Made by a program: the position numbers and the translations under genes. This document shows positions 1 to 64,000 of a DNA stretch of 64,000 nt, piece by piece (positions within the stretch are counted from its first letter, which is position 1; each line of letters opens with the position of its first letter). This DNA is from a virus. Below the pieces are notes generated by a model, which made no database searches, had not been told where the DNA came from, and was given only the letters and a program-made list of their open reading frames with translations. Location of the stretch: the IMG/VR virus record IMGVR_UViG_3300028608_000007, positions 1 through 64,000 of that record. One strand, 5' to 3'.

Positions 1-79
1 TAGCTTTTGTTTGTCATCCAACATCGACTCGTACCGACGTCGAACGATGGAGGCAAAGAGATCCAGTATTTCTTGCATG

Positions 80-751
80 TCACTTGTCCAGTGTGTTGTC
101 GAGGTGGATGGTCTTGAGCAACACGGACAGTGTAGTCACCGACTTCACTTTGGTGCCGAATTGAGACAGGTACTCGAGGTTCACAGAGCCTGTGTCAATG
201 ATAGACCGGTTCATGGCGTTGAATGCCTTGGAGTCACCACCACGGAACTTGATCAACTCGGTAATGGTGGAATCCAGTCCCTGAGCAAACAACACCTGAA
301 GTTCCGGGAAGGAGATCTTCGATCCTTTGGAAGGACCGGTAGACTGACCCGAAAGCTCGTCGATGTGTTTGTTGTTCTCAGGGATGGTGGACTTACTTTC
401 CAGCAACTGGACCTGACGTCGCAACGGCAGATCAATCACGAGATACTTTACAGGCGTCTGGTAGAGCTGACCGGTGGTTGGGTCAGTCAAGAGCAAGTGC
501 TCGAAGAATTCGTGCCCCAACTCTTTAGCGATTGCCAGATTGCGCTGTAGGTCCAGTTTGTACTTGCCTAAGTTCGGGACGTTGATTGTGAGGGTTTCCT
601 CACCCGAATCCAGACGGTTGATGAAGTCACCGAATGCCTTGTCAGACATTGCCGCAAGGCTAGTCCGATAGAACTCAGTGTTCGGGCTTCCCGGCAAGAT
701 CTTGTCAATGTAGCGCAAGATCATATCGGTTGCAGCTTTGCGGTTTGCCAT
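80..751 (-). CDS. rpoB: Virion RNA polymerase beta-subunit C-terminal fragment (phiKZ gp149-like)
   Basis: ATG at 751 (MANRK...) gives 223 aa. KGSKISFPELQVL..GL..TITELIKFRGGD parallels the bacterial beta C-terminal GGQRFGEMEVWAL..YGA..TLQEMLTVKSDD segment. Confidence 0.75.
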   Translation of the reverse strand: MANRKAATDMILRYIDKILPGSPNTEFYRTSLAAMSDKAFGDFINRLDSGEETLTINVPNLGKYKLDLQRNLAIAKELGHEFFEHLLLTDPTTGQLYQTPVKYLVIDLPLRRQVQLLESKSTIPENNKHIDELSGQSTGPSKGSKISFPELQVLFAQGLDSTITELIKFRGGDSKAFNAMNRSIIDTGSVNLEYLSQFGTKVKSVTTLSVLLKTIHLDNTLDK

Positions 752-783
752 GGTTGCAGTCCTGATTCTTAATACCCATAGAA

Positions 784-1404
784 TCAGGTGGTCAAAGCGA
801 AGTTCAGATACGACACCCCATGAGCCCACGCCGTTTGTGCAAACGTTGAGGTCAGTTTGTCTGGAGTGGCGAAAGCGTCACGTCGCGTGAACTCTACCGC
901 ATGAGTTACGTGTTTGAACGCATGGTCCAGAGCTTCAAAAGCCAACTCAGGATCGCGAGGCAAACGCACACTACTAAATGGCAAACGATGCCGCTGGATC
1001 ACCGCAGTCATAGCGTTGAGGAAAGCTGGATCGCCAAGGAAGTGAACCGCAGCCCCCACACGAGGTTCTTCCGGGTCCCAACCTAAGTCTTCCAGCAAGC
1101 GCAACACTGTGTTCTCGATGTAGATCATCTCACCGGTAAAGCGTGGACAGTAAACCATCAAGTGAACGATGGAGTACATCCCTTGGGTGCAATGACGTAC
1201 ATCAGAGGAAGGTTGTGGTTCACCGCCTCGCGTGATGTTGATCTCCGACTCTTCGTCACCTCCACGGGTGATACTCATCGAGTGGATAGTTCCGATCCTG
1301 ACCGGTTGTCGCACGTATCCACCCTCTGGGGCTTGTGCGTAGTAGTCAACCGGTTGACCGCGTGGGTTCTGTCGGAGGAATTCTTCCAACGCTGGATTGT
1401 TCAT
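784..1404 (-). CDS. Hypothetical protein
   Basis: 206-aa ORF co-oriented and closely packed with neighbours. Confidence 0.6.
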   Translation of the reverse strand: MNNPALEEFLRQNPRGQPVDYYAQAPEGGYVRQPVRIGTIHSMSITRGGDEESEINITRGGEPQPSSDVRHCTQGMYSIVHLMVYCPRFTGEMIYIENTVLRLLEDLGWDPEEPRVGAAVHFLGDPAFLNAMTAVIQRHRLPFSSVRLPRDPELAFEALDHAFKHVTHAVEFTRRDAFATPDKLTSTFAQTAWAHGVSYLNFALTT

Positions 1405-1407
1405 AAC

Positions 1408-1713
1408 TCATTTCCAATCGGGTAGCCCATACGTCACAATGGTCTGGACTACGTGCTTATTGAAGAGACGCATCCACTCTTTCTCGCTGATGTCATCCAT
1501 CAAGCATTCACGCTCACGGATAGTGTCGACATTCAGCAAGCCGAGCTGAGTACGCAGGTAACGGTTCATATGGATGATAGCGTCACCGCCTACTGGAGTC
1601 GGTACGTAGTGTTGAGTGAACTGGGTAGCGCACTCAGGACTGCGCTTGTTAATGGAGGATACGACTGAGTTGTAAAGAGTTGACATTTTGGACACCTGTA
1701 AAGTGATGGGCAC
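1408..1713 (-). CDS. Hypothetical protein
   Basis: 101-aa ORF, AGGAGA-like RBS upstream, abuts next gene. Confidence 0.55.
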   Translation of the reverse strand: MPITLQVSKMSTLYNSVVSSINKRSPECATQFTQHYVPTPVGGDAIIHMNRYLRTQLGLLNVDTIRERECLMDDISEKEWMRLFNKHVVQTIVTYGLPDWK

Positions 1714-1757
1714 ATGACCTATATAGTTTCTCCTCTGTCTAAAGAATTACTACGTAC

Positions 1758-1788
1758 AAAAAAATAACCCAGTCGAAACCGGGTTATT
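1758..1788 (-). terminator. Intrinsic terminator
   Basis: AATAACCC/GGGTTATT stem with T-run on the minus strand, downstream of 1802-2188. Confidence 0.6.
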
Positions 1789-1801
1789 AAAGGGGCGGTG
1801 C

Positions 1802-2188
1802 TCAGCCGCGTTGAATCGTTTTCTCCAACTCCATGATCTCTAACATGAGAGGTTCATAGCGGAGATTCAGTCGATCGCCCATTGCGATTAAGCGGTCGAC
1901 TTGATGATTGCGGATTTCCGTGCGGCGGATCTGACCTTCAATCTCGAGTTTGATTTCACCCGTGAACTGCCAAAGCCAGATCATCACCGCAAGGTTATGT
2001 TGCAGCGCACCCATGAAGAACATCTTGATGAGTACTTCGAGGTGCTCATCAGTGACTTCACAGGTTTCTTCTTTGTCACGCACATAGTTCAACAGCTTCT
2101 TGATACGGTGGAACTTTTCCTGCATGCGGCGGGCTTCTGCCACTTTACCGACAATCAGGACTCTTGCAGCGTGAACTTTAGCGGTCAT
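1802..2188 (-). CDS. Hypothetical early protein
   Basis: 128-aa ORF with GGAG RBS in small-gene cassette. Confidence 0.6.
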   Translation of the reverse strand: MTAKVHAARVLIVGKVAEARRMQEKFHRIKKLLNYVRDKEETCEVTDEHLEVLIKMFFMGALQHNLAVMIWLWQFTGEIKLEIEGQIRRTEIRNHQVDRLIAMGDRLNLRYEPLMLEIMELEKTIQRG

Positions 2189-2217
2189 TCTAGTTCTCCG
2201 TAGAACTTGAGTTTAGA

Positions 2218-2562
2218 TTAGTGAGCGACGTTCAAGACGTCCCACACTTTGTGGCGTTCCCAGTCGCGGTAGGTTTCTACGCGATCTGCCATTGGGAGGT
2301 CTTCGCCGTTGAGCTTGAGGCCGATTGCGTTCTTGCTCAACACCAGTTGGTTGTTGAGGAACTCAATAGCGCACAGGTTAGCAGCGACACCATCGATCAA
2401 ACCGACCACAGTTTCCCATTCGCCTTCGTGGCCGAACAGGGCAACGTGAGTCAGACGGATGGGGCGTCGGGTTGCAGCGTCGATCACCAGGCCTTTCTCA
2501 GCCAGTACAGTGTCGATGATCGAGGTGTTACGCAGACGCAGAGTGTCGATTTTGTTTTCCAT
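2218..2562 (-). CDS. Hypothetical early protein
   Basis: 114-aa ORF, GGAGAG RBS. Confidence 0.65.
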   Translation of the reverse strand: MENKIDTLRLRNTSIIDTVLAEKGLVIDAATRRPIRLTHVALFGHEGEWETVVGLIDGVAANLCAIEFLNNQLVLSKNAIGLKLNGEDLPMADRVETYRDWERHKVWDVLNVAH

Positions 2563-2583
2563 GGTGTCTCTCCTTGAGGTTAT

Positions 2584-2901
2584 TTAGGCTTTTGCTTTGT
2601 TGTCCCACGATTGATAAAGCTTGATGGTCTTGGTGCGACCTTCAATAGCTTCGAGGCGGCGAGCCTGATCACGCTTGATTACAGTCAAGTCGTAGTTCAG
2701 GGATTCGAGGTAAATCTTTGCCATCTCGTTGTGGTCTGGTTGATCTTCGCGATTCACGCGATCGATCTCATCCACAATCTCATTGTACTTTTTGTTCTCT
2801 TCCACAACCAGACGGTTATGTTCTTCCTGAGCTTGAGCGATCAGGTTCAGGTCTTCTTGCCACACAGCTTCGGTGATCAGTTTCCAGAAGTGATTCATCA
2901 C
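2584..2901 (-). CDS. Hypothetical early protein (coiled-coil)
   Basis: 105-aa helical, charged ORF in cassette. Confidence 0.6.
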   Translation of the reverse strand: MMNHFWKLITEAVWQEDLNLIAQAQEEHNRLVVEENKKYNEIVDEIDRVNREDQPDHNEMAKIYLESLNYDLTVIKRDQARRLEAIEGRTKTIKLYQSWDNKAKA

Positions 2902-2908
2902 GCTTTCC

Positions 2909-3127
2909 TTAACGTTGGCCTTTGATCATTTCAAGATTGGTGAGTCCTTCGAGAAACACCGTGGTTTCAGTTGCGGCAGTGATAGGAGCCGCCACCGCAA
3001 AGGAACCTTTACTTGTGTCGCGGTAAATCGTGTGGGTACGGATGATCGTACCACGAGGAAGCACCATGGCGTAGGTAGTGGTATCGCCAGCTTCTTCCAA
3101 TACAACCCAAAGACTTGATTGTGCCAT
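2909..3127 (-). CDS. Hypothetical early protein
   Basis: 72-aa ORF filling cassette gap. Confidence 0.5.
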   Translation of the reverse strand: MAQSSLWVVLEEAGDTTTYAMVLPRGTIIRTHTIYRDTSKGSFAVAAPITAATETTVFLEGLTNLEMIKGQR

Positions 3128-3141
3128 TGCTACATTCCTTC

Positions 3142-3543
3142 TTAGGAAGTGAGTTTAGAAATCTCAGCGTTCAGCCGAGTTTGTTCATCCATTACTTGAT
3201 TGTAGTGGATGGTCACACGGTGCATGCACTCCATCGTTTTACGGACGAAGTGTTGGGTGCGTTTCTGACCCGCTATCGCCTTATCGATATCGCTACCGAT
3301 TTGATTGATGACAGCAGTCCAGTAAGCAATCCGCAGTTGATCCATTTCGGCTATCGCGCAGATGACGATCTGAAGGCACGTCTTCATGTCTTCTTCGGTG
3401 TAGTGTAGCTCACGTGGAAGACTGGCAACCTTCTCTAACAGCTTCCTGATCCGCTTGATCTTTTGGTGATCTTGAATCAGGATTTCATGATTCTGTTGAA
3501 CTTGGTTAGCAAGTTGTTTCACTTGGGCTAAGCTCATGGTCAT
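3142..3543 (-). CDS. Hypothetical early protein (coiled-coil)
   Basis: 133-aa ORF, AAGGA RBS, first gene after promoter motif at 3600-3626. Confidence 0.65.
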   Translation of the reverse strand: MTMSLAQVKQLANQVQQNHEILIQDHQKIKRIRKLLEKVASLPRELHYTEEDMKTCLQIVICAIAEMDQLRIAYWTAVINQIGSDIDKAIAGQKRTQHFVRKTMECMHRVTIHYNQVMDEQTRLNAEISKLTS

Positions 3544-3599
3544 TTCCTTCTGAGGACAAATAGATTAGATGAAAGGGATTTGTTATCCTATTCACTGTG

Positions 3600-3626
3600 G
3601 TATTATGTATCTGAAATTTCTTTAAA
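3600..3626 (-). promoter_or_regulatory. Putative phage early promoter (variant)
   Basis: Minus strand TTTAAAG-N7-AGATACATAATAC; same 27-nt architecture as copies at 55149 and 61268. Confidence 0.5.
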
Positions 3627-3635
3627 TCGACTTTG

Positions 3636-3670
3636 CGGCATAAAAGCCTAGGGGACCGAAATCCCCTAGG
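3636..3670 (-). terminator. Hairpin + TTTTATGCCG terminator-like element
   Basis: CCTAGGGGA/TCCCCTAGG stem directly after the stop of 3673-3918. Confidence 0.7.
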
Positions 3671-3672
3671 AC

Positions 3673-3918
3673 TTAGTGTTTCTTGAACATGAAAGCTTGG
3701 TAGTTGGTACCATCCCACCAAACCCAATGTCCAGAGAGCTTGTCACGCTTGATGAACTTCCAACGTTTCCCGGTGCGACGACTGACTCCACCGTTCCACA
3801 TTATCTTCTCGTCAAGCCACAGTCCGCCCACAATCGCAAGGCCCGCTGCCACAATTATGGCTAAGAGCAACGCTGACGTTTGGGCAGCTTTGAGTAGGTC
3901 CTCCGGGGAAATCTCCAT
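3673..3918 (-). CDS. Small membrane protein
   Basis: ATG at 3918 with GGAGAG RBS; hydrophobic segment ALLLAIIVAAGLAIVGGLW. Confidence 0.55.
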   Translation of the reverse strand: MEISPEDLLKAAQTSALLLAIIVAAGLAIVGGLWLDEKIMWNGGVSRRTGKRWKFIKRDKLSGHWVWWDGTNYQAFMFKKH

Positions 3919-4065
3919 GACGCGCTCTCCGTGAAGCAATGGTCAACAACCAGTTGAGCAAACGACCACCTCGCTTATTCGTCTGCTCCATATTGGCAAT
4001 GCGATCAGCCGTCACTACATCAAAGCACCGATCGTACAGTTTCTGACGCGGTGAACGAAAGTCCA

Positions 4066-5448
4066 TTACACAGCCCACTTAGGCTTGTACTCGCCCTTAG
4101 CCATGCGCAGGAGGTCCAGAGTCGAACAGAAGTCTTGAGGGTTCTTGTTCTCTTCGAAGTCCCACCAGCCGCGAGTGCTCAGGATCTGGTCCATGTTGAA
4201 GCCTTTCTCTTTGAGCTTGGCGTGAAGCTCAGCAGGTTCCATCATCAGACCACGAGCTTGGATGAAGCCCAAGTTCTCCATCTGACACAGTTCCGAAGAG
4301 ATCTCCATAGCACGCTGGAGTTTCGGATCTTCTTTGATCCTGCCGCGCACAGTGGTACGCTGCATGGTCACGTCAGGGTACAGGTCCATGAAGTAAGCAC
4401 GGTCGTGACCACCAATGCCGTACTTGAAGAACTTGCAGTAGTTGAACTCGGACAGACCCACCAGCAAACCTTCACGCTGTGAGTAGATCACCTCGAACGG
4501 CATACCGGTAGGACCAGCCTTTGCCCGCAGGTTTTGCAGGAGCAGCAAGTTCAGGTCGGTGTCGCCTTTCAGGTTATCATCAGCATCAGCCGGGAACTCA
4601 GGTGCCTTGGTGGTGGCGTTCTGGAGTACGGAGACGCTGTTGCAGTACCACAGGTTGTTGGTGAGGAACGTGAACTTCTCCGGCACGTTCTTGAAGACGT
4701 TCTTGCCTTTGAGGAAGGCGAGCTTCTTCGGATCAGGTGCGTACGGATCGAGCTGGTGTTTGTCACCAACGTGGGCAGTAGCGATCAGCAGGTTGTTCGC
4801 GCCAGCAGTCAGGTTCGGCAACTGCATCAGCATCTGAGTTTTGGCCGCAGCCGAACGCAGTGCGTCAGTGTTGGCACCCGAGTCGCCGATCTCGTTCTTC
4901 TCGTAGATGCCTTCCACCGAGTCGGTGATGAACATACTGAGAGAATCCACCTCGAACAAGTGAGGCAGAATGGTGGTGATGAAGTCGCCTTTGTTGTCGA
5001 TGAAAGGCGTGGTGCGCTTGAGGTTCTTGGCCTCTTTGCGTTTCATGTGCGACAGATCGCGGAACTTGTCGAACCACTTGTTGCCCGACATTTGTACGGA
5101 GTCGGTCAGGATCAGTTGTTTCTCTTCTGCCAAGTCGCGCTCGGCCAGATTGAGGAACTGCATGGCCAACTGGTACAGGCGGGCCAGGGTCATGGAAGTC
5201 TCGGTATCGTAGAAGTTGGCCCGAGCCAGATAACGAGACATGATGCGCAGGATCATGAAGTGGGCAATCAGGGATTTACCCATGTTGCCACGACCTGCGA
5301 TACCGGTGAAGTGAGCAAGACCTCCGTTAAGGATCATCTCGCCGTCTTTACCTTCGAAGTATCGTCCGGTCGGAATATCGAACAGGCAGCCCAGGTTAAA
5401 GAAAGGGCGCAGCCGTGGGGCCTGCTCGAAAAAGTCGTCTAATTCCAT
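4066..5448 (-). CDS. UvsX/RecA/RadA-like recombinase (phiKZ gp152-like)
   Basis: Walker A GIAGRGNMGKS, FEVDSLS Walker-B-like motif; 460 aa; synteny. Confidence 0.85.
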   Translation of the reverse strand: MELDDFFEQAPRLRPFFNLGCLFDIPTGRYFEGKDGEMILNGGLAHFTGIAGRGNMGKSLIAHFMILRIMSRYLARANFYDTETSMTLARLYQLAMQFLNLAERDLAEEKQLILTDSVQMSGNKWFDKFRDLSHMKRKEAKNLKRTTPFIDNKGDFITTILPHLFEVDSLSMFITDSVEGIYEKNEIGDSGANTDALRSAAAKTQMLMQLPNLTAGANNLLIATAHVGDKHQLDPYAPDPKKLAFLKGKNVFKNVPEKFTFLTNNLWYCNSVSVLQNATTKAPEFPADADDNLKGDTDLNLLLLQNLRAKAGPTGMPFEVIYSQREGLLVGLSEFNYCKFFKYGIGGHDRAYFMDLYPDVTMQRTTVRGRIKEDPKLQRAMEISSELCQMENLGFIQARGLMMEPAELHAKLKEKGFNMDQILSTRGWWDFEENKNPQDFCSTLDLLRMAKGEYKPKWAV

Positions 5449-5558
5449 GCGGTTGGACTCACTGAGGTGAAAAGTGGATGCGTTGAACTCACTAGATAGG
5501 TCCTAGGAGTTTAATTTTATGTGTCTTTGCTCTAACTTGAGCTTTCCCTATTTACAGG

Positions 5559-6377
5559 ATGGAAACCATGCAGATCTCCCTTGAACAACAGGCCAGCGTC
5601 CTGTCGATGGAAGCTTTCAACCTGCGAGCGTCTCTGACGGCCTTGACCAAGGTCTTCCCAGCGTACGCCCGTGGTATCAGCGACACCATTCAGTCGTACC
5701 TCGCTAATGACCAGCAAACTATCCCGCTGGTTCGTGTAAAGATCAAAACCAAGATCGCACACAATATCGATTATAGCGCACACCGAAAAACTGTGATCTA
5801 CGGACCACAGGGTTTGAAGGTGACCTACCTCGAATACCTCGAGGCAATCGAAGCGTCGGTAGACATCGCCAAGCACGTACACGATAACCAACTGGTGCCT
5901 TTCAACGGTTGGGTTACCAAGCTGCTGGGTAGCCCGGAAGAGCTGTCGAGCATCAACCCGAAGGACATCCTCAAGCTGGACGAGTCCGATCTCGATAAGG
6001 CTAAGAGCCAGCTCGAGAAGTGCGTGAACCGTGCGAACTCGCAGACCAGCCACGAATACGGCAAACTGGTTAAACAGAACGCCGAGTGGGACCTGATCCT
6101 CGAGAAGACCAACGCGCTGATCGTAGCTTACCAAGCAGTGGACCGTAAGAAGCTGCTGGATGAAGTTGAGCTGCTGAACGACCAACTGCTGCGTCTGGCT
6201 GATCGCATCAAGGAGGACCCGGACACCTACAAGGCTTCGGGTGTGACCATCTCTGAACTGGCTAAGCGTTGCCTGCTGATGGCTCGCTTCGTTGAGTTCT
6301 ACTCGATCACCGGCTTCCTGCTGACTGAGCTGTCCACCACTGTGCAACAGTCCTTCGACGCCATCGAGCGTCTGTAA
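5559..6377 (+). CDS. Putative virion head protein (phiKZ gp153-like)
   Basis: 272 aa; N-terminal ISLE and LSME candidate prohead-protease sites; position next to the recombinase. Confidence 0.55.
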   Translation: METMQISLEQQASVLSMEAFNLRASLTALTKVFPAYARGISDTIQSYLANDQQTIPLVRVKIKTKIAHNIDYSAHRKTVIYGPQGLKVTYLEYLEAIEASVDIAKHVHDNQLVPFNGWVTKLLGSPEELSSINPKDILKLDESDLDKAKSQLEKCVNRANSQTSHEYGKLVKQNAEWDLILEKTNALIVAYQAVDRKKLLDEVELLNDQLLRLADRIKEDPDTYKASGVTISELAKRCLLMARFVEFYSITGFLLTELSTTVQQSFDAIERL

Positions 6378-6430
6378 GCGTCATAAAGACTGACTCCCCA
6401 GGATCACCTTGGGGAGTCAGTCTTGTATGC
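6378..6430. terminator. Bidirectional terminator-like hairpin
   Basis: AAGACTGACTCCCCA/TGGGGAGTCAGTCTT stem between convergent genes, flanked by TCATA and TATGC. Confidence 0.75.
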
Positions 6431-6436
6431 TGGGTA

Positions 6437-6844
6437 TTACGCTAAGCCCAGTTTTGCCGTTTGCATCACAGTACGGGCATCGTCTAGCATCTGCTTGACA
6501 TCGTCGTATTGCAACCACTTCGGCATTTGTTCCACTACCTTCAACGAGCACGCATCGAGTGATCCTGTTGCGACCGTTTCGTCCAGGTTACAGCCGCCCC
6601 AAATGGTGCGAGCCAGTAGAGCCGGGACTTCAAGAGCTTCCTTGGAAGAAGACAGAGACATCTTCTCATTCAGGACTTCCAGCTCTTGCAGTTCGTTGTG
6701 GGTAAGGTGCTTGAGCCCAGCAAAGAGACTGACTGCGAACAGCAGTCTCTTACCGTACCGTGGCAACCCCACCCGAAGAAGACGTAGTAACAAGCGCCGG
6801 TTAAGACCAGCCACCGCCTTCGTTAGGGAGGTAATAGGGTTCAT
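6437..6844 (-). CDS. Hypothetical protein
   Basis: 135-aa ORF following RNase H. Confidence 0.5.
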   Translation of the reverse strand: MNPITSLTKAVAGLNRRLLLRLLRVGLPRYGKRLLFAVSLFAGLKHLTHNELQELEVLNEKMSLSSSKEALEVPALLARTIWGGCNLDETVATGSLDACSLKVVEQMPKWLQYDDVKQMLDDARTVMQTAKLGLA

Positions 6845-6857
6845 AGGTCATTCTCAT

Positions 6858-8411
6858 TCAACTGGTCAGTAGACAGATGTTGGAATAGATGCCAGCCCAG
6901 ATCCCAATGTCATCATCCGTTTTGATGATGGTAGCGTAGCGGAATGCCGCATCGCTCTCACGCCATGTGATCAGGTACACCCTCGGATTGTTCGCTGCCA
7001 GCGCAGACAACGTGTTGCGGTTGGCAATGTCCATCCCGATGGTGATTGGCAATTTGAACTGGCCCGACTTCGCACCTGTGTGGTAAGGCGCTTCAATCTC
7101 AATGCGTTTAAGCGCACTGTTGATCGTAGACCGGAGTTTTGTAACAGACTTGTTCTTCTTGACTTCCGTCTCGTAAAACAGGTCGGTGATTTCATGGTGA
7201 AGAAAGGTTTGCCCGATCGGTACACAGATCGCTTTATCACTGATGAAATCAAGCAGCATGTTCTCCATTACAGCCATCGACTGCATAACACGGAAAGCAA
7301 TGCGTGGAGGTTTCAGGTCCTTGGTCAACTGAAGTGGAGACTCACCAGGCATGAACAGGTCCATCTTCCCCCAGTTTTTACACTGTAGGAATTGGTCACC
7401 ATATCGTTCCAACTCAGCGTACACTTTACCGCCTAAGACGTTGTTCAGACGTCCGACCACCATGCTGTTAAAACCACCGGTGTCCAGAGAGTCTTGATAC
7501 TTCGTCAACATCTCCATTACCGGATCACGCTCCTTGAGGAACAGAACCGAGAACGAAGCATCACTGATCTTCTTCCCACAGAAATCGTCTTCCGATCCGT
7601 GGTCGCCGAGGTAGTACACCACACGCCCATCAGGCGCAACCTGAGTCCCACCCACATTGGTATTGAAGTACCAGTATGGAAGAGAGAACATGCGGTTGTA
7701 CGTGGACTTAACCGCCCAGTAACCTTTGGCTTCTGAGAAGAAGACTTCACGCACTTTCAACTCTTTCTTGCCAGCGATGATTGCAGCACCGGCCAGATAG
7801 TCTACAGTGTCGTTACCAAGATCGCCTGAGTGACCCCGAACCCAACGAGTGAAGATCTGAGTCCCACGAGATTGCAGAACATCGACCGCAGCAACGATCT
7901 GCTGCCACAGCTCTTTGTTTGCAATAGGAGTTTGGTCTGGTCTGCACCAGCCATTGGCCTGCCACTTACGCGACCAGTTGAGCAAGCCATTCAAGGCGTA
8001 CTTACTGTCCGGTATCAGCATGACCGACGCCACCTTCTCTTGGATGGCTATTTGTAAAGCCTCCAACAGAGCCGTGGTTTCAGCTTCGTTGTTCGTGGAT
8101 TCCGGGATCAACGATCCATACCCCGAGACATAACGTAGGGGTGTTACAGTTTGGATTTGTGGATCGTCGTACCGCTCGACCTCTGGATCACGGTCGGTCG
8201 GTTTGTAGTTGAAGAAGGCCATCCCCGGTTGACCTTCATCTGGGTCGATGTACCCAAAGTTGGTAACCAGAGCAGGTGCGCCGGTCCCTTGCTTCGACTT
8301 TTCAGTCGTGTAGGTGTAACCATGAATGGCCCACCCACCAGTCCCACGAGATGGTTTGCAACCACCATCTGTGTAGATCACGGCATGCACCGCTTGCTCA
8401 TTGTTACTCAT
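6858..8411 (-). CDS. rnhA: Ribonuclease HI with C-terminal extension (phiKZ gp155-like)
   Basis: IYTDGGC..G.GGW, STNNEAE, PDSKY, NKELWQQI, WVRGHSG..GND..D catalytic motifs. Confidence 0.9.
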   Translation of the reverse strand: MSNNEQAVHAVIYTDGGCKPSRGTGGWAIHGYTYTTEKSKQGTGAPALVTNFGYIDPDEGQPGMAFFNYKPTDRDPEVERYDDPQIQTVTPLRYVSGYGSLIPESTNNEAETTALLEALQIAIQEKVASVMLIPDSKYALNGLLNWSRKWQANGWCRPDQTPIANKELWQQIVAAVDVLQSRGTQIFTRWVRGHSGDLGNDTVDYLAGAAIIAGKKELKVREVFFSEAKGYWAVKSTYNRMFSLPYWYFNTNVGGTQVAPDGRVVYYLGDHGSEDDFCGKKISDASFSVLFLKERDPVMEMLTKYQDSLDTGGFNSMVVGRLNNVLGGKVYAELERYGDQFLQCKNWGKMDLFMPGESPLQLTKDLKPPRIAFRVMQSMAVMENMLLDFISDKAICVPIGQTFLHHEITDLFYETEVKKNKSVTKLRSTINSALKRIEIEAPYHTGAKSGQFKLPITIGMDIANRNTLSALAANNPRVYLITWRESDAAFRYATIIKTDDDIGIWAGIYSNICLLTS

Positions 8412-8466
8412 TGGTCCCTACCCAAAAATTGGCTTTACTCAAGAGATTACTGCATCGAGTAATCCC

Positions 8467-8919
8467 TTACTTCCGGCCAGGTTTGTGAGTTCGCTCGTAG
8501 TCAAGGTTAGCTTGCACGTCAGCCAAACGCTGTTCCAGAGAGGTCTGGGTCGCTCGACTGATGGCTAAGTCAATCTCAAGTTGATGAGCTTCTCCACGGT
8601 TGGTCTCATACTTCCCGACCAGTACTGCATGGTCAGTGATGAGTTGTTCGTATTTGGCAGTAGTTTCCCTACTTTCCCGCAACAGTCGATCGTACAATCG
8701 AGCGTATTCCTCAGCCGTGCGTGCATTACCAATGGTCAGCAACAGCAGAACCAACGACGATGCCAACAGGGTGACGATGCTCTTGTTGCTACGGACTGCT
8801 AATTGGAAGTCCTTGTTCCTGAAGAATACTTCCCTCAGAAAAGGCCACAGTTTCAAAAGAAACTTAAAAAGAAGGACAGTATTCCCGATCATCTTTGGTT
8901 TGCTCCGTTCAAACCCCAA
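8467..8919 (-). CDS. Membrane-anchored coiled-coil protein
   Basis: Hydrophobic IVTLLASSLVLLLLTIG followed by heptad-like helix. Confidence 0.5.
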   Translation of the reverse strand: MGFERSKPKMIGNTVLLFKFLLKLWPFLREVFFRNKDFQLAVRSNKSIVTLLASSLVLLLLTIGNARTAEEYARLYDRLLRESRETTAKYEQLITDHAVLVGKYETNRGEAHQLEIDLAISRATQTSLEQRLADVQANLDYERTHKPGRK

Positions 8920-8971
8920 GAATGGTATAGGTAATTTACTTTACTTACACCCTCCCCACGAAGAGGTCTTT

Positions 8972-10291
8972 ATGTATAGTCTCAAAGCGTTTATGATCTA
9001 CGCACCGTTGGCTGACAACGCCGTAGATGTGATTGCGCCCTTAGGGGAGCTTTCCACCCACGTTCGAACCTTCTCGAAAGAGAAAGGTCAGTACACCAGC
9101 ACTGATTACAAGGACTCAAAGCTGATCAGCTTTGTGAGCCAGAACATTGCTGATAACGGCACCAAGACCTTGGTAAAAGTTCCAGCCGCTCATTCTAACG
9201 CAGCGCTGAACTTGGGTCAATGGATTTATGCAAAAGCCATTGCCAGTGAAATCCGCGATGACCGGGACGCCCTCACTGTTGCACTGAACACCGCATTCGG
9301 TGGTCTGCTCAATGACCTCACTTTCGGCGAGATCGTCAGTGACGGTGTGCGGTGGATGCCAGAATGGATCACCTACTCGCTGGTCGGTCAACCCGAGAAC
9401 CGGGTGCGGATCTGGTTTGCTGATGATTCCATGCGTCGTCAGTACGACGAGTACGAACTCGCCTTCGTCGCACCGATCGCCAACTTGGACGACTTCTTCC
9501 GTGACCCTGCCGAAGTCAAGGTGTTGGTAGATGCTTACAAGTTGGATACCGCTCTGTCAAAAGCCGAGACGGTAAAGAACCGCAAGCCGGAAACCTACAT
9601 CATCAACCGCGTGTACAAGTACATCGCACAGAAGGCTCCGTTCATCAACCTGGACACCAACTGGATGGTGATCATCTGGGGCCCAGCGGGTAACAACCCC
9701 GACATCATCAAGCAAGAACTGGCCAAGTGGATTTTGGCTAACTCACAACATACCGAAGAAGAATGGATGGATATCTTCCCTGATATCTTCACTTCGACGG
9801 AGTTTATCGTCACCCCTTTTTGGGATAACATCGCCATCGAACAGAAGGCGATTAGCTCGGGTGTCTACTCACCAACTATGTTGCTGACGGACATTCGTAC
9901 CAAGTCCTTGAAGACCATCAAGGGTAAGAACTACACCACAGCTCACATCGATCAGAACTTGGTCCAAACTGCGTTCCAGTATGCGTCTGTGTGTGCGTCT
10001 GTCTGCGGTGGTCCTTACAACCGTAACAACGTCAAGCGTTTGGACGAACAGTGGCCTGACTACATCAACGTGGCGTACGATTCCCTCGACGCTGGTCGTA
10101 TGAAGTTGGCGACGCAGAACTGGTTGAACTTCATGGTGGAGCTGCTGATCCAAGCAGAGAAAGCCACGCTGTTCAATGACCTGCCTCAAGGGATTGCTCG
10201 AGTGACCCGTGACGGTATCGTCTACATCGCTTCGACCCATGAGGACATTCTGTACCTGGTTGTCACCAAGTACTCGATGCTCGACATCTGA
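8972..10291 (+). CDS. Virion structural protein (phiKZ gp157-like)
   Basis: ATG at 8972 with GAGG RBS gives 439 aa; synteny. Confidence 0.6.
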   Translation: MYSLKAFMIYAPLADNAVDVIAPLGELSTHVRTFSKEKGQYTSTDYKDSKLISFVSQNIADNGTKTLVKVPAAHSNAALNLGQWIYAKAIASEIRDDRDALTVALNTAFGGLLNDLTFGEIVSDGVRWMPEWITYSLVGQPENRVRIWFADDSMRRQYDEYELAFVAPIANLDDFFRDPAEVKVLVDAYKLDTALSKAETVKNRKPETYIINRVYKYIAQKAPFINLDTNWMVIIWGPAGNNPDIIKQELAKWILANSQHTEEEWMDIFPDIFTSTEFIVTPFWDNIAIEQKAISSGVYSPTMLLTDIRTKSLKTIKGKNYTTAHIDQNLVQTAFQYASVCASVCGGPYNRNNVKRLDEQWPDYINVAYDSLDAGRMKLATQNWLNFMVELLIQAEKATLFNDLPQGIARVTRDGIVYIASTHEDILYLVVTKYSMLDI

Positions 10292-10299
10292 GGTGAGTT

Positions 10300-10911
10300 A
10301 TGGCTGGAGTAACCCCACCTCTTTTGACCAGAGGTCGCTACACCCTGGTAACGCCCTTCACTGCGTTACCTACCACGTTGTACACCTGTGCTGCGATTCG
10401 TACAATGCCGGAGTGTCAGATCCACGGTGAAGACGTCCTTAACGACATCTACATCAAAGCGGGTCTGACCAAAGCAGATTACGACCGTGACTCCAAAGCC
10501 GGTGCCAAGATCATCACGTTGTTGTCTGATGACTCGACACCGATCTATGTACCAGACTCCTACATCGAGTCGTATCCGAACTATGACGCAGTTGCCTATT
10601 CTCACACGGTGCTGTCGATTGACTTGGGTGCATTGCCTGACTTTGTGAGTTTGGCTAACCTGCAATTGGAAGTCTCTGCTCTCACGTCTGACGTGGTGGG
10701 TAAAGAGTCCAAGGTTACCGTACACCGTGGGGCTTCAACTGGACTGGTGACGCCAGAACAACACGAAGTCGCTGAGGTTGCACGGGTCGCTGCTATCAAA
10801 CGTCGCACTACGTATCGGGCTGAGAACATCCGCCTGCAAAACGAGAATGCTGCGTTGATTGCACAGAACCAAGTGTTGATGGACTTGCTGAAAGAGGCTG
10901 GTCTGATGTAA
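10300..10911 (+). CDS. Putative virion protein
   Basis: 203 aa, GAGG RBS, co-transcribed with previous gene. Confidence 0.6.
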   Translation: MAGVTPPLLTRGRYTLVTPFTALPTTLYTCAAIRTMPECQIHGEDVLNDIYIKAGLTKADYDRDSKAGAKIITLLSDDSTPIYVPDSYIESYPNYDAVAYSHTVLSIDLGALPDFVSLANLQLEVSALTSDVVGKESKVTVHRGASTGLVTPEQHEVAEVARVAAIKRRTTYRAENIRLQNENAALIAQNQVLMDLLKEAGLM

Positions 10912-10914
10912 GAC

Positions 10915-10951
10915 AGCATAGAGGGAGGCCCGATGGCCTCCCCTTATGCCG
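10915..10951. terminator. Bidirectional hairpin flanked by GCATA / TTATGCCG
   Basis: GGGAGGCC-CGAT-GGCCTCCC between convergent genes. Confidence 0.75.
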
Positions 10952-10952
10952 A

Positions 10953-11480
10953 TTACTCGTTGTAACGGAACACGGTGATCCAACGACTGTAGGCGATCTC
11001 GTCCGCAAACAGTAGTTCGTGAAGAGTCGCCGTAAAGGTCTCGTCAGTTGGTTCTTGTAAAGTTCGGGTGAGGAACTTCTCAATCTCCTTCCGACGGGCC
11101 TCACGACGATTGTTCTGGATCGGGTACAACACCAGAATGAACTGGATGGCCAGGGTGGTGTGGATGTCCACGGGACGTGGGTCATCATCACTGAAGGTCC
11201 GCATGAAGAGGTCGTGTGCCGTCTCCAATTGGTTCTTCACTGTTGCAGGGGTCGGGAACAAAGCCCGTACGCCACCCTCGGTGAAGTGATGCAGAAGAGC
11301 ATTGATCAAGTTAGGCAGAGTGAAAGGCTCCAGCAACTTGGCGTTTACAGCAAACGTCATGTCTTTGTAGTCTTTAAACAGATCCGCCATTACTCGCTGA
11401 TACGCTTTGTGTTCACGAACCATGGTGGTCCGATCTACACGTTCATGGACGAATTCACTCATTCGACGGTGTACTCCCAA
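10953..11480 (-). CDS. Hypothetical protein
   Basis: 175-aa ORF overlapping upstream gene. Confidence 0.55.
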   Translation of the reverse strand: MGVHRRMSEFVHERVDRTTMVREHKAYQRVMADLFKDYKDMTFAVNAKLLEPFTLPNLINALLHHFTEGGVRALFPTPATVKNQLETAHDLFMRTFSDDDPRPVDIHTTLAIQFILVLYPIQNNRREARRKEIEKFLTRTLQEPTDETFTATLHELLFADEIAYSRWITVFRYNE

Positions 11481-11830
11481 CGGAGGTCGCGGTCAGCCCA
11501 ACGGGAGAACCATCCCAAGCGGTTGGCATTGAGGTTCATACCGTCAAAACCAAATGCTGCAATGGCGCTCCCCAACTTACCGTTAAAGAGGCAGAGGGCG
11601 AACTGGTCCCACTCAGCTACCGAACAAGGAAGAACCTTGATCCCCTCTAACGGAGTCGGCGAGAAGCAATACGTGAAAGCTTCGGCCACCTCACAGTCAG
11701 CGATGGAGCAAATCACTCCGTTTCGTTTTGGCAAGTAGAAGACAGGTGCACCACCAATCAAGTCATGTTGCTCTAACTTGAAATCACCAACGTCCACTAC
11801 TACCTGAGTTTGATGCAGTTCGCTCATCAT
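11459..11830 (-). CDS. Hypothetical protein
   Basis: 123-aa ORF in operon. Confidence 0.55.
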   Translation of the reverse strand: MMSELHQTQVVVDVGDFKLEQHDLIGGAPVFYLPKRNGVICSIADCEVAEAFTYCFSPTPLEGIKVLPCSVAEWDQFALCLFNGKLGSAIAAFGFDGMNLNANRLGWFSRWADRDLRWEYTVE

Positions 11831-11839
11831 TACGCCACC

Positions 11840-12592
11840 TTAAACGTCGTTGGAACCAGGCTCTTCTTCCTCTTCTTCTTCGCCTTCGTCGTCATCGTCC
11901 CCATCAGTGTTTCCAGCGTCGTCGTCTCCGTCGCCGCCTTCACCTTCGCCATCACCGGCGTCTCCCTCACCACCGTCGCCTTCGCCTCCGGTGTCATCAT
12001 CACCAGTGTCAGTGTCACCACCGTCACCAGTACCGTCAGAGCCGTCACCTTGGCCCTCGTCACCCTCGCCCGTATCGCCGCCTGAGGTGTCGCCAGCTTC
12101 GTCACCGTCTGCTGCACCACCGGCCGAGCCGTCGTCGTATCCGCCATCACCGGAACCCTCTCCGCCTTCGCCACCTTCACCGCCCTCGCCTTCCGGCAGA
12201 CCAGTGTTCGGCTCGTTCACGCCTTCAGGACGTGGGTTCTTGTCGTCGTCAGTCAGGACGAGTTGACCATCAGCCATGGATTGCTCCATGCATTTGATGA
12301 TCATGTTCTTGGCTTCGCCCACAGCCACCGGATCACCGATACCTGCCAGAGGAATGCCACGGTCACGCAGCAGCTCAACAGCGGCCAGGATCTCGTTCAT
12401 TTCTTTGATGGCTTTCAGCACCAGGGGTTGACCCATGGACTCGCCACCTTCTTCCCCGTCTTCAGCCGAAACGACAGGAGCTGCGGTTTGGTCGAGAGCT
12501 TTCGGACCCATGGCAGCCAGTTGAGTGAAAACGCCTACGAGTTCACCGGCTTCCTGAGCGCCCCGTACAAACAGAGATTGGATGAGGTTCAT
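11840..12592 (-). CDS. Protein with Gly/Asp/Glu-rich acidic C-terminal half
   Basis: 250 aa; last ~120 aa mostly G, D, E. Confidence 0.7.
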   Translation of the reverse strand: MNLIQSLFVRGAQEAGELVGVFTQLAAMGPKALDQTAAPVVSAEDGEEGGESMGQPLVLKAIKEMNEILAAVELLRDRGIPLAGIGDPVAVGEAKNMIIKCMEQSMADGQLVLTDDDKNPRPEGVNEPNTGLPEGEGGEGGEGGEGSGDGGYDDGSAGGAADGDEAGDTSGGDTGEGDEGQGDGSDGTGDGGDTDTGDDDTGGEGDGGEGDAGDGEGEGGDGDDDAGNTDGDDDDEGEEEEEEEPGSNDV

Positions 12593-12719
12593 CAGTATTA
12601 CCTTTACAGTTGGTTACTTGAGTGCCGCACCGCCCAAACCTTGGGTGGCATTGAGCGGCGTTTGACGCTACTACACCCTATATGGGAGACGAGCTTATCA
12701 AACCATACGGCGCTCAAAG

Positions 12720-15182
12720 TTACTCAATTGTGACGTGTTGATTATACCGGGCTGGAACAGTAACGTTGCTTGGGTCCATCACCAGAACTTCTGCGTTGGT
12801 GAAAGAACCATGACTTACGGCGTAGTGGGAGATCATAAAGACTTGGCTAAAACCTTTGGTTTCAACGAGGTCTTTTACGAAACTCATCACGTTGGCTTTG
12901 TGAGTCTCATCAAAGAAGTGACCCAGTTCATCCAGGAACAGTGGGAACTGATCCAACCGTTTGTACAGCATCGCCACCAGCATAAAGGCAAAGTCAATCA
13001 TCTCTTTCTGACCCATGGAAGTCTTCATGACGTCTGGAGTAGGACGCTCACCTTTCACAGAGACAGGGAAGCGGTAATCCAATTCGCCAGAGGACTCACC
13101 ACACGGGAGGACTTCCAAGCTGTAAGTCCACACGTTTTCAGTAACAGCGTTGATATCCTTGGCCCACGCTTTGATGAACCCGATCATCTGTTCTGCAATG
13201 ATGCCATCTTTAGGGGACAGCTCATCGGCAATGGCTTTGAAGATCTCGTGGCGCAGAGCAGCGTCAGCCCGAGAGATCTCCAAATCTGTCAACAGGTTCT
13301 CAATGGTTTTGCGTTCACTGAGTTTGCTGTTGAGGAATGCCAGACGGGATTGGTTGTTCCGAGTGATTTCATTGATGGTGTCATCACGCAGTTCCACCAC
13401 GTAGTCACGGAAGGCTTCTTCTTTCTTCTGTGAACCCGCTTCCAACTGACGACCCAAGTCTTCCAACTGAGCAGCCTTATTGACGATCTCCTGAACATCA
13501 TCAAAGTCACGACCCAACTGAACCAACTGCTCGGTAAGGTGTGCGATCTTCTCAGCGTTCTGGTCTATACGGGTTTGCAACTCACCCTGACCGTTGGATT
13601 TCTTCATGGCCTCCACGGAGAGTTCCAACTGATCCAGTCGACGCTTGACCATTTCCCATTCAGCATAAGTCTCAGCATCACGGGAGAACGCACCGAACTT
13701 ACGAATCCAACCTTGTGGGTTGGTGTTGATGCCATCCTCTCGAAGCATGGCGTCCCAGAACACACCCATGGTTGGGTTGTTAGCCACCAAGGCCCTGAAA
13801 CGCTGATAGAAGGCCGAGAACTCTCCAGCCTGCTCCAAGTACACCTCACAGATTTTCATCGCTATCTGCGTGTCGTTGACCTTCTGCTGGAACTCTTTGA
13901 GATTCAGCTCCGCAGCACGACGAATCTGAGCGGTGTTACCCGGCAACCACTTGTGTTCGCAGTTCGGACACTCGTTGTGATTCACAGTCGAGACGTGTTC
14001 AAGGATAGATTCTTCCTTGGCCACCCGGTTCTGGAACCCTTCCAGTTCACGCCGTAAGCCTGTCAGTAACTCACGGTTGTCTTTGACCCGCATCATGTTG
14101 AACTGTTTGTCGAGGTTGTTAGGAATGTTCCGTAACACCTCGGTCAGTTCTTCACGTGCGTTGTTGATGGCTTGGTTCAGTGCCAGACCATCCACCTCCG
14201 CTATGTTTGGGAAGTCAGTCATGCAACCGCGCAGGTAATCCGACTTCCTGTTCAGTTGAGCTATCTCAGCCTCAGCTTCTTCCAGAGAACCCACACCACC
14301 AGAATCGACGGTGGCTTTCAACCGCTGGAGGTCTTCCAACGACTCCGTAGTCCACTGGATCGAATGCTTCACCAGATCTTGTTCTTTCTGGATTGCAGTC
14401 AAACGGTCTTTAGCGTGCTGGAGACTAGGGAACTTCCCACCAACAGGATTCCCCATAGCAAGAATGCGATCAGCCATCCGACACTCCCACTGGAGCATCT
14501 GGTCAATGCGTGTCTCACCACCGGACAGATTACGGTTGGAACGGTTCAGGTACAGGATCTCCAGTTCTTGTTGGAGTTCCTCAGCCTCTGCTGCCCACGC
14601 AACGTAGTCGTCACCCAATGCTCGCAGCTTGTTGGTCTCGGTTACCATCCGGTCAGCCAGACCTTTGGAGTAACCCAAAGCGTCTCGAGCATTACGAGAC
14701 ATGTCGTTGAAGTAACCTACCACAAAACTGAAATCGGTATCGCACAGCAGCGTAAACCACTTGCGGCGTTCCGAAGTCGACATCTGTGAGAACTTGATCT
14801 GACCTGTGATCAGTTCGTGAATGTCATCGTCATAGCCAAACTCTTGCATGGCCAGTTCTCGACTGACACTTTGAGTGCCACCCGGATTGAGTTCTACCCC
14901 GTCCTTAACGAAGGTGTGTTTACCCGCCTTGGTTTTAAAGCTGGAACTGATTTCGTAGATAGAGCCCTTGTGTTCCCACTTGGTTTCCTTACTACCCCCA
15001 GTTGAATAGTTCTTCGGATCTGCCGGAAGGGGCGAGATCTCGTTCACGATAGAACTCTTACCGCTGCCGTTCGTACCCAGAATCAACTGGTACATCTGTG
15101 TCGGCGTAAACTTGATGTAACGGATGTTGGCTACCAGCATCAGCCGAATACACCCGTCAATAGTCATCTCTAACAGTCGCAT
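12720..15182 (-). CDS. sbcC: SbcC/Rad50-like SMC ATPase (phiKZ gp165-like)
   Basis: Walker A GTNGSGKSS, coiled coils, CPNC zinc hook, SMGQ signature, LFLDE Walker B. Confidence 0.92.
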   Translation of the reverse strand: MRLLEMTIDGCIRLMLVANIRYIKFTPTQMYQLILGTNGSGKSSIVNEISPLPADPKNYSTGGSKETKWEHKGSIYEISSSFKTKAGKHTFVKDGVELNPGGTQSVSRELAMQEFGYDDDIHELITGQIKFSQMSTSERRKWFTLLCDTDFSFVVGYFNDMSRNARDALGYSKGLADRMVTETNKLRALGDDYVAWAAEAEELQQELEILYLNRSNRNLSGGETRIDQMLQWECRMADRILAMGNPVGGKFPSLQHAKDRLTAIQKEQDLVKHSIQWTTESLEDLQRLKATVDSGGVGSLEEAEAEIAQLNRKSDYLRGCMTDFPNIAEVDGLALNQAINNAREELTEVLRNIPNNLDKQFNMMRVKDNRELLTGLRRELEGFQNRVAKEESILEHVSTVNHNECPNCEHKWLPGNTAQIRRAAELNLKEFQQKVNDTQIAMKICEVYLEQAGEFSAFYQRFRALVANNPTMGVFWDAMLREDGINTNPQGWIRKFGAFSRDAETYAEWEMVKRRLDQLELSVEAMKKSNGQGELQTRIDQNAEKIAHLTEQLVQLGRDFDDVQEIVNKAAQLEDLGRQLEAGSQKKEEAFRDYVVELRDDTINEITRNNQSRLAFLNSKLSERKTIENLLTDLEISRADAALRHEIFKAIADELSPKDGIIAEQMIGFIKAWAKDINAVTENVWTYSLEVLPCGESSGELDYRFPVSVKGERPTPDVMKTSMGQKEMIDFAFMLVAMLYKRLDQFPLFLDELGHFFDETHKANVMSFVKDLVETKGFSQVFMISHYAVSHGSFTNAEVLVMDPSNVTVPARYNQHVTIE

Positions 15183-15273
15183 CCGTTTAGCCCCATCTAA
15201 AAATTACTCCACATACTCTAAAGACCCCGTGTGAGAATTAACTTATTGTGTGACAAACCCTTAGGACTCTATC

Positions 15274-16029
15274 ATGGATGCTACTTGCTTCAAGATCGTC
15301 TCTATCGGGATCGTGGCAGAAAACAAGGCAATGCAGTCCAATGGTGGCTGGAACCATGTAGTGGACGTGACACCTATCGAAAGCATGAACATGCTCGACG
15401 GTGAGATCAAGTCCAACCCATCCCTTGTAGAGAACAAAGGCGTTGACCGTACAGGTCAGCAATTTGGTAGTTCGGTGGCTGTTGACCAAACGGTCAGTGC
15501 CACATGGCTTCCGTTCTCCACTAACCGTGTGACTTCACCAGACGTACGCCGTGGTGAGCGTGTGTACCTCTGGCAGGCCGCTAACGACGATAAGTACTAC
15601 TGGACTATCGCTGGTCTGGATGACGACAAACGTCGCTTAGAGACCGTGATCTACGCCTTCAACGCTAACCCTAGTGCTGGTGGTCTGGATCTGTCGAACT
15701 GCTACTACTTGGAAGTGTCGGCGCATAATAAGTCGGTTACTTTCGAGACCAGTACAGCCAACGGTGAGGCTCACGCATACACCCTCCAGATCAACACTGG
15801 GGAATCGGTGATCACCATCCAAGACGATGCAGGGAACTATTTCCAGCTTGACTCGGATGAGCAGAAGTTGACCCTGATGAACCAAGCCCAGTCTCACGTG
15901 ATCCTCGACAAGACCAAGATCAACATCAAGGCACTCGATGAAGTAGCGATTGATGTGGGTGCTACTCAAGTAACACTCACACCAGCCGGTACGATCTGGA
16001 AAACTCCTAAATTCGACGGGTTCAGCTAA
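15274..16029 (+). CDS. Baseplate central spike protein (phiKZ gp164-like)
   Basis: N-terminal OB-like region (VTSPDVRRGERV), C-terminal short beta-strand repeats, coupled to PAAR gene. Confidence 0.75.
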   Translation: MDATCFKIVSIGIVAENKAMQSNGGWNHVVDVTPIESMNMLDGEIKSNPSLVENKGVDRTGQQFGSSVAVDQTVSATWLPFSTNRVTSPDVRRGERVYLWQAANDDKYYWTIAGLDDDKRRLETVIYAFNANPSAGGLDLSNCYYLEVSAHNKSVTFETSTANGEAHAYTLQINTGESVITIQDDAGNYFQLDSDEQKLTLMNQAQSHVILDKTKINIKALDEVAIDVGATQVTLTPAGTIWKTPKFDGFS

Positions 16030-16292
16030 TGGGTGGAATCTCACGAGTCGGTGTCAACTCAGCAGGAGGCGTCATACAAGGTCCAGGAGAGCCCACGTTC
16101 ACCTTAGATGGTGCGGTGGTATCCCACTTGAACGATGACGTCGCAGGACACGGTGTAGGCTCTCACGCAGGCCCTAAGATGGTAGAGGGTTCAGCGTGGA
16201 TGTCGTGGAACGGGATTCCTATCGTTCGGGCTGGTAACAAAGCCAGTTGTGGTCACGAAGCAGACGGTCATCCCACGTGGAACATTGAATGA
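16029..16292 (+). CDS. PAAR-repeat spike-tip protein
   Basis: 87 aa with SRVGVNSAGG, HLNDDVAGHG..H, RAGNKASCGH PAAR-type metal-binding pattern. Confidence 0.85.
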   Translation: MGGISRVGVNSAGGVIQGPGEPTFTLDGAVVSHLNDDVAGHGVGSHAGPKMVEGSAWMSWNGIPIVRAGNKASCGHEADGHPTWNIE

Positions 16293-16330
16293 CGGCATAG
16301 CGAGGGGCACTAAGCCCCTCGCTTTATGCC
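16293..16330. terminator. Bidirectional hairpin flanked by CGGCATA / TTTATGCC
   Basis: GCGAGGGGC-ACTAA-GCCCCTCGC between convergent genes. Confidence 0.75.
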
Positions 16331-17581
16331 CTACAGATCAGAACCGATCTTCAAGAAGTAAGCCTTCGAGTAACGGTTCGGGTAGTGGCGGTCTTGAGTA
16401 GGATCAATCGACACACCATCTTGCCAGTGGGTAGTCTCGAAGTTGTACTCAGGACGTCGGTTGGAGCCACCAGCGATGACGTACGTGTCGCCCTCACGAA
16501 CCACCCAGTACGACATCAACTCACCCTTGTCGATCACCACAGGCCACAGCGGTCTGGTCTTGGTGAAGTAACGGTCAGGTGTCTTGGAGACTTCCAACTG
16601 TTCACGATCAACGTAGATGTCGTTGTTGTTGATCACCACCAAGAACGTTTGGGACAACGTGAGCAACTTGGTGATCACTTCATTGCTCAGGTATTCCTCC
16701 AGAGCAATCTGATCGTAGTTCCCATTCTTGATAGTCATCAACGGACGAATGGCTTCGAGGTTGATTTTCTTTTGAGCGTGGAAGTACCAATCCACAAAGA
16801 CTTGGTTGCGCAGGTCCACCGAGAACGCTTTGTCACCGATGCGTTTCAGTGCTCGACCCCAAGGCAGTAAGAAGCCCATAAAGGACAACATCACCGTCTT
16901 GTCAGTCAGGTCCTCGTTTACCGTGAGGATGGTGTTGATGTACAGCGAAGGATCACTACCACCGGCTGAGATCATCTCAGGGGTAATCGCAATGGTACGC
17001 ACACCACCGACTGCTTGGAAGTTCAAGATGCCGACGTGGTTGTCATTACAGATCCGTCCGGTGCGACCACCTTCGTAAACGTAGTTGGCTTCCGAGTCGT
17101 AATCCACACGGTGTAACAATCCGTTCACTTCTACCAGACAGTTCTCGTAGAACACCTTGGGATCAATCCCTTCTTTCCATAAGCGCAGGTCATGGGCATC
17201 GGAGATCAGGAAGTCGTTACCGTAAGCGACACCCGGTGGAATAGGTGCCAAGTTGTAACCGGCAGCAACAGCATCACGGTAGGTCACGTACTTTGGATTG
17301 ATCTTCGGTACGGTGGTGGAGGTGGGGAGAGACTCGTTACCCAAGCCTGCTAACCACTGAGCAAGCGTAGTTCCCGGCATCACTTTGGTAATGCGACTAC
17401 GGACTTCGTTGAGGTCCAGAGACAGGGGTTCCTCGTACAGAGGGGAACTCAACACAAGGATCAGTCGGGAATAGTCCGTCCACAGTTTGAAGACGTCCAT
17501 ATCCGCCAAGTCTACTTGGGCCCAGCGACCCGTACGACCGCGCGTTCTGGCCAGCGTATAAAGGAGTGTGTACATGGGCAA
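16331..17581 (-). CDS. Putative virion structural protein
   Basis: 416-aa ORF divergent from tail-fibre operon; structural role by context only. Confidence 0.55.
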   Translation of the reverse strand: MPMYTLLYTLARTRGRTGRWAQVDLADMDVFKLWTDYSRLILVLSSPLYEEPLSLDLNEVRSRITKVMPGTTLAQWLAGLGNESLPTSTTVPKINPKYVTYRDAVAAGYNLAPIPPGVAYGNDFLISDAHDLRLWKEGIDPKVFYENCLVEVNGLLHRVDYDSEANYVYEGGRTGRICNDNHVGILNFQAVGGVRTIAITPEMISAGGSDPSLYINTILTVNEDLTDKTVMLSFMGFLLPWGRALKRIGDKAFSVDLRNQVFVDWYFHAQKKINLEAIRPLMTIKNGNYDQIALEEYLSNEVITKLLTLSQTFLVVINNNDIYVDREQLEVSKTPDRYFTKTRPLWPVVIDKGELMSYWVVREGDTYVIAGGSNRRPEYNFETTHWQDGVSIDPTQDRHYPNRYSKAYFLKIGSDL

Positions 17582-17677
17582 AATCTCTTGGAGCCGAGCC
17601 TGAGGCCGGGCAATAGTATGGTGCGTATTCTTTTACAGGCAACTATAACATTCGCAGTTTTCTGAGGAGTCAACGGT

Positions 17678-20191
17678 ATGGCCGCGACCTATACTTACCC
17701 ATTTGACCCCACCGGTTCCGCGACTACGAACGCCGTTGCAAACGAGCGGCACGTACTGTCACCCCCGGCGTGGACAGACTTTTACTTCATCGTTCCGAAG
17801 TATGCACCGTACTTCCGGGACTCGCTCCGGGTAATCCATCGTCCTTCCGGCAAGCTGTTGGTCGAAGGGCAAGATTACCACTGCACCCACTACTTCCACG
17901 CAGCGTCTCATGGCGTGGCTCGTCGGGTGTATGGTTCGATCACGTTCCTCGATAAGACCCTCACCGGTGTTGCCGAGATCAGTTATCAGACCATCGGTGG
18001 CGACTGGATTCTGGATGCCTCGGCTGACCTCACTCGTCTGACGAACACCCAGCTCAACCCGCGCATCACTACTTGGGAACAAGTGGTCGACGTGCCGTAT
18101 CAATTCCCACCGATCGATCACGAGTGGAACCTGGAAGACCTCAAGGGCGTTGAAGCCATCCTCCCGATTCTGGAAGAGATGACTGAAGCTATCCGTGAGT
18201 CGGCAGGTAGTGACTTCGCGCTTCACATCAACGATAAGAACAACCCTCACAACGTCACTAAGGCGCAGGTAGGGTTGGACCAAGTTCAGAACTTCCCATT
18301 GGCGAACATCACCGAGGCCCAACAGGCCACGTTGAACACTCGCTACATGACGCCTGTTCGCACCAAGAACTTTGTCGACTTCTACGTTGTACCGTTGATC
18401 GACGCTCACAAGAACGACCTCAACAACCCGCACGGTACGACCAAGGCGCAGGTTGGCCTCGGAAGTGTCCAGAACTACGGTATGGCCACCCAGGCCGAAG
18501 CCGAAGCTGGTCTGGTAGCCAACAAATACATGACCCCGCTGCAAACCAAGCAGGCGATTGAAGCGTTGGCAAACTCGGGTCTCACCACCCACATTGCGGA
18601 CAAGAACAACCCTCACGGCACCACGAAGGCCCAAGTAGGTCTGGGGTCCGTAGAGAACTTACCGCTGGCAACTGTTGCAGAAGCCGAAGCAGCTTCGCGT
18701 AACGACCGCTACATGACTCCGCTGACTACTGCGGCAGCCATCAACACCTTGGTCGGTGAGTCCCTGACTCTCCACATCAACGCTACCAACAACCCGCACA
18801 TGGTCAACAAGGCTCAGGTAGGTTTAGGTAACGTCTTGAACTATGGCATCGCAACCGATGCTGATTCGGCTGCGGGTACCCGCAACGATCTGTACATGAC
18901 GCCGTTGCAGACCAAGAAGGCTATCGAGTCGCTGGCCACTGGTTCCATCGCAGCTCACTTGGCAGATGACCAGAACCCACACGCCACTACCAAAGCACAA
19001 GTTGGTTTGGGTAGCGTGCAGAACTTCCCAATCGCAAACACGACGGAAGCTCAACTGGGTGAGTCGAACTCTCGCTATATGACCCCGCTGATGACGGCTG
19101 CGGCTATCGAAGCGCGTGTTGGTGAGACGGGTGTGGCTACTCACATCTCGGACTACAACAACCCACACCGGGTGACTGCTGCTCAAGTTGGTGCTCCTAC
19201 TACCGCTGCGATGAACACTGCGCTGCTGAGTAAACTGGATGCTACCGCTCAGGCTGCTGACTCCAAGTTGCTGGAAGGTCAAACGGTTGCACAGATCATC
19301 GCGGCTGCTGGTGGTGTGAAAGCACCTGACTCGGCTAAGCTCGATGGTAAGACCTACGCGGAAGTTCTGGCTGCTGCTCAGGCTCAGAAAGCTGCCGACA
19401 GCTTCAAGCTGGAAGGTAAGACTCTGGCTCAAGTGATTGCCCAAGCGAACGCTGACGTTGGTAAGCAGGATGTGGCTGTTCAGTACTCCTTCCCAGAGAT
19501 TCCATCTGGTGCTACCAACTGGCTTCAACTGGCACGCACGAACTACCTGCCTACCGACGAGCCTCAAGACTTGGTTCTGTTGATCGCTGGTGGTGGTCGT
19601 ACCGATGGTACTGCCGAAGCGCATCCGACCATTCTGGTTCGTATGGGTTACGCAGGCGACACCATTGAAGTCACCATGCTGAGCCAAGGCGTCCTGCCGA
19701 CGTTCGAGCTGTATCGTCAACCTCTGGCTGGCGGTTTCGGTGCTCTGTGGGCACGTACCACTGTGGGTTGCTACCCGCTCAACGTGACGGTCCTGTCTGG
19801 TAAAGGAAACCTCGTATACGACACCAGTGTCGATCCGACTACTACTGTACCGGCTAGTGCTGTGAAGGCTACCTTCCTGCTCCGTGCCGATCAACGTGAA
19901 GGCAGCACCAAGGTCATTCACGAACAGGTCAGCGTAGCAGCCGGTGCGTGGAAAGAATACGCGTTGAAGACTTACATCGACACCGCTGTTCACAACGTTC
20001 CTGGTACTGAAGTCCGTGTGCGGATTCTCGACCAAGTTGCAGGGTCCCCGACTCTGAACCAACTGATCGACGCCGAAGCGCTCGTGACCACGTCGTTGGA
20101 TCTCACGGCTGCTGCTCCGAAGGCTCGGATCTACAACGCCTCCTCCACTGCCTTGACCCTGAACATTCGGGTAGAGGTGCCTCGTACTTAA
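17678..20191 (+). CDS. Tail fibre protein 1
   Basis: N-terminal YPFDPTG baseplate-attachment-like domain, six NPH..TKAQVGL shaft repeats, distinct C-terminal domain. Confidence 0.85.
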   Translation: MAATYTYPFDPTGSATTNAVANERHVLSPPAWTDFYFIVPKYAPYFRDSLRVIHRPSGKLLVEGQDYHCTHYFHAASHGVARRVYGSITFLDKTLTGVAEISYQTIGGDWILDASADLTRLTNTQLNPRITTWEQVVDVPYQFPPIDHEWNLEDLKGVEAILPILEEMTEAIRESAGSDFALHINDKNNPHNVTKAQVGLDQVQNFPLANITEAQQATLNTRYMTPVRTKNFVDFYVVPLIDAHKNDLNNPHGTTKAQVGLGSVQNYGMATQAEAEAGLVANKYMTPLQTKQAIEALANSGLTTHIADKNNPHGTTKAQVGLGSVENLPLATVAEAEAASRNDRYMTPLTTAAAINTLVGESLTLHINATNNPHMVNKAQVGLGNVLNYGIATDADSAAGTRNDLYMTPLQTKKAIESLATGSIAAHLADDQNPHATTKAQVGLGSVQNFPIANTTEAQLGESNSRYMTPLMTAAAIEARVGETGVATHISDYNNPHRVTAAQVGAPTTAAMNTALLSKLDATAQAADSKLLEGQTVAQIIAAAGGVKAPDSAKLDGKTYAEVLAAAQAQKAADSFKLEGKTLAQVIAQANADVGKQDVAVQYSFPEIPSGATNWLQLARTNYLPTDEPQDLVLLIAGGGRTDGTAEAHPTILVRMGYAGDTIEVTMLSQGVLPTFELYRQPLAGGFGALWARTTVGCYPLNVTVLSGKGNLVYDTSVDPTTTVPASAVKATFLLRADQREGSTKVIHEQVSVAAGAWKEYALKTYIDTAVHNVPGTEVRVRILDQVAGSPTLNQLIDAEALVTTSLDLTAAAPKARIYNASSTALTLNIRVEVPRT
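18242..19200 (+). repeat. 61-aa (183-nt) tail-fibre shaft repeats
   Basis: NPH motifs at 18242, 18425, 18608, 18791, 18974 (183-nt spacing) and 19160. Confidence 0.9.
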
Positions 20192-20199
20192 GGTGACAT

Positions 20200-23184
20200 A
20201 TGGCTAACCTGTCGTTAAGCGTTGCTCCGGGGTACTACCTCGAGGCGCAACATGCGGATTGGGTGCTTAGCTCTGAAGTTGACTTCATTAGCTTTGCGCT
20301 CAATGGCGCACAACCCGCCCTGTCGAAGTACATCGCTTACGACACCCTGACTCCGGCTAACCCCTTCATTGCGGTAACGGAGGACGGGAACGGTCGTGTG
20401 GTGTACGATGGTGGGTTCCCTAAGTTCTACAACTCGTTTGCACCGACAGCGGGTCTTGATCCGCTGTTCAGCTTGGAGTTCCGTGGGACCAAAGACAGTC
20501 CTGGCGCTGATGGTAACGCCTACTACTACGACCTGTTTTCAACTGTTGCGGTAACAATCGCAGCCGGTGACAAATTGGTGTACGACATCTGGTGTAACAG
20601 TCCAGATGCTCGTGTGGGGGTGGACGGCATCACCAACGCTACGATCATCAATGGTCCTCCATTCCTGTACTCGCTACGAGACTGGAAGCAGCAAGGAAGT
20701 GTGCTCAAGGATCAGAACGGAATCTCGATCCACCCAGCGTCAGACCACTCAGCTTATTCAGCGAACAAGTGGTACCACCGGGAGTTCGATCTGACCCAAG
20801 CGGCCGGATACCAGTTCATCAAATGGAGTTTGGCATACGAAGGTGAAACGAACGGGGTGTTCTACACTCGGTTCAAAGAGGTCTACGTCATTGACAAAAA
20901 CGGTAAGGTGAAAGCCACGCTGTTCAAAGACCGGATCACTATCCCTTCGGGCACCCCAAGCTACCCCGGCGCTTCGGGTTACTCGAACATCTCCACTGGC
21001 ATTTACGATCCTCGTAGCAACCTCTCGGCGGCTTTCAAGTATCTGTTCAATGCCATTCGCTGGGTGTCGAAGAAGAGCCTTGAAGAGGCAGGTACCAAGA
21101 AGATCCTGATCTTGGGCGACGCCTCGCTGGCTGGTACTGCCAACTACCGGATCAAAGGTACTGGTAACGGTGATTTCAATACCAGTCTAACTAACCTTTG
21201 TACTGCTGTTGGGTTTACCCCTACATTTAAAGACGTGTCGGACTATAGTGGCGGTTTGCTTAACGCCACGTTGGCCGAGATGAATCAGTACAACTGTGTG
21301 TTACTGATGGGTTCTCAGAGCGGTACGTCGGCACTGATCACCACGTCAATGATCCAAGATATCCAGACATACCGCCAACAAGGTGGTGGGATCATCATGA
21401 TCACCGACCACGGTAACGATATTGCGACCATTGGTAATGCTTATCCTCCTGCGAGTGGTGTAGCGTTCTTCCACTTGGTTAACGCCGTGGCGGTGAACTT
21501 TGGTGCTTGGTTCTCAGGCAACTTTGACCGGACGCCTGTTAACGTTGGGTTCCTTCGCACCAACTATGGTGACCACCCCTTGTACGATGGGATGACCAAT
21601 GCTGAGTCAATCGCTGCGGGCACTTCTGAGTCCAAGGTGATCGTCAGTAACCCACCTCAGTATCGTCCTCCGATTGCGGGGATCGATATCACCCAGCAAG
21701 GTGTGAACACGGTCCGTGTAATGGCGTCGTTGAAAGACGGCACCATGGAAGCGTACAGCTTTGTTTACGTGATCGCCACGGGTCAGTTGATCGTCTTCCG
21801 TGATCCAGAGGGCACTGAGATCAACGCGTTGCCAGCCTCCTTGAGTTCTAAGGTGGACTTCAACGTTGAGTTGATCGGTGCAGGTCTGGGTACGTTGGTG
21901 GGTGATGTTCGTCTCAACGGGAAGACGGTAGCTCAGCTTTCCTTCGACACCACTGACGGTTCTGTGCAGAAGTGGATTGGTGGTGGGTCTAACCAGCTCT
22001 TCGTTAATAAGGGTGATGTCTTCGAGGCTCGGATCACCAGTCCGTTCTCGTACGCGCGTAACCTTCCGGTAAACCGATTGGTACCTAGCCTTGTGGGTCT
22101 GCGTAAACTCCCTGACGTTGTTAAGGAATTGCGTGGCAACGGATTCAGCACCAGTAAACCGAAAGAGACGGTACTCGACGCCGTGAACTACATGACGCGT
22201 GAATTCCCAGCCTTGGGGTACACGCCGAAGGGTGACTACGCTCGGGACATCGCTCAGCTCCAAGGGTTCTGGGGTTCAGAGCCGACTAAGCCGGATCAAG
22301 GTGTTTACATCTATCCGACTTTGACTGCTGCCCAAGAAGCCATGGGGCGGTTGTCTCCACCGACTCCCCAACAGGTCTTCAACACATGGGACCGTTTCAC
22401 CAGTAACGAGTACTTCGTTGGTGGTGTGGGAGCTACTGGGGATGCGGCAGCTTGGCAGTGGAACGACTCCTTGGGTGCTGCGGTACAACCGTTGAACACT
22501 GCGTCGTGGAACGGTTTCATCTCCCCTGACGTGGTGGACAGTTACGAGCTGGACGTGGTGATTAAGTCGGATAACGCCGACGATGACACCAACGGTCTCG
22601 TGTTGGCCTTCAACCGCCAGAACAACATCAACCACCGACTGATCTTGGCGTTGAACCAAGGTGGTAACACACCTGCGGCTTCCCACTCGATCGGCCTTTA
22701 CAGTACGTCCACGCAACATTTGGTCTTGAATGACTTCGCTGGGCGTAAGTCCAACGCGGCGTTCCCGACTGATGGTGGTTGGCGAGGTAAGTTCAGCCGT
22801 GTGAAAGTTATACGGTCAGGCAACTACTTCAAAGTGTTGGCTAGTCAGTGGAACTCGTTAGTCTTGGACCCTGCGTCCTTGATGGAGTTGACACTGGACG
22901 ATTCCGCACTCCAGGCTCAGTTTAAAGGGCCTAAAGCATGGGGCTTCATCAACTACTCCCAGTCTCAGTCGTACTTCACTCTGCGCAGTTACAAAGGCGG
23001 TCCTTTGAAGGACGTCGTCGTGGTGGCAGCTACCGGAGCGGTGTACTTCTACGGTTCCAATGGGTGGGAGTTGATTGCAGGTACTACTGCGAAAGATGTC
23101 TTCGGATACCCTCGTAAGTTGACTAACCCCGAAACTGGTGCGTCGTTCATGGTCAACGCGAACGGCACGATCACAGCACTTTGA
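20200..23184 (+). CDS. Large tail-fibre-associated / receptor-binding protein
   Basis: 994 aa between two fibre genes; beta-rich modules, C-terminal DDDTNGLVLAF lectin-like motif. Confidence 0.65.
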   Translation: MANLSLSVAPGYYLEAQHADWVLSSEVDFISFALNGAQPALSKYIAYDTLTPANPFIAVTEDGNGRVVYDGGFPKFYNSFAPTAGLDPLFSLEFRGTKDSPGADGNAYYYDLFSTVAVTIAAGDKLVYDIWCNSPDARVGVDGITNATIINGPPFLYSLRDWKQQGSVLKDQNGISIHPASDHSAYSANKWYHREFDLTQAAGYQFIKWSLAYEGETNGVFYTRFKEVYVIDKNGKVKATLFKDRITIPSGTPSYPGASGYSNISTGIYDPRSNLSAAFKYLFNAIRWVSKKSLEEAGTKKILILGDASLAGTANYRIKGTGNGDFNTSLTNLCTAVGFTPTFKDVSDYSGGLLNATLAEMNQYNCVLLMGSQSGTSALITTSMIQDIQTYRQQGGGIIMITDHGNDIATIGNAYPPASGVAFFHLVNAVAVNFGAWFSGNFDRTPVNVGFLRTNYGDHPLYDGMTNAESIAAGTSESKVIVSNPPQYRPPIAGIDITQQGVNTVRVMASLKDGTMEAYSFVYVIATGQLIVFRDPEGTEINALPASLSSKVDFNVELIGAGLGTLVGDVRLNGKTVAQLSFDTTDGSVQKWIGGGSNQLFVNKGDVFEARITSPFSYARNLPVNRLVPSLVGLRKLPDVVKELRGNGFSTSKPKETVLDAVNYMTREFPALGYTPKGDYARDIAQLQGFWGSEPTKPDQGVYIYPTLTAAQEAMGRLSPPTPQQVFNTWDRFTSNEYFVGGVGATGDAAAWQWNDSLGAAVQPLNTASWNGFISPDVVDSYELDVVIKSDNADDDTNGLVLAFNRQNNINHRLILALNQGGNTPAASHSIGLYSTSTQHLVLNDFAGRKSNAAFPTDGGWRGKFSRVKVIRSGNYFKVLASQWNSLVLDPASLMELTLDDSALQAQFKGPKAWGFINYSQSQSYFTLRSYKGGPLKDVVVVAATGAVYFYGSNGWELIAGTTAKDVFGYPRKLTNPETGASFMVNANGTITAL

Positions 23185-23199
23185 TAAACAGGAAAGGTT

Positions 23200-24828
23200 A
23201 TGGGCACTATCATTGTTAAGTACCCTGAAGACCCAACGGGGATCAACCCCAACAACCTGGTCATCAACGAGCCTCACGATCTTGGAGCAGGGCGCAATCG
23301 CGCCTTTGTTCCTAACTACGGTTCCTACTTCACGGAATCGATGATCGTTACTGAGGCTGCGACCGGGCGGGTCCTCACCAAGGGTACGCACTACATCGCT
23401 GCACAGTTGCAACAAGAAGCCACTCTGGCGATGGACAAAGAGATTTGTGCCGTCGTTGTCATCACTGACCCGAGTGTACAGGACCAACTGTTGTTCACCT
23501 ACCAAGTTGTTGGTGGTGTGTTCAGCACGTCGGTCTCCGCGTTGCAGAAAATGATCGAAGACCTCGATCTGGACGAGCGGGCTGTTGAGTGGGGCGCCAT
23601 CATTGGTAAGCCTACTGCTTTCCCACCTGCTCCTCACCTCCACGATATCGGCGACCTGTACGGTTTCGAATACCTCGTGGAAGCACTGGATGCGCTGCGT
23701 AACGCCATCTTGATCGGTGACGAAGCTGCGCACGATGAACTGCGACAGTACATCCAGTACGAAGACGGGTTGCTGCGGGCAAGCATTGCTGAGCTGAAAG
23801 GTCAGTTCGATGCTCACGCCCAAGACAAGAACAACCCGCATGGTACTACCAAAGCTCAGGTCGGACTTGGTTCGGTCGAGAACTACGGTATCGCTACCAC
23901 TGCCGAAGCCCAAGCAGGTACTTCCAACGCGAAGTACATGACTCCTCTGCGTACGGCCGAAGCGATTGCTCAGCAAGCGTTGATTCCTTTGAACGCACAC
24001 ATTGCGGACAAGAACAATCCACACCAAACCACTAAAGCCCAAGTTGGCTTGGGTAGTGTGGAGAACTACGCGATTGCCACCACGGCAGAAGCGCAGGCCG
24101 GTACCAGTGACGTGAAGTACATGACGCCTTTGAAAACCAAAGACGCCATTGCCCAACAAGCACTGATCCCCCTGAACAACCACATCGCCGATAAGAATAA
24201 CCCCCACCAGACCACCAAGGCACAGGTTGGGTTAGGTTCCGTTGAGAACTACGGCATTGCGACGACCGCTGAGGCTCAAACGGGTACCAGCGATATCAAG
24301 TACATGACTCCGTTGAAGACCGCACAAGCGATCTCTCAGCAGGCTCTCGTACCGCTGAATGCTCACATCGCTGACAAAGGTAACCCTCACGGTACGACCA
24401 AGGCGCAAGTGGGCTTGTCGGATGTGGACAACTTCGCAACAGCTACTCAGGCTGAGGCTCAGGCTGGTGTGCTGAACACCAAGTTCATGACGCCGCTGCG
24501 AACTGCGCAGGCTATTGCCCAGCAAGTGGGGAACACCCTGACGGCTCACATCAACAACCAGTCGAACCCTCACAACGTGACCAAGTCGCAGATCGGTCTA
24601 AGTCTGATTCCGAACTCGATCACTCGTAGTCGGGCTACCAACTCTGACGGTTCGTTGCTGACGGCTGGCGGTATGTACGATCACGTGAACTCTGCGGACC
24701 ACGATGCTCGTTACGCTCCGAAGAACACGGCAGGCGTTGACTGCTCGGTTCACTGGAACGGTGCAGGTGTGTACGTCTGGGGCGGTGGTGCATGGCGTCA
24801 AGTGTGGCCTGCTCAGTGGGCTGCGTAG
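23200..24828 (+). CDS. Tail fibre protein 2
   Basis: N-terminus paralogous to fibre 1 (YPEDPTG), five NPH motifs, short Trp-rich C-terminus. Confidence 0.85.
   Translation: MGTIIVKYPEDPTGINPNNLVINEPHDLGAGRNRAFVPNYGSYFTESMIVTEAATGRVLTKGTHYIAAQLQQEATLAMDKEICAVVVITDPSVQDQLLFTYQVVGGVFSTSVSALQKMIEDLDLDERAVEWGAIIGKPTAFPPAPHLHDIGDLYGFEYLVEALDALRNAILIGDEAAHDELRQYIQYEDGLLRASIAELKGQFDAHAQDKNNPHGTTKAQVGLGSVENYGIATTAEAQAGTSNAKYMTPLRTAEAIAQQALIPLNAHIADKNNPHQTTKAQVGLGSVENYAIATTAEAQAGTSDVKYMTPLKTKDAIAQQALIPLNNHIADKNNPHQTTKAQVGLGSVENYGIATTAEAQTGTSDIKYMTPLKTAQAISQQALVPLNAHIADKGNPHGTTKAQVGLSDVDNFATATQAEAQAGVLNTKFMTPLRTAQAIAQQVGNTLTAHINNQSNPHNVTKSQIGLSLIPNSITRSRATNSDGSLLTAGGMYDHVNSADHDARYAPKNTAGVDCSVHWNGAGVYVWGGGAWRQVWPAQWAA
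23827..24600 (+). repeat. 61-aa (183-nt) near-identical shaft repeats
   Basis: KNNPH(G/Q)TTKAQVGLGSVENY.IATTAEAQ.GTS..KYMTPL.T unit, about four copies; first two start at 23827 and 24010. Confidence 0.9.
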
Positions 24829-24884
24829 TAAAAGTTTAGTGTGTATGACAATGGTATAGATTTTCTATACGTGGGTGAAAAGAA

Positions 24885-25394
24885 ATGGGTAATGTGAGTA
24901 GTGGTTCTTTATTCCAATATATCACAGAGTCTACCCTAAGGGTAGACGACATCCTTAGTAGTCCTTACCCCTTTGAGCAACAGCTTGTAAAGATTCTCAA
25001 CAAGGGCATTGTCATCGACGCTCTAAGTGCTTCGGATGTATTGGAGCACTCTGATAAGGTCATCAAGATTGAAGGAATGGAGAAACTCTGTCCAGTCCTG
25101 TTCAAGGCTTGCAAAGACCTGGCAGAAGTCATGGAACATGATGGGCCTGTAACTTGCCATCTGTTCCTGTCTCCTGTTGGGGGCAAGAGCTTCCCAACAC
25201 ACACTGATCCTGACGACGTGTTTTTGTACATGGTCAGTGGTATGAAACACATGGCGGTCAATGACAACGTTAAACTGCTCACCGCAGGAGACTCGTTGTT
25301 GATCCCTCGGAACACACCCCACAGAGCACACAACCTGAACGCCTCGAAGATGTTGAGCTTTGGGTTGGAACGCTTTATTGTTGAGAAGCTCTGA
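24885..25394 (+). CDS. JmjC/cupin-family hydroxylase
   Basis: HLFLSP.GG.SFPTHTDPDDVF (HxD) ... GDSLLIPRNTPHRA (distal His). Confidence 0.75.
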   Translation: MGNVSSGSLFQYITESTLRVDDILSSPYPFEQQLVKILNKGIVIDALSASDVLEHSDKVIKIEGMEKLCPVLFKACKDLAEVMEHDGPVTCHLFLSPVGGKSFPTHTDPDDVFLYMVSGMKHMAVNDNVKLLTAGDSLLIPRNTPHRAHNLNASKMLSFGLERFIVEKL

Positions 25395-26428
25395 TGACCA
25401 AGACTATCTACGTCAAGACCACTGGCAGTTGCAACTTGAACTGCCAGCATTGTTTCACCGGAGGCCGTAACGGTGACCGGACACAGTTCGATCCCCAGCA
25501 GTACGGGGATTGGATTGAGGACTACATGTCCAAACATCCTCGGGGGACTCAGTATCACCTTGAGTTCCACGGGGGTGAACCTTTCCTTGTGCCGTTAGCC
25601 AAGCTTACAGAGTTGGCTGATCGGTTCTTTGAGCGGGAAGGGGTGTCGATGTGTGCGAACAGTAACCTCACGTTCAAGATCACAGATGACATCCTTGCCT
25701 TTATCCAGAAGTATTTCTACGGCCACATTGGTACGAGTTGGGACCACTGGATTCGCTGGAGTAATCAAAAGCAATTTGATCTCTGGCGCTCAAATCTTTC
25801 TATGCTCCGCGAGCACGGAGTATGTATTTACTTAAAGGTGTCTGTCAGTCGGGAGTTGATCAACACCACGGCTGATTGGTTCTTGGATCAGATCGAAAGC
25901 TTTGGGGTGAGTGAAGTCTCCTTGGAGCGGTTGACCTGTGATGGCAATGCCAAAGAGAATATGGACATCTTCCCAGACAACGAGGCGCAGGACAACTGGT
26001 ACCTCGAGCTGTACAAGCGTTACAAGCAACGCAAGCCCAAAGTCAAGATCCGCACCTTGGACATTCTCGAAGAGAAGCTTAAGTACAACGTGGTGGCTGT
26101 GGATACCAACTGTCGCAACTGTGAACAGAACTTGGTGACCATGAACTCCAACGGGACCTTAGGCGGTTGTCCAAACGTAGCCTCTGCTCGAAAGCACGCA
26201 CGTTTAGAACAGGGGGCTGATGCATTCCTGAACTCCGAAGACCGAGTGTCCGAGATCGCTAAGGAACTGACGTGGGGTGATGGTTGCCTTAATTGTGACG
26301 TCTTCGATTTATGCGGTGGCGACTGTCACCGATTGCCTTGGCAGCAAGGTCGCTGTGGCGGCTTGAAGAATACGCTGAGGTATCTGTCGGGACGTTCTAC
26401 TCAGTCCAATTTGATTATCAAGGTGTGA
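25394..26428 (+). CDS. Radical SAM/SPASM protein 1
   Basis: CNLNCQHC, FHGGEPF, C-terminal CRNC..CP..CLNC..C.GDC..C auxiliary-cluster cysteines. Confidence 0.92.
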   Translation: MTKTIYVKTTGSCNLNCQHCFTGGRNGDRTQFDPQQYGDWIEDYMSKHPRGTQYHLEFHGGEPFLVPLAKLTELADRFFEREGVSMCANSNLTFKITDDILAFIQKYFYGHIGTSWDHWIRWSNQKQFDLWRSNLSMLREHGVCIYLKVSVSRELINTTADWFLDQIESFGVSEVSLERLTCDGNAKENMDIFPDNEAQDNWYLELYKRYKQRKPKVKIRTLDILEEKLKYNVVAVDTNCRNCEQNLVTMNSNGTLGGCPNVASARKHARLEQGADAFLNSEDRVSEIAKELTWGDGCLNCDVFDLCGGDCHRLPWQQGRCGGLKNTLRYLSGRSTQSNLIIKV

Positions 26429-26429
26429 A

Positions 26430-26984
26430 ATGACGGACGTAACAAGACAGAGCGTCGCTGACTTATTCAACGGCGTCGTGCGTGCCAACGCCAACGCTGG
26501 TATCTCGTGGGGCAACAACAACTATCCTGCTGGTGCTCTGGCAGGTTGGTTCGGTGGCTCCACTGGTGGTTTGGCCTTAGCAATGGGTGCTGGTGACATT
26601 GCTGCGGGTAACCTCTCCGCTTCTAACGTAGCTGCTGTGCTGCGTAACTTCACTAACCAGTGGTCTGCTATCCGCCGTACGCGCATCGTGATCTACTACG
26701 CGTGGAACAGTGGTGAGGACTTTGTCAACTCTGGTGTGAACGTGCAGTATGATGGTACAGCCATTGCCTATACTGCGTACCCGGCTGGAGCGCCTGGTAA
26801 CAACGCAGCATTGCCTGGTCTGGCTCAAGGGGCTAACGTCTCTTACAGCAACATGCAGGCGTGCGTGAATAACCTGTGGGGTCAGTACTACGAGATGTGC
26901 CGTAACACCACCCTGACTCTCACCAACACTGTCTGCCACACAAGCTGCCACGACAACTGCCACTGTGCACGCGGTCGTCGTTAA
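26430..26984 (+). CDS. Gly/Ala/Asn-rich protein with C-terminal CHxxCHxxCHC motif (candidate radical SAM substrate)
   Basis: 184 aa; all six Cys in last ~40 aa; ends CHTSCHDNCHCARGRR. Confidence 0.75.
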   Translation: MTDVTRQSVADLFNGVVRANANAGISWGNNNYPAGALAGWFGGSTGGLALAMGAGDIAAGNLSASNVAAVLRNFTNQWSAIRRTRIVIYYAWNSGEDFVNSGVNVQYDGTAIAYTAYPAGAPGNNAALPGLAQGANVSYSNMQACVNNLWGQYYEMCRNTTLTLTNTVCHTSCHDNCHCARGRR

Positions 26985-26995
26985 GGAGAACCCCA

Positions 26996-27739
26996 GTGGA
27001 TAAACCCACCGTCATTGTTGAAACCGTAGCACCCATTCCGCTGGACGTCCTCAAGCGTAAGTTCACCGAAGATATCGAGTTCCATATCGACTACGAGAAC
27101 TCCAGGCTCAAGGGTAAGGTGTTGATCACCTACCTGTCGAACTTGAAGATCAAGTGTCGGTTGATCTTGAATGATCGCGAGACTACGTTGCTGTTGATCC
27201 AAGAGTACCTGAACATTCCGGTACTGGTCGACATGCCTGACCTCGCAGACCACGCCATGAACATGCTGTTGGATTACACCGGCAAGCCAAGTACGGTAGT
27301 GGGTGATCTGGTTGAGTTCTACACGTTCAACCGCGAGATCCTGAACACGTGGGTGCGTCGTCTGTACTCGATGCCGCTGTTTGCCATGTACTGCATGGGC
27401 GACCAGTATCACGAGTACGTCGAAGGTTTCCCGAAAGATGAAGAAGATAACATCGCTGGTATCAACTTCGTCAACCTGCTGCGTCATCCCTTGTTTGCAG
27501 TAATGCTCGAAGGGGTAGAGGAAGACCAGTACACTTGGAACCCTGTGTTCTTCAAGGAGTACATCTTCCAGGGCAACAACCTGTTCCACTATTTCGCCGA
27601 TCGCAACAACCCGCTGTTCATGGGTGTGCTGGCGCTCCAAGACCCTGAGTCGTTCAAGGCTTATAGCACCGCTCTCGCAAACGAGGTGCGTGACTCCCAA
27701 GCCCTTCTGAAAGGTATCGGTTATGTACCATCTCTTTAA
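26996..27739 (+). CDS. Hypothetical protein in radical SAM cluster
   Basis: GTG start with GGAG RBS, 247 aa, overlaps next gene. Confidence 0.7.
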   Translation: MDKPTVIVETVAPIPLDVLKRKFTEDIEFHIDYENSRLKGKVLITYLSNLKIKCRLILNDRETTLLLIQEYLNIPVLVDMPDLADHAMNMLLDYTGKPSTVVGDLVEFYTFNREILNTWVRRLYSMPLFAMYCMGDQYHEYVEGFPKDEEDNIAGINFVNLLRHPLFAVMLEGVEEDQYTWNPVFFKEYIFQGNNLFHYFADRNNPLFMGVLALQDPESFKAYSTALANEVRDSQALLKGIGYVPSL

Positions 27740-28778
27740 CTCGGTGTACGTGGACTCTGAACGCCGTGTCATGCGTGACGTGAATAACATCACCATCTCG
27801 CCTCACATCGGTTACGAGTACTTCCCTGGCCCGAACGAGAAAGCCGGTCGTCAGATTGGTTACGCTCGTACACTCGATGAAGTCGAACCAGCGGTGCTGA
27901 TGGGTTGGCTCAAAGAAGCCATGCTGTCGGAAGAGAAGACCTTCATCTTCTGTGATGGTCCGACCTACCTGCGGCTGTACACCATGCTCGTCAAGTGTCT
28001 GGTGCCTCAGATCGACCTCGAAACTTTCCGCTGGGTTTGGCTGTGCAAGAAGGCTACCTTCAACACGTCCCTGACCAACTGGAAGCAGCCAGGTAACAAC
28101 GTCCTTGAAGGCGTGGTGATCAACAACGAGGTCATCCTCGATCTGGCTGAGTTCGAAGACCCGCTGCAAGGCCCGTTCAACGAACTGATGGCTGGCGATG
28201 ATGAAATCGTATCGCTGGAATGGCACATCTTCCGTCTGGCGGCGGTGGGCTACACTGGCATCGTACCAAAGCGTCTGAAGAACATCCTGCGTCGTATCGC
28301 TCTGGCGAACACTCACGATGCACTGGACGTTTGGGGTCGTGTGATCACTGATCCGTCGAACTGGGAATACGCTGGCGCTGATCTGGACACTCTGCTGAAT
28401 GCCCCATCGGTATTCGAAGGTGCCTTGAACATGCACTACACCAACAATCCGATCTTCTTGAAGCCTGGGCTGTTCGTGAAGTTCCCACAAGACCAGTGGC
28501 TGTGCAACCTGCTCGAAGAACTGCAACCGTTGCTCGAACGCATCGGTGAAGGTCCAACGGCTAAGCGGACGACCAAGATCCTGATGTTCTTGCAAGACCG
28601 CAATCCGCTGAATGATCCTGGTGCCTGCTTGCAGCGCTGCCGTGACATCTTCACTGGACCTGACCGCCTGGCCATGCCAAACCGGGACTCGAGCAAGTAC
28701 GACGAGAACCTGATCCGTTACATCCTAAGTCGTGACCAGAAAGATCTGGCGCGCATGTTTGAAGGGGCAACTTGGTGA
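27723..28778 (+). CDS. Hypothetical protein in radical SAM cluster
   Basis: 351 aa, overlaps both neighbours. Confidence 0.7.
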   Translation: MYHLFNSVYVDSERRVMRDVNNITISPHIGYEYFPGPNEKAGRQIGYARTLDEVEPAVLMGWLKEAMLSEEKTFIFCDGPTYLRLYTMLVKCLVPQIDLETFRWVWLCKKATFNTSLTNWKQPGNNVLEGVVINNEVILDLAEFEDPLQGPFNELMAGDDEIVSLEWHIFRLAAVGYTGIVPKRLKNILRRIALANTHDALDVWGRVITDPSNWEYAGADLDTLLNAPSVFEGALNMHYTNNPIFLKPGLFVKFPQDQWLCNLLEELQPLLERIGEGPTAKRTTKILMFLQDRNPLNDPGACLQRCRDIFTGPDRLAMPNRDSSKYDENLIRYILSRDQKDLARMFEGATW

Positions 28779-29785
28779 ATCTAATCCCGGTGGTAGACGT
28801 ACTCGCTGAGAAGAAAGGGCCGACGAAAGAAGCGCACTTGATCCTCTTCGAGAAATGTAATCTGCGTTGCTCGTTCTGCCACCAGGACCACGATTCTACC
28901 GTTGGTCTTGATGCTGAGGAGATCATGCGTAAGGGGATCAAGCTCGTTGAGCAATCGGACCTCGAAGCACCGATCGTAATCAACATCACTGGCGGCGAGT
29001 TGTTCACGGACGACATCGAAGACTGGATGTTTGGGTACTACCATGCGCTGGGTGAGTACCTGTTGAATAACTTCAAGCGTGTCAAGTTGGTCTACGGGAC
29101 TAACTTGGTGTACGAAAACGTGTGGCGCGTTGAACGCATGATGATCATGCTGAACAACCTGTGCGACAAGGACAAGCAGGAAGTTGTCTTAGCGACGTCA
29201 TACGACCCCGCAGGCCGGTTTAACCCAGCCCAGCGGGAATTGTTCTTCAAGAACTTGGATCGTGTTGGCATGTGGGTCGACACGGTAAACGTAGTGATCA
29301 CGAGACAGAACATCGACGTCTTCCTGAACGACCGCGAGGGCGTTGAGGTGAAAGATCTGGCGTACGACTACGATCTGTATTTTGATCATTACATACCAAG
29401 CGAAAGATATGAAGAGCACCAACCTACCGAGTCACAGATCCGTCAACTGTATTTGAAGTTGGCTGAGCGGTATCCTAACTCGTATCCCATAAAAGCCTGG
29501 AAAGAACAGCGCTTTAATGACACGACCTGCCGTTCCACCAAGATCATCAACAAAGATGGTGTGGTGACTACGTGTTGGTCGGAAGCGGGTAAGGATGCGG
29601 TCCTCGACGAAGGGCAAGGGTTGGCTGCGAAACATGCGGCTGAAGAACGATTCATCGAACACTACGGGTGTCTGTCGTGTGAGTATTACCAACGCTGCGG
29701 TTTGCGTTGCTTCCTCCACCACAGCTTTATCGAAGGCTCTTCCAAAGAGTGCGAGATCAAGCTCCTGTTCGACGAAATCTTGTAG
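28772..29785 (+). CDS. Radical SAM protein 2 (with C-terminal Cys cluster)
   Basis: CNLRCSFC, TGGELF, C-terminal CLSCEYYQRCGLRC..C. Confidence 0.92.
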   Translation: MVNLIPVVDVLAEKKGPTKEAHLILFEKCNLRCSFCHQDHDSTVGLDAEEIMRKGIKLVEQSDLEAPIVINITGGELFTDDIEDWMFGYYHALGEYLLNNFKRVKLVYGTNLVYENVWRVERMMIMLNNLCDKDKQEVVLATSYDPAGRFNPAQRELFFKNLDRVGMWVDTVNVVITRQNIDVFLNDREGVEVKDLAYDYDLYFDHYIPSERYEEHQPTESQIRQLYLKLAERYPNSYPIKAWKEQRFNDTTCRSTKIINKDGVVTTCWSEAGKDAVLDEGQGLAAKHAAEERFIEHYGCLSCEYYQRCGLRCFLHHSFIEGSSKECEIKLLFDEIL

Positions 29786-29790
29786 CCCAG

Positions 29791-29822
29791 GGCCGGTGGT
29801 AAAAGCCACCGGCTTTGTGCCG
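29791..29822 (+). terminator. Internal hairpin + TTTGTGCCG (variant terminator-like element)
   Basis: GGCCGGTGGT-AAAA-GCCACCGGCT stem in the only sizeable gap inside the cluster. Confidence 0.55.
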
Positions 29823-29839
29823 TCCTTAAGGGGAAACCT

Positions 29840-30931
29840 GTGAACCTGATTATTAAGCCGACTGTCAACTGTAACTTCAAGTGTACGTTCTGCTCGAGCA
29901 CACACTTGTCAGAAGAGGCTAAGGACATCGTCGAGTTGGAAGACATTGAACGCTTCCTCGTACGCTACCCTGAAACCCAAACCATCATTGTTAACGGTGG
30001 CGACCCTCTGATGATGCCCCCTAAGTACTACTGGGACATGATCGCAATCCTCGACCGTCTGGAGATGGATAACTGTACGATCTCGTTCACCACTAACCTC
30101 TGGGCGTTCCACAAGAAGCCCGAGCTGTGGACTGAACTGTTCCGCCACGAACGTATCGGCGTAACCACCTCGTTCCAATACGGTGACAAACGTCTCAAGG
30201 GAGACCGAACCCCGTTCACCGAGAAAGAGTTCCTTGAGATCTCTGACCAGTTCTTGGAGCTGGTAGGTTATCGCCCTGACTTCATTGCGGTGATTGACCA
30301 AGACAACGTTGACTCCGTCATGAACACCGTGAACCTTGCTAAGCTCCTAGGGATCGAAGCGAAGATCAACTACGTGTCTGCCTCAGGACCTGAGGTGAAC
30401 AACCGTGGTGTGATCATGGGGAGCATCAACAACTTCTACACCCAAGCTGACATGTACGAACAGTATGTGGCGATCTATGATGCAGGTTTAGGGGAATGGG
30501 AGTACAACACCAAACAGATGGCACGCCGTTTGAAACACGGTAACACCACGTGTCCTCTGTCTCGTAACTGCGACTCTGGAATCCGTGCACTCCAACCGGG
30601 TCGTAACTACTACTCGTGCGGTAGCTTCGGCGATGATGGCGAATACCCTATCTCGTTTGAAGCCGAAATGCAGGGTCAGTTCTTTACCCCGCTGCAAGAA
30701 GCGTTTGAAATCGACACGATGAAGAACGCGTGTTACGAGTGCCCGATGTTCAGCATTTGTAATGGTTGCCGCAAGACTATCGCTGACACCAAACGGTTTG
30801 GGTTGGTTGAACACCATTGCAAGAAGATGAAGTCCCTCGCTCCACGTATCATCGAGATCAACGGAATGGCTGGGTTGATTGAACCCACCCCGTACGTTGA
30901 TGAATCCGTCCAGATTATCGCAAGAGGTTAA
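29840..30931 (+). CDS. Radical SAM/SPASM protein 3 (anSME-like)
   Basis: IIKPTVNCNFKCTFC, NGGDPL, CPLSRNC..C..CYECPMFSICNGC. Confidence 0.92.
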   Translation: MNLIIKPTVNCNFKCTFCSSTHLSEEAKDIVELEDIERFLVRYPETQTIIVNGGDPLMMPPKYYWDMIAILDRLEMDNCTISFTTNLWAFHKKPELWTELFRHERIGVTTSFQYGDKRLKGDRTPFTEKEFLEISDQFLELVGYRPDFIAVIDQDNVDSVMNTVNLAKLLGIEAKINYVSASGPEVNNRGVIMGSINNFYTQADMYEQYVAIYDAGLGEWEYNTKQMARRLKHGNTTCPLSRNCDSGIRALQPGRNYYSCGSFGDDGEYPISFEAEMQGQFFTPLQEAFEIDTMKNACYECPMFSICNGCRKTIADTKRFGLVEHHCKKMKSLAPRIIEINGMAGLIEPTPYVDESVQIIARG

Positions 30932-30932
30932 C

Positions 30933-31349
30933 ATGACTGTAGTAGTGAATGAAAACGTAACACTGATCAGTGGACCACTCGACAGTAGCGGTGGCGGTAC
31001 AGATTACCACTGCTGTCACCTCGATGGCGAACCACTGGTTGATCAGGTAGAACAGTTCAACGGCAAGAACATCACTGTGCGTTACTGGGTTAGCAGTACC
31101 CCACTGACCAGCGTGGAAGAAGCCGACGAACAAACCCTGAAACAGGTTATGGGTTTCCTCGACGCCGATATCAGTCACAGCTACTCCGACGTCACTGGGT
31201 ATCTCTGGACCGACGAACACTTGAAGGTCGGTGGCCACAACGTCCTGGAGGAAATCTGGGAGCTGTGTAACAACGGTCGTTGGGTTGACGGCAAGTACGT
31301 AGACATCTACCTCCTGATGGAAATCACGGTCCATGAAGAGCCCAATTAA
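30933..31349 (+). CDS. Acidic hypothetical protein in radical SAM cluster
   Basis: ATG at 30933 after GAGG gives 138 aa; overlaps next gene. Confidence 0.65.
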   Translation: MTVVVNENVTLISGPLDSSGGGTDYHCCHLDGEPLVDQVEQFNGKNITVRYWVSSTPLTSVEEADEQTLKQVMGFLDADISHSYSDVTGYLWTDEHLKVGGHNVLEEIWELCNNGRWVDGKYVDIYLLMEITVHEEPN

Positions 31350-32292
31350 CCTCAGTGTTAACCTCACCTACTACTGCAACTTTAAGTGTGGGTTCTGTTA
31401 CCTCACGCCAGAGCAGTTGAGAGACCGCCAACGCCTTCCGTTAGACCTACTCGAGCAAAGACTCGATGAAGTCATGGCGCAGTACGAGATCCACCACGTT
31501 GACCTTTACGGCGGTGAGGTCATGGTGCTGCCGAAGGAATACTTGTTCGAGGTTCGTGACATCCTCCACAGTCGTGGGATTGATGACATCGTACTGGTAA
31601 CCAACGGTTCCATCATGAACGAAGTCACCGCATGTGAAGACTTCGATTTAACGGTCTCCTACGACCTCTCTGCACGTGAGAAGAGCGATCAGGTACTGTC
31701 CAACCTCTTTATGCTCGATCGGCCTTATACGCTGCTTACGCTGGCTTCCAGAGCGTTCTTGGATACCGTTTCGGTAGACGACTATGTGAACGAGCTGAAT
31801 ATGCTCAATCGCATGAAGTGTGCTGAGATAAAACCGTACTCCACCAACCAAGCTAACCAACACCGGGTCTCGTACAAAGAGTATGAAGACTTCGTGTGGG
31901 CTGTGATCACTCACCCTAACCGTCAGTTCTATTTTGAGAACCGTACACAGGTGAAGGAAGCGGTTGAAGGTGTGCGTAATGCTTACAGTGACGATCACTT
32001 GTACATCACCCCTGAGGGTGAGTTTGCAGTGCTGGAGTTCGATCACAAAGACCATGAGTTCTTCTTGCGCATGGATTCGTTACATGACTACCGTAACTGG
32101 TGTCAGGTTGAGCGATTCCGCGTAGAAGGCAATCTGTTCTGCGGCGCGTGTCCTTACAAAGGAAACTGTCTGTCGGAACACTTACGCGATGTGAAGTCCT
32201 TGGACAACTCCTGTAACGGGTTCCGAGGACTCTTAGACAGGTGGGCTGAACATGCAAGTACAACACCGACAGCGCCTGGAGATCACCCTTGA
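31333..32292 (+). CDS. Radical SAM protein 4
   Basis: CNFKCGFC, YGGEV, C-terminal CGACPYKGNC..C. Confidence 0.92.
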   Translation: MKSPINLSVNLTYYCNFKCGFCYLTPEQLRDRQRLPLDLLEQRLDEVMAQYEIHHVDLYGGEVMVLPKEYLFEVRDILHSRGIDDIVLVTNGSIMNEVTACEDFDLTVSYDLSAREKSDQVLSNLFMLDRPYTLLTLASRAFLDTVSVDDYVNELNMLNRMKCAEIKPYSTNQANQHRVSYKEYEDFVWAVITHPNRQFYFENRTQVKEAVEGVRNAYSDDHLYITPEGEFAVLEFDHKDHEFFLRMDSLHDYRNWCQVERFRVEGNLFCGACPYKGNCLSEHLRDVKSLDNSCNGFRGLLDRWAEHASTTPTAPGDHP

Positions 32293-33268
32293 CATCTTTC
32301 GAGGGTGTGGTCACTCCTGTGCAGGCTGCATGATTGACAAACAACTAGGGGGTGAGGTTTCAGACATCCCTGAGTTGCTGCTGTTGATCCAAGAGATGGA
32401 AGCTGTGGGTTACGTACCCTTTGACTTAGGTGTCGGACCTACAGACTACATGACCTCGAACAACGTACAAGACGTGATGGGCAACGAGACCTTCCAAGAG
32501 ATGGCTCAGTTGTTCCATCAGGTGACCTTCAACGCTGCGTTCTTGGAAAAGGATCTGGACAAGTACTCCGAGATGTGCCAAGACATTGATCTGGCGTGTC
32601 CCGGTAAGCCTATCCGGTTCCTCATTCCAGCAGCCCCCACCTTCTTCAAGAACGACAAGTTTGGCAACATGATTGAAGCCAAGCTTAATCACTGTAAAGA
32701 AGCTTTCCAGTCAGCCTTCTTGAATGAGGCAGGCTTTGTCGTAACGTGTAACCATGAGACGATGGATGAGAACTTCGACCAGTTGATTCGACGCGGGATG
32801 GATGTTGAATTCCCAGTGGACAAAGACGACATCCTCAACATTCCGTATGGTCGCTCCAAGAACCTGGACCTAATGGTGTCTCAACGGGTCTTACGTGTCT
32901 CCCACGCCATCAGTGAGTTCTATGCAGGGCTTTCTGGTGAGGACGAGCGTCGTCGTAACCCTGATTTGCACTACGACACAGGGACGATGGTTAACTTGTT
33001 GTACACAGGTGGGAAGCTGTATTGGGTTCCCTTCCTTAAAGACGACTGTCCGTTCATTCACGACGAGTTTGTGATCCCAAGGCCCTGGACTATGTCTAAC
33101 CTCTTGCGCGTGCGTAACGAGGCTATGGAGCGTTCTGTAGAGTACCTCAAAGATACCAAGTGTCTTGAGTGTGTACACTTCGCTAGCTGCATGGAGAAGG
33201 GCATCAGCACCATCATGCAGAAGCTGTCGATTCGTGATTGCTTGGTGGGCTTAGATCATGTTTCCTGA
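32252..33268 (+). CDS. Divergent radical SAM-like protein 5
   Basis: CGHSCAGC (CxxxCxxC) near N-terminus, C-terminal CLECVHFASC..C. Confidence 0.75.
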   Translation: MQVQHRQRLEITLDIFRGCGHSCAGCMIDKQLGGEVSDIPELLLLIQEMEAVGYVPFDLGVGPTDYMTSNNVQDVMGNETFQEMAQLFHQVTFNAAFLEKDLDKYSEMCQDIDLACPGKPIRFLIPAAPTFFKNDKFGNMIEAKLNHCKEAFQSAFLNEAGFVVTCNHETMDENFDQLIRRGMDVEFPVDKDDILNIPYGRSKNLDLMVSQRVLRVSHAISEFYAGLSGEDERRRNPDLHYDTGTMVNLLYTGGKLYWVPFLKDDCPFIHDEFVIPRPWTMSNLLRVRNEAMERSVEYLKDTKCLECVHFASCMEKGISTIMQKLSIRDCLVGLDHVS

Positions 33269-34295
33269 GCTGATCGGCATGTCCTTAAACCTGAACCTTG
33301 AGATCCTCACCGGGTGTGGGTTCAGTTGTCCTGGCTGTACTGTGGAGAAGAACTTTGCACCGTTCGAGTTACCAGCCGCCGATACACAAGCGCTCGAAGC
33401 TTTCGTACTCGACCTCCGGGCGCAACAGTGGAGGCTCCTCGAGTTCAAAGTCGGGCCCACTGATATTTGTAGTTCTGATAACGGCTTTGCTGCTCTGGGT
33501 CACCCATTAGTCAAAACCTTGGCTCAACATTACAAAGCGTTGAACATCAACCTTGCGATGTTGAGTACTCGAGGCTTTGAAGAGTTAGCGCCGTTGCTCG
33601 ATGCGTTGATGCCCGGTAAGAAGCTCTCTGTGACGGTTCCAATGACGTTGAAGAACATTGGTAACCCAAAGTACCGGGCTGTGTTGAAAGAGCATGTAAC
33701 GTACTTTAAGAGCCTTCTGAAAGAGGTGGACTTTAACCGGGTGTACGCAGGGTTCAACGTGGTCGAGGAAAACCTCACCCACTTGGATCTTGAACACTAC
33801 GAGTTAGCCCACACACTGGACCTAGGTAACGTAGGGATCGTGGTGGAGTTCCCGTTTGCTCACTCACGCCAAGGGTTCAACAACCTCTTGAACGTCGAGA
33901 AGTTCAAACGTGATCTGGCGGTGTACTCTGAGTTCGCTAAAGCGCGAGTCAACACTCAGATGTTCCGTCCTTTGCAACCTGCGATCTTGGAAGGTTTTGA
34001 ATTCACGTACCGAGGCGGTAGTTTGTACACCACTCCGGTACTGATCGAAAACTTCCCAATCTTCCATCCTGACTTTGAGTTACCCAGACCATGGACCTCC
34101 GAGTCTGTATTAGCTTACAAACAGGAGAGATACTACGATAACCTGATCGAGTATGCCGAGCACCCCGAGTGTGGGAATTGCTGTTTCCTCGATCATTGTG
34201 CACGCGGTGACGTCCATCGCATCATGAAACTGATTGGGAAAGACACATGTCTGACAAACACCCGCAATCGGAGCGACCTGTTAATCCCGGAGTAG
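33258..34295 (+). CDS. Divergent radical SAM-like protein 6 (paralog of protein 5)
   Basis: CGFSCPGC, VGPTD, C-terminal CGNCCFLDHC..C. Confidence 0.75.
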   Translation: MFPELIGMSLNLNLEILTGCGFSCPGCTVEKNFAPFELPAADTQALEAFVLDLRAQQWRLLEFKVGPTDICSSDNGFAALGHPLVKTLAQHYKALNINLAMLSTRGFEELAPLLDALMPGKKLSVTVPMTLKNIGNPKYRAVLKEHVTYFKSLLKEVDFNRVYAGFNVVEENLTHLDLEHYELAHTLDLGNVGIVVEFPFAHSRQGFNNLLNVEKFKRDLAVYSEFAKARVNTQMFRPLQPAILEGFEFTYRGGSLYTTPVLIENFPIFHPDFELPRPWTSESVLAYKQERYYDNLIEYAEHPECGNCCFLDHCARGDVHRIMKLIGKDTCLTNTRNRSDLLIPE

Positions 34296-34741
34296 AGGGT
34301 AACTTCCCCATCATCTTGGACTATATCAGGTTCCCAGAAAACCTTCCTGACCTAGCTCTCTGTCAAACCAACAAAGAGTTTATCACGGACCCTGAGATCA
34401 ACGACTACGTCACCACCCATCTCTTGTCTCAAGTGCGCGAGAGGGTAAAGGTGGACGAAGGTTACGAGCTACATGCTTGCGCCAATCACGTTCATATCGG
34501 CGACCAAGGGATCAACATCCACGATCATCAACCTCACGCTCTGACGTCTGTCCTCTTCTTGACGCAGTCTGATGGCATGCTGGTCTTGCATGAAGATCCC
34601 GTCACTCCTGGTCAAGCTATCAAGCCTAAACCGGGACGCTTTGTAATCATGAAGGGAACCACGCTCCATCAAGTATTCCCTTCTCCCATGCCTGAACTTC
34701 GAATTACTTTGGTGTCCAACTATGAATGTCGCCGTCCATAA
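34247..34741 (+). CDS. Putative 2OG-Fe(II) oxygenase
   Basis: IHDH...SVLFL...LHQV...RITLVSN (HxH..H..R) double-stranded beta-helix pattern. Confidence 0.65.
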   Translation: MSDKHPQSERPVNPGVEGNFPIILDYIRFPENLPDLALCQTNKEFITDPEINDYVTTHLLSQVRERVKVDEGYELHACANHVHIGDQGINIHDHQPHALTSVLFLTQSDGMLVLHEDPVTPGQAIKPKPGRFVIMKGTTLHQVFPSPMPELRITLVSNYECRRP

Positions 34742-35159
34742 GCAGTATCAAGAGTTGTACGCCTCGGTTGTCCAAGAACACTCTGACGACTTCTCGAAGA
34801 TGTTGTTTGTTGAAGACGGAGAGTTGGTGGAGAACGCCAAGCAGTACTTCCTCAAGGCTGAGTTCCCGTTGATCTATCCAGCCAAGTCGATGGCAGTAGC
34901 AGTGATCTACGCTCTGTTGCTGGAAGAGACCTACGCGATCAATCCGTTTGATTCGTTGAAGGACCCTGACTTGTTCTTAGGACAAGACCCCTACTTCGAA
35001 CCGTATGACAAACATCCGAATGAGTACGACCAGTTGCTCGAGTGGGTACTCAGCCATGACAACTGGAAGGAGCTAGGTTGGGCTCCGAAGACCTGTGAGT
35101 ACTTCCGTTTGGAGTGCACCGCAGAAGGCATTCAAGAAGTGATGGAGAACCTCGGATGA
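34722..35159 (+). CDS. Hypothetical protein in radical SAM cluster
   Basis: 145 aa, overlaps both neighbours. Confidence 0.65.
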   Translation: MNVAVHKQYQELYASVVQEHSDDFSKMLFVEDGELVENAKQYFLKAEFPLIYPAKSMAVAVIYALLLEETYAINPFDSLKDPDLFLGQDPYFEPYDKHPNEYDQLLEWVLSHDNWKELGWAPKTCEYFRLECTAEGIQEVMENLG

Positions 35160-35716
35160 ACATTATCCAACCTTGGCAGACCCCGCTTGGTCATTCGAAC
35201 TTTGCTCAGTGTTTGGACCTCACCGCACTCAAAGATGAGATCGGTGCGCTGGCACTGATGTCAGACCAAGAAGACGGTGGACAGCGTTACGTCAATGACT
35301 ACTCGACGTTCCCCAACATCGTTCACTTGATCCGTGACATCATCGACCATGAGGTCAAAGAGTACGTCCAGAAAATGTGGGACTACAACCTCGGTGACTT
35401 CCGTCGGGAAACCAACGCCAAGTGGATTCCACCGGGTGAGGGTCTGTACCCGCACTACCACCCTGGTTCACAGATGTCGGCGATCTTCTACCCGGAAGAC
35501 TCTCCATCAGGGTTGGCGATGTTTGATCCACGAGGTAATGCGTGTCGTGGTTATCCCAAACCGATCCGCAATCGCTTCATGGCTCCGCACCTGATCTCTC
35601 CTGCGGCGGGTGATCTGTGGATCTTCCCTTCCTTCGTACAACACAGCGTCTCCTACGTGAAAGAGGACACGCGGCTTTCTATGTTGTGTGAATACTACTT
35701 CTCTGACGAGCGCTAA
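35156..35716 (+). CDS. 2OG-Fe(II) oxygenase (TIGR02466/PF13759-like)
   Basis: ATGA-coupled start; PHYHP..SAIFYP..FDPRG..GDLWIFPSFVQHSV..RLS. Confidence 0.8.
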   Translation: MNIIQPWQTPLGHSNFAQCLDLTALKDEIGALALMSDQEDGGQRYVNDYSTFPNIVHLIRDIIDHEVKEYVQKMWDYNLGDFRRETNAKWIPPGEGLYPHYHPGSQMSAIFYPEDSPSGLAMFDPRGNACRGYPKPIRNRFMAPHLISPAAGDLWIFPSFVQHSVSYVKEDTRLSMLCEYYFSDER

Positions 35717-35718
35717 CC

Positions 35719-36273
35719 ATGGAACTGATTCAACCCTGGAACACGTCTATCTTCAAAGGTAACGTGTCCCACATGTGCAACGTGGAAGACATCGCTAACG
35801 AGATCCTGACTCTCCACAGTCTGTCTCCACAAGAGTCCACCACCCCTCACAAAGTCACTCCCGAAGAGTTCCCAGCTCTGTGCGACTTCCGCGATCGCGT
35901 CGTGACCAATCTGGTTAAGGAGTTTGCATGGCAGACCATGCACTTCGACTTGACCGAGTTCACTGTCGATACGTTCGGTAAGTGGTTTGCTAAAGGTTCT
36001 GACCTGGCCCCACACGTTCACGGTAGCACTGGTTTCACCACCATCTTCTACCCGGACGATTACGAATCGGGGATGATGATCTTCGACCCTCGTGGGAATG
36101 CTTCGCGTGGCTATCCTCGCAAGATTCGCGACGAACACTTCGCTCCGTACACCGTGTACCCGAAGAAGGGTGACCTGTACATCCTGCCTTCGTTCCTGCA
36201 ACACTACGTGCCGACCGTGAAAGACGATCTGCGCCTGTCGCTGATCAACGACTACATGTTCAAGTCGATCTAG
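35719..36273 (+). CDS. 2OG-Fe(II) oxygenase (paralog of previous gene)
   Basis: PHVH..TTIFYP..FDPRG..GDLYILPSFLQHYV..RLS. Confidence 0.8.
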   Translation: MELIQPWNTSIFKGNVSHMCNVEDIANEILTLHSLSPQESTTPHKVTPEEFPALCDFRDRVVTNLVKEFAWQTMHFDLTEFTVDTFGKWFAKGSDLAPHVHGSTGFTTIFYPDDYESGMMIFDPRGNASRGYPRKIRDEHFAPYTVYPKKGDLYILPSFLQHYVPTVKDDLRLSLINDYMFKSI

Positions 36274-36275
36274 CT

Positions 36276-36303
36276 AGAGGGCCCTCCGGGGCCCTTTATG
36301 CCG
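36276..36303 (+). terminator. Hairpin + TTTATGCCG ending the radical SAM cluster
   Basis: AGGGCCC-TCCG-GGGCCCT stem directly after last oxygenase. Confidence 0.7.
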
Positions 36304-36342
36304 TCAATCTTATGTAGACTTTTAATCCTCGAGGGGACCAGT

Positions 36343-37020
36343 ATGTTTCAAGTAACTGATCGAAGCGAGATCAAAAAGACTCAACAGAAGCTTAAAGACC
36401 TCGGCTTCTATGAGGGTAAGGTTGACGGTATTTGGGGTCCTCTGTCACAAGCGGCTCTGGAAGCCTCGCGAGGTGAGAAAGTGGTTAGTCCAGCCTTCGA
36501 CACTACCCGGATTATCTGGGCCAAGAAAGTGTCCAAAGAGTTCATCCTGAAAGTCCGTGACATTGCCAAGAAACTCCAGATGCCCTCTGAAGGTGCAAAC
36601 TGGTTGATGGCGTGTATGGCTTTCGAAACGGGTGAAACCTTCTCACCCACCATCAAGAACGGTGCAGGTGCTCCGTACTACGGTCTGATCCAGTTCGGTG
36701 CGGCTGCGGCTAAAGATGCTGGCACTACGGTCGATGCCCTGCTCAAGATGACTGCTGAGCAACAGCTTGACTACGTGTACAACTTCTTCAAACCGTACAC
36801 CGGTAAGCTCAAGACCCTGAGCGACATCTATATGCGCATCCTGTGGCCCGCTGCTGTTGGTAAGCCAGAAGACTACGTGATCTTCGATGAGAAGGTTCGT
36901 CCTACGGCGTACGTTCAGAACAAAGGTCTGGACATCAACAAGGATGGTAAAGTCACCAAGGCTGAGTGTGCAGCCAAGGTCCAACAAAAATACGAGCGTG
37001 GACAGCAGTTCATCCTCTAA
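36343..37020 (+). CDS. Modular endolysin (peptidoglycan-binding domain + lysozyme/SLT-like domain)
   Basis: QQKLKDLGFY.GKVDGIWGP.S peptidoglycan-binding motif; LMACMAFETG..FSP...GLIQF catalytic region; GAGG RBS. Confidence 0.88.
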   Translation: MFQVTDRSEIKKTQQKLKDLGFYEGKVDGIWGPLSQAALEASRGEKVVSPAFDTTRIIWAKKVSKEFILKVRDIAKKLQMPSEGANWLMACMAFETGETFSPTIKNGAGAPYYGLIQFGAAAAKDAGTTVDALLKMTAEQQLDYVYNFFKPYTGKLKTLSDIYMRILWPAAVGKPEDYVIFDEKVRPTAYVQNKGLDINKDGKVTKAECAAKVQQKYERGQQFIL

Positions 37021-37029
37021 GGAATCATC

Positions 37030-38598
37030 ATGGGTGCATTAGCGAGTTACTTCCCTTCTATGGAAGAGGAGTTGCAAGATCCCGAGGACTTTCTAGGTCC
37101 CGGTGCATTAGTAGAAAGTCGAGTGGCTTCGGAACGTGCCGATGACGACGTGCAGGCTCTGAGTGAGATCCATGCTACGTTGGAGTCGCTGTCTGCTTCG
37201 ATGGAAGCTTGTCTGGAAGCTGACCCGTTTACCCCCGTCTTCATCAACCATGCTCTTGACTCGATTGGTCGTCGTACCGGTCTGAGACTGCCTGCGGCTT
37301 CGATGGAAGACGCTTCTGTCTCCATCAGCATGGAAGGGTTAGGTGGTGCACTCAAAGCCATCTGGGACGCTATCGTTAAGGCTGTGAAAGCAGCTCTTAA
37401 AGCGGTGGCTGACTTCTTCCGTCGGATCTATGAGCTGGTTGCTGGTAAGCGCAAGAAGATCGAGGCAGGCTTTGCTAAGGCTAAGAAAGAAGGTGACTCC
37501 ACGCCTTCCAAACTGGCCGACACCAACAACCTGTCGAAGGTCGCTGACTCAGAGATCGAAGCCCTCAAGAAGAAGCTCAAGACCCCTGAGTTGGTCAAGT
37601 GTCGTAAAGACCAACTGGTTGCACTGACTGCTGCGGCAGCCACTGTGATCGACCGGGCTAACATCTTGGATGGTAACCAAACCATCCCTAAAGAAGAGAT
37701 CACTCACGGTGGTGAATCCTTCACCTTCGTGCGTCGTGAAGATGTTAAGCGTGCCAAGTACGTCAAGCTCTGCCAAGCAGGTAATGACTTCATCGCTCAC
37801 GCCAGTGTTGCCGGTGTCTCGCTGGCTGCCCTGAAAGAGCATCGCTGCGAGATCAGCATCGGTGACGTTACCGAAGTGGTCTGGGAGTGTCTGTACCGAG
37901 GCAAAGAGATCCGTGATGTAGGTAACAACGTTTCCGCTGCGGTTCTGGAAATCTCGAGACTGGCCATCGCAAAGATGAAAGGGTACTTCGCTAAGGACCG
38001 CAAAAACACCCCTGGCGACTTCCATTTCAGTAGTCAAAGCGACGCTATGAATGCTGAGGTGTTGGCCAAGTTCGAAGTGGTCCGCAACGAGTTCAAAAGG
38101 ATCACTGGTAAGGATGGTTGGATTCCTGCTGGTCGTCGTGTGGTTAAGTTCCTGGAACCCAAGAACGTTTACCACTTGTTCCCTGAGTCGAATGGGATGC
38201 CAGAGCTTGCTAAGTTCACTGAGAGCGAAGTCTTGCTGAATATCCCAACTTGGTCTGAATCCAAGAAGGCTTCGGATGGCGTGACCTCGCTGCTGATCCT
38301 CAATACGCAGAAGGACGTTATCACCGCCATCAACATCGGCTTTGACCGCGCGTTGGATGAATGGAACGCAGCCATCAAGTGGGTTGCTGAACAAGGACAC
38401 GGTGACAAGACCCCAGTAGTCACCAAGTACTTCACGGACTACTGCAAACTGTTCTTCACCGATATCCAAACTCAGTACAACCGTTTCCTGCGCTCGCAAC
38501 TGGCAATGGAAGGTACAGCGATTCAATGGGCCGAAGTTCTGTCTGGTACCATGGCTCGTCTGGCCGATGCCAAAGATCTCGTTGAGGAACTTGCTTGA
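37030..38598 (+). CDS. Internal head protein (phiKZ inner-body/head paralog family)
   Basis: Four SME motifs in first ~100 aa followed by IWDAIVKAVKAALKAVADFF helix typical of this family. Confidence 0.7.
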   Translation: MGALASYFPSMEEELQDPEDFLGPGALVESRVASERADDDVQALSEIHATLESLSASMEACLEADPFTPVFINHALDSIGRRTGLRLPAASMEDASVSISMEGLGGALKAIWDAIVKAVKAALKAVADFFRRIYELVAGKRKKIEAGFAKAKKEGDSTPSKLADTNNLSKVADSEIEALKKKLKTPELVKCRKDQLVALTAAAATVIDRANILDGNQTIPKEEITHGGESFTFVRREDVKRAKYVKLCQAGNDFIAHASVAGVSLAALKEHRCEISIGDVTEVVWECLYRGKEIRDVGNNVSAAVLEISRLAIAKMKGYFAKDRKNTPGDFHFSSQSDAMNAEVLAKFEVVRNEFKRITGKDGWIPAGRRVVKFLEPKNVYHLFPESNGMPELAKFTESEVLLNIPTWSESKKASDGVTSLLILNTQKDVITAINIGFDRALDEWNAAIKWVAEQGHGDKTPVVTKYFTDYCKLFFTDIQTQYNRFLRSQLAMEGTAIQWAEVLSGTMARLADAKDLVEELA

Positions 38599-38636
38599 CG
38601 GCATAAAGGGAGGGCCGAAGCCCTCCCGTTTATGCC
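38599..38636. terminator. Bidirectional hairpin flanked by CGGCATAAA / TTTATGCC
   Basis: GGGAGGGC-CGAA-GCCCTCCC between convergent genes. Confidence 0.75.
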
Positions 38637-39040
38637 CCATTCATACCGAGCAACAGCTTGACAAATTCCCAGCCAGTCTGTAACACGCTATTAAGAGTCT
38701 CCTTATCCCAAGTCCCAAGTTCAGTATCCCAGCTTGCTAGCAAACCAATCACCACCATAGCCAACCCACCCACGACACCGACGGTCTTGAGTATGTTCAC
38801 CCCACGGGATGAGCTTGATTCGACGCCCTCCAAGTTACCAATGTCCATTGTGAGAATAGCGATCTGGACAGAGTCTTCCATCGCTACAATCTTTTCCATG
38901 ACGCCGGAACCGGTGTCAGTCAAGGCAACTTGCTTATCAACGGGGAGATGAAAGTTGCAGATTTGTGCAACCATGTTCCCCCACGAGTAGGTACCAAGAG
39001 TTTGGTTACCGATGGTACCCAGAGCACCTCCGATGTTCAT
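38630..39040 (-). CDS. Small membrane protein (possible lysis accessory/holin-like)
   Basis: Hydrophobic C-terminal helices; directly downstream of spanins; function is a guess. Confidence 0.45.
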   Translation of the reverse strand: MNIGGALGTIGNQTLGTYSWGNMVAQICNFHLPVDKQVALTDTGSGVMEKIVAMEDSVQIAILTMDIGNLEGVESSSSRGVNILKTVGVVGGLAMVVIGLLASWDTELGTWDKETLNSVLQTGWEFVKLLLGMNGA

Positions 39041-39396
39041 TTCGCTTTCCCCTTCTTAGCGATGCGTGCTTGCGTGTCGGCAATCCACTGATTCAGGTCG
39101 TTCGTACGGATGTTACACGAACTGACGTTAGACGTCTGGATCATGTACAGTAGCCCTAATACTTTCAACCGTTCTTCAACCGATAGCTTCAAGAACGCTT
39201 CCTTGGAAGGAGGCGGTTCGACTGAACTTAAAACCAATAACTCACTTGGAGGGTTTGGGAACGTCTCCCGCACCTCGTACACTGTTTCGATACGACTCCC
39301 ACATGCCGTCAATGACAGCAGCGGAAACAGGATCAACAACAGCGGGCGAGCCAATGGTTCCAACAGGCGCTTCTTGAAGCAGAGTGGTAACTTCAT
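39037..39396 (-). CDS. Outer-membrane spanin (Rz1-like lipoprotein)
   Basis: Signal peptide with LTAC lipobox, Pro-rich PNPP..EPPP segment, overlaps i-spanin. Confidence 0.8.
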   Translation of the reverse strand: MKLPLCFKKRLLEPLARPLLLILFPLLSLTACGSRIETVYEVRETFPNPPSELLVLSSVEPPPSKEAFLKLSVEERLKVLGLLYMIQTSNVSSCNIRTNDLNQWIADTQARIAKKGKAK

Positions 39397-39679
39397 GTTG
39401 CACCTTTTCTCTTGCGACCGCTTGTGACACGTCTTGCGCTCCCTGTGCTTTACCGTGATCACTTGCAGCCTTGGTATCGATCTGGGTTTGTTCCTTCAAA
39501 CCTTCGACCTCACCTTCCAACCGCTCTCGAGTCTGTTTCAGCTCTTTGACCTCTTTACGGGCCTCAGTAAGGTTCTTCTCGGTCTGCGTATGTTTCCAAT
39601 ACAAACCACCTATCACTGCTACAACCAAGAGCGCTTGGAGGATGTACTTTTTAAACACTTCACCTAAGATCGTCAGCAT
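39242..39679 (-). CDS. Inner-membrane spanin (Rz-like)
   Basis: N-terminal TM (ILQALLVVAVIGGLYW) then coiled coil. Confidence 0.78.
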   Translation of the reverse strand: MLTILGEVFKKYILQALLVVAVIGGLYWKHTQTEKNLTEARKEVKELKQTRERLEGEVEGLKEQTQIDTKAASDHGKAQGAQDVSQAVAREKVQHEVTTLLQEAPVGTIGSPAVVDPVSAAVIDGMWESYRNSVRGAGDVPKPSK

Positions 39680-40275
39680 AGCACTCCACCCCCACGTAAC
39701 CAATTGATCAACGCAAGGATCTTGTAATACCCAACCGCGATAGCGTCAGTGGAGTGTTCGTCCAGATCTTCGATTCTCTTCCCTGATTCGTTACGGTAGT
39801 TGGGCAATCGCAAGATACCTTGCTGCACCTCTACTTTGTTCTTGCTTTTACCAGGTACCCCGACCGCAATCTTGGCAGAGGGAGGGTCAACTGTATCGAG
39901 GGGCATGTTGATGTCGTAGTTCAAGAGTGCTCGGCGTATAAACACCTTGCACTCCACCAACGCCTCGAAGGCTTGAGGGAATCGTCCTAAGAAAGGAGAT
40001 TCGCAAATCACGCCGTGGGGACACCAAAAACGGAGCCAGTTAATCAGCTCGATCTCGTGGGAATGAAGCTTAGCCCAGCGGGGACCGTGAGTGTCGATGA
40101 CATCAGGGTACTGCCGACTGTTCCTTTCACCACGTAAGGTGTTTGCATCACGCAGGATCACCTCCCCAGTGAAGAGGTCGAGGTCCTGTACAGCAGTCCC
40201 CAAGGTATCAGTACCTGGGTCAATTGAGCCGACACGATAGTATCGGCTGTGCTCTGGGATCAACAACATAACCAA
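39673..40275 (-). CDS. ruvC: RuvC-like Holliday junction resolvase
   Basis: GSIDPGT, VICESP, KVEV, EHSTDAIAVG catalytic motifs. Confidence 0.85.
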   Translation of the reverse strand: MVMLLIPEHSRYYRVGSIDPGTDTLGTAVQDLDLFTGEVILRDANTLRGERNSRQYPDVIDTHGPRWAKLHSHEIELINWLRFWCPHGVICESPFLGRFPQAFEALVECKVFIRRALLNYDINMPLDTVDPPSAKIAVGVPGKSKNKVEVQQGILRLPNYRNESGKRIEDLDEHSTDAIAVGYYKILALINWLRGGGVLC

Positions 40276-41142
40276 TTAACCGTTGTTGGCACTCACGTAG
40301 TTGGAGTCAGACAGCAGAGGCTCGGTAGCACCCAGTTCGATGTCCTGAGTGAAGCCTTTGTTGGTGAACGCCACGGAGTGGTGAGTGGTAATGAAGCTGG
40401 CGATCTGGGCGCAGATCACTTCCTTCATGTTGAAGGTGGTGTTACCCGGACCTTGTACCTGTGCGTTTCTATCTACACCAGATACCATACCGATTTCAGA
40501 AATTACGGCGTAGGCTTCATTGTCGTAGAGGATACGGCAGGCGTTGATCAGTTCCAGCACGTCTTCGGCAGTAAACACGAGGGTGAGGATCTGGGAGGTC
40601 GACAGGTAGTCGCCGGAGGTGGTGATCACACCGGTGTTCGACATGGCTGGCGGCTGAGGGTTCAGGTTAGCCAGAGTCGGTACGTAGTCTTCGGTTTCTT
40701 TCTGCGAACCGTTGACGATGGTGTGGGTAATCGCTGGCGCAGTGTTGGCCATCGAGATACGCTTGAGGTAGTACGCGAAGTAGTTCACGCCACCGATGTT
40801 GACCAACTTACGCAGACCGTAACGCTGACGGGCTACTGGGTCGAGGTCGTTGTCTACACGACGCAGGACGAACGGCAACTGACGATACAGCGCAGCGTCC
40901 CAAGCACGGTGAGGGATAGGACTGGTGTATTGAGCACCGTCGGCACCTACCATGTTCTTGTGACCACCGTTACCAATGCAGTAGTACTGCATCGCAGGGC
41001 GCTCAGCATCACCGAGCTTTTCATCAACGAGAATACCGTGCTTCTCGTTCAGGGTGCTGTGTTCCAGAATAGTTGGTTTCTGGCCCAGCAGCAAAGAGGT
41101 TTGCAGCGATGAACCCCAGATGCTCCGGGTGATAGTCTTCAT
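40276..41142 (-). CDS. Virion baseplate structural protein (phiKZ gp139-like)
   Basis: 288 aa from ATG 41142 (MKTITRSIWG); YY.IGNGGH motif; synteny. Confidence 0.6.
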   Translation of the reverse strand: MKTITRSIWGSSLQTSLLLGQKPTILEHSTLNEKHGILVDEKLGDAERPAMQYYCIGNGGHKNMVGADGAQYTSPIPHRAWDAALYRQLPFVLRRVDNDLDPVARQRYGLRKLVNIGGVNYFAYYLKRISMANTAPAITHTIVNGSQKETEDYVPTLANLNPQPPAMSNTGVITTSGDYLSTSQILTLVFTAEDVLELINACRILYDNEAYAVISEIGMVSGVDRNAQVQGPGNTTFNMKEVICAQIASFITTHHSVAFTNKGFTQDIELGATEPLLSDSNYVSANNG

Positions 41143-41202
41143 AGATGTGTTCCTGTGGATAGTTGCTAGGCCAAGTGTACGTAAGCCAATACACATTATA
41201 CG

Positions 41203-41229
41203 CGGCATAGAGGGAGGCCTAAGCCTCCC
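41203..41229 (-). terminator. Hairpin + CTATGCCG
   Basis: GGGAGGC-CTAA-GCCTCCC after 41237-41809. Confidence 0.65.
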
Positions 41230-41236
41230 CTACACT

Positions 41237-41809
41237 TTAGGCATCCATCAGGGTGACGTTACCAACGTTGCGAGTCGCAGCGAGGTAGTCCAGTTGACCA
41301 CCATTCGGGTCTACAATCTTGATGAAGATACTGCCGCCATTGGAACTCTTCGGCAGGAACCGAGGAGAGTTGTTAGCGATCTTCAACTCCAGCACACCCG
41401 CTACAGTCATCGCCTCGTTGAAGGCAGTAGCGTCAGTCACAGCAGTGCCGGTGGTTGGGTGCAGAACGTCTTGAGCTTCAATCGCCAAACCGTACTGGTT
41501 CTTCATATACGTCGCCATGGTGGCAAACGTGAAGGGGTACGCTGTGGTGAATGGGAACTCCACGTAACCTGCCAACAGAGTGGTAACGTTTGCACGCTTC
41601 CACGTCACAGGCACGGTGCCTTTATAACGACCCGGTACGCCAGAGGTGGCTGTCACTCGAGCTGTCATTGTACAGGTCACTGACTGTCCGTTACCGGTGT
41701 AAGCCAAGTCCAGATGAGCAACGTCCAAGTAGTGGTCGTTGTAATCCTGGAACAGTTTCACCAGCACGTCACTGCCAGTGCTCTTCAAAACTTCACTGAG
41801 TTCTAACAC
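41237..41809 (-). CDS. Tail/baseplate protein (phiKZ gp131-135 family N-domain-like)
   Basis: GTG start; GRYKGTVPVTWKR motif paralogous to the next gene's FSGESIFTYNRLDL. Confidence 0.55.
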   Translation of the reverse strand: MLELSEVLKSTGSDVLVKLFQDYNDHYLDVAHLDLAYTGNGQSVTCTMTARVTATSGVPGRYKGTVPVTWKRANVTTLLAGYVEFPFTTAYPFTFATMATYMKNQYGLAIEAQDVLHPTTGTAVTDATAFNEAMTVAGVLELKIANNSPRFLPKSSNGGSIFIKIVDPNGGQLDYLAATRNVGNVTLMDA

Positions 41810-41820
41810 CGCAGTGCTCC

Positions 41821-43083
41821 TTAAGTCAGTTTGCTCAGGTTGTAGTGAATCATCAGACTACCCCTGAGGTTAGTGCAATATTGATCGTTGAGTTCAATCA
41901 CGGCGATGTAACCCATGAACACGTTGTACGCTTGATCGTACTTACGGTTGAACCCGTTGAAGATTACCTTGGCCCCAAAGAGGTTGTTCTTCGACGCACG
42001 GTTCACACACTTCCAGCGGTTCTCCCCAGTTGCAGCCTCGTTATTAAGGATGAAGTTGAGGAAGTCCACATCAGTGTTGTTGATCGTGAATTCGTAGTCA
42101 GTTGGGAATGCAGTAATCTGCGCTGGGTAATTGTGACCGTGGTACTGACCACCGTTAAGCAGCTCTGGAGGCGACTTGAACGTGATTGGGAACTCAGGCA
42201 GGATCTCACCCAGACGTGAGCTGTAGTAGACCACAAGGTCCCCACCAACGTCTGTACAGTAGTGAGACGACAGCTCGATCACCAACGCTTTGGTTGCTGC
42301 GCTGTTGTATGGAACCAGTCCGTAGTTCTCAACCCGACCGTTGAATTTCACCGTAGCACCGAACAGGTTACGAGGTCCTGGGGTGTTCTGGTATTTCCAC
42401 GTAGTTTGTGTACCGATTGGAAGATCACCGTAGATCACATCCAAGTACTTCGCCAAGGTAACTGCGTCAGTCACAGGTCCTTTACGAATGTCCGTCAGGT
42501 AGATCCCATAGAACAGACCGTCAGTGAACGGTTTACGATGGGTAACGAATGGACGCCCTTGGTTTTCTACTACGTCGATACCGCCGAGGTCGCTTACCTT
42601 CGCCAGTGCTTCCAGGGAATCACGAGGCAGGAGGTTAACTGTCAGCTCACCAATCCAACGTTTAGAGCGAGGTGTTGCCCGGAGGACGTAACCGTGAGCG
42701 TTGGATACTGTAATGATTTCCTCGTAGAAGTCATCACTGTCAAACACGTAGCCATACTCAGCGGTCAGGATGTCCACGAGTTGGGCGGTAGTGGTTGGTA
42801 AGTCCAACGTCAGGTTGATCTTTACACCCTCAAAGAAAGTGCCTAAGTCCAACCGGTTGTAGGTGAAGATTGACTCGCCGGAGAAAGGTACGGGAGCAAA
42901 GGGATCAAAGCTCTTGCGTACTTTCAGCGTCACCTGAGTCTGTCGTCCAGTCAGCGCCGTTACGTCAGCGATCTGGATGATGTCTTCTCGCAAGGTCACA
43001 TTGTTACGTGCCCCTGCAATCTCAAGCAAAGCTGCCGTCGGAGTCAGTTGAAGAAGACCGATCGTGTCTAGCACTGTCCTCAC
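41821..43083 (-). CDS. Virion structural (tail/baseplate) protein
   Basis: 420 aa, FTYNRLDL motif, internal duplication NLFGA.V.FNG. Confidence 0.6.
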   Translation of the reverse strand: MRTVLDTIGLLQLTPTAALLEIAGARNNVTLREDIIQIADVTALTGRQTQVTLKVRKSFDPFAPVPFSGESIFTYNRLDLGTFFEGVKINLTLDLPTTTAQLVDILTAEYGYVFDSDDFYEEIITVSNAHGYVLRATPRSKRWIGELTVNLLPRDSLEALAKVSDLGGIDVVENQGRPFVTHRKPFTDGLFYGIYLTDIRKGPVTDAVTLAKYLDVIYGDLPIGTQTTWKYQNTPGPRNLFGATVKFNGRVENYGLVPYNSAATKALVIELSSHYCTDVGGDLVVYYSSRLGEILPEFPITFKSPPELLNGGQYHGHNYPAQITAFPTDYEFTINNTDVDFLNFILNNEAATGENRWKCVNRASKNNLFGAKVIFNGFNRKYDQAYNVFMGYIAVIELNDQYCTNLRGSLMIHYNLSKLT

Positions 43084-43094
43084 TCCTTACAAGC

Positions 43095-43137
43095 AAAAAA
43101 GAAAAGGGCTTGCACACCCCCGAAAGAATGTGCAAGC
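43095..43137 (-). terminator. Intrinsic terminator
   Basis: GCTTGCACA/TGTGCAAGC stem with T-rich tail on the minus strand. Confidence 0.6.
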
Positions 43138-43149
43138 ACCTCGTTAAGG

Positions 43150-46014
43150 TCACTCAGGTGGGTTCAACGTCAGTCCATCAAGTCGGACAAAGGGACGTGG
43201 AGTCAAGACCAAACCAGGCAGACGGGTAATTACTACCATGTCAGCCAGTTCGTTCGAATACTCAAAGCCTTCCATCTCGCCTGACAGTGCCAGATCAGGT
43301 AAAGGTTCACCGTACTCCAGACCTTCCATCAGAGGTTCCAACGACACTGCCGTTTCTTCAAACGGTGTGTAATCGAAACCTTCAACAGTCAGCGGTTGAA
43401 GTGGTTTCGCCTCGCCATACTCGAACCCTTCCATAACAGGATTAAGGTTCAGAGGCTTTCGTCCGGCTGGATAATCAAACCCAGGCATTTCATCGACCAG
43501 TTGCAGGTCTTCTGGTTGTGGACCGTAATCCAGACCCGTCAGATCCGTCTCCAGTTCTTCAACCACCAGCGGTGCTGGGTAATCGAAGCCAGTCTGGTCT
43601 TTGGTCAGAGCTAACTGCTCACCCAGATCCTCGTAATGGAAACCGTCCAACTCTGGGCGGAAATCAATTGGAGGAGGCGCTGCCGGATAGTCGAAACCAT
43701 CCAGATGTTGCAGCTCGATCTTCACTTCGCGGAACGGCGAGTAGTCAAACCCATTGAGCGTCAGAGAGACGATCGGAGGTACACTGTTTGGACTGTAATC
43801 GAAACCATCCAAGTTGACTTTGGTCAACACAGTGTCGATGTGTTTGTATTCGCCGATGTTGTGCGGTGGAGTCTCTGGGTACAGGTATTCTGGTACCGGC
43901 GTCTTGTTGATGACGTCGTCCAGATCCAGCACTTTGATCTCAGGGACCGACAGGTAAACCGTTGGGATAACGTACCGAGTGTGGTAACTGGTGTAGGCAT
44001 CGGCACCGAAGTTCACCGTCGGATCATAACCACCCGAGGAGCGTTCTTCTGCACTGGTAGTCATCTCGAACGTAATGGAATCCAAGTCCGTGATGTCTGT
44101 GTGTTTGCCTGTACCATTCATCCCTTGTACGTAGACGTTGGCACTGTGGACTTTCATTCCACCAGCACCATCACCTGCGGTATCGCCCACACGAATGGCT
44201 GACCAGTTGAGCGCAATCATGTTGGTGCCGCGCAGCTCTTTCAAGAACTGAACGGTGTAACTACTCAGTTGGCCCAACAGACGAATCATGGCGTTCTGGA
44301 GTTCTTCCAGGGAAACCGTGACGTGCAAGCTGGTGCCTGTGCAAAGCGCTAACAGGTTGTTGTACAGCATTTCGAACTCAGGTTGCCCAAAGTTCGTTAC
44401 ATCCAGTTGGTGATCCTTCAACCATTGGTCGTAGGTCACCTTGTCAGCTAAGTTGCACTCCTTGATCATGTACAGGTGGTTTGCTGCTGCTTCTGCTTGG
44501 CCACGCGAGACATGGTGCTCTTGCGTGGTATACAACCAGTTATGCTCTCGCCAAGCAGCGTGGATCTCCACACACTTGTTATAGAAAGCATCAACAGACA
44601 TCACCTTGTCAATGACAGGCTGATCGCGAAGCATCGCGTTGAGCAACGCATCAGAGACGTATTGCTGCTCGGTGATCTTGCGCAAGTCTGCAAAAGTAGG
44701 CAACACCCGACGACGAACAAAGAATGCATCAATGTTCGGAACGTACGGCATCTCCTGTCCCAACGCCCGGTTGAGGGAATAAAGGAACAGAATAAATGCA
44801 TCCTTGGCATTCATCCACACCTGATCACCAGTCAACGGGTTGTCGAAGGAGATAATGGTGGTGTAGAGCCCTTCCGTGGAGAAGTATAACCAGTGGTTCA
44901 ACAATACATCAGAGAACGTGACAGCGTAGTCGTTACTACGGTCAACCACTGAAGACTCGAGGACCTTAGTCTTGAGGCGGTTCTTTGGACTGTTCTTCAT
45001 CAAGTCCGTGACATTGCGAACTTCACGATCCGTCTCGTTGTAGTTACCTGGGGCAATCCCAGACTCACGTTCAACGATTCCTTGGACAGTCCACGTATCT
45101 ACCGGGTTACCGCTCGACAGGCGAGACAGCTCTTTTCGCTTGACCTCTACAGTGGGGTACAAGTTGTCCGGTTGATCACTTACGTTATGATGTAGGTTGT
45201 ATTCCGATACCGGAAGCATCCTTAACGTCATCACCTTCTCGACCAACCAGTCGAACGTGTCCTGCTTACCAGCGTTGCGCTGGATGTACAGAATGTTCCG
45301 GTAGAAGAAGAGCATCTGCTCTTTGGTCATGTGGGTGATGTACTGATCGAGTCGTCCGTGCGACGCTAAGTACTCTCGGATATGGAAGCTGTGTACCTGC
45401 TCCGTCCGACAGTTCTCAAGGCGTGCGTTCTCGATAATCAGTGGGAGTTCCAAATACAGCAACGCTAAGAAGGCGGCCGGGTAAAGGTCGTCAACAATGG
45501 CGTACTCTGGAATGTCCCATCGAGTATAACGGGCATCAATCTTTTCTTGGATCTGGTCAACCAGACCAGTTTCATTCTCCTCTATTAAGGAGCGGTCAAT
45601 CCAGAGGATCTTCCCATCCGGTGCATCAATGGCCGTTTGAAGGTCGACTGGATTGAGGATACCTAAGATCAAGTCCTCTTGGTCTGGGTATCGCTTCACC
45701 AAATCGTTGTAATAGCGAGTCCCGTAAGCGTATGCTCTCAGGGTATCGCGGTGGATCGCAAGCGTCTCGATGTCGAAGGAAATCTCTTGACGAGTCTCCA
45801 ATGACACCACAGTCATCTTAGTGTCGGTTGAGTGATAACGCCCAGCTAAATTCAGATAGTATTTCCATGTGGTAGGATCGTCTACGTTGACGTATACCTT
45901 CTTCTCGGACAGACCTGTATTTATAGCGTTAGCACTCGCTTCACTCTTGATGACAATCGTTTTCGCCATCGTGAGGATGGAGTCCACGTAGAGTCTGTAG
46001 TAAGCGTTGGACAC
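43150..46014 (-). CDS. Large baseplate structural protein (phiKZ gp128-like) with C-terminal GF(D/E)Y repeats
   Basis: GTG at 46014 with GGAGG RBS; ~954 aa; WKYYLNLAG.YH motif; divergent from portal. Confidence 0.65.
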   Translation of the reverse strand: MSNAYYRLYVDSILTMAKTIVIKSEASANAINTGLSEKKVYVNVDDPTTWKYYLNLAGRYHSTDTKMTVVSLETRQEISFDIETLAIHRDTLRAYAYGTRYYNDLVKRYPDQEDLILGILNPVDLQTAIDAPDGKILWIDRSLIEENETGLVDQIQEKIDARYTRWDIPEYAIVDDLYPAAFLALLYLELPLIIENARLENCRTEQVHSFHIREYLASHGRLDQYITHMTKEQMLFFYRNILYIQRNAGKQDTFDWLVEKVMTLRMLPVSEYNLHHNVSDQPDNLYPTVEVKRKELSRLSSGNPVDTWTVQGIVERESGIAPGNYNETDREVRNVTDLMKNSPKNRLKTKVLESSVVDRSNDYAVTFSDVLLNHWLYFSTEGLYTTIISFDNPLTGDQVWMNAKDAFILFLYSLNRALGQEMPYVPNIDAFFVRRRVLPTFADLRKITEQQYVSDALLNAMLRDQPVIDKVMSVDAFYNKCVEIHAAWREHNWLYTTQEHHVSRGQAEAAANHLYMIKECNLADKVTYDQWLKDHQLDVTNFGQPEFEMLYNNLLALCTGTSLHVTVSLEELQNAMIRLLGQLSSYTVQFLKELRGTNMIALNWSAIRVGDTAGDGAGGMKVHSANVYVQGMNGTGKHTDITDLDSITFEMTTSAEERSSGGYDPTVNFGADAYTSYHTRYVIPTVYLSVPEIKVLDLDDVINKTPVPEYLYPETPPHNIGEYKHIDTVLTKVNLDGFDYSPNSVPPIVSLTLNGFDYSPFREVKIELQHLDGFDYPAAPPPIDFRPELDGFHYEDLGEQLALTKDQTGFDYPAPLVVEELETDLTGLDYGPQPEDLQLVDEMPGFDYPAGRKPLNLNPVMEGFEYGEAKPLQPLTVEGFDYTPFEETAVSLEPLMEGLEYGEPLPDLALSGEMEGFEYSNELADMVVITRLPGLVLTPRPFVRLDGLTLNPPE
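43160..43820 (-). repeat. About 13 tandem [LMVQ]xG[FL][DEH]Y peptide repeats
   Basis: 11 clear plus 2 degenerate copies with ~17-20 aa period. Confidence 0.85.
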
Positions 46015-46063
46015 GTCACGGTCCTCCAATCAACTTTCTTAAATTGTCACTGGGAGCGGTAAT

Positions 46064-48949
46064 ATGGGCCCTAACTATGACGCCAACCAGATGCAGATGC
46101 TGGGGCTGGACAGTCAGAAACGGCGTTTCGAAAAACTCGGGCTGTTCAAGAAACGTCCGCTGGCGACCGCTGTCGTAAGTAAGCTGGTCCGGGCCGGTAC
46201 CGATGTACTGGACATCAACACTGGCCAGAACAACCGTGGTGGTGCAGACATGCCCACCTCGGGCTACCTGAACAAAGTCTCGGACACTACCGCGTCTAAC
46301 GTTACTGACGCAGCCAACCTCTACCAGATGCTGCCAGATACCGAACTGGCAGAACAGATTCTGGTCAGTAGTATCCTGTCCCCAAAGGACATGGTAACCA
46401 CAGAACTCAATTACCTCTGTAATGAGACCTCCTTGAAGGGAGACATCACAGGGGTTCTCTTGGCCGTGGTCGAGGAGTTTTTCACCAAAGTCTATAAAAT
46501 AGATCCCCAACTGAAGACGATTCTTTCGGACGTTCTGTTCAAGAAAGGCTCGTACCCAGTTCTGATCATTCCTGAGTCGTCTGTCGATGAAATCATCAAC
46601 GGCGACAAGGCAGGAGTCGGTCTGGAATCCCTGAGTGGGAAGAGTTCGGATCTGTTCAACTATAGCATCGGCATCCTGGGTGACTCGACGATGGAAGACG
46701 GGAAGAAGATCCCGCGCAGCCGTCAACGGGGTATTGGTTTGGAGGATATGAACCAGTACTACACTCAGAACTTCCGCATGCTTCGGCCACGTTTGAAGAA
46801 GGGTAACTTCGACACTCGCATCACTGTGTCGGATAACCCAGACGTTCTGAAAGCGCCATTTGCCCATGAACTGCAACGTCGTCAACATCTGGCGACTACG
46901 TTCCGCAGCCGTGGCTTTGGTATGGAGTCGCAGAACGAAGTCTCTCGTGACGATATCCAGATGTCGTTCTATCGTCCGCGGACCAACCCAATGCGTCCTG
47001 TGGTTGCGATGAAGACCAAGGATCAGATCAAGCGTGCTACCGTGGGACACCCCTTGGTCATGCGTCTGCCGTCCGAGTCGATCATTCCGGTTCACGTTCC
47101 TGGTTCGCCAGAAGAACACATCGGTTACTTCGTGCTCCTCGACCAGACTGGTAACCCAGTTGTGAAGGCCAACCGTTCAGAGTACTACAACGACCTGAAC
47201 ATGAACATGACGATTAACAAGGACATGGCGTCCCAGTTGATCTCTCAAGGCCAACGCACGGTAGAAGGTTACCAACAACGTTCTGACGTGGACACCGAAG
47301 AAGCTACTCGGATCTACGCCCAGCTCGTGGAAGAAGACCTGATTGCTCGTCTGCGCAACGGTATCTACGCTGACAACATCGAGATCTCTCGTCCGTTGGA
47401 AGTGTACCGGATCATGCTGGCGCGTACCTTTGCCAACATGTCCACTCAGTTGCTGTTCGTACCGGCTGAGCTGGTGACTTACTTCGCCTTCGACTACAAC
47501 CGTTGGGGTGTGGGTAAGTCGCTGCTGGAAGACAACAAGATCCTGGCCTCCCTGCGAGTCATGATGATGTTGTCCAACACCATGGCTGCCGTGAAGAACT
47601 CTGTTCCGCACACTGGTCTGAACATTACCCTGGACCCGACTGACCCCGATCCGTCTGGTACCGTGGAGAAACTGGTTCACAACTACACGCAGACTCGTCA
47701 AGCTTCTTACCCTCTGGGTGCGTCGAGTCCTGTGGACATCGTGAACTTCCTCCAGAACGCAGGTGTTGACCTTCATGTAACTGGTTCCCCGGCTTACCCG
47801 GAAACCCGCATGGAAGTTGAAGACCGTCAACGTTCGGTAGCCAAGCCAGACACGGATCTGGAAGACAACCTCAAGAAGCAATTCTTGATGTCGCTGGGTC
47901 TGTCGCCTGAAACGGTGGACAACGGTTACAACGTAGAGTTCGCAGCCAGCATCGTGACCTCCAACCTGTTGCTGACCAAACGAGTGATGCTCTACCAAGA
48001 TCTCTTTACTGAGTTGTTGGGTGAGTTCATTCGCAAGTACGTGTTCAACTCCGGGAACCTGCTCGACAAACTGCGCAAAGCTATTGAAGCCAACCGCAAG
48101 TTGATCGAGGTTGCCGATGGTGAGGAAGCACCAGACACTGAAACGATTCTCCACGAATTCGTGAACGCGATCGCTGTGTCGTTGCCTCGTCCTGACAGCA
48201 TCACTATCGAACGCCAGATGGAAGCCTACGACAAATACGTCGAAGCACTCGAGAAGTGTCTCGAGGCGTACTTCTCCAGCGACTTCCTGGATGGTACTGC
48301 TATGGGTGACCAGCAGGAATCGGTAGACGTTGTGAAAGCAGCTATCCTTGCACACTTCAAGCGTAAGTGGATGCGTGAGAACAACATGATGCCTGAGTTG
48401 GCTGAACTTGCCACGTTCACCGAAGAAGACCACCCGATGATTGACTTGCTCACTGAGCACACTCAACACATCGACGCTATTGGCGCCAGTATCCAAGGGT
48501 ACATGGTAAAAGTAGCAGAAGCCCAAGAAGAGCGTAACAAACTCACCGAAGCAGTAGAAGCCGACAAACACATTGAAGTAGGTGGCGGTGGTGGTGATTA
48601 CGGCTCCTCCGATGACGACTCCAGTGGAGACGACGACGGAATGGGTGATGATGGGATGGGTGACGACGAGTTCGGTGGGGGCGATGAGTTCGACATGGAC
48701 TCTGACACTGGAGGCGATGACTCTGGTGATGATTCCACTGACTCCGACGATGAAAGTCTCGAAGTAGATGACGCAGATGCAGCCGATGCTGCTGACTCCG
48801 GTGGAGACGGCGGTAACGACAATGGTGGGGATACCGATGAGGATATCGGTGAAGAGGGTTCGCCTGACGCTGGTGGTAGCACCGGTTCGCTGAGCGAGTT
48901 CTTGGAATCTACCAAGCAGAAACGTCGCGACAACGAAAACCCGGCATAA
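46064..48949 (+). CDS. Portal protein (phiKZ gp129-like)
   Basis: 961 aa; LYQMLPDTELAEQILVSSILSP, PSESIIPVH.PG.P..HIGYF motifs; synteny. Confidence 0.75.
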   Translation: MGPNYDANQMQMLGLDSQKRRFEKLGLFKKRPLATAVVSKLVRAGTDVLDINTGQNNRGGADMPTSGYLNKVSDTTASNVTDAANLYQMLPDTELAEQILVSSILSPKDMVTTELNYLCNETSLKGDITGVLLAVVEEFFTKVYKIDPQLKTILSDVLFKKGSYPVLIIPESSVDEIINGDKAGVGLESLSGKSSDLFNYSIGILGDSTMEDGKKIPRSRQRGIGLEDMNQYYTQNFRMLRPRLKKGNFDTRITVSDNPDVLKAPFAHELQRRQHLATTFRSRGFGMESQNEVSRDDIQMSFYRPRTNPMRPVVAMKTKDQIKRATVGHPLVMRLPSESIIPVHVPGSPEEHIGYFVLLDQTGNPVVKANRSEYYNDLNMNMTINKDMASQLISQGQRTVEGYQQRSDVDTEEATRIYAQLVEEDLIARLRNGIYADNIEISRPLEVYRIMLARTFANMSTQLLFVPAELVTYFAFDYNRWGVGKSLLEDNKILASLRVMMMLSNTMAAVKNSVPHTGLNITLDPTDPDPSGTVEKLVHNYTQTRQASYPLGASSPVDIVNFLQNAGVDLHVTGSPAYPETRMEVEDRQRSVAKPDTDLEDNLKKQFLMSLGLSPETVDNGYNVEFAASIVTSNLLLTKRVMLYQDLFTELLGEFIRKYVFNSGNLLDKLRKAIEANRKLIEVADGEEAPDTETILHEFVNAIAVSLPRPDSITIERQMEAYDKYVEALEKCLEAYFSSDFLDGTAMGDQQESVDVVKAAILAHFKRKWMRENNMMPELAELATFTEEDHPMIDLLTEHTQHIDAIGASIQGYMVKVAEAQEERNKLTEAVEADKHIEVGGGGGDYGSSDDDSSGDDDGMGDDGMGDDEFGGGDEFDMDSDTGGDDSGDDSTDSDDESLEVDDADAADAADSGGDGGNDNGGDTDEDIGEEGSPDAGGSTGSLSEFLESTKQKRRDNENPA

Positions 48950-48993
48950 AAGCCAAAAAAAAGAGCCCTGGGAAACCGGGGCTCTTTATGCCG
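48942..48993. terminator. Bidirectional hairpin flanked by CGGCATAAAA / TTTATGCCG
   Basis: AGAGCCC/GGGCTCT stem between convergent genes. Confidence 0.7.
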
Positions 48994-49422
48994 TCAAACA
49001 GACGACAACATGTTCTTGCGGTTGTCGTCGAGTATTCGCTGACGAGCCAGAGGAGCCACACCCTTGAATACCATAGCTACATCACCATTCGCACAATGAT
49101 CGACGTCGGAGTGCGGTGTGCCAAATGCAAGCTCCAACAACTCAACACACTGATTGATTTCGTGATCGTAAGCTGCCTTCTGGAAGTAGAAGCTTCCACC
49201 AGGTAGGGAGAACAGAACATGGAGGTCATCGGAGTGATGAACGTCATCGTTGATGAACACTACCGTACAGGCCGCCGCAAAACCCAACACGTTCGTCCAG
49301 CGAGCAGATCCACCAAACTGTTTACCCCGACAAAACGGGATGTACTGGAGGACTTCCTCACCGAAAGCTGAGGTGATGTCTACCGTGGGTTCAGGAGTGA
49401 AGTGCATAACGGTTACAGGCAT
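48994..49422 (-). CDS. Hypothetical protein
   Basis: ATG 49422 with GGAGGAG RBS, 142 aa. Confidence 0.6.
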   Translation of the reverse strand: MPVTVMHFTPEPTVDITSAFGEEVLQYIPFCRGKQFGGSARWTNVLGFAAACTVVFINDDVHHSDDLHVLFSLPGGSFYFQKAAYDHEINQCVELLELAFGTPHSDVDHCANGDVAMVFKGVAPLARQRILDDNRKNMLSSV

Positions 49423-49435
49423 GGCTCCTCCCCCG

Positions 49436-49876
49436 TTAGTGAACGATACGCAGATCAGTGCGACGACTGTGTTCCGCCTGAGCATTACGAACAGCGTCGC
49501 CGCCACCGTCGAACCGCAGGACACAGTTGTCTTTGATCATGTAGCCGTCGATCACATCCACGCTGATGGTGTTACGTACAGCCCTGGCGGTTTCGGCAAC
49601 AACCGGATTACCCGGCTCACCCACCCCGTACAGCACCATGTAGACATCTTTGGAGTGGAAGTGCTGGTCATTTAGGGTGACGATATAGCCGAACTGTTCC
49701 TCGGCTTGTTTCTCACCAGTACTGATGCGCTGGATTTCGAAGTTACCGTGGATGACATCACCACGAAGGTTGAGTCCATCCAATACATCAATGTGGGTAA
49801 CCAGGTCGTTGAGATCTTTCTCGTGGTCCCAGTTTTCCCAGGGAGTACTCTTGAACATCAGGATAGTCAAAGACAT
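49436..49876 (-). CDS. Hypothetical protein
   Basis: ATG 49876, 146 aa. Confidence 0.6.
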   Translation of the reverse strand: MSLTILMFKSTPWENWDHEKDLNDLVTHIDVLDGLNLRGDVIHGNFEIQRISTGEKQAEEQFGYIVTLNDQHFHSKDVYMVLYGVGEPGNPVVAETARAVRNTISVDVIDGYMIKDNCVLRFDGGGDAVRNAQAEHSRRTDLRIVH

Positions 49877-49904
49877 ATCGAACCTTCTTAGGCTTTTAGT
49901 TGAG

Positions 49905-49932
49905 GGCATAGTGGGGACCCGAAGGTCCCCAC
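49905..49932 (-). terminator. Hairpin + TATGCC
   Basis: GTGGGGACC-CGAA-GGTCCCCAC after 49939-52209. Confidence 0.7.
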
Positions 49933-49938
49933 CGTTGC

Positions 49939-52209
49939 TTACAGCTTAACGCTGCGTACCAGTACAGCTTTCAGACCGAGGTAACCCGGCAGGACTTCTA
50001 CCACACGACCATAGCAGTCGATCAGGTAGTGACGGCTGAACTTCACCGACTGCTGCTTGCAACGCTCCAGGATCGCTACACAGGCTGCGTGCAGGTCAGG
50101 CTGGTTCGAAGCTTTGACGATCTGAGCTTGCTCGCCGTAGATCTCAGCAGACCACGGTACGTGGGTAACCGAGAACTTCTCGAAGCGCGCCAGGATCGTA
50201 TTCACCTTGGCCTTGTTTTCGCGAGTCATCTGGTCACCCAACTTGCTCAGGTAGTCCCAGTACTCATCGCCTTTCAGGATGTTGGTGATTGGCTTGATGA
50301 TGTCTTCAGCACGCTCTTGGTTCAGCAGGGTCCACAACAGACCCATTTGATCTTCGAGCAGAGCTTCGCCCAGGGATTCGATGTCAGCCACGAAGTTTTC
50401 GATTTCGAGGGTGTTACCGTAACCCAGGTTGACAGCCAGTGCTTCATTCACACGAGCAGTCAGAGCTTCGTTCAGCACGTTGTACAGACGAGCAGTGATC
50501 TGCTCACGCTCCATGTGATCAGCCAAGAACTTCGCTGCGCCCACGAGGGTTTGCTTCTTGGCCAATTCCAACATCACACCAATCATGGCACCATCAACCG
50601 ACACTGGCTGCATCTCACGGAAGTAGTACTCGCGCACTTTCCCGTCAAAGTTGTCAGCGCCCAGCTTGATGACTTCGTTCAGGCATTTGATCTCGGCTTC
50701 CCGGAAGGAGTGAGCCTCGATTTCCGTCGGAATGATCTTCACCTCAGGATTCTCCACAGGAGTTTCACTGTGATCCTCAGGATCAACAATGACTTGCGGT
50801 TTGTCCAGATCAGCCACTTCACGCCAGTTGGTAGGTACTACCTTCTTGGTTTCATCCAGTTGGTAAGGCTTACGCTGACGGATTTCGTGTTGCAGATACT
50901 CCATCTGTTCCATTTCTTTCTCCTCGATAACCTTAACGATTTCCTTCACAACGAAGGTGCCGTCGGCTTGAGGAGCACGAACGTGGAACTTCATGTGGGT
51001 GAGAGGGTTGAACGCTTCTGGCCATGGAACATCAACATTCCAGGTCAGGTCCCAGCCGCTGGAGTGAGCCGGACGGATCTCGCTACCGTTTTGCAGGCGT
51101 ACGTAGTCGTATGGACGATCCTCGTTGATCGAGTTCAGATCCACTTTACTTTGTAGGCTTGCATCACCGACAACTTGAGCCTGTACAGGTTCGACCAGCG
51201 GTTCAGGGGTGAGCGCCGCTTGTGCCCGTTGTTGTTCTACGCGTGCAGCGAATTCTTGCTGCTGCTTGTTCACGGGTGCTTGTTGCACGTTGGTAGTCCC
51301 GAAGTCATTGAACATTTCCTCAACAACACCGTTGGGGCTTCCCGTAGGCTGCACTGGCCCTTGAGAACTACGGCCACGAGAGGCCACAAAGGCGTTGGAG
51401 GCTGGAGCCGGGGTTTCCTGTTGCGCCTGCTGTGGAGCTGGATCAACTCCTTGCGGGCGCAGGGCCGTCCGTCCTTTATACCCGGAGTTGGGGTTTTCGT
51501 AGACTGAGTTAACCTGCGCGATGGTGCTTTGGGTATTGGCAAAACGACCCCAGTTGATGTTGGGGTTCCCTGCTGGTGCAGCACCGCCACCAGTGTAGGG
51601 CCAGCCACTACCTTGTCGCGCAGCTTGGAACGAGGATTGCTGTTGCTGGTTTCCAGGCCAGGCACTTGCTTGTGGTTGGTTGTTGTTGGGCCAGCTACCT
51701 TGGAAGGATTGCTGGGGTTGGGACAACTGCTGTACTGCTTGAGCCAACTGCTCTTGACGCATCAGCAGGCGCTGGATCTCGGCTTCGATACCGATCCCCA
51801 TCATCTGCTTAACCATCGGGTTTTGCTGCGCGATAGTCGCCGTGTAGCAAGTGACGATCTCATTCGCAGCATTCGCCACGATTTGCTCCTGCGACTGACC
51901 TTGGCTAGCGGGCAGTTTCGCCATAGCCTCAGCCAGTTGCGTGGTGCTGTTGAGCAGAGTCAGATACGTGTCGTTCTGCCAGGCGTTGTCCGACGCCATG
52001 TTGAACATGTAGCAACGCAGAGGGTTCTTCTGCGCATTGTCTTGCAGCAGTTTGATCACGTACCCGTTTACGATAGCAGGGAACTGATTCTGGAAAGGAA
52101 TCTGATACGGTGCGCCCTGTACGTAAAACGTAGGGTTTGGCTCATTAGCAGAGTACTGCTTGCCCATGTTGTTGGATTGGTTAAAGAACGACATCTGGGT
52201 TAACTCCAC
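49939..52209 (-). CDS. Conserved hypothetical protein with Q/N/P-rich low-complexity region
   Basis: 756 aa, abuts the non-virion RNAP subunit gene. Confidence 0.7.
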   Translation of the reverse strand: MELTQMSFFNQSNNMGKQYSANEPNPTFYVQGAPYQIPFQNQFPAIVNGYVIKLLQDNAQKNPLRCYMFNMASDNAWQNDTYLTLLNSTTQLAEAMAKLPASQGQSQEQIVANAANEIVTCYTATIAQQNPMVKQMMGIGIEAEIQRLLMRQEQLAQAVQQLSQPQQSFQGSWPNNNQPQASAWPGNQQQQSSFQAARQGSGWPYTGGGAAPAGNPNINWGRFANTQSTIAQVNSVYENPNSGYKGRTALRPQGVDPAPQQAQQETPAPASNAFVASRGRSSQGPVQPTGSPNGVVEEMFNDFGTTNVQQAPVNKQQQEFAARVEQQRAQAALTPEPLVEPVQAQVVGDASLQSKVDLNSINEDRPYDYVRLQNGSEIRPAHSSGWDLTWNVDVPWPEAFNPLTHMKFHVRAPQADGTFVVKEIVKVIEEKEMEQMEYLQHEIRQRKPYQLDETKKVVPTNWREVADLDKPQVIVDPEDHSETPVENPEVKIIPTEIEAHSFREAEIKCLNEVIKLGADNFDGKVREYYFREMQPVSVDGAMIGVMLELAKKQTLVGAAKFLADHMEREQITARLYNVLNEALTARVNEALAVNLGYGNTLEIENFVADIESLGEALLEDQMGLLWTLLNQERAEDIIKPITNILKGDEYWDYLSKLGDQMTRENKAKVNTILARFEKFSVTHVPWSAEIYGEQAQIVKASNQPDLHAACVAILERCKQQSVKFSRHYLIDCYGRVVEVLPGYLGLKAVLVRSVKL

Positions 52210-53871
52210 CTAAGCGTATTTTGTAAATTGGATTCGTCGTTGTACGTTGTCAATCAGTTCACGGAACTTCTCGTTCCTGACAACACGATAAGAATCATCG
52301 TATTGAACGTAAGGCGAAATGCGCGTACGCCCACTCGGGCTCGCCTTAGGTAGGTTGTTGTAACTTCCCACCTCTACAATCGACGAGTGCAACAATTTGG
52401 ACGCATCACCAGCAGAAGACTTCCCGCTGTTGCGACCGTTACCAGTAGCGCTGGTCTGTGGGACCAGGTTCGACGTGATCTTGAAGTACAGGTTATCCCC
52501 TGGGCTGGAGACGCCTGCAACCTCGCCGTGCTGCCGGTTGATCTTCATGATCGCATCTACAGTCAGGTTACGCCGTAGTGCACTGTTGATTTCCTCTTTT
52601 ACTTTTGGTTTCCGTACCGCCTTCTGCAAGGCGAATTTGAAGTGAGAGATAGCCTTGTTGATATCGAACAAAGCGTAACGCAATACCATCAACTCCTTGT
52701 CGTACATCGTGGACTCAACGTTGTCCGACTGGATGACCATCTCTGAAAGCGCTCCAATGATGAACGCGAACAGTTGGTATATGTCATTTGCGTGGATATT
52801 CTCACTGAGAAGGTCCAACCGCGATCGTTCGTCCAGGGACTCATCCAAAGACTCGATGTGGTTGTCAATCTCGTCTGCCAGTTTACCTTCACTTTGCCCT
52901 GGGCCGAAGATCAGGTGCCCCAGCAGAATACGCCAGAATCGGGTGCTCTCAATGAACTCAGGTTCTACACGCTGCGGGAAATGATCCGTAACGTAGAAGA
53001 ATCCGGCCACCAAACCGATGTTCTGGGTAGTCCAAGCCGTACGGCGAATTGCTAAGCGGATATTCGTGGGAATGTATCCGCTGCGACGAACACCCCGAAG
53101 GCTTCGTGGACAGAGCTGCTTGGAACCGCAGATCAGCCATTCTTCCTTCGGGTAGATGTCATAGTTGATCTCGTCGGGGTATCCAACGAAAACATCCGTG
53201 TTTGACATCATCTTAAACGCCTGGCTAACCCCATACTTGCTAAAGAGGTAATGCGCCATCGTGTGTTTCGCTGTGATGCGATTTCTGTTTCCGGTTCCCT
53301 GCGCAGGGTTACGATTATAGACCGTGGCCCATGCCACGTTCGCCGTTTCGTTCCAACTCGTCTCTAAGCCACCTTCTTCGATGTCATAGATACGGAACGT
53401 GTGATCCAACCGCTCGAAGGTAAGTTTCGTTACCTGGAGTGGAATAAAGATCGTGTTAACACCGTAGCTGATTGCACGGTCGGCCAGTACAGGACTGATC
53501 GAGAACGTACTGCCACGGATTGTGATCAAGCCAGCCTGAGTCATGTATGGCAAGTACATGTGCGGTTCGTACATAGGTTCCCCATTGTACGTGAACCGAT
53601 ACTTCATCAAGAACAGATTGTTCCGCGCGATGTCAAACACCGGCTTCCCGCTCCGCTTCGGCGTAACCACGTTGTACTCTTCCTGAGGTGTACAGCGTGT
53701 GCATCCCTCATAACGCAACCCTGGTGGGAAGCTTTTAGAGATGCTCCTGAACAACCCATCCACATGACGCTCAACAACACGCATCTGCTCTACGGCTAGG
53801 CCTCTCATGACCTTTTCATTCATGCGCGGAATGGCCTTCTCATGAATCCGGCCAAATAGGAGGTTATCCAT
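52210..53871 (-). CDS. rpoB: Non-virion RNA polymerase beta-subunit N-terminal part (phiKZ gp123-like)
   Basis: 553 aa; FWRILLGHLIFG and HSSIVEVGSYNNLPK.SPSGR.R match recalled gp123 motifs. Confidence 0.88.
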   Translation of the reverse strand: MDNLLFGRIHEKAIPRMNEKVMRGLAVEQMRVVERHVDGLFRSISKSFPPGLRYEGCTRCTPQEEYNVVTPKRSGKPVFDIARNNLFLMKYRFTYNGEPMYEPHMYLPYMTQAGLITIRGSTFSISPVLADRAISYGVNTIFIPLQVTKLTFERLDHTFRIYDIEEGGLETSWNETANVAWATVYNRNPAQGTGNRNRITAKHTMAHYLFSKYGVSQAFKMMSNTDVFVGYPDEINYDIYPKEEWLICGSKQLCPRSLRGVRRSGYIPTNIRLAIRRTAWTTQNIGLVAGFFYVTDHFPQRVEPEFIESTRFWRILLGHLIFGPGQSEGKLADEIDNHIESLDESLDERSRLDLLSENIHANDIYQLFAFIIGALSEMVIQSDNVESTMYDKELMVLRYALFDINKAISHFKFALQKAVRKPKVKEEINSALRRNLTVDAIMKINRQHGEVAGVSSPGDNLYFKITSNLVPQTSATGNGRNSGKSSAGDASKLLHSSIVEVGSYNNLPKASPSGRTRISPYVQYDDSYRVVRNEKFRELIDNVQRRIQFTKYA

Positions 53872-53899
53872 TGTTGCTAATGCCCCATTCTTCTAACAA

Positions 53900-55072
53900 C
53901 TACTTGAATGCTAGAAAGATAGCCGCAAGTCCAGTTGCAATGGCGGGAACCCACTTGAGAAACTCCGAAGAGTCTTTTCTCGCATAACTGCGTTCTTCGT
54001 AGTGGTCTTTGCGCTCGAGAGACGAAATTGCTCGCAAGTGCTCTACTCGAGTCTGTTCCTCTTTTAGCCTGGCGCTAGCCTCGTTGATACGAGCTTCCTC
54101 CAGCTTCCACCTGTGCTCCTGCGCTTTACGGTCACTTTCCTCCGCGACGCGCCTTTCCTCGATGTTGCGTTTCCATTCCTCATGCTCTTGATCGCGTTGT
54201 AGACGCTCCATGCGAAGTCGATGCTCCGTCTCCTTCAACTCATGGGCATACTGATCAAGCTCACGTTTCCTCTCAGCAGCAATGTCTCCCATTACCATTG
54301 CTTCTTCGTAGGACTTAAACATTCCCAAGAATTCCTCAGCTTCTGGGAAGGCGAAGAAATCTGACCTAGGTGCACCGACTCCCCCTTGTTCGGAAACAGG
54401 CGCTGTGGATGCTCGATAGACTCCAGACTTTCGACCGGGGTCTTTCGTGGGCTGCACTAGGAAGATCTCTTTGTTGATGTTAATGAAACGAGGTCCGAAG
54501 ATGTCTTCATTGTCGACAATCTGTAGGAAGTACCCCACCGCTCCCACGGTGTTGATCGTTTCGTTTTCAGCTACGAGGCGGTTGCGAATTCCTTCCATAC
54601 TGAAAGGATGATGCGGGACATAACCCCCTTGCATCGTGGAAACCACGACGTCAAGGTTTACAAGGTATAATGATCCTCCAGATGCGGCTACATCAGCCTC
54701 ATCAACACCGTAGTCCACTTGGGCATGACACTGTCCCATTCGCTGTCGCACACTTCCCTGAAGGACGGCATCTCTCAACGCACGCATTCCATCAGAGGTA
54801 GCATTTGATAAGCGGTCTACGTCGATTTTTACACCGGAACGATACTTGATCGTGTATCGCACGATGAATTTGTTAAGAGCCTTGACATTCATAGGTTGAA
54901 TAGTCAGGGGCATACCAGAACGGTCAACTAATGTAACGGGAACTCTAAACCCGTTATAAAACTCCTTCTCTATGGAAAGTTGTGCACCGGGACCTAATTC
55001 AAGTGCACCAGGCACTTCGGTCAGGGTTGCTTCTCGGTTTATCAGTTGGTTGTTGTGGATATATTGGCTCAT
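53900..55072 (-). CDS. Conserved hypothetical protein (phiKZ gp122-like) with C-terminal coiled coil and hydrophobic tail
   Basis: 390 aa; ends WVPAIATGLAAIFLAFK. Confidence 0.65.
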   Translation of the reverse strand: MSQYIHNNQLINREATLTEVPGALELGPGAQLSIEKEFYNGFRVPVTLVDRSGMPLTIQPMNVKALNKFIVRYTIKYRSGVKIDVDRLSNATSDGMRALRDAVLQGSVRQRMGQCHAQVDYGVDEADVAASGGSLYLVNLDVVVSTMQGGYVPHHPFSMEGIRNRLVAENETINTVGAVGYFLQIVDNEDIFGPRFININKEIFLVQPTKDPGRKSGVYRASTAPVSEQGGVGAPRSDFFAFPEAEEFLGMFKSYEEAMVMGDIAAERKRELDQYAHELKETEHRLRMERLQRDQEHEEWKRNIEERRVAEESDRKAQEHRWKLEEARINEASARLKEEQTRVEHLRAISSLERKDHYEERSYARKDSSEFLKWVPAIATGLAAIFLAFK

Positions 55073-55148
55073 AGGTTCACACTGACAATAGGGAAGATCT
55101 ATTTTGTCTTTTGGTAGAACGTGCGATTCCTCTGTGGTTGGTCACTTT

Positions 55149-55176
55149 GATAATATACACTTCAAATAGGTTTCAA
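55149..55176 (-). promoter_or_regulatory. Putative phage early promoter
   Basis: Minus strand TTGAAAC-N7-AAGTGTATATTATC, upstream of the operon containing the nvRNAP subunit. Confidence 0.7.
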
Positions 55177-55182
55177 TAAAGG

Positions 55183-55236
55183 CGGCATAAAAAGAAGGAA
55201 TTCCTCCTGAGCCCGAAAGCTCAGGAGGGTTCCTTT
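55183..55236 (-). terminator. Major-capsid terminator: hairpin + TTTTTATGCCG
   Basis: CCTCCTGAGC/GCTCAGGAGG stem; a second hairpin lies at about 55255-55287. Confidence 0.7.
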
Positions 55237-55343
55237 GAGTCCCCACTTAAAGGACACTCCAAAGGAGCCGAAGCTCCTAAGGAGGTGTAACCAACCGTAG
55301 ACCAGGAAGTCTAGTGGTTGTGACCAGTTCAGCCAACGGTCGC

Positions 55344-57527
55344 TTACGGTTGCTCTTGAGTGGCAACAACGATTTTGTTGGTGAGAACTTTGTCCAACCC
55401 CTTCACTTTGATCACTGCCATGGCTGGCAGGTGGTTGATGTGGAGGTTACGCGGTTGCACCATGGCTTCTGGGTAGGTGCCGCCGTCACGCTGAACCATC
55501 ATGCTGGAAGCCAGCTCAGGAATCCACGCGTGCACACCGAAGGTGAGCGGGTCGATGCCTTCGGATTGACCCATGCGGGTCAGACCGATGATGATGGTGT
55601 CCTTCATACGGAAGTCGAAGGAGGACTCGATTTGGTACTCTGGGAACGCGATACCGAAGGTGCGGCTGTCGCCGACAACCATCAGGTGACGTTGCAGAAC
55701 CACGTCGGTACCGATCAGCAGCTTCGGCTGTTGCGAGCCAGTTACGGCAGCGTTCAGCGCAGGCTGGTAGCCGGTGTCGCGGTACATGCGGTAGGACACG
55801 TCACGAATGGCGTTAACCAGGATGGCGTTGATGTCCTGGGCACGGTCCATGTCACGGATGGAGTTGATCTCTTGCTCCAGATCGATTTCCTTCTCTTCGA
55901 AGAAAGGTTTGATCAGGAAGCGACCAACACCTTCCACTTCAGGGATGGTGTCCTGGCGTTTCACGGCCTTGGCGTACGACTTCAGGGTTTCTGCGTAGTT
56001 CAACAGGCGGGTAACCGCGTTGTTGGTGTTACGCACGCGCACGGCGTTGATCAGCATTTCCAGGTCGCGAGCGTCGCGGTTCGAACCGGCCGGGGAAGGC
56101 GCGGAGATCGGAGCACCCAGCGGGATGTGGAAACGGAAGGTGCGATCGTTGGTATCCAGCAGCAGACCACGAGTACGACGGTTGCTGTTGGTACGAGCGG
56201 CCTTCAGATCGTAAGCAACGACCTTGGCGTCTTTCAGGGACAGCACGATTGGAGCACCAGCGCCGGAGACCAGGCTGATTTCTTTGCCGTCAGCATCGAT
56301 GATGCTGTCAACGGTTACAGGCGAGCTGTAAACGCGACCGTTGCCGAGCTGGGTGTCGAAGTCGCCGTTCAGGTTCACAGCCAGGCGTACGGTGACGTTG
56401 GCAGTGGTGATGGCGGCCAGCAGGGTCGGAGCAACACCAGCGGTGGTGAGAGTGTCTTTGTCCAGGACCAGGTCAGCGGTCTTGAAGTTCAGGTTCATCT
56501 CACGGTTGGCGCCTTCAACCGACTTCACGAAGTGGCTGCGGGCCAGACGGCTGGTCACGTACTTCACAGCTTCGCCGTCGGCGAGCTGGATGTAGATGTT
56601 TTCCAGACCGATCGAGTTGTCGATCGCGTCGGTGTGGTCGATGATGCCAGCGCCGATCAGACCTGGGTGCTGCGACAGGCCCAGCAGGTTCAGCTCGACG
56701 TTGATGGCCAGAGGCGCGGTCGGTACGTCGATGTTCGAGATGCGGCGAACGGTCGGAGCGACCAGTGCGGCGTCGATGAACTTGTCAGCGTTGCCGCCGT
56801 TGGCGAGAACGACTGGGATCAGGCTGGTGGATTCGTCGGCCAGGATTTTGTGGTCCATGGCAGCTTCGACCAGGTTCTTACGGTTCCAGTCAGTCACCTT
56901 ACCGGTGTTGCTGTGCTGGATGGCGTTGTGAACCAGGGTACGGCGAACGGTGATGTCCAGGCCACCTTGCTCCGGCGGTACGACAGTAGTCGGGTACCAC
57001 ATTTCGGAGAAGCTGTCTTGAACAGCCGCTTTCACGTTGAAGACGATGGAGTAAGGCAGGAACTTGGCCAGCTCACGTTCGTCGAACGATTCCAGGGAAG
57101 GAGTGTCACGGGTGTCAACGACACCAGCAGCACCGCTCGAACCGATGTCAACAACGTTGTCACCGGAAGCCTGGGAACGCATGGCGACTTCGGCGTATTC
57201 GGCCGGGTTACCAGCAGCCATTGCGGCGATCGCACCGGCTTGCAGTTGGGTGTCGGTCAGGTCTTCTTCGCCGTCGTCTTCGCCTTCACCGTCTTCCAGG
57301 GAAGGGCGCAGGGCTGCGAAAGCGTCTTTGATCTCACGACCGATGTCCTTGGCGCGGCGGTCCAGTTCAGCGAACTGGCCTTCGTCCAGGGACTCCATGG
57401 AGATCAGTTGACCGGTGATGTCCTTGGAAGCAATGTCCGTGCCTTGGGTAGCGATGGTCTGACGCAGGGCAGACAGGACGTTGTTCAGAGGCGAACCAGC
57501 AGAGCCTTTGAATTTCAGAAATGACAT
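55344..57527 (-). CDS. Major capsid protein (phiKZ gp120-like)
   Basis: 727 aa, strongly biased codons, N-terminal propeptide with ISME/PSLE sites, YPT.VV.PEQGG motif; synteny with DnaB and nvRNAP. Confidence 0.85.
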   Translation of the reverse strand: MSFLKFKGSAGSPLNNVLSALRQTIATQGTDIASKDITGQLISMESLDEGQFAELDRRAKDIGREIKDAFAALRPSLEDGEGEDDGEEDLTDTQLQAGAIAAMAAGNPAEYAEVAMRSQASGDNVVDIGSSGAAGVVDTRDTPSLESFDERELAKFLPYSIVFNVKAAVQDSFSEMWYPTTVVPPEQGGLDITVRRTLVHNAIQHSNTGKVTDWNRKNLVEAAMDHKILADESTSLIPVVLANGGNADKFIDAALVAPTVRRISNIDVPTAPLAINVELNLLGLSQHPGLIGAGIIDHTDAIDNSIGLENIYIQLADGEAVKYVTSRLARSHFVKSVEGANREMNLNFKTADLVLDKDTLTTAGVAPTLLAAITTANVTVRLAVNLNGDFDTQLGNGRVYSSPVTVDSIIDADGKEISLVSGAGAPIVLSLKDAKVVAYDLKAARTNSNRRTRGLLLDTNDRTFRFHIPLGAPISAPSPAGSNRDARDLEMLINAVRVRNTNNAVTRLLNYAETLKSYAKAVKRQDTIPEVEGVGRFLIKPFFEEKEIDLEQEINSIRDMDRAQDINAILVNAIRDVSYRMYRDTGYQPALNAAVTGSQQPKLLIGTDVVLQRHLMVVGDSRTFGIAFPEYQIESSFDFRMKDTIIIGLTRMGQSEGIDPLTFGVHAWIPELASSMMVQRDGGTYPEAMVQPRNLHINHLPAMAVIKVKGLDKVLTNKIVVATQEQP

Positions 57528-57696
57528 ATCGATGTGTCCTTTTTACTTTCACGAAAGTACAAGTGGGGTGGAATCGGCACGCTGCCTTACCAGTTGCGAC
57601 TAAACAACGGTATCGGTTATAGCTGCTATATAATTAAACATTTACAGCAAACCGAGTTGCAGAGTCATTGAAACATAAAATACGTATTTACGTACT

Positions 57697-58239
57697 TCAA
57701 GGTTTACCGAGAGAATTTAAGTACTCCCGGAAGAAGTCGGAACGGGCGACGTTAGCCAACCCAGTAGCGATAACCCAACGGGTCATCAGCTCGTCCAAGA
57801 AGGTCTCTCCGTTGACATAGGGAGATTCGCCCATCTGTCCTAAGATAGGTGTAACAATTAACGTATCAGATTCGACTGACTTAACGGTGAGTGTGTACTC
57901 ATCGTTGGTTGTATCGTCACGACCCAGCCAGGCTTCATCAGCATTGTAGCCTTGAGCAGCCTTGGCGCGCATGTAGTCAACGATCTGACTGATCTTGCGA
58001 TACCTATCTTCTGAACCCTTCGGAGGGTCACACAGAAGTAAGGTGCAGGTCGACGGGAAGGTCTCTGCAAAGGCACGAGTGAACAGTGCTTCACGCTTCT
58101 CGTTGAGCAGGACATATTTGGCTACATCCTCAGGGGATAGTATAGCCTGCAACTGGTGGAAGTCGTTGACCGTTGCCAGATCGACTTTAGCGTATTCCAG
58201 GGCTTTCATAAGCCACAGGGGTACCAAGACTACTCTCAT
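57697..58239 (-). CDS. Putative virion protein (phiKZ gp119-like)
   Basis: 180 aa between capsid and helicase genes. Confidence 0.55.
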   Translation of the reverse strand: MRVVLVPLWLMKALEYAKVDLATVNDFHQLQAILSPEDVAKYVLLNEKREALFTRAFAETFPSTCTLLLCDPPKGSEDRYRKISQIVDYMRAKAAQGYNADEAWLGRDDTTNDEYTLTVKSVESDTLIVTPILGQMGESPYVNGETFLDELMTRWVIATGLANVARSDFFREYLNSLGKP

Positions 58240-58269
58240 TTATACAGACTCCGCGTTAGGAAAACCGTG

Positions 58270-59820
58270 ATGGATGAAAAACTGCTATTGATACAGGTGA
58301 TCACTCTCCTGTATCGAGAAAGCCAACTGGAGACTCGGAACTCAAACTCGAGCGAGTTGGCTGCCTCTGTTGTGGCCACTGTCCGTATCCCAGAAACGGC
58401 AATGGAGGCCGACCGCGGACGTGAATCGCTCAAGGCTCTGAGAAACACCGCATTGGCGATGATCTCTAATCCTCCGAGCCAGGATTATGACAGGACTATC
58501 CTGCTTCAAAAGATACGTGTAAACGTTGGGGACGAGGACGAGCTGTATCAAGCGTTCGAAGCTGCAACTCACCCCATCGAAAACGAAATCTGGTTGAAGA
58601 AGGCGATCCTCGAGTATCGTGCTGAACTGAACGCGTACATGAACCGCGCACAGATCACCGAGATCTTGAAGCAAGCGTATTCAGCGTCCACCTTTAATCC
58701 CCACAGTGTTGACTGGAAGAATTTCGTCCACGACATTATGGGTAACCTTGAACCGCTGGCTCAAATGCAGACAGTGGAACAGAACCCTGCGATTGTAGGC
58801 TCTGTAGACCTCGATGACGACGAAGCTGTGATGGCCCTGATGAACCAGGCGCAGGAAGAGCTTTCGACCAATGGCGTGCTTCGTACGGGCTGGCAGGGCG
58901 TTAACCGGATGTGTGGTGACCAGGACGGCTTCCGTCGTGGTGAGTTCATCCTGCTGGGTGCGCTGCAACACAACTTTAAAACTGGTTTTACGCTGAACCT
59001 GTTTAAACAGTTCGGCTTGTACAACCGACCGTACATGCGTGACCCGTCGAAGAAACCACTGCTCCTGCACATTTCCGCAGAGAACAACCTCATCGACAAC
59101 GTCATGCAACTCTACGTCTCTATTAAGGAGAACGAAACAGGCGAAGCAGTGTCGATCCGTGGCGTGGATCAGAAAGAGGCTGCTGCGTACGTTAAGAGCC
59201 GCATGATGGGTAACGGCTACCACATCCGCATGTTGCGAGTGGACCCGTCTCTATTCAGCTACCGCGACCTGTTCGACTTGATCACCAAGTACGAGTCGGA
59301 AGGTTTCGAAGTTCACTGCTGTGTGTTCGACTACCTGAACATGATCTCGAAGAAGGGCTGCCAACAAGGTCCTCACGGCTTCGAGACACGCGACCTCGTA
59401 CGTCGTGTGCGTAACTTCACTGCACCCCGTGGCATTACCTTCATTACTCCCCATCAGCTCTCTACGCAAGCCAAAGAGCTGGTACGGCAACAGATCGAGA
59501 ACTTCGTTCAAGAGATTGCCAACAAAGGCTACTACGACTCCTGCCGAACGGTCGACCAAGAGGTTGACATGGAGATCACGATTCACATCGAGAAATTCAA
59601 CGGCGAGAGCTACCTCACTATCCAACGCGGTAAACACCGTAAGGTTACGATCACCCCTGAGAAAGATCTGTACTGCGTTCTGAAGTTCGAGAAGATTGGT
59701 AACATCCCTGACGACTACGGTAAAGCAGACCGCACCCTTAAGAAAGTGGGCGGGCGACCAGAGTCGGATGGTGGCAACGCAAACGTCTGGTGGGATTCGC
59801 ACGAGAAGATGGCTGCATAG
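58270..59820 (+). CDS. dnaB: DnaB-like replicative helicase (phiKZ gp118-like)
   Basis: LRTGWQGVNRM..GFRRGE..LLGALQHNFKT Walker A region, VFDYLNM, PHQLS motifs. Confidence 0.9.
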   Translation: MDEKLLLIQVITLLYRESQLETRNSNSSELAASVVATVRIPETAMEADRGRESLKALRNTALAMISNPPSQDYDRTILLQKIRVNVGDEDELYQAFEAATHPIENEIWLKKAILEYRAELNAYMNRAQITEILKQAYSASTFNPHSVDWKNFVHDIMGNLEPLAQMQTVEQNPAIVGSVDLDDDEAVMALMNQAQEELSTNGVLRTGWQGVNRMCGDQDGFRRGEFILLGALQHNFKTGFTLNLFKQFGLYNRPYMRDPSKKPLLLHISAENNLIDNVMQLYVSIKENETGEAVSIRGVDQKEAAAYVKSRMMGNGYHIRMLRVDPSLFSYRDLFDLITKYESEGFEVHCCVFDYLNMISKKGCQQGPHGFETRDLVRRVRNFTAPRGITFITPHQLSTQAKELVRQQIENFVQEIANKGYYDSCRTVDQEVDMEITIHIEKFNGESYLTIQRGKHRKVTITPEKDLYCVLKFEKIGNIPDDYGKADRTLKKVGGRPESDGGNANVWWDSHEKMAA

Positions 59821-59860
59821 GCCAAAACAAGCAAAAAAAAAAGAGTCTAACGCGGACTCA

Positions 59861-59903
59861 GAGTGAGAGAGCCGAAGCTCTCTCACTCACCCTTATTATG
59901 CCC
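59861..59903. terminator. Hairpin + TTATGCC between convergent genes
   Basis: GAGTGAGAGAGC-CGAA-GCTCTCTCACTC 12-bp stem. Confidence 0.7.
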
Positions 59904-60237
59904 CTTCTTTTCCGAGCTGCATGTGCAACGCGAAGTAGGCTTGGCGCACAGCGTCTTCAAACGTGTGAGACCAGACCGTTACTTCTTCGCCGTCTTCTTC
60001 TACCGGAAGGCAGGTGATCTGAACGATGCGATCAACTTCCAACATGGCGTGAACCACGTCGTCGGACAACCCAGCAACCGTTTGCAGATGCTCAACGGCA
60101 TCTTCAATGGTGGACTTGGGATTGTCACGGTGTTCATTGATCAGGATGGTCACAGAGCCCGAGGTGAGATCCTGGATGTCAGCCAGCATCAATTCCAGAG
60201 TCAGTTCGGCTTCTTCTGGTGCACTGTTATCCATCAT
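59896..60237 (-). CDS. Hypothetical early protein
   Basis: 113 aa, acidic, overlaps upstream gene by 4 nt. Confidence 0.6.
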   Translation of the reverse strand: MMDNSAPEEAELTLELMLADIQDLTSGSVTILINEHRDNPKSTIEDAVEHLQTVAGLSDDVVHAMLEVDRIVQITCLPVEEDGEEVTVWSHTFEDAVRQAYFALHMQLGKEGA

Positions 60238-60608
60238 TCTTCGGCACTCGCTTGACGGACTACGGTGGGACGCATGAAGATGTCCTCGAGGTAGTCATTG
60301 GTTTCTTGCATTTCTTTCAGCGTGGCCGAACGAGTGAGGTACTCGAGTACCCGGAAGGTGACCTGGAAAGTTTCACCGTCTTCTTCACCACGAACGTGAT
60401 AGCCCATGTGACGAAGCTTCTTGATCATGCCAGCAATGCTGACGTCCTTGATACGGTCGGTTTTGGTAACCCCTTCCCGCAGTTCGCTACGAGTGAACTC
60501 GATGGTGATGTCGCTGGTGACGCCCAGCTTGATCAGGAGTTCGAAGCGATCGCAGATCAGGGAGTTGATGTGGTCGGCCAGGTCTTTGGTTTTAACAGCT
60601 ACGGACAT
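60234..60608 (-). CDS. Hypothetical early protein
   Basis: 124 aa, AAGGA RBS. Confidence 0.65.
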   Translation of the reverse strand: MSVAVKTKDLADHINSLICDRFELLIKLGVTSDITIEFTRSELREGVTKTDRIKDVSIAGMIKKLRHMGYHVRGEEDGETFQVTFRVLEYLTRSATLKEMQETNDYLEDIFMRPTVVRQASAEE

Positions 60609-60629
60609 TACTTACTTTCCTTCTGAGGA

Positions 60630-60926
60630 TTATTTCTTAGGTTCTAGGACAACGATCTCGGTGCCCCGTTTTATTTTCAGGGCGTAGTTCCCTGGGATGA
60701 AACACAATGCTTCACTACTGGACGTAGCTTTAGCCCGGCGAGGAACACCGGTTTGTTCTGATAGGACTTCGATCACAGTAGTGACCGTACGCATCATTGC
60801 ACCTTGCGGTAACAACATGTAGTACGTTTCTTGGATCGTGCCGTATCGCGCGTGGTTAGAGCAAGAAGCTCTAACCCATTCGTTACGAGGAAAACTTCCG
60901 TTATCCTCCTTACCTGCCTCGTTCAC
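60630..60926 (-). CDS. Hypothetical early protein
   Basis: 98 aa, overlaps upstream gene by 4 nt. Confidence 0.55.
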   Translation of the reverse strand: MNEAGKEDNGSFPRNEWVRASCSNHARYGTIQETYYMLLPQGAMMRTVTTVIEVLSEQTGVPRRAKATSSSEALCFIPGNYALKIKRGTEIVVLEPKK

Positions 60927-61201
60927 TCGCCACGGCCTGGGTAGTGGGCAACCAGTTCGTACAGCTCAACTGGTTTCTCGTCGATTGCCAGTTCAGTTGG
61001 AATCACCGGAACGACCTTGACGTTGGGAACGTAGGTCATGCTGGTCATCACCGAACGGCTGTGATCGTAGGTGTCTACTGGACCGGTAATGGTATCGCGG
61101 ACCAGAGCCCCGTAGCCGACAGCCATTGCTTCGGTTTTGGATTTGGCCGTTTGGTCAATTACTACCCAGCCTTTCTTAACTTCGTTATTTACTTGAGACA
61201 T
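60923..61201 (-). CDS. Hypothetical early protein
   Basis: 92 aa, GGAGG RBS, first gene after promoter at 61268-61294. Confidence 0.65.
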   Translation of the reverse strand: MSQVNNEVKKGWVVIDQTAKSKTEAMAVGYGALVRDTITGPVDTYDHSRSVMTSMTYVPNVKVVPVIPTELAIDEKPVELYELVAHYPGRGE

Positions 61202-61267
61202 CGTTTACCTCCTAAGGTACTTAAGTTGTTGTAAACAGGTTTAGATTAGTCTAATCTGTTCACCTAG

Positions 61268-61294
61268 GTAATATACACTTGAGATTTGTTTCAA
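61268..61294 (-). promoter_or_regulatory. Putative phage early promoter
   Basis: Minus strand TTGAAAC-N7-AAGTGTATATTAC; contains the TATATTAC core reported for phiKZ early promoters. Confidence 0.72.
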
Positions 61295-61329
61295 TCGGTA
61301 TCTTTCTACTTTTCCCCTGTATGTCCCGA

Positions 61330-61840
61330 GTTTTGTAATTTCGTACATACCACACCTAAGTTAATGAGAGCGATATGATATCGCCTCACGGGGAATTAAT
61401 AACAACACGCAACTAGGATAACGTACCAATGGAAGCGCTAATACGCGATTACCAAGGAGCACGTCACCGGGGAGCTACAGGGTGGCGTAAATGGGCAATC
61501 GCATCGGTACAGTAAACGTAACACCCGCTACACCCGAAACACCAATCACTGCTGTAAAACCCCAAACGGGATGGCTAACTGAAAGTCTGGCTCTGGCGGT
61601 TGCAAGCTCTAACCTGCTTCGACACCCCCTGTGCTACGCGGATTTGAAACACCGCAGTTGTGAAACCAGCCAAACAGAACATGGTCGCTTTGTAGAGACG
61701 CCCCTGAGGCTCCACGAAGGAATGCTTCTGTCTATCTTGTCGGGTCCGCATCATCCGTTGCTAAGGCAAGCTTATGCAAATACCCGTAATTATGTGAGAG
61801 AGTTCCTCGAACTTTCACAACCGGTGTTCCCGTGGCCAAT
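61330..61840. ncRNA. Candidate structured non-coding RNA (family unknown)
   Basis: ORF-poor interval with a 16-bp long-range helix (61648-61665 with 61813-61828) and several nested hairpins. Confidence 0.4.
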
Positions 61841-61841
61841 G

Positions 61842-61912
61842 GGCATAAAAGCCCAAATGCTCTAGCATCCTTCTTCGGAGGGATGCTAGAGCAGTCACGG
61901 TTCTTTATGCCG
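61842..61912. terminator. Bidirectional hairpin flanked by GGCATAAAAG / CTTTATGCCG
   Basis: TGCTCTAGCATCC/GGATGCTAGAGCA stem (61858-61893) with TTCG loop. Confidence 0.75.
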
Positions 61913-62330
61913 TCAGCTTCTTTTTAGGGATGCCAGCGTGTGGGAACAGTCGCAGGGTAGTTGCGTACCCATAGGTGTTCCCACTATAACCGTGGGTCTT
62001 TGGTAGATGCACTTCGAACACTGTAACACCGCACTCCTTGAACTTACGCTCCAGATAGGAGCCCAAGGAGACGATGAGGTCAATCTCTTTGTGTTCTGCG
62101 GCCGAGTGTAGGTTGCCGTTCACCTCCATTTGAAAATATTGCTTCCTGGTTGCAAAACCATCGGCCTTCTTGTTGTAAGAAAAGAACCCTACAGCGTCCA
62201 TCCCCTGATGATTAGGGGCCTCTGCTAACAAGATGATCTTGGTGTTGTCGGTTAAAGCTAGGCCATCTCTACGCTCCACCGCTGCTTCAATGGTTGCCAT
62301 CTCGCGTACTCCATATCCCATTGATGACAA
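61905..62330 (-). CDS. Hypothetical protein
   Basis: 141-aa ORF ending at the terminator. Confidence 0.55.
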   Translation of the reverse strand: MSSMGYGVREMATIEAAVERRDGLALTDNTKIILLAEAPNHQGMDAVGFFSYNKKADGFATRKQYFQMEVNGNLHSAAEHKEIDLIVSLGSYLERKFKECGVTVFEVHLPKTHGYSGNTYGYATTLRLFPHAGIPKKKLTA

Positions 62331-62421
62331 GAGAAACTCGGGGAGTTTTTCTATTGTGTTAAGTGTTGGCAGTTACACCTCGGTTTTGTAATAGGGTGCT
62401 TCCTGCTCACACAATAGGGGT

Positions 62422-62916
62422 TTATGCCATCATTTGACTTTGAGCCCACAACGACTCTTGTTCACGTTTGGCAGGATCGTTAGATGGTTCAGTCACATTG
62501 AAGGTGATCTGATACAGCTTAACCGCGTTGTAGATAGTCGCAGCGGTGACTTCTGGGACTTCGAGTACCTTCATAGCCTCGAGCAATACCAGATCCGCCT
62601 GCGGCCTTGTAATGCGTTTAGGAACGCCGTCGACAGTGACCGACAGATACTCACAGAGAATGTCGTGAACTACCGCAGCCTGACCGTAAGCTCCCCATGG
62701 TGGAATGATCGACCAGAACGCCCGTGGTACCGAGGCACCGTCAGTCAGATAGCCCGCAGGAACATCGACCCACTGATTGCTACCCTTAGCCCCAAGGTAA
62801 TAGCGAAACCCCTTCATAACGCGCCAGTAGTCCTTACCGAGGCGTTTACTGGCTTCATGGTCGTAAGTAACCATCAGCTCAGCATCGAACTTTGTAAACC
62901 CTAGCAGTTGTGTCAT
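62422..62916 (-). CDS. DUF1353-family protein
   Basis: VPAGYLTDGASVP..FW..IPP.G.Y..AAVVHD.LC signature. Confidence 0.85.
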   Translation of the reverse strand: MTQLLGFTKFDAELMVTYDHEASKRLGKDYWRVMKGFRYYLGAKGSNQWVDVPAGYLTDGASVPRAFWSIIPPWGAYGQAAVVHDILCEYLSVTVDGVPKRITRPQADLVLLEAMKVLEVPEVTAATIYNAVKLYQITFNVTEPSNDPAKREQESLWAQSQMMA

Positions 62917-63055
62917 GTTAGCCCCATGCTTTATATAGCTCGTAGAGACTCCAGGTCACCACGAACGTGATAAACAAACTATGTCCCCAATAGAAGCTCA
63001 AGTCCCTTTTAGTCATTGGAACTTACCTCAATAATTACAGACATAAGAATGGGGC

Positions 63056-63087
63056 AAAAAAAAAAAGAGGGGCCGAAGCCCCCCTCT
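63056..63087 (-). terminator. Intrinsic terminator
   Basis: GC-rich stem with CGAA loop and 11-nt T-run on the minus strand. Confidence 0.7.
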
Positions 63088-63088
63088 G

Positions 63089-63478
63089 TCAATGTACCGT
63101 AGTCGGCGCGTAGAACACACGTTCACCTTGGCGGTATTCCTGCAAGTGCAGGCGTTTCCACGGGATCACGTTTCCAGCTTCCATTTGCTCGAGCAACTCA
63201 GGGTTGGTGTTATGCAGCGAGATCGGATTGCCGTAAGGCTTGAGTGCCTCAACCAGCGCAGGGTCCGTCATTACTTCCAACGACACCTTGCGACGGTTCT
63301 TGACCTCACGGGAGGTCGTGATGCGATCGATGAGTCCGAGCTGTTGAAATTTGATGTTGAAATACACGTATCCACCGGACGCTTTCTTCACCGCCACATA
63401 CGGCAGGTTAGGATCGAACATTCCAGTTTCAATACCCACGGGAACTGCCACTTCACGGCGCAGACTAAGCAGGCTCAT
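63089..63478 (-). CDS. Hypothetical protein
   Basis: 129 aa, overlaps the DHFR 3' end. Confidence 0.6.
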   Translation of the reverse strand: MSLLSLRREVAVPVGIETGMFDPNLPYVAVKKASGGYVYFNIKFQQLGLIDRITTSREVKNRRKVSLEVMTDPALVEALKPYGNPISLHNTNPELLEQMEAGNVIPWKRLHLQEYRQGERVFYAPTTVH

Positions 63479-64000
63479 CTTTGATCACCTTTCGTTCCAA
63501 TACGTTAATGTCGAATTTAACATCCTGGGTGTGGAATGTGATATCCCACTCCAGGGGATTCCATTCGGGAAAATACGTATCGCACTGGTAAGTACCGTGG
63601 ACAGTGGTCAAGCACATCTCCTCGACCAAATCCTTTTCCAGTACCTCAGCGTAAAGCTGTGCCCCTCCAATTACCACGGGGTTGCCTAAATCAACCCCAA
63701 GTGCGCGACTCCAATTTTCCCTTACGGCATCGCAAAGCTGGAACGCATGTTCCAGATCACGAGCCACATACAGCCCGAAGCGCAGGTAGTCTCTGACGTA
63801 GTCTTTCCCCGACAATACGATCAGAGCCCGGCCTGGTAGCAACGGTTGTTTCTCACTGCCCCACGATTCATCTGCGGGGAGCTTCTTACGCGCGATCAGG
63901 GAGTCGACGGTCTTACTCCCAGCGATCACGATTTTCCCGTAGGTGTAGTTGTAGAAGTTTCTCAAGTCTTCTGGACATTCCCACGGGAGATTATTGTTGA
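63465..64000 (-). CDS. folA: Dihydrofolate reductase (5' end outside window)
   Basis: NNLPWECPEDL.NF at the window edge, VIGGAQLY, LT.V.G...CDTYFP motifs. Confidence 0.88.
   Translation of the reverse strand, partial: NNNLPWECPEDLRNFYNYTYGKIVIAGSKTVDSLIARKKLPADESWGSEKQPLLPGRALIVLSGKDYVRDYLRFGLYVARDLEHAFQLCDAVRENWSRALGVDLGNPVVIGGAQLYAEVLEKDLVEEMCLTTVHGTYQCDTYFPEWNPLEWDITFHTQDVKFDINVLERKVIKDEPA

What the first reader, a model, noticed from the sequence alone, without database searches (positions are those of the whole stretch)
24885..36273. Phage-encoded multi-radical-SAM / oxygenase modification system next to the tail fibres
Seen directly: 15 co-oriented, mostly overlapping genes. They encode six CxxxCxxC proteins with C-terminal Cys clusters (25394, 28772, 29840, 31333, 32252, 33258), one JmjC/cupin, three 2OG-Fe(II)-oxygenase-like proteins, four unknowns and one Cys/His-tailed small protein. 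No terminator of the recurrent type separates the locus from the fibre operon, and a terminator closes it at 36276. Established: SPASM/twitch radical SAM enzymes install thioether or C-C crosslinks and other changes on peptides and proteins, while JmjC and 2OG enzymes hydroxylate residues. Inference: this is a dedicated RiPP-like pathway that hypermodifies a phage protein, plausibly a tail-tip adhesin, or makes a modified peptide effector. Multi-radical-SAM loci are annotated in some jumbo phages, but I know of no functional characterisation.
Basis: partly seen in the sequence, partly recalled or inferred. Interest (0 to 1): 0.95.

Follow-up and report, generated by a model that had tools for sequence, protein, structure and literature searches.

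The report
Radical-SAM kit finishing phage fibre tip
This giant phage carries, right behind its tail-fibre genes, a 15-gene kit of iron-sulfur and iron-oxygenase enzymes that very probably chemically modifies the Cys-His-rich end of a small particle protein, and the same undescribed kit sits beside adhesive-fibre genes in unrelated phages and in predatory bacteria.

Summary
Observation confirmed, with one correction: a hairpin of the phage's recurrent terminator type lies inside the locus (29792). The phiKZ-like phage encodes a JmjC-type cupin, four core radical SAM (rSAM) enzymes (R1-R4), two divergent ones, three 2OG oxygenases and three conserved unknowns around a folded 184-aa protein ending (C-H-x-S/N/A)x3-RGRR. 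Core genes co-occur in 54-58 of 58 phage loci and in Bdellovibrionota. The kit adjoins three unrelated fibre types; in Bdellovibrionota an S74 fibre gene lies within 10 kb in 11 of 15 genomes. The Atu_ph07 homologue (31.9 kDa) is in purified virions and peaks in the top gel band; its enzymes were not detected. One homologue is fused to an S74 trimer chaperone directly behind the tail, others to a Gly-rich adhesin-type domain. Variants lacking RGRR keep R1/R3 but lack R2/R4/U145 nearby, suggesting split labour. Best reading (0.65): enzymatic maturation of a fibre-tip virion protein; the chemistry is unproven. No enzyme passes HXS or triceptide family cut-offs; no paper found. This scan noted the same kit earlier in other genomes.

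The parts
17678..20191 (+). phiKZ-type repeat tail fibre / virion structural protein 1 (837 aa); context
   Evidence: PHROG 2163/13857
20200..23184 (+). 994-aa virion structural protein, variable insertion between the fibres; context
   Evidence: PHROG 11065; in 3 related loci
23200..24828 (+). short repeat tail fibre 2 (542 aa) ending in a W-x-x-x-W-P-x-x-W motif; always directly upstream of the kit in phiKZ-like loci; candidate docking partner
24885..25394 (+). JmjC-type cupin with conserved H106-D108...H146 and K121
   Evidence: PF07883 43.4 bits, PF08007 36.2 bits; conservation; 57/58 loci
25394..26428 (+). R1, rSAM/SPASM enzyme, core; always next to the substrate gene in phages
   Evidence: TIGR04085 SPASM 28.7 vs cut-off 27; best full-length matches anSME, AmcB, PapB, YhhB far below cut-off; 58/58 loci
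26430..26984 (+). CH protein, 184 aa: folded body plus (C-H-x-S/N/A)x3-RGRR tail at 26934-26981; putative substrate and virion fibre-tip protein
   Evidence: Atu_ph07 gp170 in virions; S74 and Gly-rich fusions
26996..27739 (+). U247, core unknown (PHROG 20767), well folded, no solved-structure match; candidate scaffold or recognition factor
   Evidence: (58/58)
27723..28778 (+). U351, divergent conserved unknown, no conserved catalytic Cys
   Evidence: (49/58)
28772..29785 (+). R2, rSAM enzyme, core; missing near RGRR-less variants
29792..29822 (+). internal terminator-like hairpin of the recurrent type
29840..30931 (+). R3, rSAM/SPASM-type enzyme, the most conserved gene (about 47-56% identity to most Bdellovibrionota copies)
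30933..31349 (+). 138-aa ORF, not conserved in the kit, probable insert
31333..32292 (+). R4, rSAM enzyme with one C-terminal Cys cluster, core; missing near RGRR-less variants
32252..33268 (+). R5, divergent rSAM-like protein, accessory, paralogue of R6
   Evidence: (R5/6 in 25/58)
33258..34295 (+). R6, divergent rSAM-like protein, accessory
34247..34741 (+). 2OG-Fe(II) oxygenase-like protein 1
   Evidence: PF13640 E 1.1e-4
34722..35159 (+). U145, core unknown; missing near RGRR-less variants
   Evidence: (54/58)
35156..35716 (+). 2OG-Fe(II) oxygenase-like protein 2 (TIGR02466-like)
   Evidence: PF13759 40 bits
35719..36273 (+). 2OG-Fe(II) oxygenase-like protein 3, paralogue of 2
   Evidence: PF13759 27.5 bits
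36278..36305 (+). closing terminator-like hairpin

Best explanation
The locus is a dedicated post-translational maturation kit for one small virion protein. The CH protein is made in the infected cell as a folded body with a flexible 16-residue tail (shown: conserved motif, AlphaFold model). R1 and R3, helped by U247 and U351, act on the three C-H-x-S/N/A repeats; R2, R4 and U145 (in phages also the JmjC cupin) act on the terminal RGRR (inferred from gene loss in RGRR-less variants). The most likely chemistry on the repeats is radical cross-linking, His-to-C-beta of the residue two positions on as in His-type triceptides, and/or Cys thioethers; the oxygenases add hydroxyls (inferred). The matured protein oligomerises, probably as a trimer, and is mounted at the end of a tail fibre with the modified tail as the outermost tip, where it serves in binding the target cell surface, possibly through a bound metal (inferred). 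Predatory Bdellovibrionota would use the same kit for a pilin-anchored S74 fibre.
For: Co-conservation in fixed order cupin-R1-CH-U247-(U351)-R2-R3-R4-U145 across 58 loci: R1, R3, U247 58/58; R2, R4, cupin 57/58; U145 54/58, including phiKZ-like pPa_SNUABM_DT01 and RSL2 and T4-like Atu_ph07 and Phosso. Full tail pattern in 158/181 homologues whose bodies fall to about 25-35% identity. Third repeat position is S/N/A/D/Q and never Gly in 711 positions, while the second is Gly 114 times, as a C-beta cross-link would require (PMC11499958). Atu_ph07 gp170, same position, tail and fold (Foldseek E 5.6e-6), is in virions with 8 peptides and 35% coverage, most abundant in band 1 although most 29-32 kDa proteins peak in bands 7-8; gp164-169, 171 and 172 are not listed (PMC6102473 Table S5). 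A fibre gene lies directly upstream in 58/78 phage loci, of two unrelated types. In Bdellovibrionota the gene order is shuffled, yet an S74 fibre gene is within 10 kb of R3 in 11/15 genomes that have only 0-4 S74 matches in 1.7-4.6 Mb. P0179 carries an S74 chaperone about 10 residues behind the tail in place of RGRR, inside the same kit; P0132 and P0182-P0184 carry a Gly_rich_2 domain. RGRR-less variants (L077, L133/134, L136, L137) keep R1, R3, U247, U351 and lack R2, R4, U145 in the DNA held; L077 is the single exception in the 58-locus count.
Against: No modification has been observed in any homologue. Virion evidence rests on one distant homologue in a PEG-purified preparation, and the listed loading buffer has no reductant, so the high band could be disulfides or aggregation; gp321 and gp616 behave similarly. 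20/78 phage loci have no recognised fibre gene upstream. Most Bdellovibrionota CH proteins show no signal peptide, so how they would reach a surface fibre is unexplained. The RGRR co-loss rests on about two lineages and partial contigs. The Gly count is partly biased by the search patterns. Loci are not phylogenetically independent.
Confidence: 0.65

Rival explanations
1. Classical RiPP: the body is a long leader or carrier, and the modified tail is cut off and acts as a free peptide (metal chelator, anti-host or anti-defence effector).
For: Tail conserved while the body varies; basic RGRR end; SPASM-type enzymes; repeat number varies (P0038); presence in bacteria without a signal peptide.
Against: No conserved protease or transporter in the kit; body folds confidently, pLDDT 87, and is found in virions; S74 and Gly-rich fusions and triple fibre linkage make no sense for a disposable leader.
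Confidence: 0.13
2. The Cys/His tail is mainly a metal or Fe-S/heme-like cofactor site on a virion protein; the enzymes build or load a cofactor, or make a small molecule that is then attached, rather than cross-linking residues.
For: Three Cys plus three His per chain, nine each in a trimer; each repeat reads as a CX3CH motif; His-metal sites are known in fibre tips (own knowledge); 10 enzymes seem many for 16 residues.
Against: Conserved S/N/A and RGRR are not needed for ligation; no cofactor-pathway family passes its cut-off; no ligase or transferase in the core.
Confidence: 0.12
3. The enzymes modify the neighbouring fibre (or a host protein), and the CH protein is only an accessory or adaptor.
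For: Constant fibre adjacency; shared W-rich fibre end in phiKZ-like loci.
Against: The adjacent fibres are of three unrelated kinds with no shared motif, while the CH tail is shared; enzyme content tracks the CH tail, not the fibre.
Confidence: 0.07
4. DNA or nucleotide hypermodification, or an auxiliary metabolic pathway.
For: Phage rSAM and 2OG enzymes do modify DNA bases (PMC8989533 appeared; own knowledge).
Against: QueE, MoaA, NrdG and viperin models score far below cut-off; oxygenases hit PF13759/PF13640, with no TET/JBP hit; no nucleotide enzymes in the core; the kit occurs in bacterial chromosomes beside fibres; obligatory CH gene.
Confidence: 0.03

Closest known systems
HXS antiphage system (HxsA matured by rSAM HxsB/HxsC with HxsD; PMC13128918)
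   Same: Several rSAM enzymes plus a small partner act on His-x-Ser repeats of a folded protein that works at the cell envelope.
   Different: Here the repeats are Cys-spaced, C-terminal and end in RGRR; no peptidoglycan-binding domain or leader; enzymes are not HxsB/C; oxygenases are added; encoded by the attacker next to fibres, not by the defender.
His-type triceptides (HaaB, YhhB, HtkB three-residue cyclophane synthases; PMC11499958)
   Same: His-x-X3 motifs with a C-beta-bearing X3; R1 scores weakly against AmcB, YhhB and FxsB over most of its length.
   Different: Scores are 33-45 bits against cut-offs of 370-445; substrate is a 184-aa folded virion-type protein; four to six rSAMs instead of one; no protease or exporter.
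Protein-modifying SPASM enzymes (anaerobic sulfatase maturase TIGR03942; ranthipeptide maturase PapB)
   Same: SPASM-type auxiliary Cys clusters; Cys- and Ser-containing target motif in a folded protein.
   Different: 47 and 45 bits against 349 and 340; substrate is not an enzyme; tandem terminal motif.
Fibre-tip adhesins and S74-chaperoned trimeric fibres (T-even gp38 type, own knowledge; Bdellovibrio MAT fibres, PMC10769870)
   Same: Small gene in the slot after the fibre; Gly-rich and S74 fusions; linkage to S74 fibres in predators.
   Different: No solved structure matches the CH body; no enzymatic maturation kit is described for those adhesins.
Ralstonia phage RP12/RP31 ORF70-76 cluster (annotated only, PMC5468394)
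   Same: Same slot behind the same short fibre: small His-containing protein, one unknown, four rSAMs and an iron enzyme (MgoB-like).
   Different: Not orthologous (best 32 bits against our family profiles); no CH tail; uncharacterised.

Membership tests
Radical SAM superfamily | CxxxCxxC motif and PF04055 domain | tested here: met
   R3 45.3 and R4 36.1 bits above cut-off 29.5; R1 borderline; R2 weak, but all four hit PHROG 1802
Radical SAM superfamily (R5, R6) | PF04055 domain and aromatic residue in CxxxCx-phi-C | tested here: inconclusive
   Three Cys conserved in 39/40 members, Gly in place of the aromatic, no Pfam or NCBIfam hit; GenBank annotates the DT01 orthologues as radical SAM
SPASM-domain maturases | TIGR04085 SPASM domain | tested here: met
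   R1 28.7 vs 27; R2 16.4, below; 7-8 conserved C-terminal Cys in R1-R3
HXS system | HxsB and HxsC orthologues (TIGR03978, TIGR03977) | tested here: not met
   26.3 vs 370 and 18.6 vs 267.9 bits
HXS system | HxsA-type substrate with HxS repeats and peptidoglycan-binding domain | tested here: not met
   H-x-S repeats present, but no NCBIfam hit and no PG-binding domain in the CH protein
Triceptides | 3-CyFE family enzyme (AmcB, YhhB, FxsB, GrrM/OscB models) | tested here: not met
   At most 45.3 bits vs 310-445
Triceptides | Aromatic-x-X3 motifs with C-beta-bearing X3 | tested here: met
   X3 = S, N, A, D, Q; Gly 0 of 711
Triceptides | Aromatic-to-C-beta cross-link in the product | not testable with these tools
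   Needs MS/MS and NMR
Ranthipeptides / sactipeptides | PapB, AlbA or CcpM-type maturase | tested here: not met
   PapB 44.9 vs 340; AlbA 18.2 vs 850
Phage DNA-modification pathways (7-deazaguanine, TET/JBP) | QueE and partner genes, or TET/JBP oxygenase | tested here: not met
   QueE 20.4 vs 260; oxygenases hit PF13759/PF13640 only
Virion fibre-associated protein | Present in purified particles | tested here: inconclusive
   Met for homologue Atu_ph07 gp170; no data for this phage
gp38-type fibre-tip adhesin | Known adhesin fold | tested here: inconclusive
   No solved chain at Z 5 or more; Gly_rich_2 only in fused homologues

The most novel reading that the evidence does not exclude
Phages and predatory bacteria share a portable RiPP-like kit that builds a multiply cross-linked, hydroxylated and possibly metal-binding tip on a trimeric attack-fibre protein, creating a receptor-binding surface that is not encoded by sequence alone; a second, non-orthologous kit (RP12/RP31) fills the same genetic slot, so enzymatic finishing of fibre tips may be a general strategy.
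Probability: 0.4. Interest if true: 0.95.

Novelty: categorically new. Interest (0 to 1): 0.86.

Why it matters
Virion proteins are assumed to be plain polypeptides, at most cleaved, disulfide-linked or glycosylated. A dedicated multi-rSAM maturation of a particle protein would be a new layer of host recognition, invisible to sequence-based host-range prediction and to standard proteomics. It offers four to six uncharacterised rSAM families with one obvious 16-residue target, and cultured carriers exist (RSL2, RSF1, FLC6, S13, pPa_SNUABM_DT01, Atu_ph07), so the test is direct. The Bdellovibrionota copies tie it to prey recognition. 'Categorically new' refers to the system and its role; the chemistry probably resembles known rSAM peptide cross-linking, and if the virion role fails it would drop to a new RiPP variant.

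Tried and rejected
Fold searches of the CH model and the U247 model found no clear solved or Atlas match; this does not prove new folds, and U247 shows no RRE/PqqD-like hit. Atlas feature searches for U351 and U247 gave only unnamed leads under 0.9. U351 as a sulfurtransferase: three rhodanese chains at E 0.06-0.5, but the match is to the inactive domain and the Cys is not conserved; rejected. U247 and U351 are not related. The Glyco_hydro_45 hit on the CH protein is below cut-off and not supported by the fold. No PDB sequence relative for R1, R3 or U247, and nothing significant for U145. No link between tail variant and number of R5/6 or oxygenases beyond lineage. RP31 ORF70 is not detectably homologous to the CH protein and is not in the shallow RP31 virion list, which also lacks the fibres ORF68/69; uninformative. 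The W-rich fibre end is not exclusive to this kit (RP31 has it).
Full report
Setting. The window is bases 1-64000 of a 180,543-base linear virus record, about 65% complete. It is phiKZ-like: internal head protein PF12699 at 37030, SbcC at 12720 with best matches in LucasX, Noxifer, RP12/31 and RSL2, and phiKZ-type repeat fibres at 17678 and 23200. The closest cultured carrier of the locus is Pseudomonas phage pPa_SNUABM_DT01 (R1 70%, R3 69%). The host is not known.

Observation. All 15 ORFs exist as described, tightly coupled. R1-R4 are radical SAM proteins of PHROG 1802; R1 passes the SPASM domain cut-off; R5 and R6 are divergent paralogues without the aromatic motif residue. No named family is reached: best scores are under 50 bits against cut-offs of several hundred. 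The cupin keeps an HxD...H triad; oxygenases 2 and 3 are paralogues of the PF13759 type. All Pfam rSAM matches of the genome lie in this locus.

Co-conservation. In 80 IMG/VR loci plus four cultured phages, the order cupin-R1-CH-U247-(U351)-R2-R3-R4-U145 is nearly fixed. Among 58 loci with enough flank: R1, R3, U247 58; R2, R4, cupin 57; U145 54; an oxygenase 52; U351 49; R5/6 25. Among 50,697 GenBank phage records only 15 carry R3 or U145, against 274 with this fibre family, so the kit is optional and patchy. It spans phiKZ-like and T4-like phages. R3 is also in 19 of 401 Bdellovibrionota genomes, with R1, R2, R4, U247, U145 and the CH gene in shuffled order.

The substrate. A profile search finds 536 clusters at 50% identity. 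Of 181 proteins retrieved, 158 end in the full pattern of three C-H-x-x units plus R-x-R-R. His and Cys are almost absent from the body (0.8% and 0.5%). The third position of each unit is S 536, N 113, A 57, D 4, Q 1 and never Gly, whereas the second is Gly 114 times (search patterns bias this in part). His-type triceptide enzymes link His to the C-beta of exactly that position (PMC11499958), and the HXS system modifies an H-x-S motif with two rSAMs (PMC13128918). AlphaFold gives a confident three-helix, long-hairpin body and a low-confidence tail, with no solved match and viral matches including Atu_ph07 gp170.

Link to the virion and to fibres. (a) Atu_ph07 gp170 holds the CH position and tail and is in the virion proteome: 8 peptides, 35% coverage, most abundant in band 1 although it is 31.9 kDa and most proteins of that size peak in bands 7-8; the flanking enzymes are not listed (PMC6102473 Table S5). 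The listed buffer has no reductant and the preparation was PEG-purified, so this shows an SDS- and heat-stable oligomer or aggregate, not its bond. (b) A fibre gene lies directly upstream in 58 of 78 phage loci: 23 phiKZ-type and 35 of a T4-like type with a Peptidase_G2-like chaperone end. (c) In Bdellovibrionota an S74-chaperone gene lies within 10 kb of R3 in 11 of 15 genomes (27 kb in a twelfth), although each has 0-4 S74 matches in 1.7-4.6 Mb; by my estimate chance is about 2% per genome, but the genomes are related. The linked ones are the short (330-440 aa) class, with a prepilin-like start where examined. S74 fibres are prey-recognition adhesins in B. bacteriovorus (PMC10769870). (d) P0179 is a CH domain whose tail is followed after about 10 residues by an S74 chaperone (E 1.5e-11), in the same gene slot. 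S74 domains fold trimers and cut themselves off (established knowledge), which would leave the Cys-His tail at the distal tip of a trimer. P0132 and P0182-P0184 join the CH domain to a Gly_rich_2 domain. (e) In FLC9, which lacks the kit, the fibre's end resembles an S74 chaperone and a small protein follows; in RP12/RP31 the same slot holds a different small His protein with four non-orthologous rSAMs.

Division of labour. The one locus of 58 that lacks R2, R4 and the cupin (L077) is also the one whose CH protein lacks RGRR. Three further RGRR-less cases agree: L133/134 and L136 (same lineage) and L137 (another, partial contig) keep R1, U247, U351 and R3 and lack R2, R4 and U145 in the DNA held; a search of the 99-kb L077 record finds no R4 orthologue and no U145 (34% complete). 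This suggests R1/R3 serve the repeats and R2/R4/U145 the Arg-rich end, and it ties the enzymes to this tail rather than to DNA or metabolism. It rests on about two independent losses. The cupin is often absent in Bdellovibrionota that keep RGRR, so its link is looser.

Mechanism. Shown: gene content, conservation, fusions, linkage, one homologue in virions. Inferred: that the tail is modified (about 0.85), that the product stays on a fibre-associated virion protein (overall 0.65), that the chemistry includes His-to-C-beta or thioether cross-links (about 0.5), and that the tip binds the target cell (about 0.45). Open: how bacterial CH proteins without a signal peptide are exported, and why ten enzymes are kept for 16 residues.

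Novelty. No component passes the cut-off of a described family, and I found no paper that goes beyond annotation. It works like HXS or triceptide maturation but is a member of neither. This scan's earlier unchecked notes describe the same kit in other genomes; they agree but are not independent evidence. In the summaries shown to me I did not see the S74 fusion, the RGRR-linked enzyme loss, the S74 linkage count or the RP31 analogue.

Noticed in passing
L128:5173-12743 (Ralstonia phage RP31 ORF70-76, AP017925.1): A second, non-orthologous kit in the same slot behind the same short fibre: 125-aa protein with two HxH motifs, a 295-aa unknown, four rSAMs and an MgoB-like enzyme. Probably an analogous fibre-tip maturation system.
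   Followed up: partly
window 29792-29822: Internal terminator-like hairpin between R2 and R3; related loci often have insertions here.
   Followed up: partly
window 30933-31349: 138-aa ORF absent from related kits; only GenBank phage match is an Alicyclobacillus phage protein (35%).
   Followed up: partly
window 20200-23184: 994-aa structural protein inserted between the two fibres in only three related loci; candidate second receptor-binding protein.
   Followed up: no
window about 24780-24828: The short fibre ends in a W-rich motif shared by the upstream fibre of all phiKZ-like kit loci and by RP31; candidate docking site for the small downstream protein.
   Followed up: partly
window 3670, 16299, 36278, 38608, 38627: Recurrent GC hairpins followed by TTTATGC(C) rather than a long T-run; missed by the generic terminator scan where it was run.
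   Followed up: no
L089:359-4101 and L110-L122: Bdellovibrionota class of short S74 fibre proteins, prepilin-like where examined, that travels with the kit, distinct from the longer unlinked S74 fibres.
   Followed up: partly
L112:9398-10622; L114:14440-15628: Two tandem CH genes in some Bdellovibrionota loci.
   Followed up: no
P0038, P0178: CH homologues with expanded repeat arrays or a Pro-rich insert before the terminal Arg motif.
   Followed up: no
L110, L115, L117, L131, L137: A larger rSAM (520-640 aa; B12-binding domain in L131 and L137) accompanies some kits, suggesting optional methylation.
   Followed up: no
BFVD A0A8S5USJ8, A0A8S5USJ7, A0A8S5USV2: Three 500-660 aa proteins of Myoviridae sp. 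ctijX18 share the CH body fold (TM about 0.5).
   Followed up: no
P0001: A 90% identical CH protein is filed under Streptomyces sp. CHB9.2 on a 241-kb contig, probably a co-assembled jumbo phage.
   Followed up: no

Follow-up and report, generated by a model that had tools for sequence, protein, structure and literature searches.

Within the window, the 64,000-nucleotide stretch of viral DNA analysed here, a gene at 26430..26984 (+ strand) was found to encode a 184-aa protein that is the founding member of a family of Cys-His-tailed, fibre-associated proteins. The protein consists of an alpha/beta body (approximately residues 1-168) and a C-terminal (C-H-x-S/N)3-RGRR tail (26934..26984, +) that is the proposed target of modification. 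It is likely, with a probability of about 0.6, that this is a fibre-associated virion protein with a covalently matured, and probably cross-linked, tail.

Cys residues are located at positions 145, 157, 169, 173, 177 and 179 and His residues at 170, 174 and 178, and the triple C-H-x-x repeat followed by RGRR occupies 26934-26981, exactly where the original prediction had placed it. The repeat is not a chance arrangement: none of 200,000 residue shuffles reproduced the pattern. The three units of the window protein comprise one H-x-S, one H-x-N and one H-x-A. As also predicted, all six Cys are confined to the C-terminal part (145-179 of 184), and residues 1-140 contain no Cys and are rich in Gly, Ala and Asn (44% combined). 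Charged residues number 12 in this region (8.6%; the family averages 14%), hence the low charge that had been described stands but the wording 'nearly uncharged' was mildly too strong. The claim that the tail is borne by a folded body was supported by AlphaFold, which gave a confident alpha/beta body (mean pLDDT 87, pTM 0.80) and a tail modelled at low confidence (block pLDDT 51 and 45) that includes a low-confidence helix at residues 174-179. No hydrophobic N-terminal signal was seen by eye.

A profile scan with the tailed protein matched 131 viral stretches, and the family has 177 representatives at 50% identity, with 32 close relatives of the window protein. The bodies of members diverge to ~25% identity, and nearly all of the near-invariant columns belong to the tail. 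In 230 of 251 tailed members the C-terminal end is made up of three C-H-x-x units followed by R-x-R-R, a fraction that is an upper bound as the searches favour tailed sequences and the member set was partly selected on the tail. In these 230, the fourth position is Ser in 218 (unit 1), Ser or Asn in 224 (unit 2) and Ser, Ala or Asn in all 230 (unit 3). His is as invariant as Cys, and the tail consensus can be read as a Cys-prefixed His-x-Ser repeat. Of the six-Cys core originally proposed, the three repeat Cys are therefore family-wide, but C145, C157 and C179 are only lineage-specific, and in 148 of the 251 members the sequence before the tail is free of Cys. The additional Cys at 179 is found in 35 of 230 members and is accompanied by a body Cys in 33 of the 35, compared with 64 of the 195 members that lack it. 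A disulfide involving C179 was considered and rejected, as no fixed partner Cys was seen in the family alignment, and this residue was treated as lineage history. Members with a folded body are 170-450 aa in length, and those in twin-copy loci 125-140 aa.

No PDB match for the 184-aa protein was found by sequence profile or by structure (best Z 4.4; no Foldseek E <0.001), and there was no match to PHROGs or NCBIfam. Feature matches in the ESM Atlas had scores of <=0.82 and were uninformative. A sub-threshold Pfam match to Glyco_hydro_45 (20.8 bits, cut-off 27) was rejected as compositional, being without support from the fold searches. Among predicted viral structures, Foldseek matched a 178-aa protein with the length and identity of the orthologue in the phage pPa_SNUABM_DT01 (DT01), gp170 of phage Atu_ph07, an uncultured phage protein and three 500-660 aa proteins of one myovirus.

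Several variants of the tail were observed. Expanded tails, in spaced blocks, occur in L020:10001-10684, L121:6012-6716 and P0034 (11 Cys-His units). The RGRR end is absent in one lineage (L097:10001-10948; L074:10001-10573), in which what follows the four units is either an S74 chaperone or a short, Gly-rich stub resembling a chaperone remnant, and only two radical SAM (rSAM) genes are in view. A chromosomal member (L204:9562-10170) has a re-spaced Cys/His tail that is off the 4-residue period and retains RGRR. Tandem twin copies of the tailed gene were found at L090:6062-6879, L201:6016-6776 and L202:1846-2681 and in L167, L175 and L206; some copies are only 125-140 aa, and in T4-like contigs they are directly behind a 2,000-aa fibre gene. 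Three twin-copy loci belong to one Rhodobacteraceae bin, probably binned phage.

The source virus record is 180.5 kb in length and estimated to be 65% complete. Gene order in the window matches that in the phiKZ-like Pseudomonas jumbo phage pPa_SNUABM_DT01, with genes for SbcC, a baseplate spike and fibres followed by a cassette that includes the tailed gene. The cassette genes are tightly spaced, all on one strand, and follow two phrog_2163-type fibre genes. The upstream genes encode a tail-fibre-type virion protein (17678..20191, +), a 994-aa virion structural or fibre-related protein (20200..23184, +) present in 3 of 53 relatives, and a paralogue of the first tail-fibre-type protein (23200..24828, +). 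The last of these has a short Trp-rich C-terminal tip, is 56 nt before the cassette and is a candidate docking partner.

Core status was assessed in the 53 loci with full flanks. The first cassette gene encodes a small JmjC/cupin Fe(II) oxygenase-like protein with a conserved H-x-D...H motif (24885..25394, +; core, 52/53). It is followed by genes for rSAM/SPASM enzyme 1 (phrog_1802; 25394..26428, +; core, 53/53), which is directly upstream of the tailed gene in 78 of 78 cases, and a 247-aa core protein (phrog_20767; 26996..27739, +; 53/53), directly downstream in 78 of 78. Beyond these are genes for a 351-aa core protein (27723..28778, +; 50/53) and for rSAM/SPASM enzymes 2 (28772..29785, +; core, 52/53), 3 (29840..30931, +; core, 53/53), which is the most conserved, and 4 (31333..32292, +; core, 52/53). 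A 145-aa core protein (34722..35159, +; 49/53), a 2OG-Fe(II) oxygenase (35114..35716, +; PF13759, 39.8 bits) and its paralogue (35719..36273, +; PF13759, 27.5 bits) complete the set. The accessory genes encode two paralogous atypical CxxxCxxC proteins, protein 5 (32252..33268, +), found mostly in the phiKZ-like lineage, and protein 6 (33258..34295, +), as well as a 2OG-Fe(II) oxygenase-like protein (34247..34741, +).

The atypical CxxxCxxC pair (32252-34295, +) tracks the phiKZ-like fibre context, protein 5 being present in 20 of 21 such loci and in 2 of 46 others, and is probably a lineage-specific add-on. A 156-aa ORF between the genes for enzymes 3 and 4 (30879-31349, +) was seen in 1 of the 53 full-flank relatives and could be assigned to no family. 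Some cassettes contain a B12-dependent radical SAM gene and extra oxygenases (L100:16420-17985), and in phages RSL2 and RSF1 (L082/L084) dihydrofolate reductase genes and GIY-YIG/HNH nucleases are inserted within the cassette.

The link between the tailed protein and the enzymes was near-absolute in both directions. The tight radical SAM linkage that had been predicted was confirmed, as homologues without rSAM neighbours were sought and rSAM genes were present in 80 of 80 viral loci retrieved with the tailed protein alone. In the opposite direction, a tailed ORF was found in 61 of 62 loci retrieved by enzyme 3 that had the genes for enzyme 1 and the 247-aa protein in view; the sole exception has only a second enzyme 1 paralogue, and its upstream view ends at the 10-kb limit. 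These sets overlap and include some near-duplicates, and the members fall into 141 clusters when their bodies are grouped at 50% identity.

The core cassette (the cupin, the four rSAM enzymes and three other families) was found in phiKZ-like phages, T4-like phages and Bdellovibrionota chromosomes, usually beside fibre or adhesin genes. Among cultured phages, the cassette enzymes are encoded in 15 records, namely DT01, the RSL2/RSF1/FLC/S13 group, Atu_ph07 and Phosso, and in all four cultured phages inspected the gene after that for enzyme 1 bears the tail. RSL2 gp68 and RSF1 gp71 share the tail and the position and were counted as positional members only, because their bodies were not significant against a tail-less profile. 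Jumbo-phage-like DNA was also encountered in bacterial assemblies, in a 4.3 kb Dysosmobacter segnis contig (L086) and in a 241,743-bp contig labelled Streptomyces (P0002).

Sampling of 401 genomes from the phylum to which one Pseudobdellovibrionaceae genome belongs identified the tailed family in 15. In Bdellovibrionota the cassette is located among housekeeping genes on contigs of up to 2.8 Mb and includes the same enzymes in shuffled order, and the link between the tailed protein and the enzymes persists despite this shuffling. In five Bdellovibrionota loci, a protein that combines a pilin-type methylation motif with an S74 domain is encoded <=10 kb from the cassette, and about half of the inspected loci have no adhesin neighbour within 10 kb. 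One further partner protein is common to 8 of 16 inspected loci (two from the same genome) and had no detectable relation to the fibre tip in the window. A family of 185-220 aa with a conserved Trp-containing C-terminus was seen beside Bdellovibrionota cassettes (L091:6588-7199, L203, L204, L206-L209 and L211); by eye it is like a G2-type chaperone domain, and it had no Pfam or PHROG match.

A fibre- or adhesin-like virion role, as originally suggested, was supported by the fibre context, by fusions to fibre domains and by the detection of a homologue in the virion proteome of Atu_ph07. The cassette has three fibre settings, beside phrog_2163-type fibres, Peptidase_G2-ended fibres or N_methyl+S74 adhesins. 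In many T4-like loci it is located right after a gene for a protein with a C-terminus resembling a Peptidase_G2 chaperone and tail-fibre families. In one member (P0119), encoded within a normal cassette, four tail units run straight into Peptidase_S74 (E 1.5e-11). S74 domains ensure fibre trimerisation and cut themselves off (PMC10769870), and this fusion implies a trimer in that lineage. Another member (P0099) is fused to Gly_rich_2 (E 7e-11), a glycine-rich tail domain, and a weak PA14 insertion, below cut-off, was seen in P0146.

Atu_ph07 gp170 shares both the cassette position and the tail of the window protein and is homologous to it without the tail (tail-less profile, 27.7 bits; Foldseek E 5.6e-6, TM 0.52). 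It is present in the Atu_ph07 virion proteome, with 8 unique peptides and 35% coverage, and the cassette enzymes (gp165-169, 171 and 172) are absent from the listing (PMC6102473 Table S5), the virion evidence thus being for one remote homologue in a PEG-purified preparation. This 31.9 kDa protein was most abundant in gel slice 1, the top of the gel (PMC6102473). Among 25-37 kDa virion proteins with >=2 peptides, counted from the same source (PMC6102473 Table S5), 2 of 33 peak in the top slice and 31 of 33 in slice 5 or lower. As the particles were PEG-purified and the described loading buffer names no reductant (PMC6102473), the gel points to an SDS-resistant form of gp170 but does not tell the type of bond, and disulfides or a heat-stable trimer could be the cause. 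Atu_ph07 has capsid whiskers (PMC6102473), and Burkholderia phage S13, which is flagellum-dependent (PMC11898562), carries the cassette enzymes. The site of the tailed protein could be a flagellum-dependent attachment structure in S13 or the capsid whiskers in Atu_ph07.

Enzymes 1-4 each include a CxxxCxxC motif and, towards the C-terminus, conserved Cys clusters; all four match phrog_1802 (E 1e-31 to 1e-53) and are assigned to the radical SAM/SPASM superfamily by sequence. Only enzymes 3 and 4 reached the Pfam Radical_SAM gathering score. For enzymes 1 and 3 the highest-scoring curated models are maturases of peptides or proteins (anSME, AmcB, PapB, YhhB and DynA), at about a tenth of cut-off, and those for enzymes 2 and 4 are mixed, including viperin and MoaA. 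The nearest solved structures to enzyme 3 are anSME, MoaA and 5v1q. These enzymes are new families, rather than orthologues. No relatives of enzyme 3 were found in plasmids. The 351-aa protein was modelled confidently (pLDDT 94), and its N-terminal domain (27723-28160, +) is weakly like dual-specificity phosphatase folds, several at Z 4.4-5.0. The Cys in this domain is not conserved, and the domain is possibly a pseudo-phosphatase scaffold. No PDB match was found for the 351-aa family by profile or structure, or for the 247-aa family by profile, and no relation between the two families was detectable.

[quoted passage not shown] 2026, PMC13128918), and an rSAM-dependent change of +8 Da occurs on one His-x-Ser repeat of folded HxsA, for which the His and Ser are essential (PMC13128918). 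In both systems a folded protein with tandem His-x-Ser units has genes for several rSAM/SPASM enzymes next to its own, and an HXS-type unit is present as the first unit (H-x-S) in 218 of 230 members. However, here a Cys precedes each unit (period 4) and the repeats are C-terminal and end in RGRR, whereas the HXS effector has a signal peptide, N-terminal HxS repeats and a peptidoglycan-binding domain. The tailed protein had no HxsA or peptidoglycan-binding match and no evident signal peptide. Oxygenases are also present here, and the setting is virion or predator fibres and not periplasmic defence. The best cassette scores were 26.3 bits against HxsB (TIGR03978; cut-off 370) and 18.6 bits against HxsC (TIGR03977; cut-off 267.9), and HxsD (TIGR03976) had no match among the cassette proteins tested.

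Triceptide maturases join an aromatic residue, which may be His, to the one two positions further along. The H-x-S/N unit fits this geometry, though the motif is too short to be diagnostic. Three of the AmcB, YhhB, FxsB and GrrM models were among the top five for enzyme 1, and these models scored 45.3, 40.4, 32.7 and 21.9 bits against cut-offs of 425, 445, 370 and 310, respectively. Triceptide substrates are short exported peptides, in contrast to the 184-aa folded virion-type protein studied here. A Cys-repeat substrate with rSAM/SPASM enzymes is also shared with sacti/ranthipeptide systems and protein thioether maturases (PapB, AlbA, CteB and QhpD), of which QhpD cross-links a protein subunit. 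The original prediction had drawn the sacti/ranthipeptide comparison, and this found no support, as the enzymes are far below the family cut-offs (bits/cut-off: PapB 44.9/340, AlbA 18.2/850, CcpM 19.9/500 and QhpD-type 19.8/453) and the invariant His of the tail is not part of sacti/ranthipeptide motifs. Precursors of that type are short leader-core peptides, whereas the family described here has folded bodies, and the cassette enzymes could not accommodate an N-terminal RRE/PqqD domain because the cluster motif starts within the first 30 residues. Judged by these profiles, the system is not a member of the HXS, sacti/ranthipeptide or triceptide families.

On the structural side, the family is like S74-chaperoned phage fibres, gp38-type tip adhesins and Bdellovibrio MAT fibres (PMC10769870) in being fused to, or encoded beside, S74 or G2 chaperone domains of trimeric surface fibres. 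However, no solved structure of a fibre or adhesin was found to share the fold, and the MAT fibre paper, in which the word 'radical' does not occur, describes no enzyme-maturation cassette (PMC10769870).

Under the favoured reading, the 184-aa protein would serve, probably as an oligomer, as a structural subunit in a fibre or adhesion appendage of the phage, and its low-confidence C-terminal (CHxS/N)3-RGRR tail would be, as originally proposed, the substrate of the surrounding enzyme cassette. In the infected cell, the 247-, 351- and 145-aa proteins may hold or present the subunit, while the four core rSAM/SPASM enzymes would take H atoms from tail residues and covalently join either the ring of His or the sulfur of Cys to the beta-carbon of Ser/Asn or to an adjacent chain, and the cupin and 2OG oxygenases would add hydroxylations. 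The matured protein would then enter the particle without the enzymes, and the links would stabilise the appendage or form a binding surface. His-x-Ser/Asn would fit a three-residue cyclophane geometry, and Cys would allow thioethers. We infer a trimer and its docking on the upstream fibre, as well as the modification of the tail, its chemistry and its purpose. A tail that is the substrate on a body that is a fibre or appendage subunit is the most economical reading. It would account for a tail that stays fixed when adhesin-type insertions enter the body, for an enzyme link that persists when the fibre family or the host kingdom changes, and for the lack of the enzymes in particles. At least 10 genes is a lot for a 16-residue tail, and therefore some of the enzymes may have other targets.

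The original prediction had offered a Cys/His metal site in a trimeric tip as an alternative. It is unlikely that the tails of an oligomer instead bind a metal, Fe-S or other cofactor via stacked Cys/His rings, with the cassette making, delivering or inserting the cofactor and no cross-linking of chains. T4 fibre tips have His-x-His iron sites, and three Cys-His units, with equally invariant Cys and His at 4-residue spacing, would be an excellent ligand set. The low-confidence helix at 174-179, the trimer implied by the S74 fusion in one lineage and the expansion of the repeat to at least 11 units in P0034, which suits a modular ligand stack, are also consistent with this. However, the conservation of Ser/Asn in each unit and the presence of four distinct conserved rSAM/SPASM families and oxygenases point to C-H chemistry, and we know of no fibre-tip metal site that requires dedicated enzymes.

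Phage rSAM and 2OG enzymes often serve nucleotide modification, and the enzymes might act on the upstream fibre, a glycan, a nucleotide or a host molecule, leaving the tailed protein as a co-regulated structural or scaffold subunit kept together by disulfides. The DT01 paper assumes a DNA-repair or metabolic role for the enzymes, without a test, and the accessory genes vary, including the B12-dependent gene in L100. This is improbable, as lineages differ in the family of the upstream fibre but retain the tailed gene with its tail unchanged, and bacteria that have this tail encode the cassette on the chromosome. The RiPP-like enzyme set, the conserved core at the extreme C-terminus and the tandem copies in some loci would suit a body that is a leader or carrier, from which the modified 16-mer is released as a RiPP-like small molecule (toxin, signal, metallophore or anti-defence agent). 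However, the body fold is conserved and well predicted (pLDDT 87) and accepts adhesin-domain insertions and fusions, a homologue (Atu_ph07 gp170) is found in particles, and no protease or exporter was identified among the core genes, of which three families lack an assignment, making such a carrier very improbable.

Virion proteins are generally held to mature by proteolysis, disulfides, autocatalytic cross-links or glycosylation. If the favoured reading of a covalently matured tail is true, it would represent a radical-SAM maturation pathway for a particle protein, found in no paper searched, and His-x-Ser chemistry would then be known on folded proteins of two systems, this one and HXS. Targeted searches of the literature found no description of the cassette, and the FLC6, S13 and DT01 papers only list the enzymes. 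Under both the covalent-maturation and the metal-site readings, the substrate family, the enzyme families and the biological role would be previously undescribed, with the chemistry put forward as a proposal. Four new rSAM/SPASM families and three unknown protein families are represented in the cassette, together with a candidate substrate without a clear PDB fold match, and the system is testable in the cultured phages Atu_ph07, RSL2, RSF1 and pPa_SNUABM_DT01, and probably in FLC6 and S13. More tentatively, a dedicated pathway of at least four radical SAM enzymes and Fe oxygenases, common to unrelated large phages and predatory bacteria, may furnish the tail of a fibre subunit with novel covalent cross-links through His/Cys or with a novel protein-derived cofactor, so that subunits are joined into an appendage that resists SDS and grips bacterial prey. 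The location of Bdellovibrionota cassettes beside adhesins suggests a prey-attachment device common to phages and predatory bacteria.
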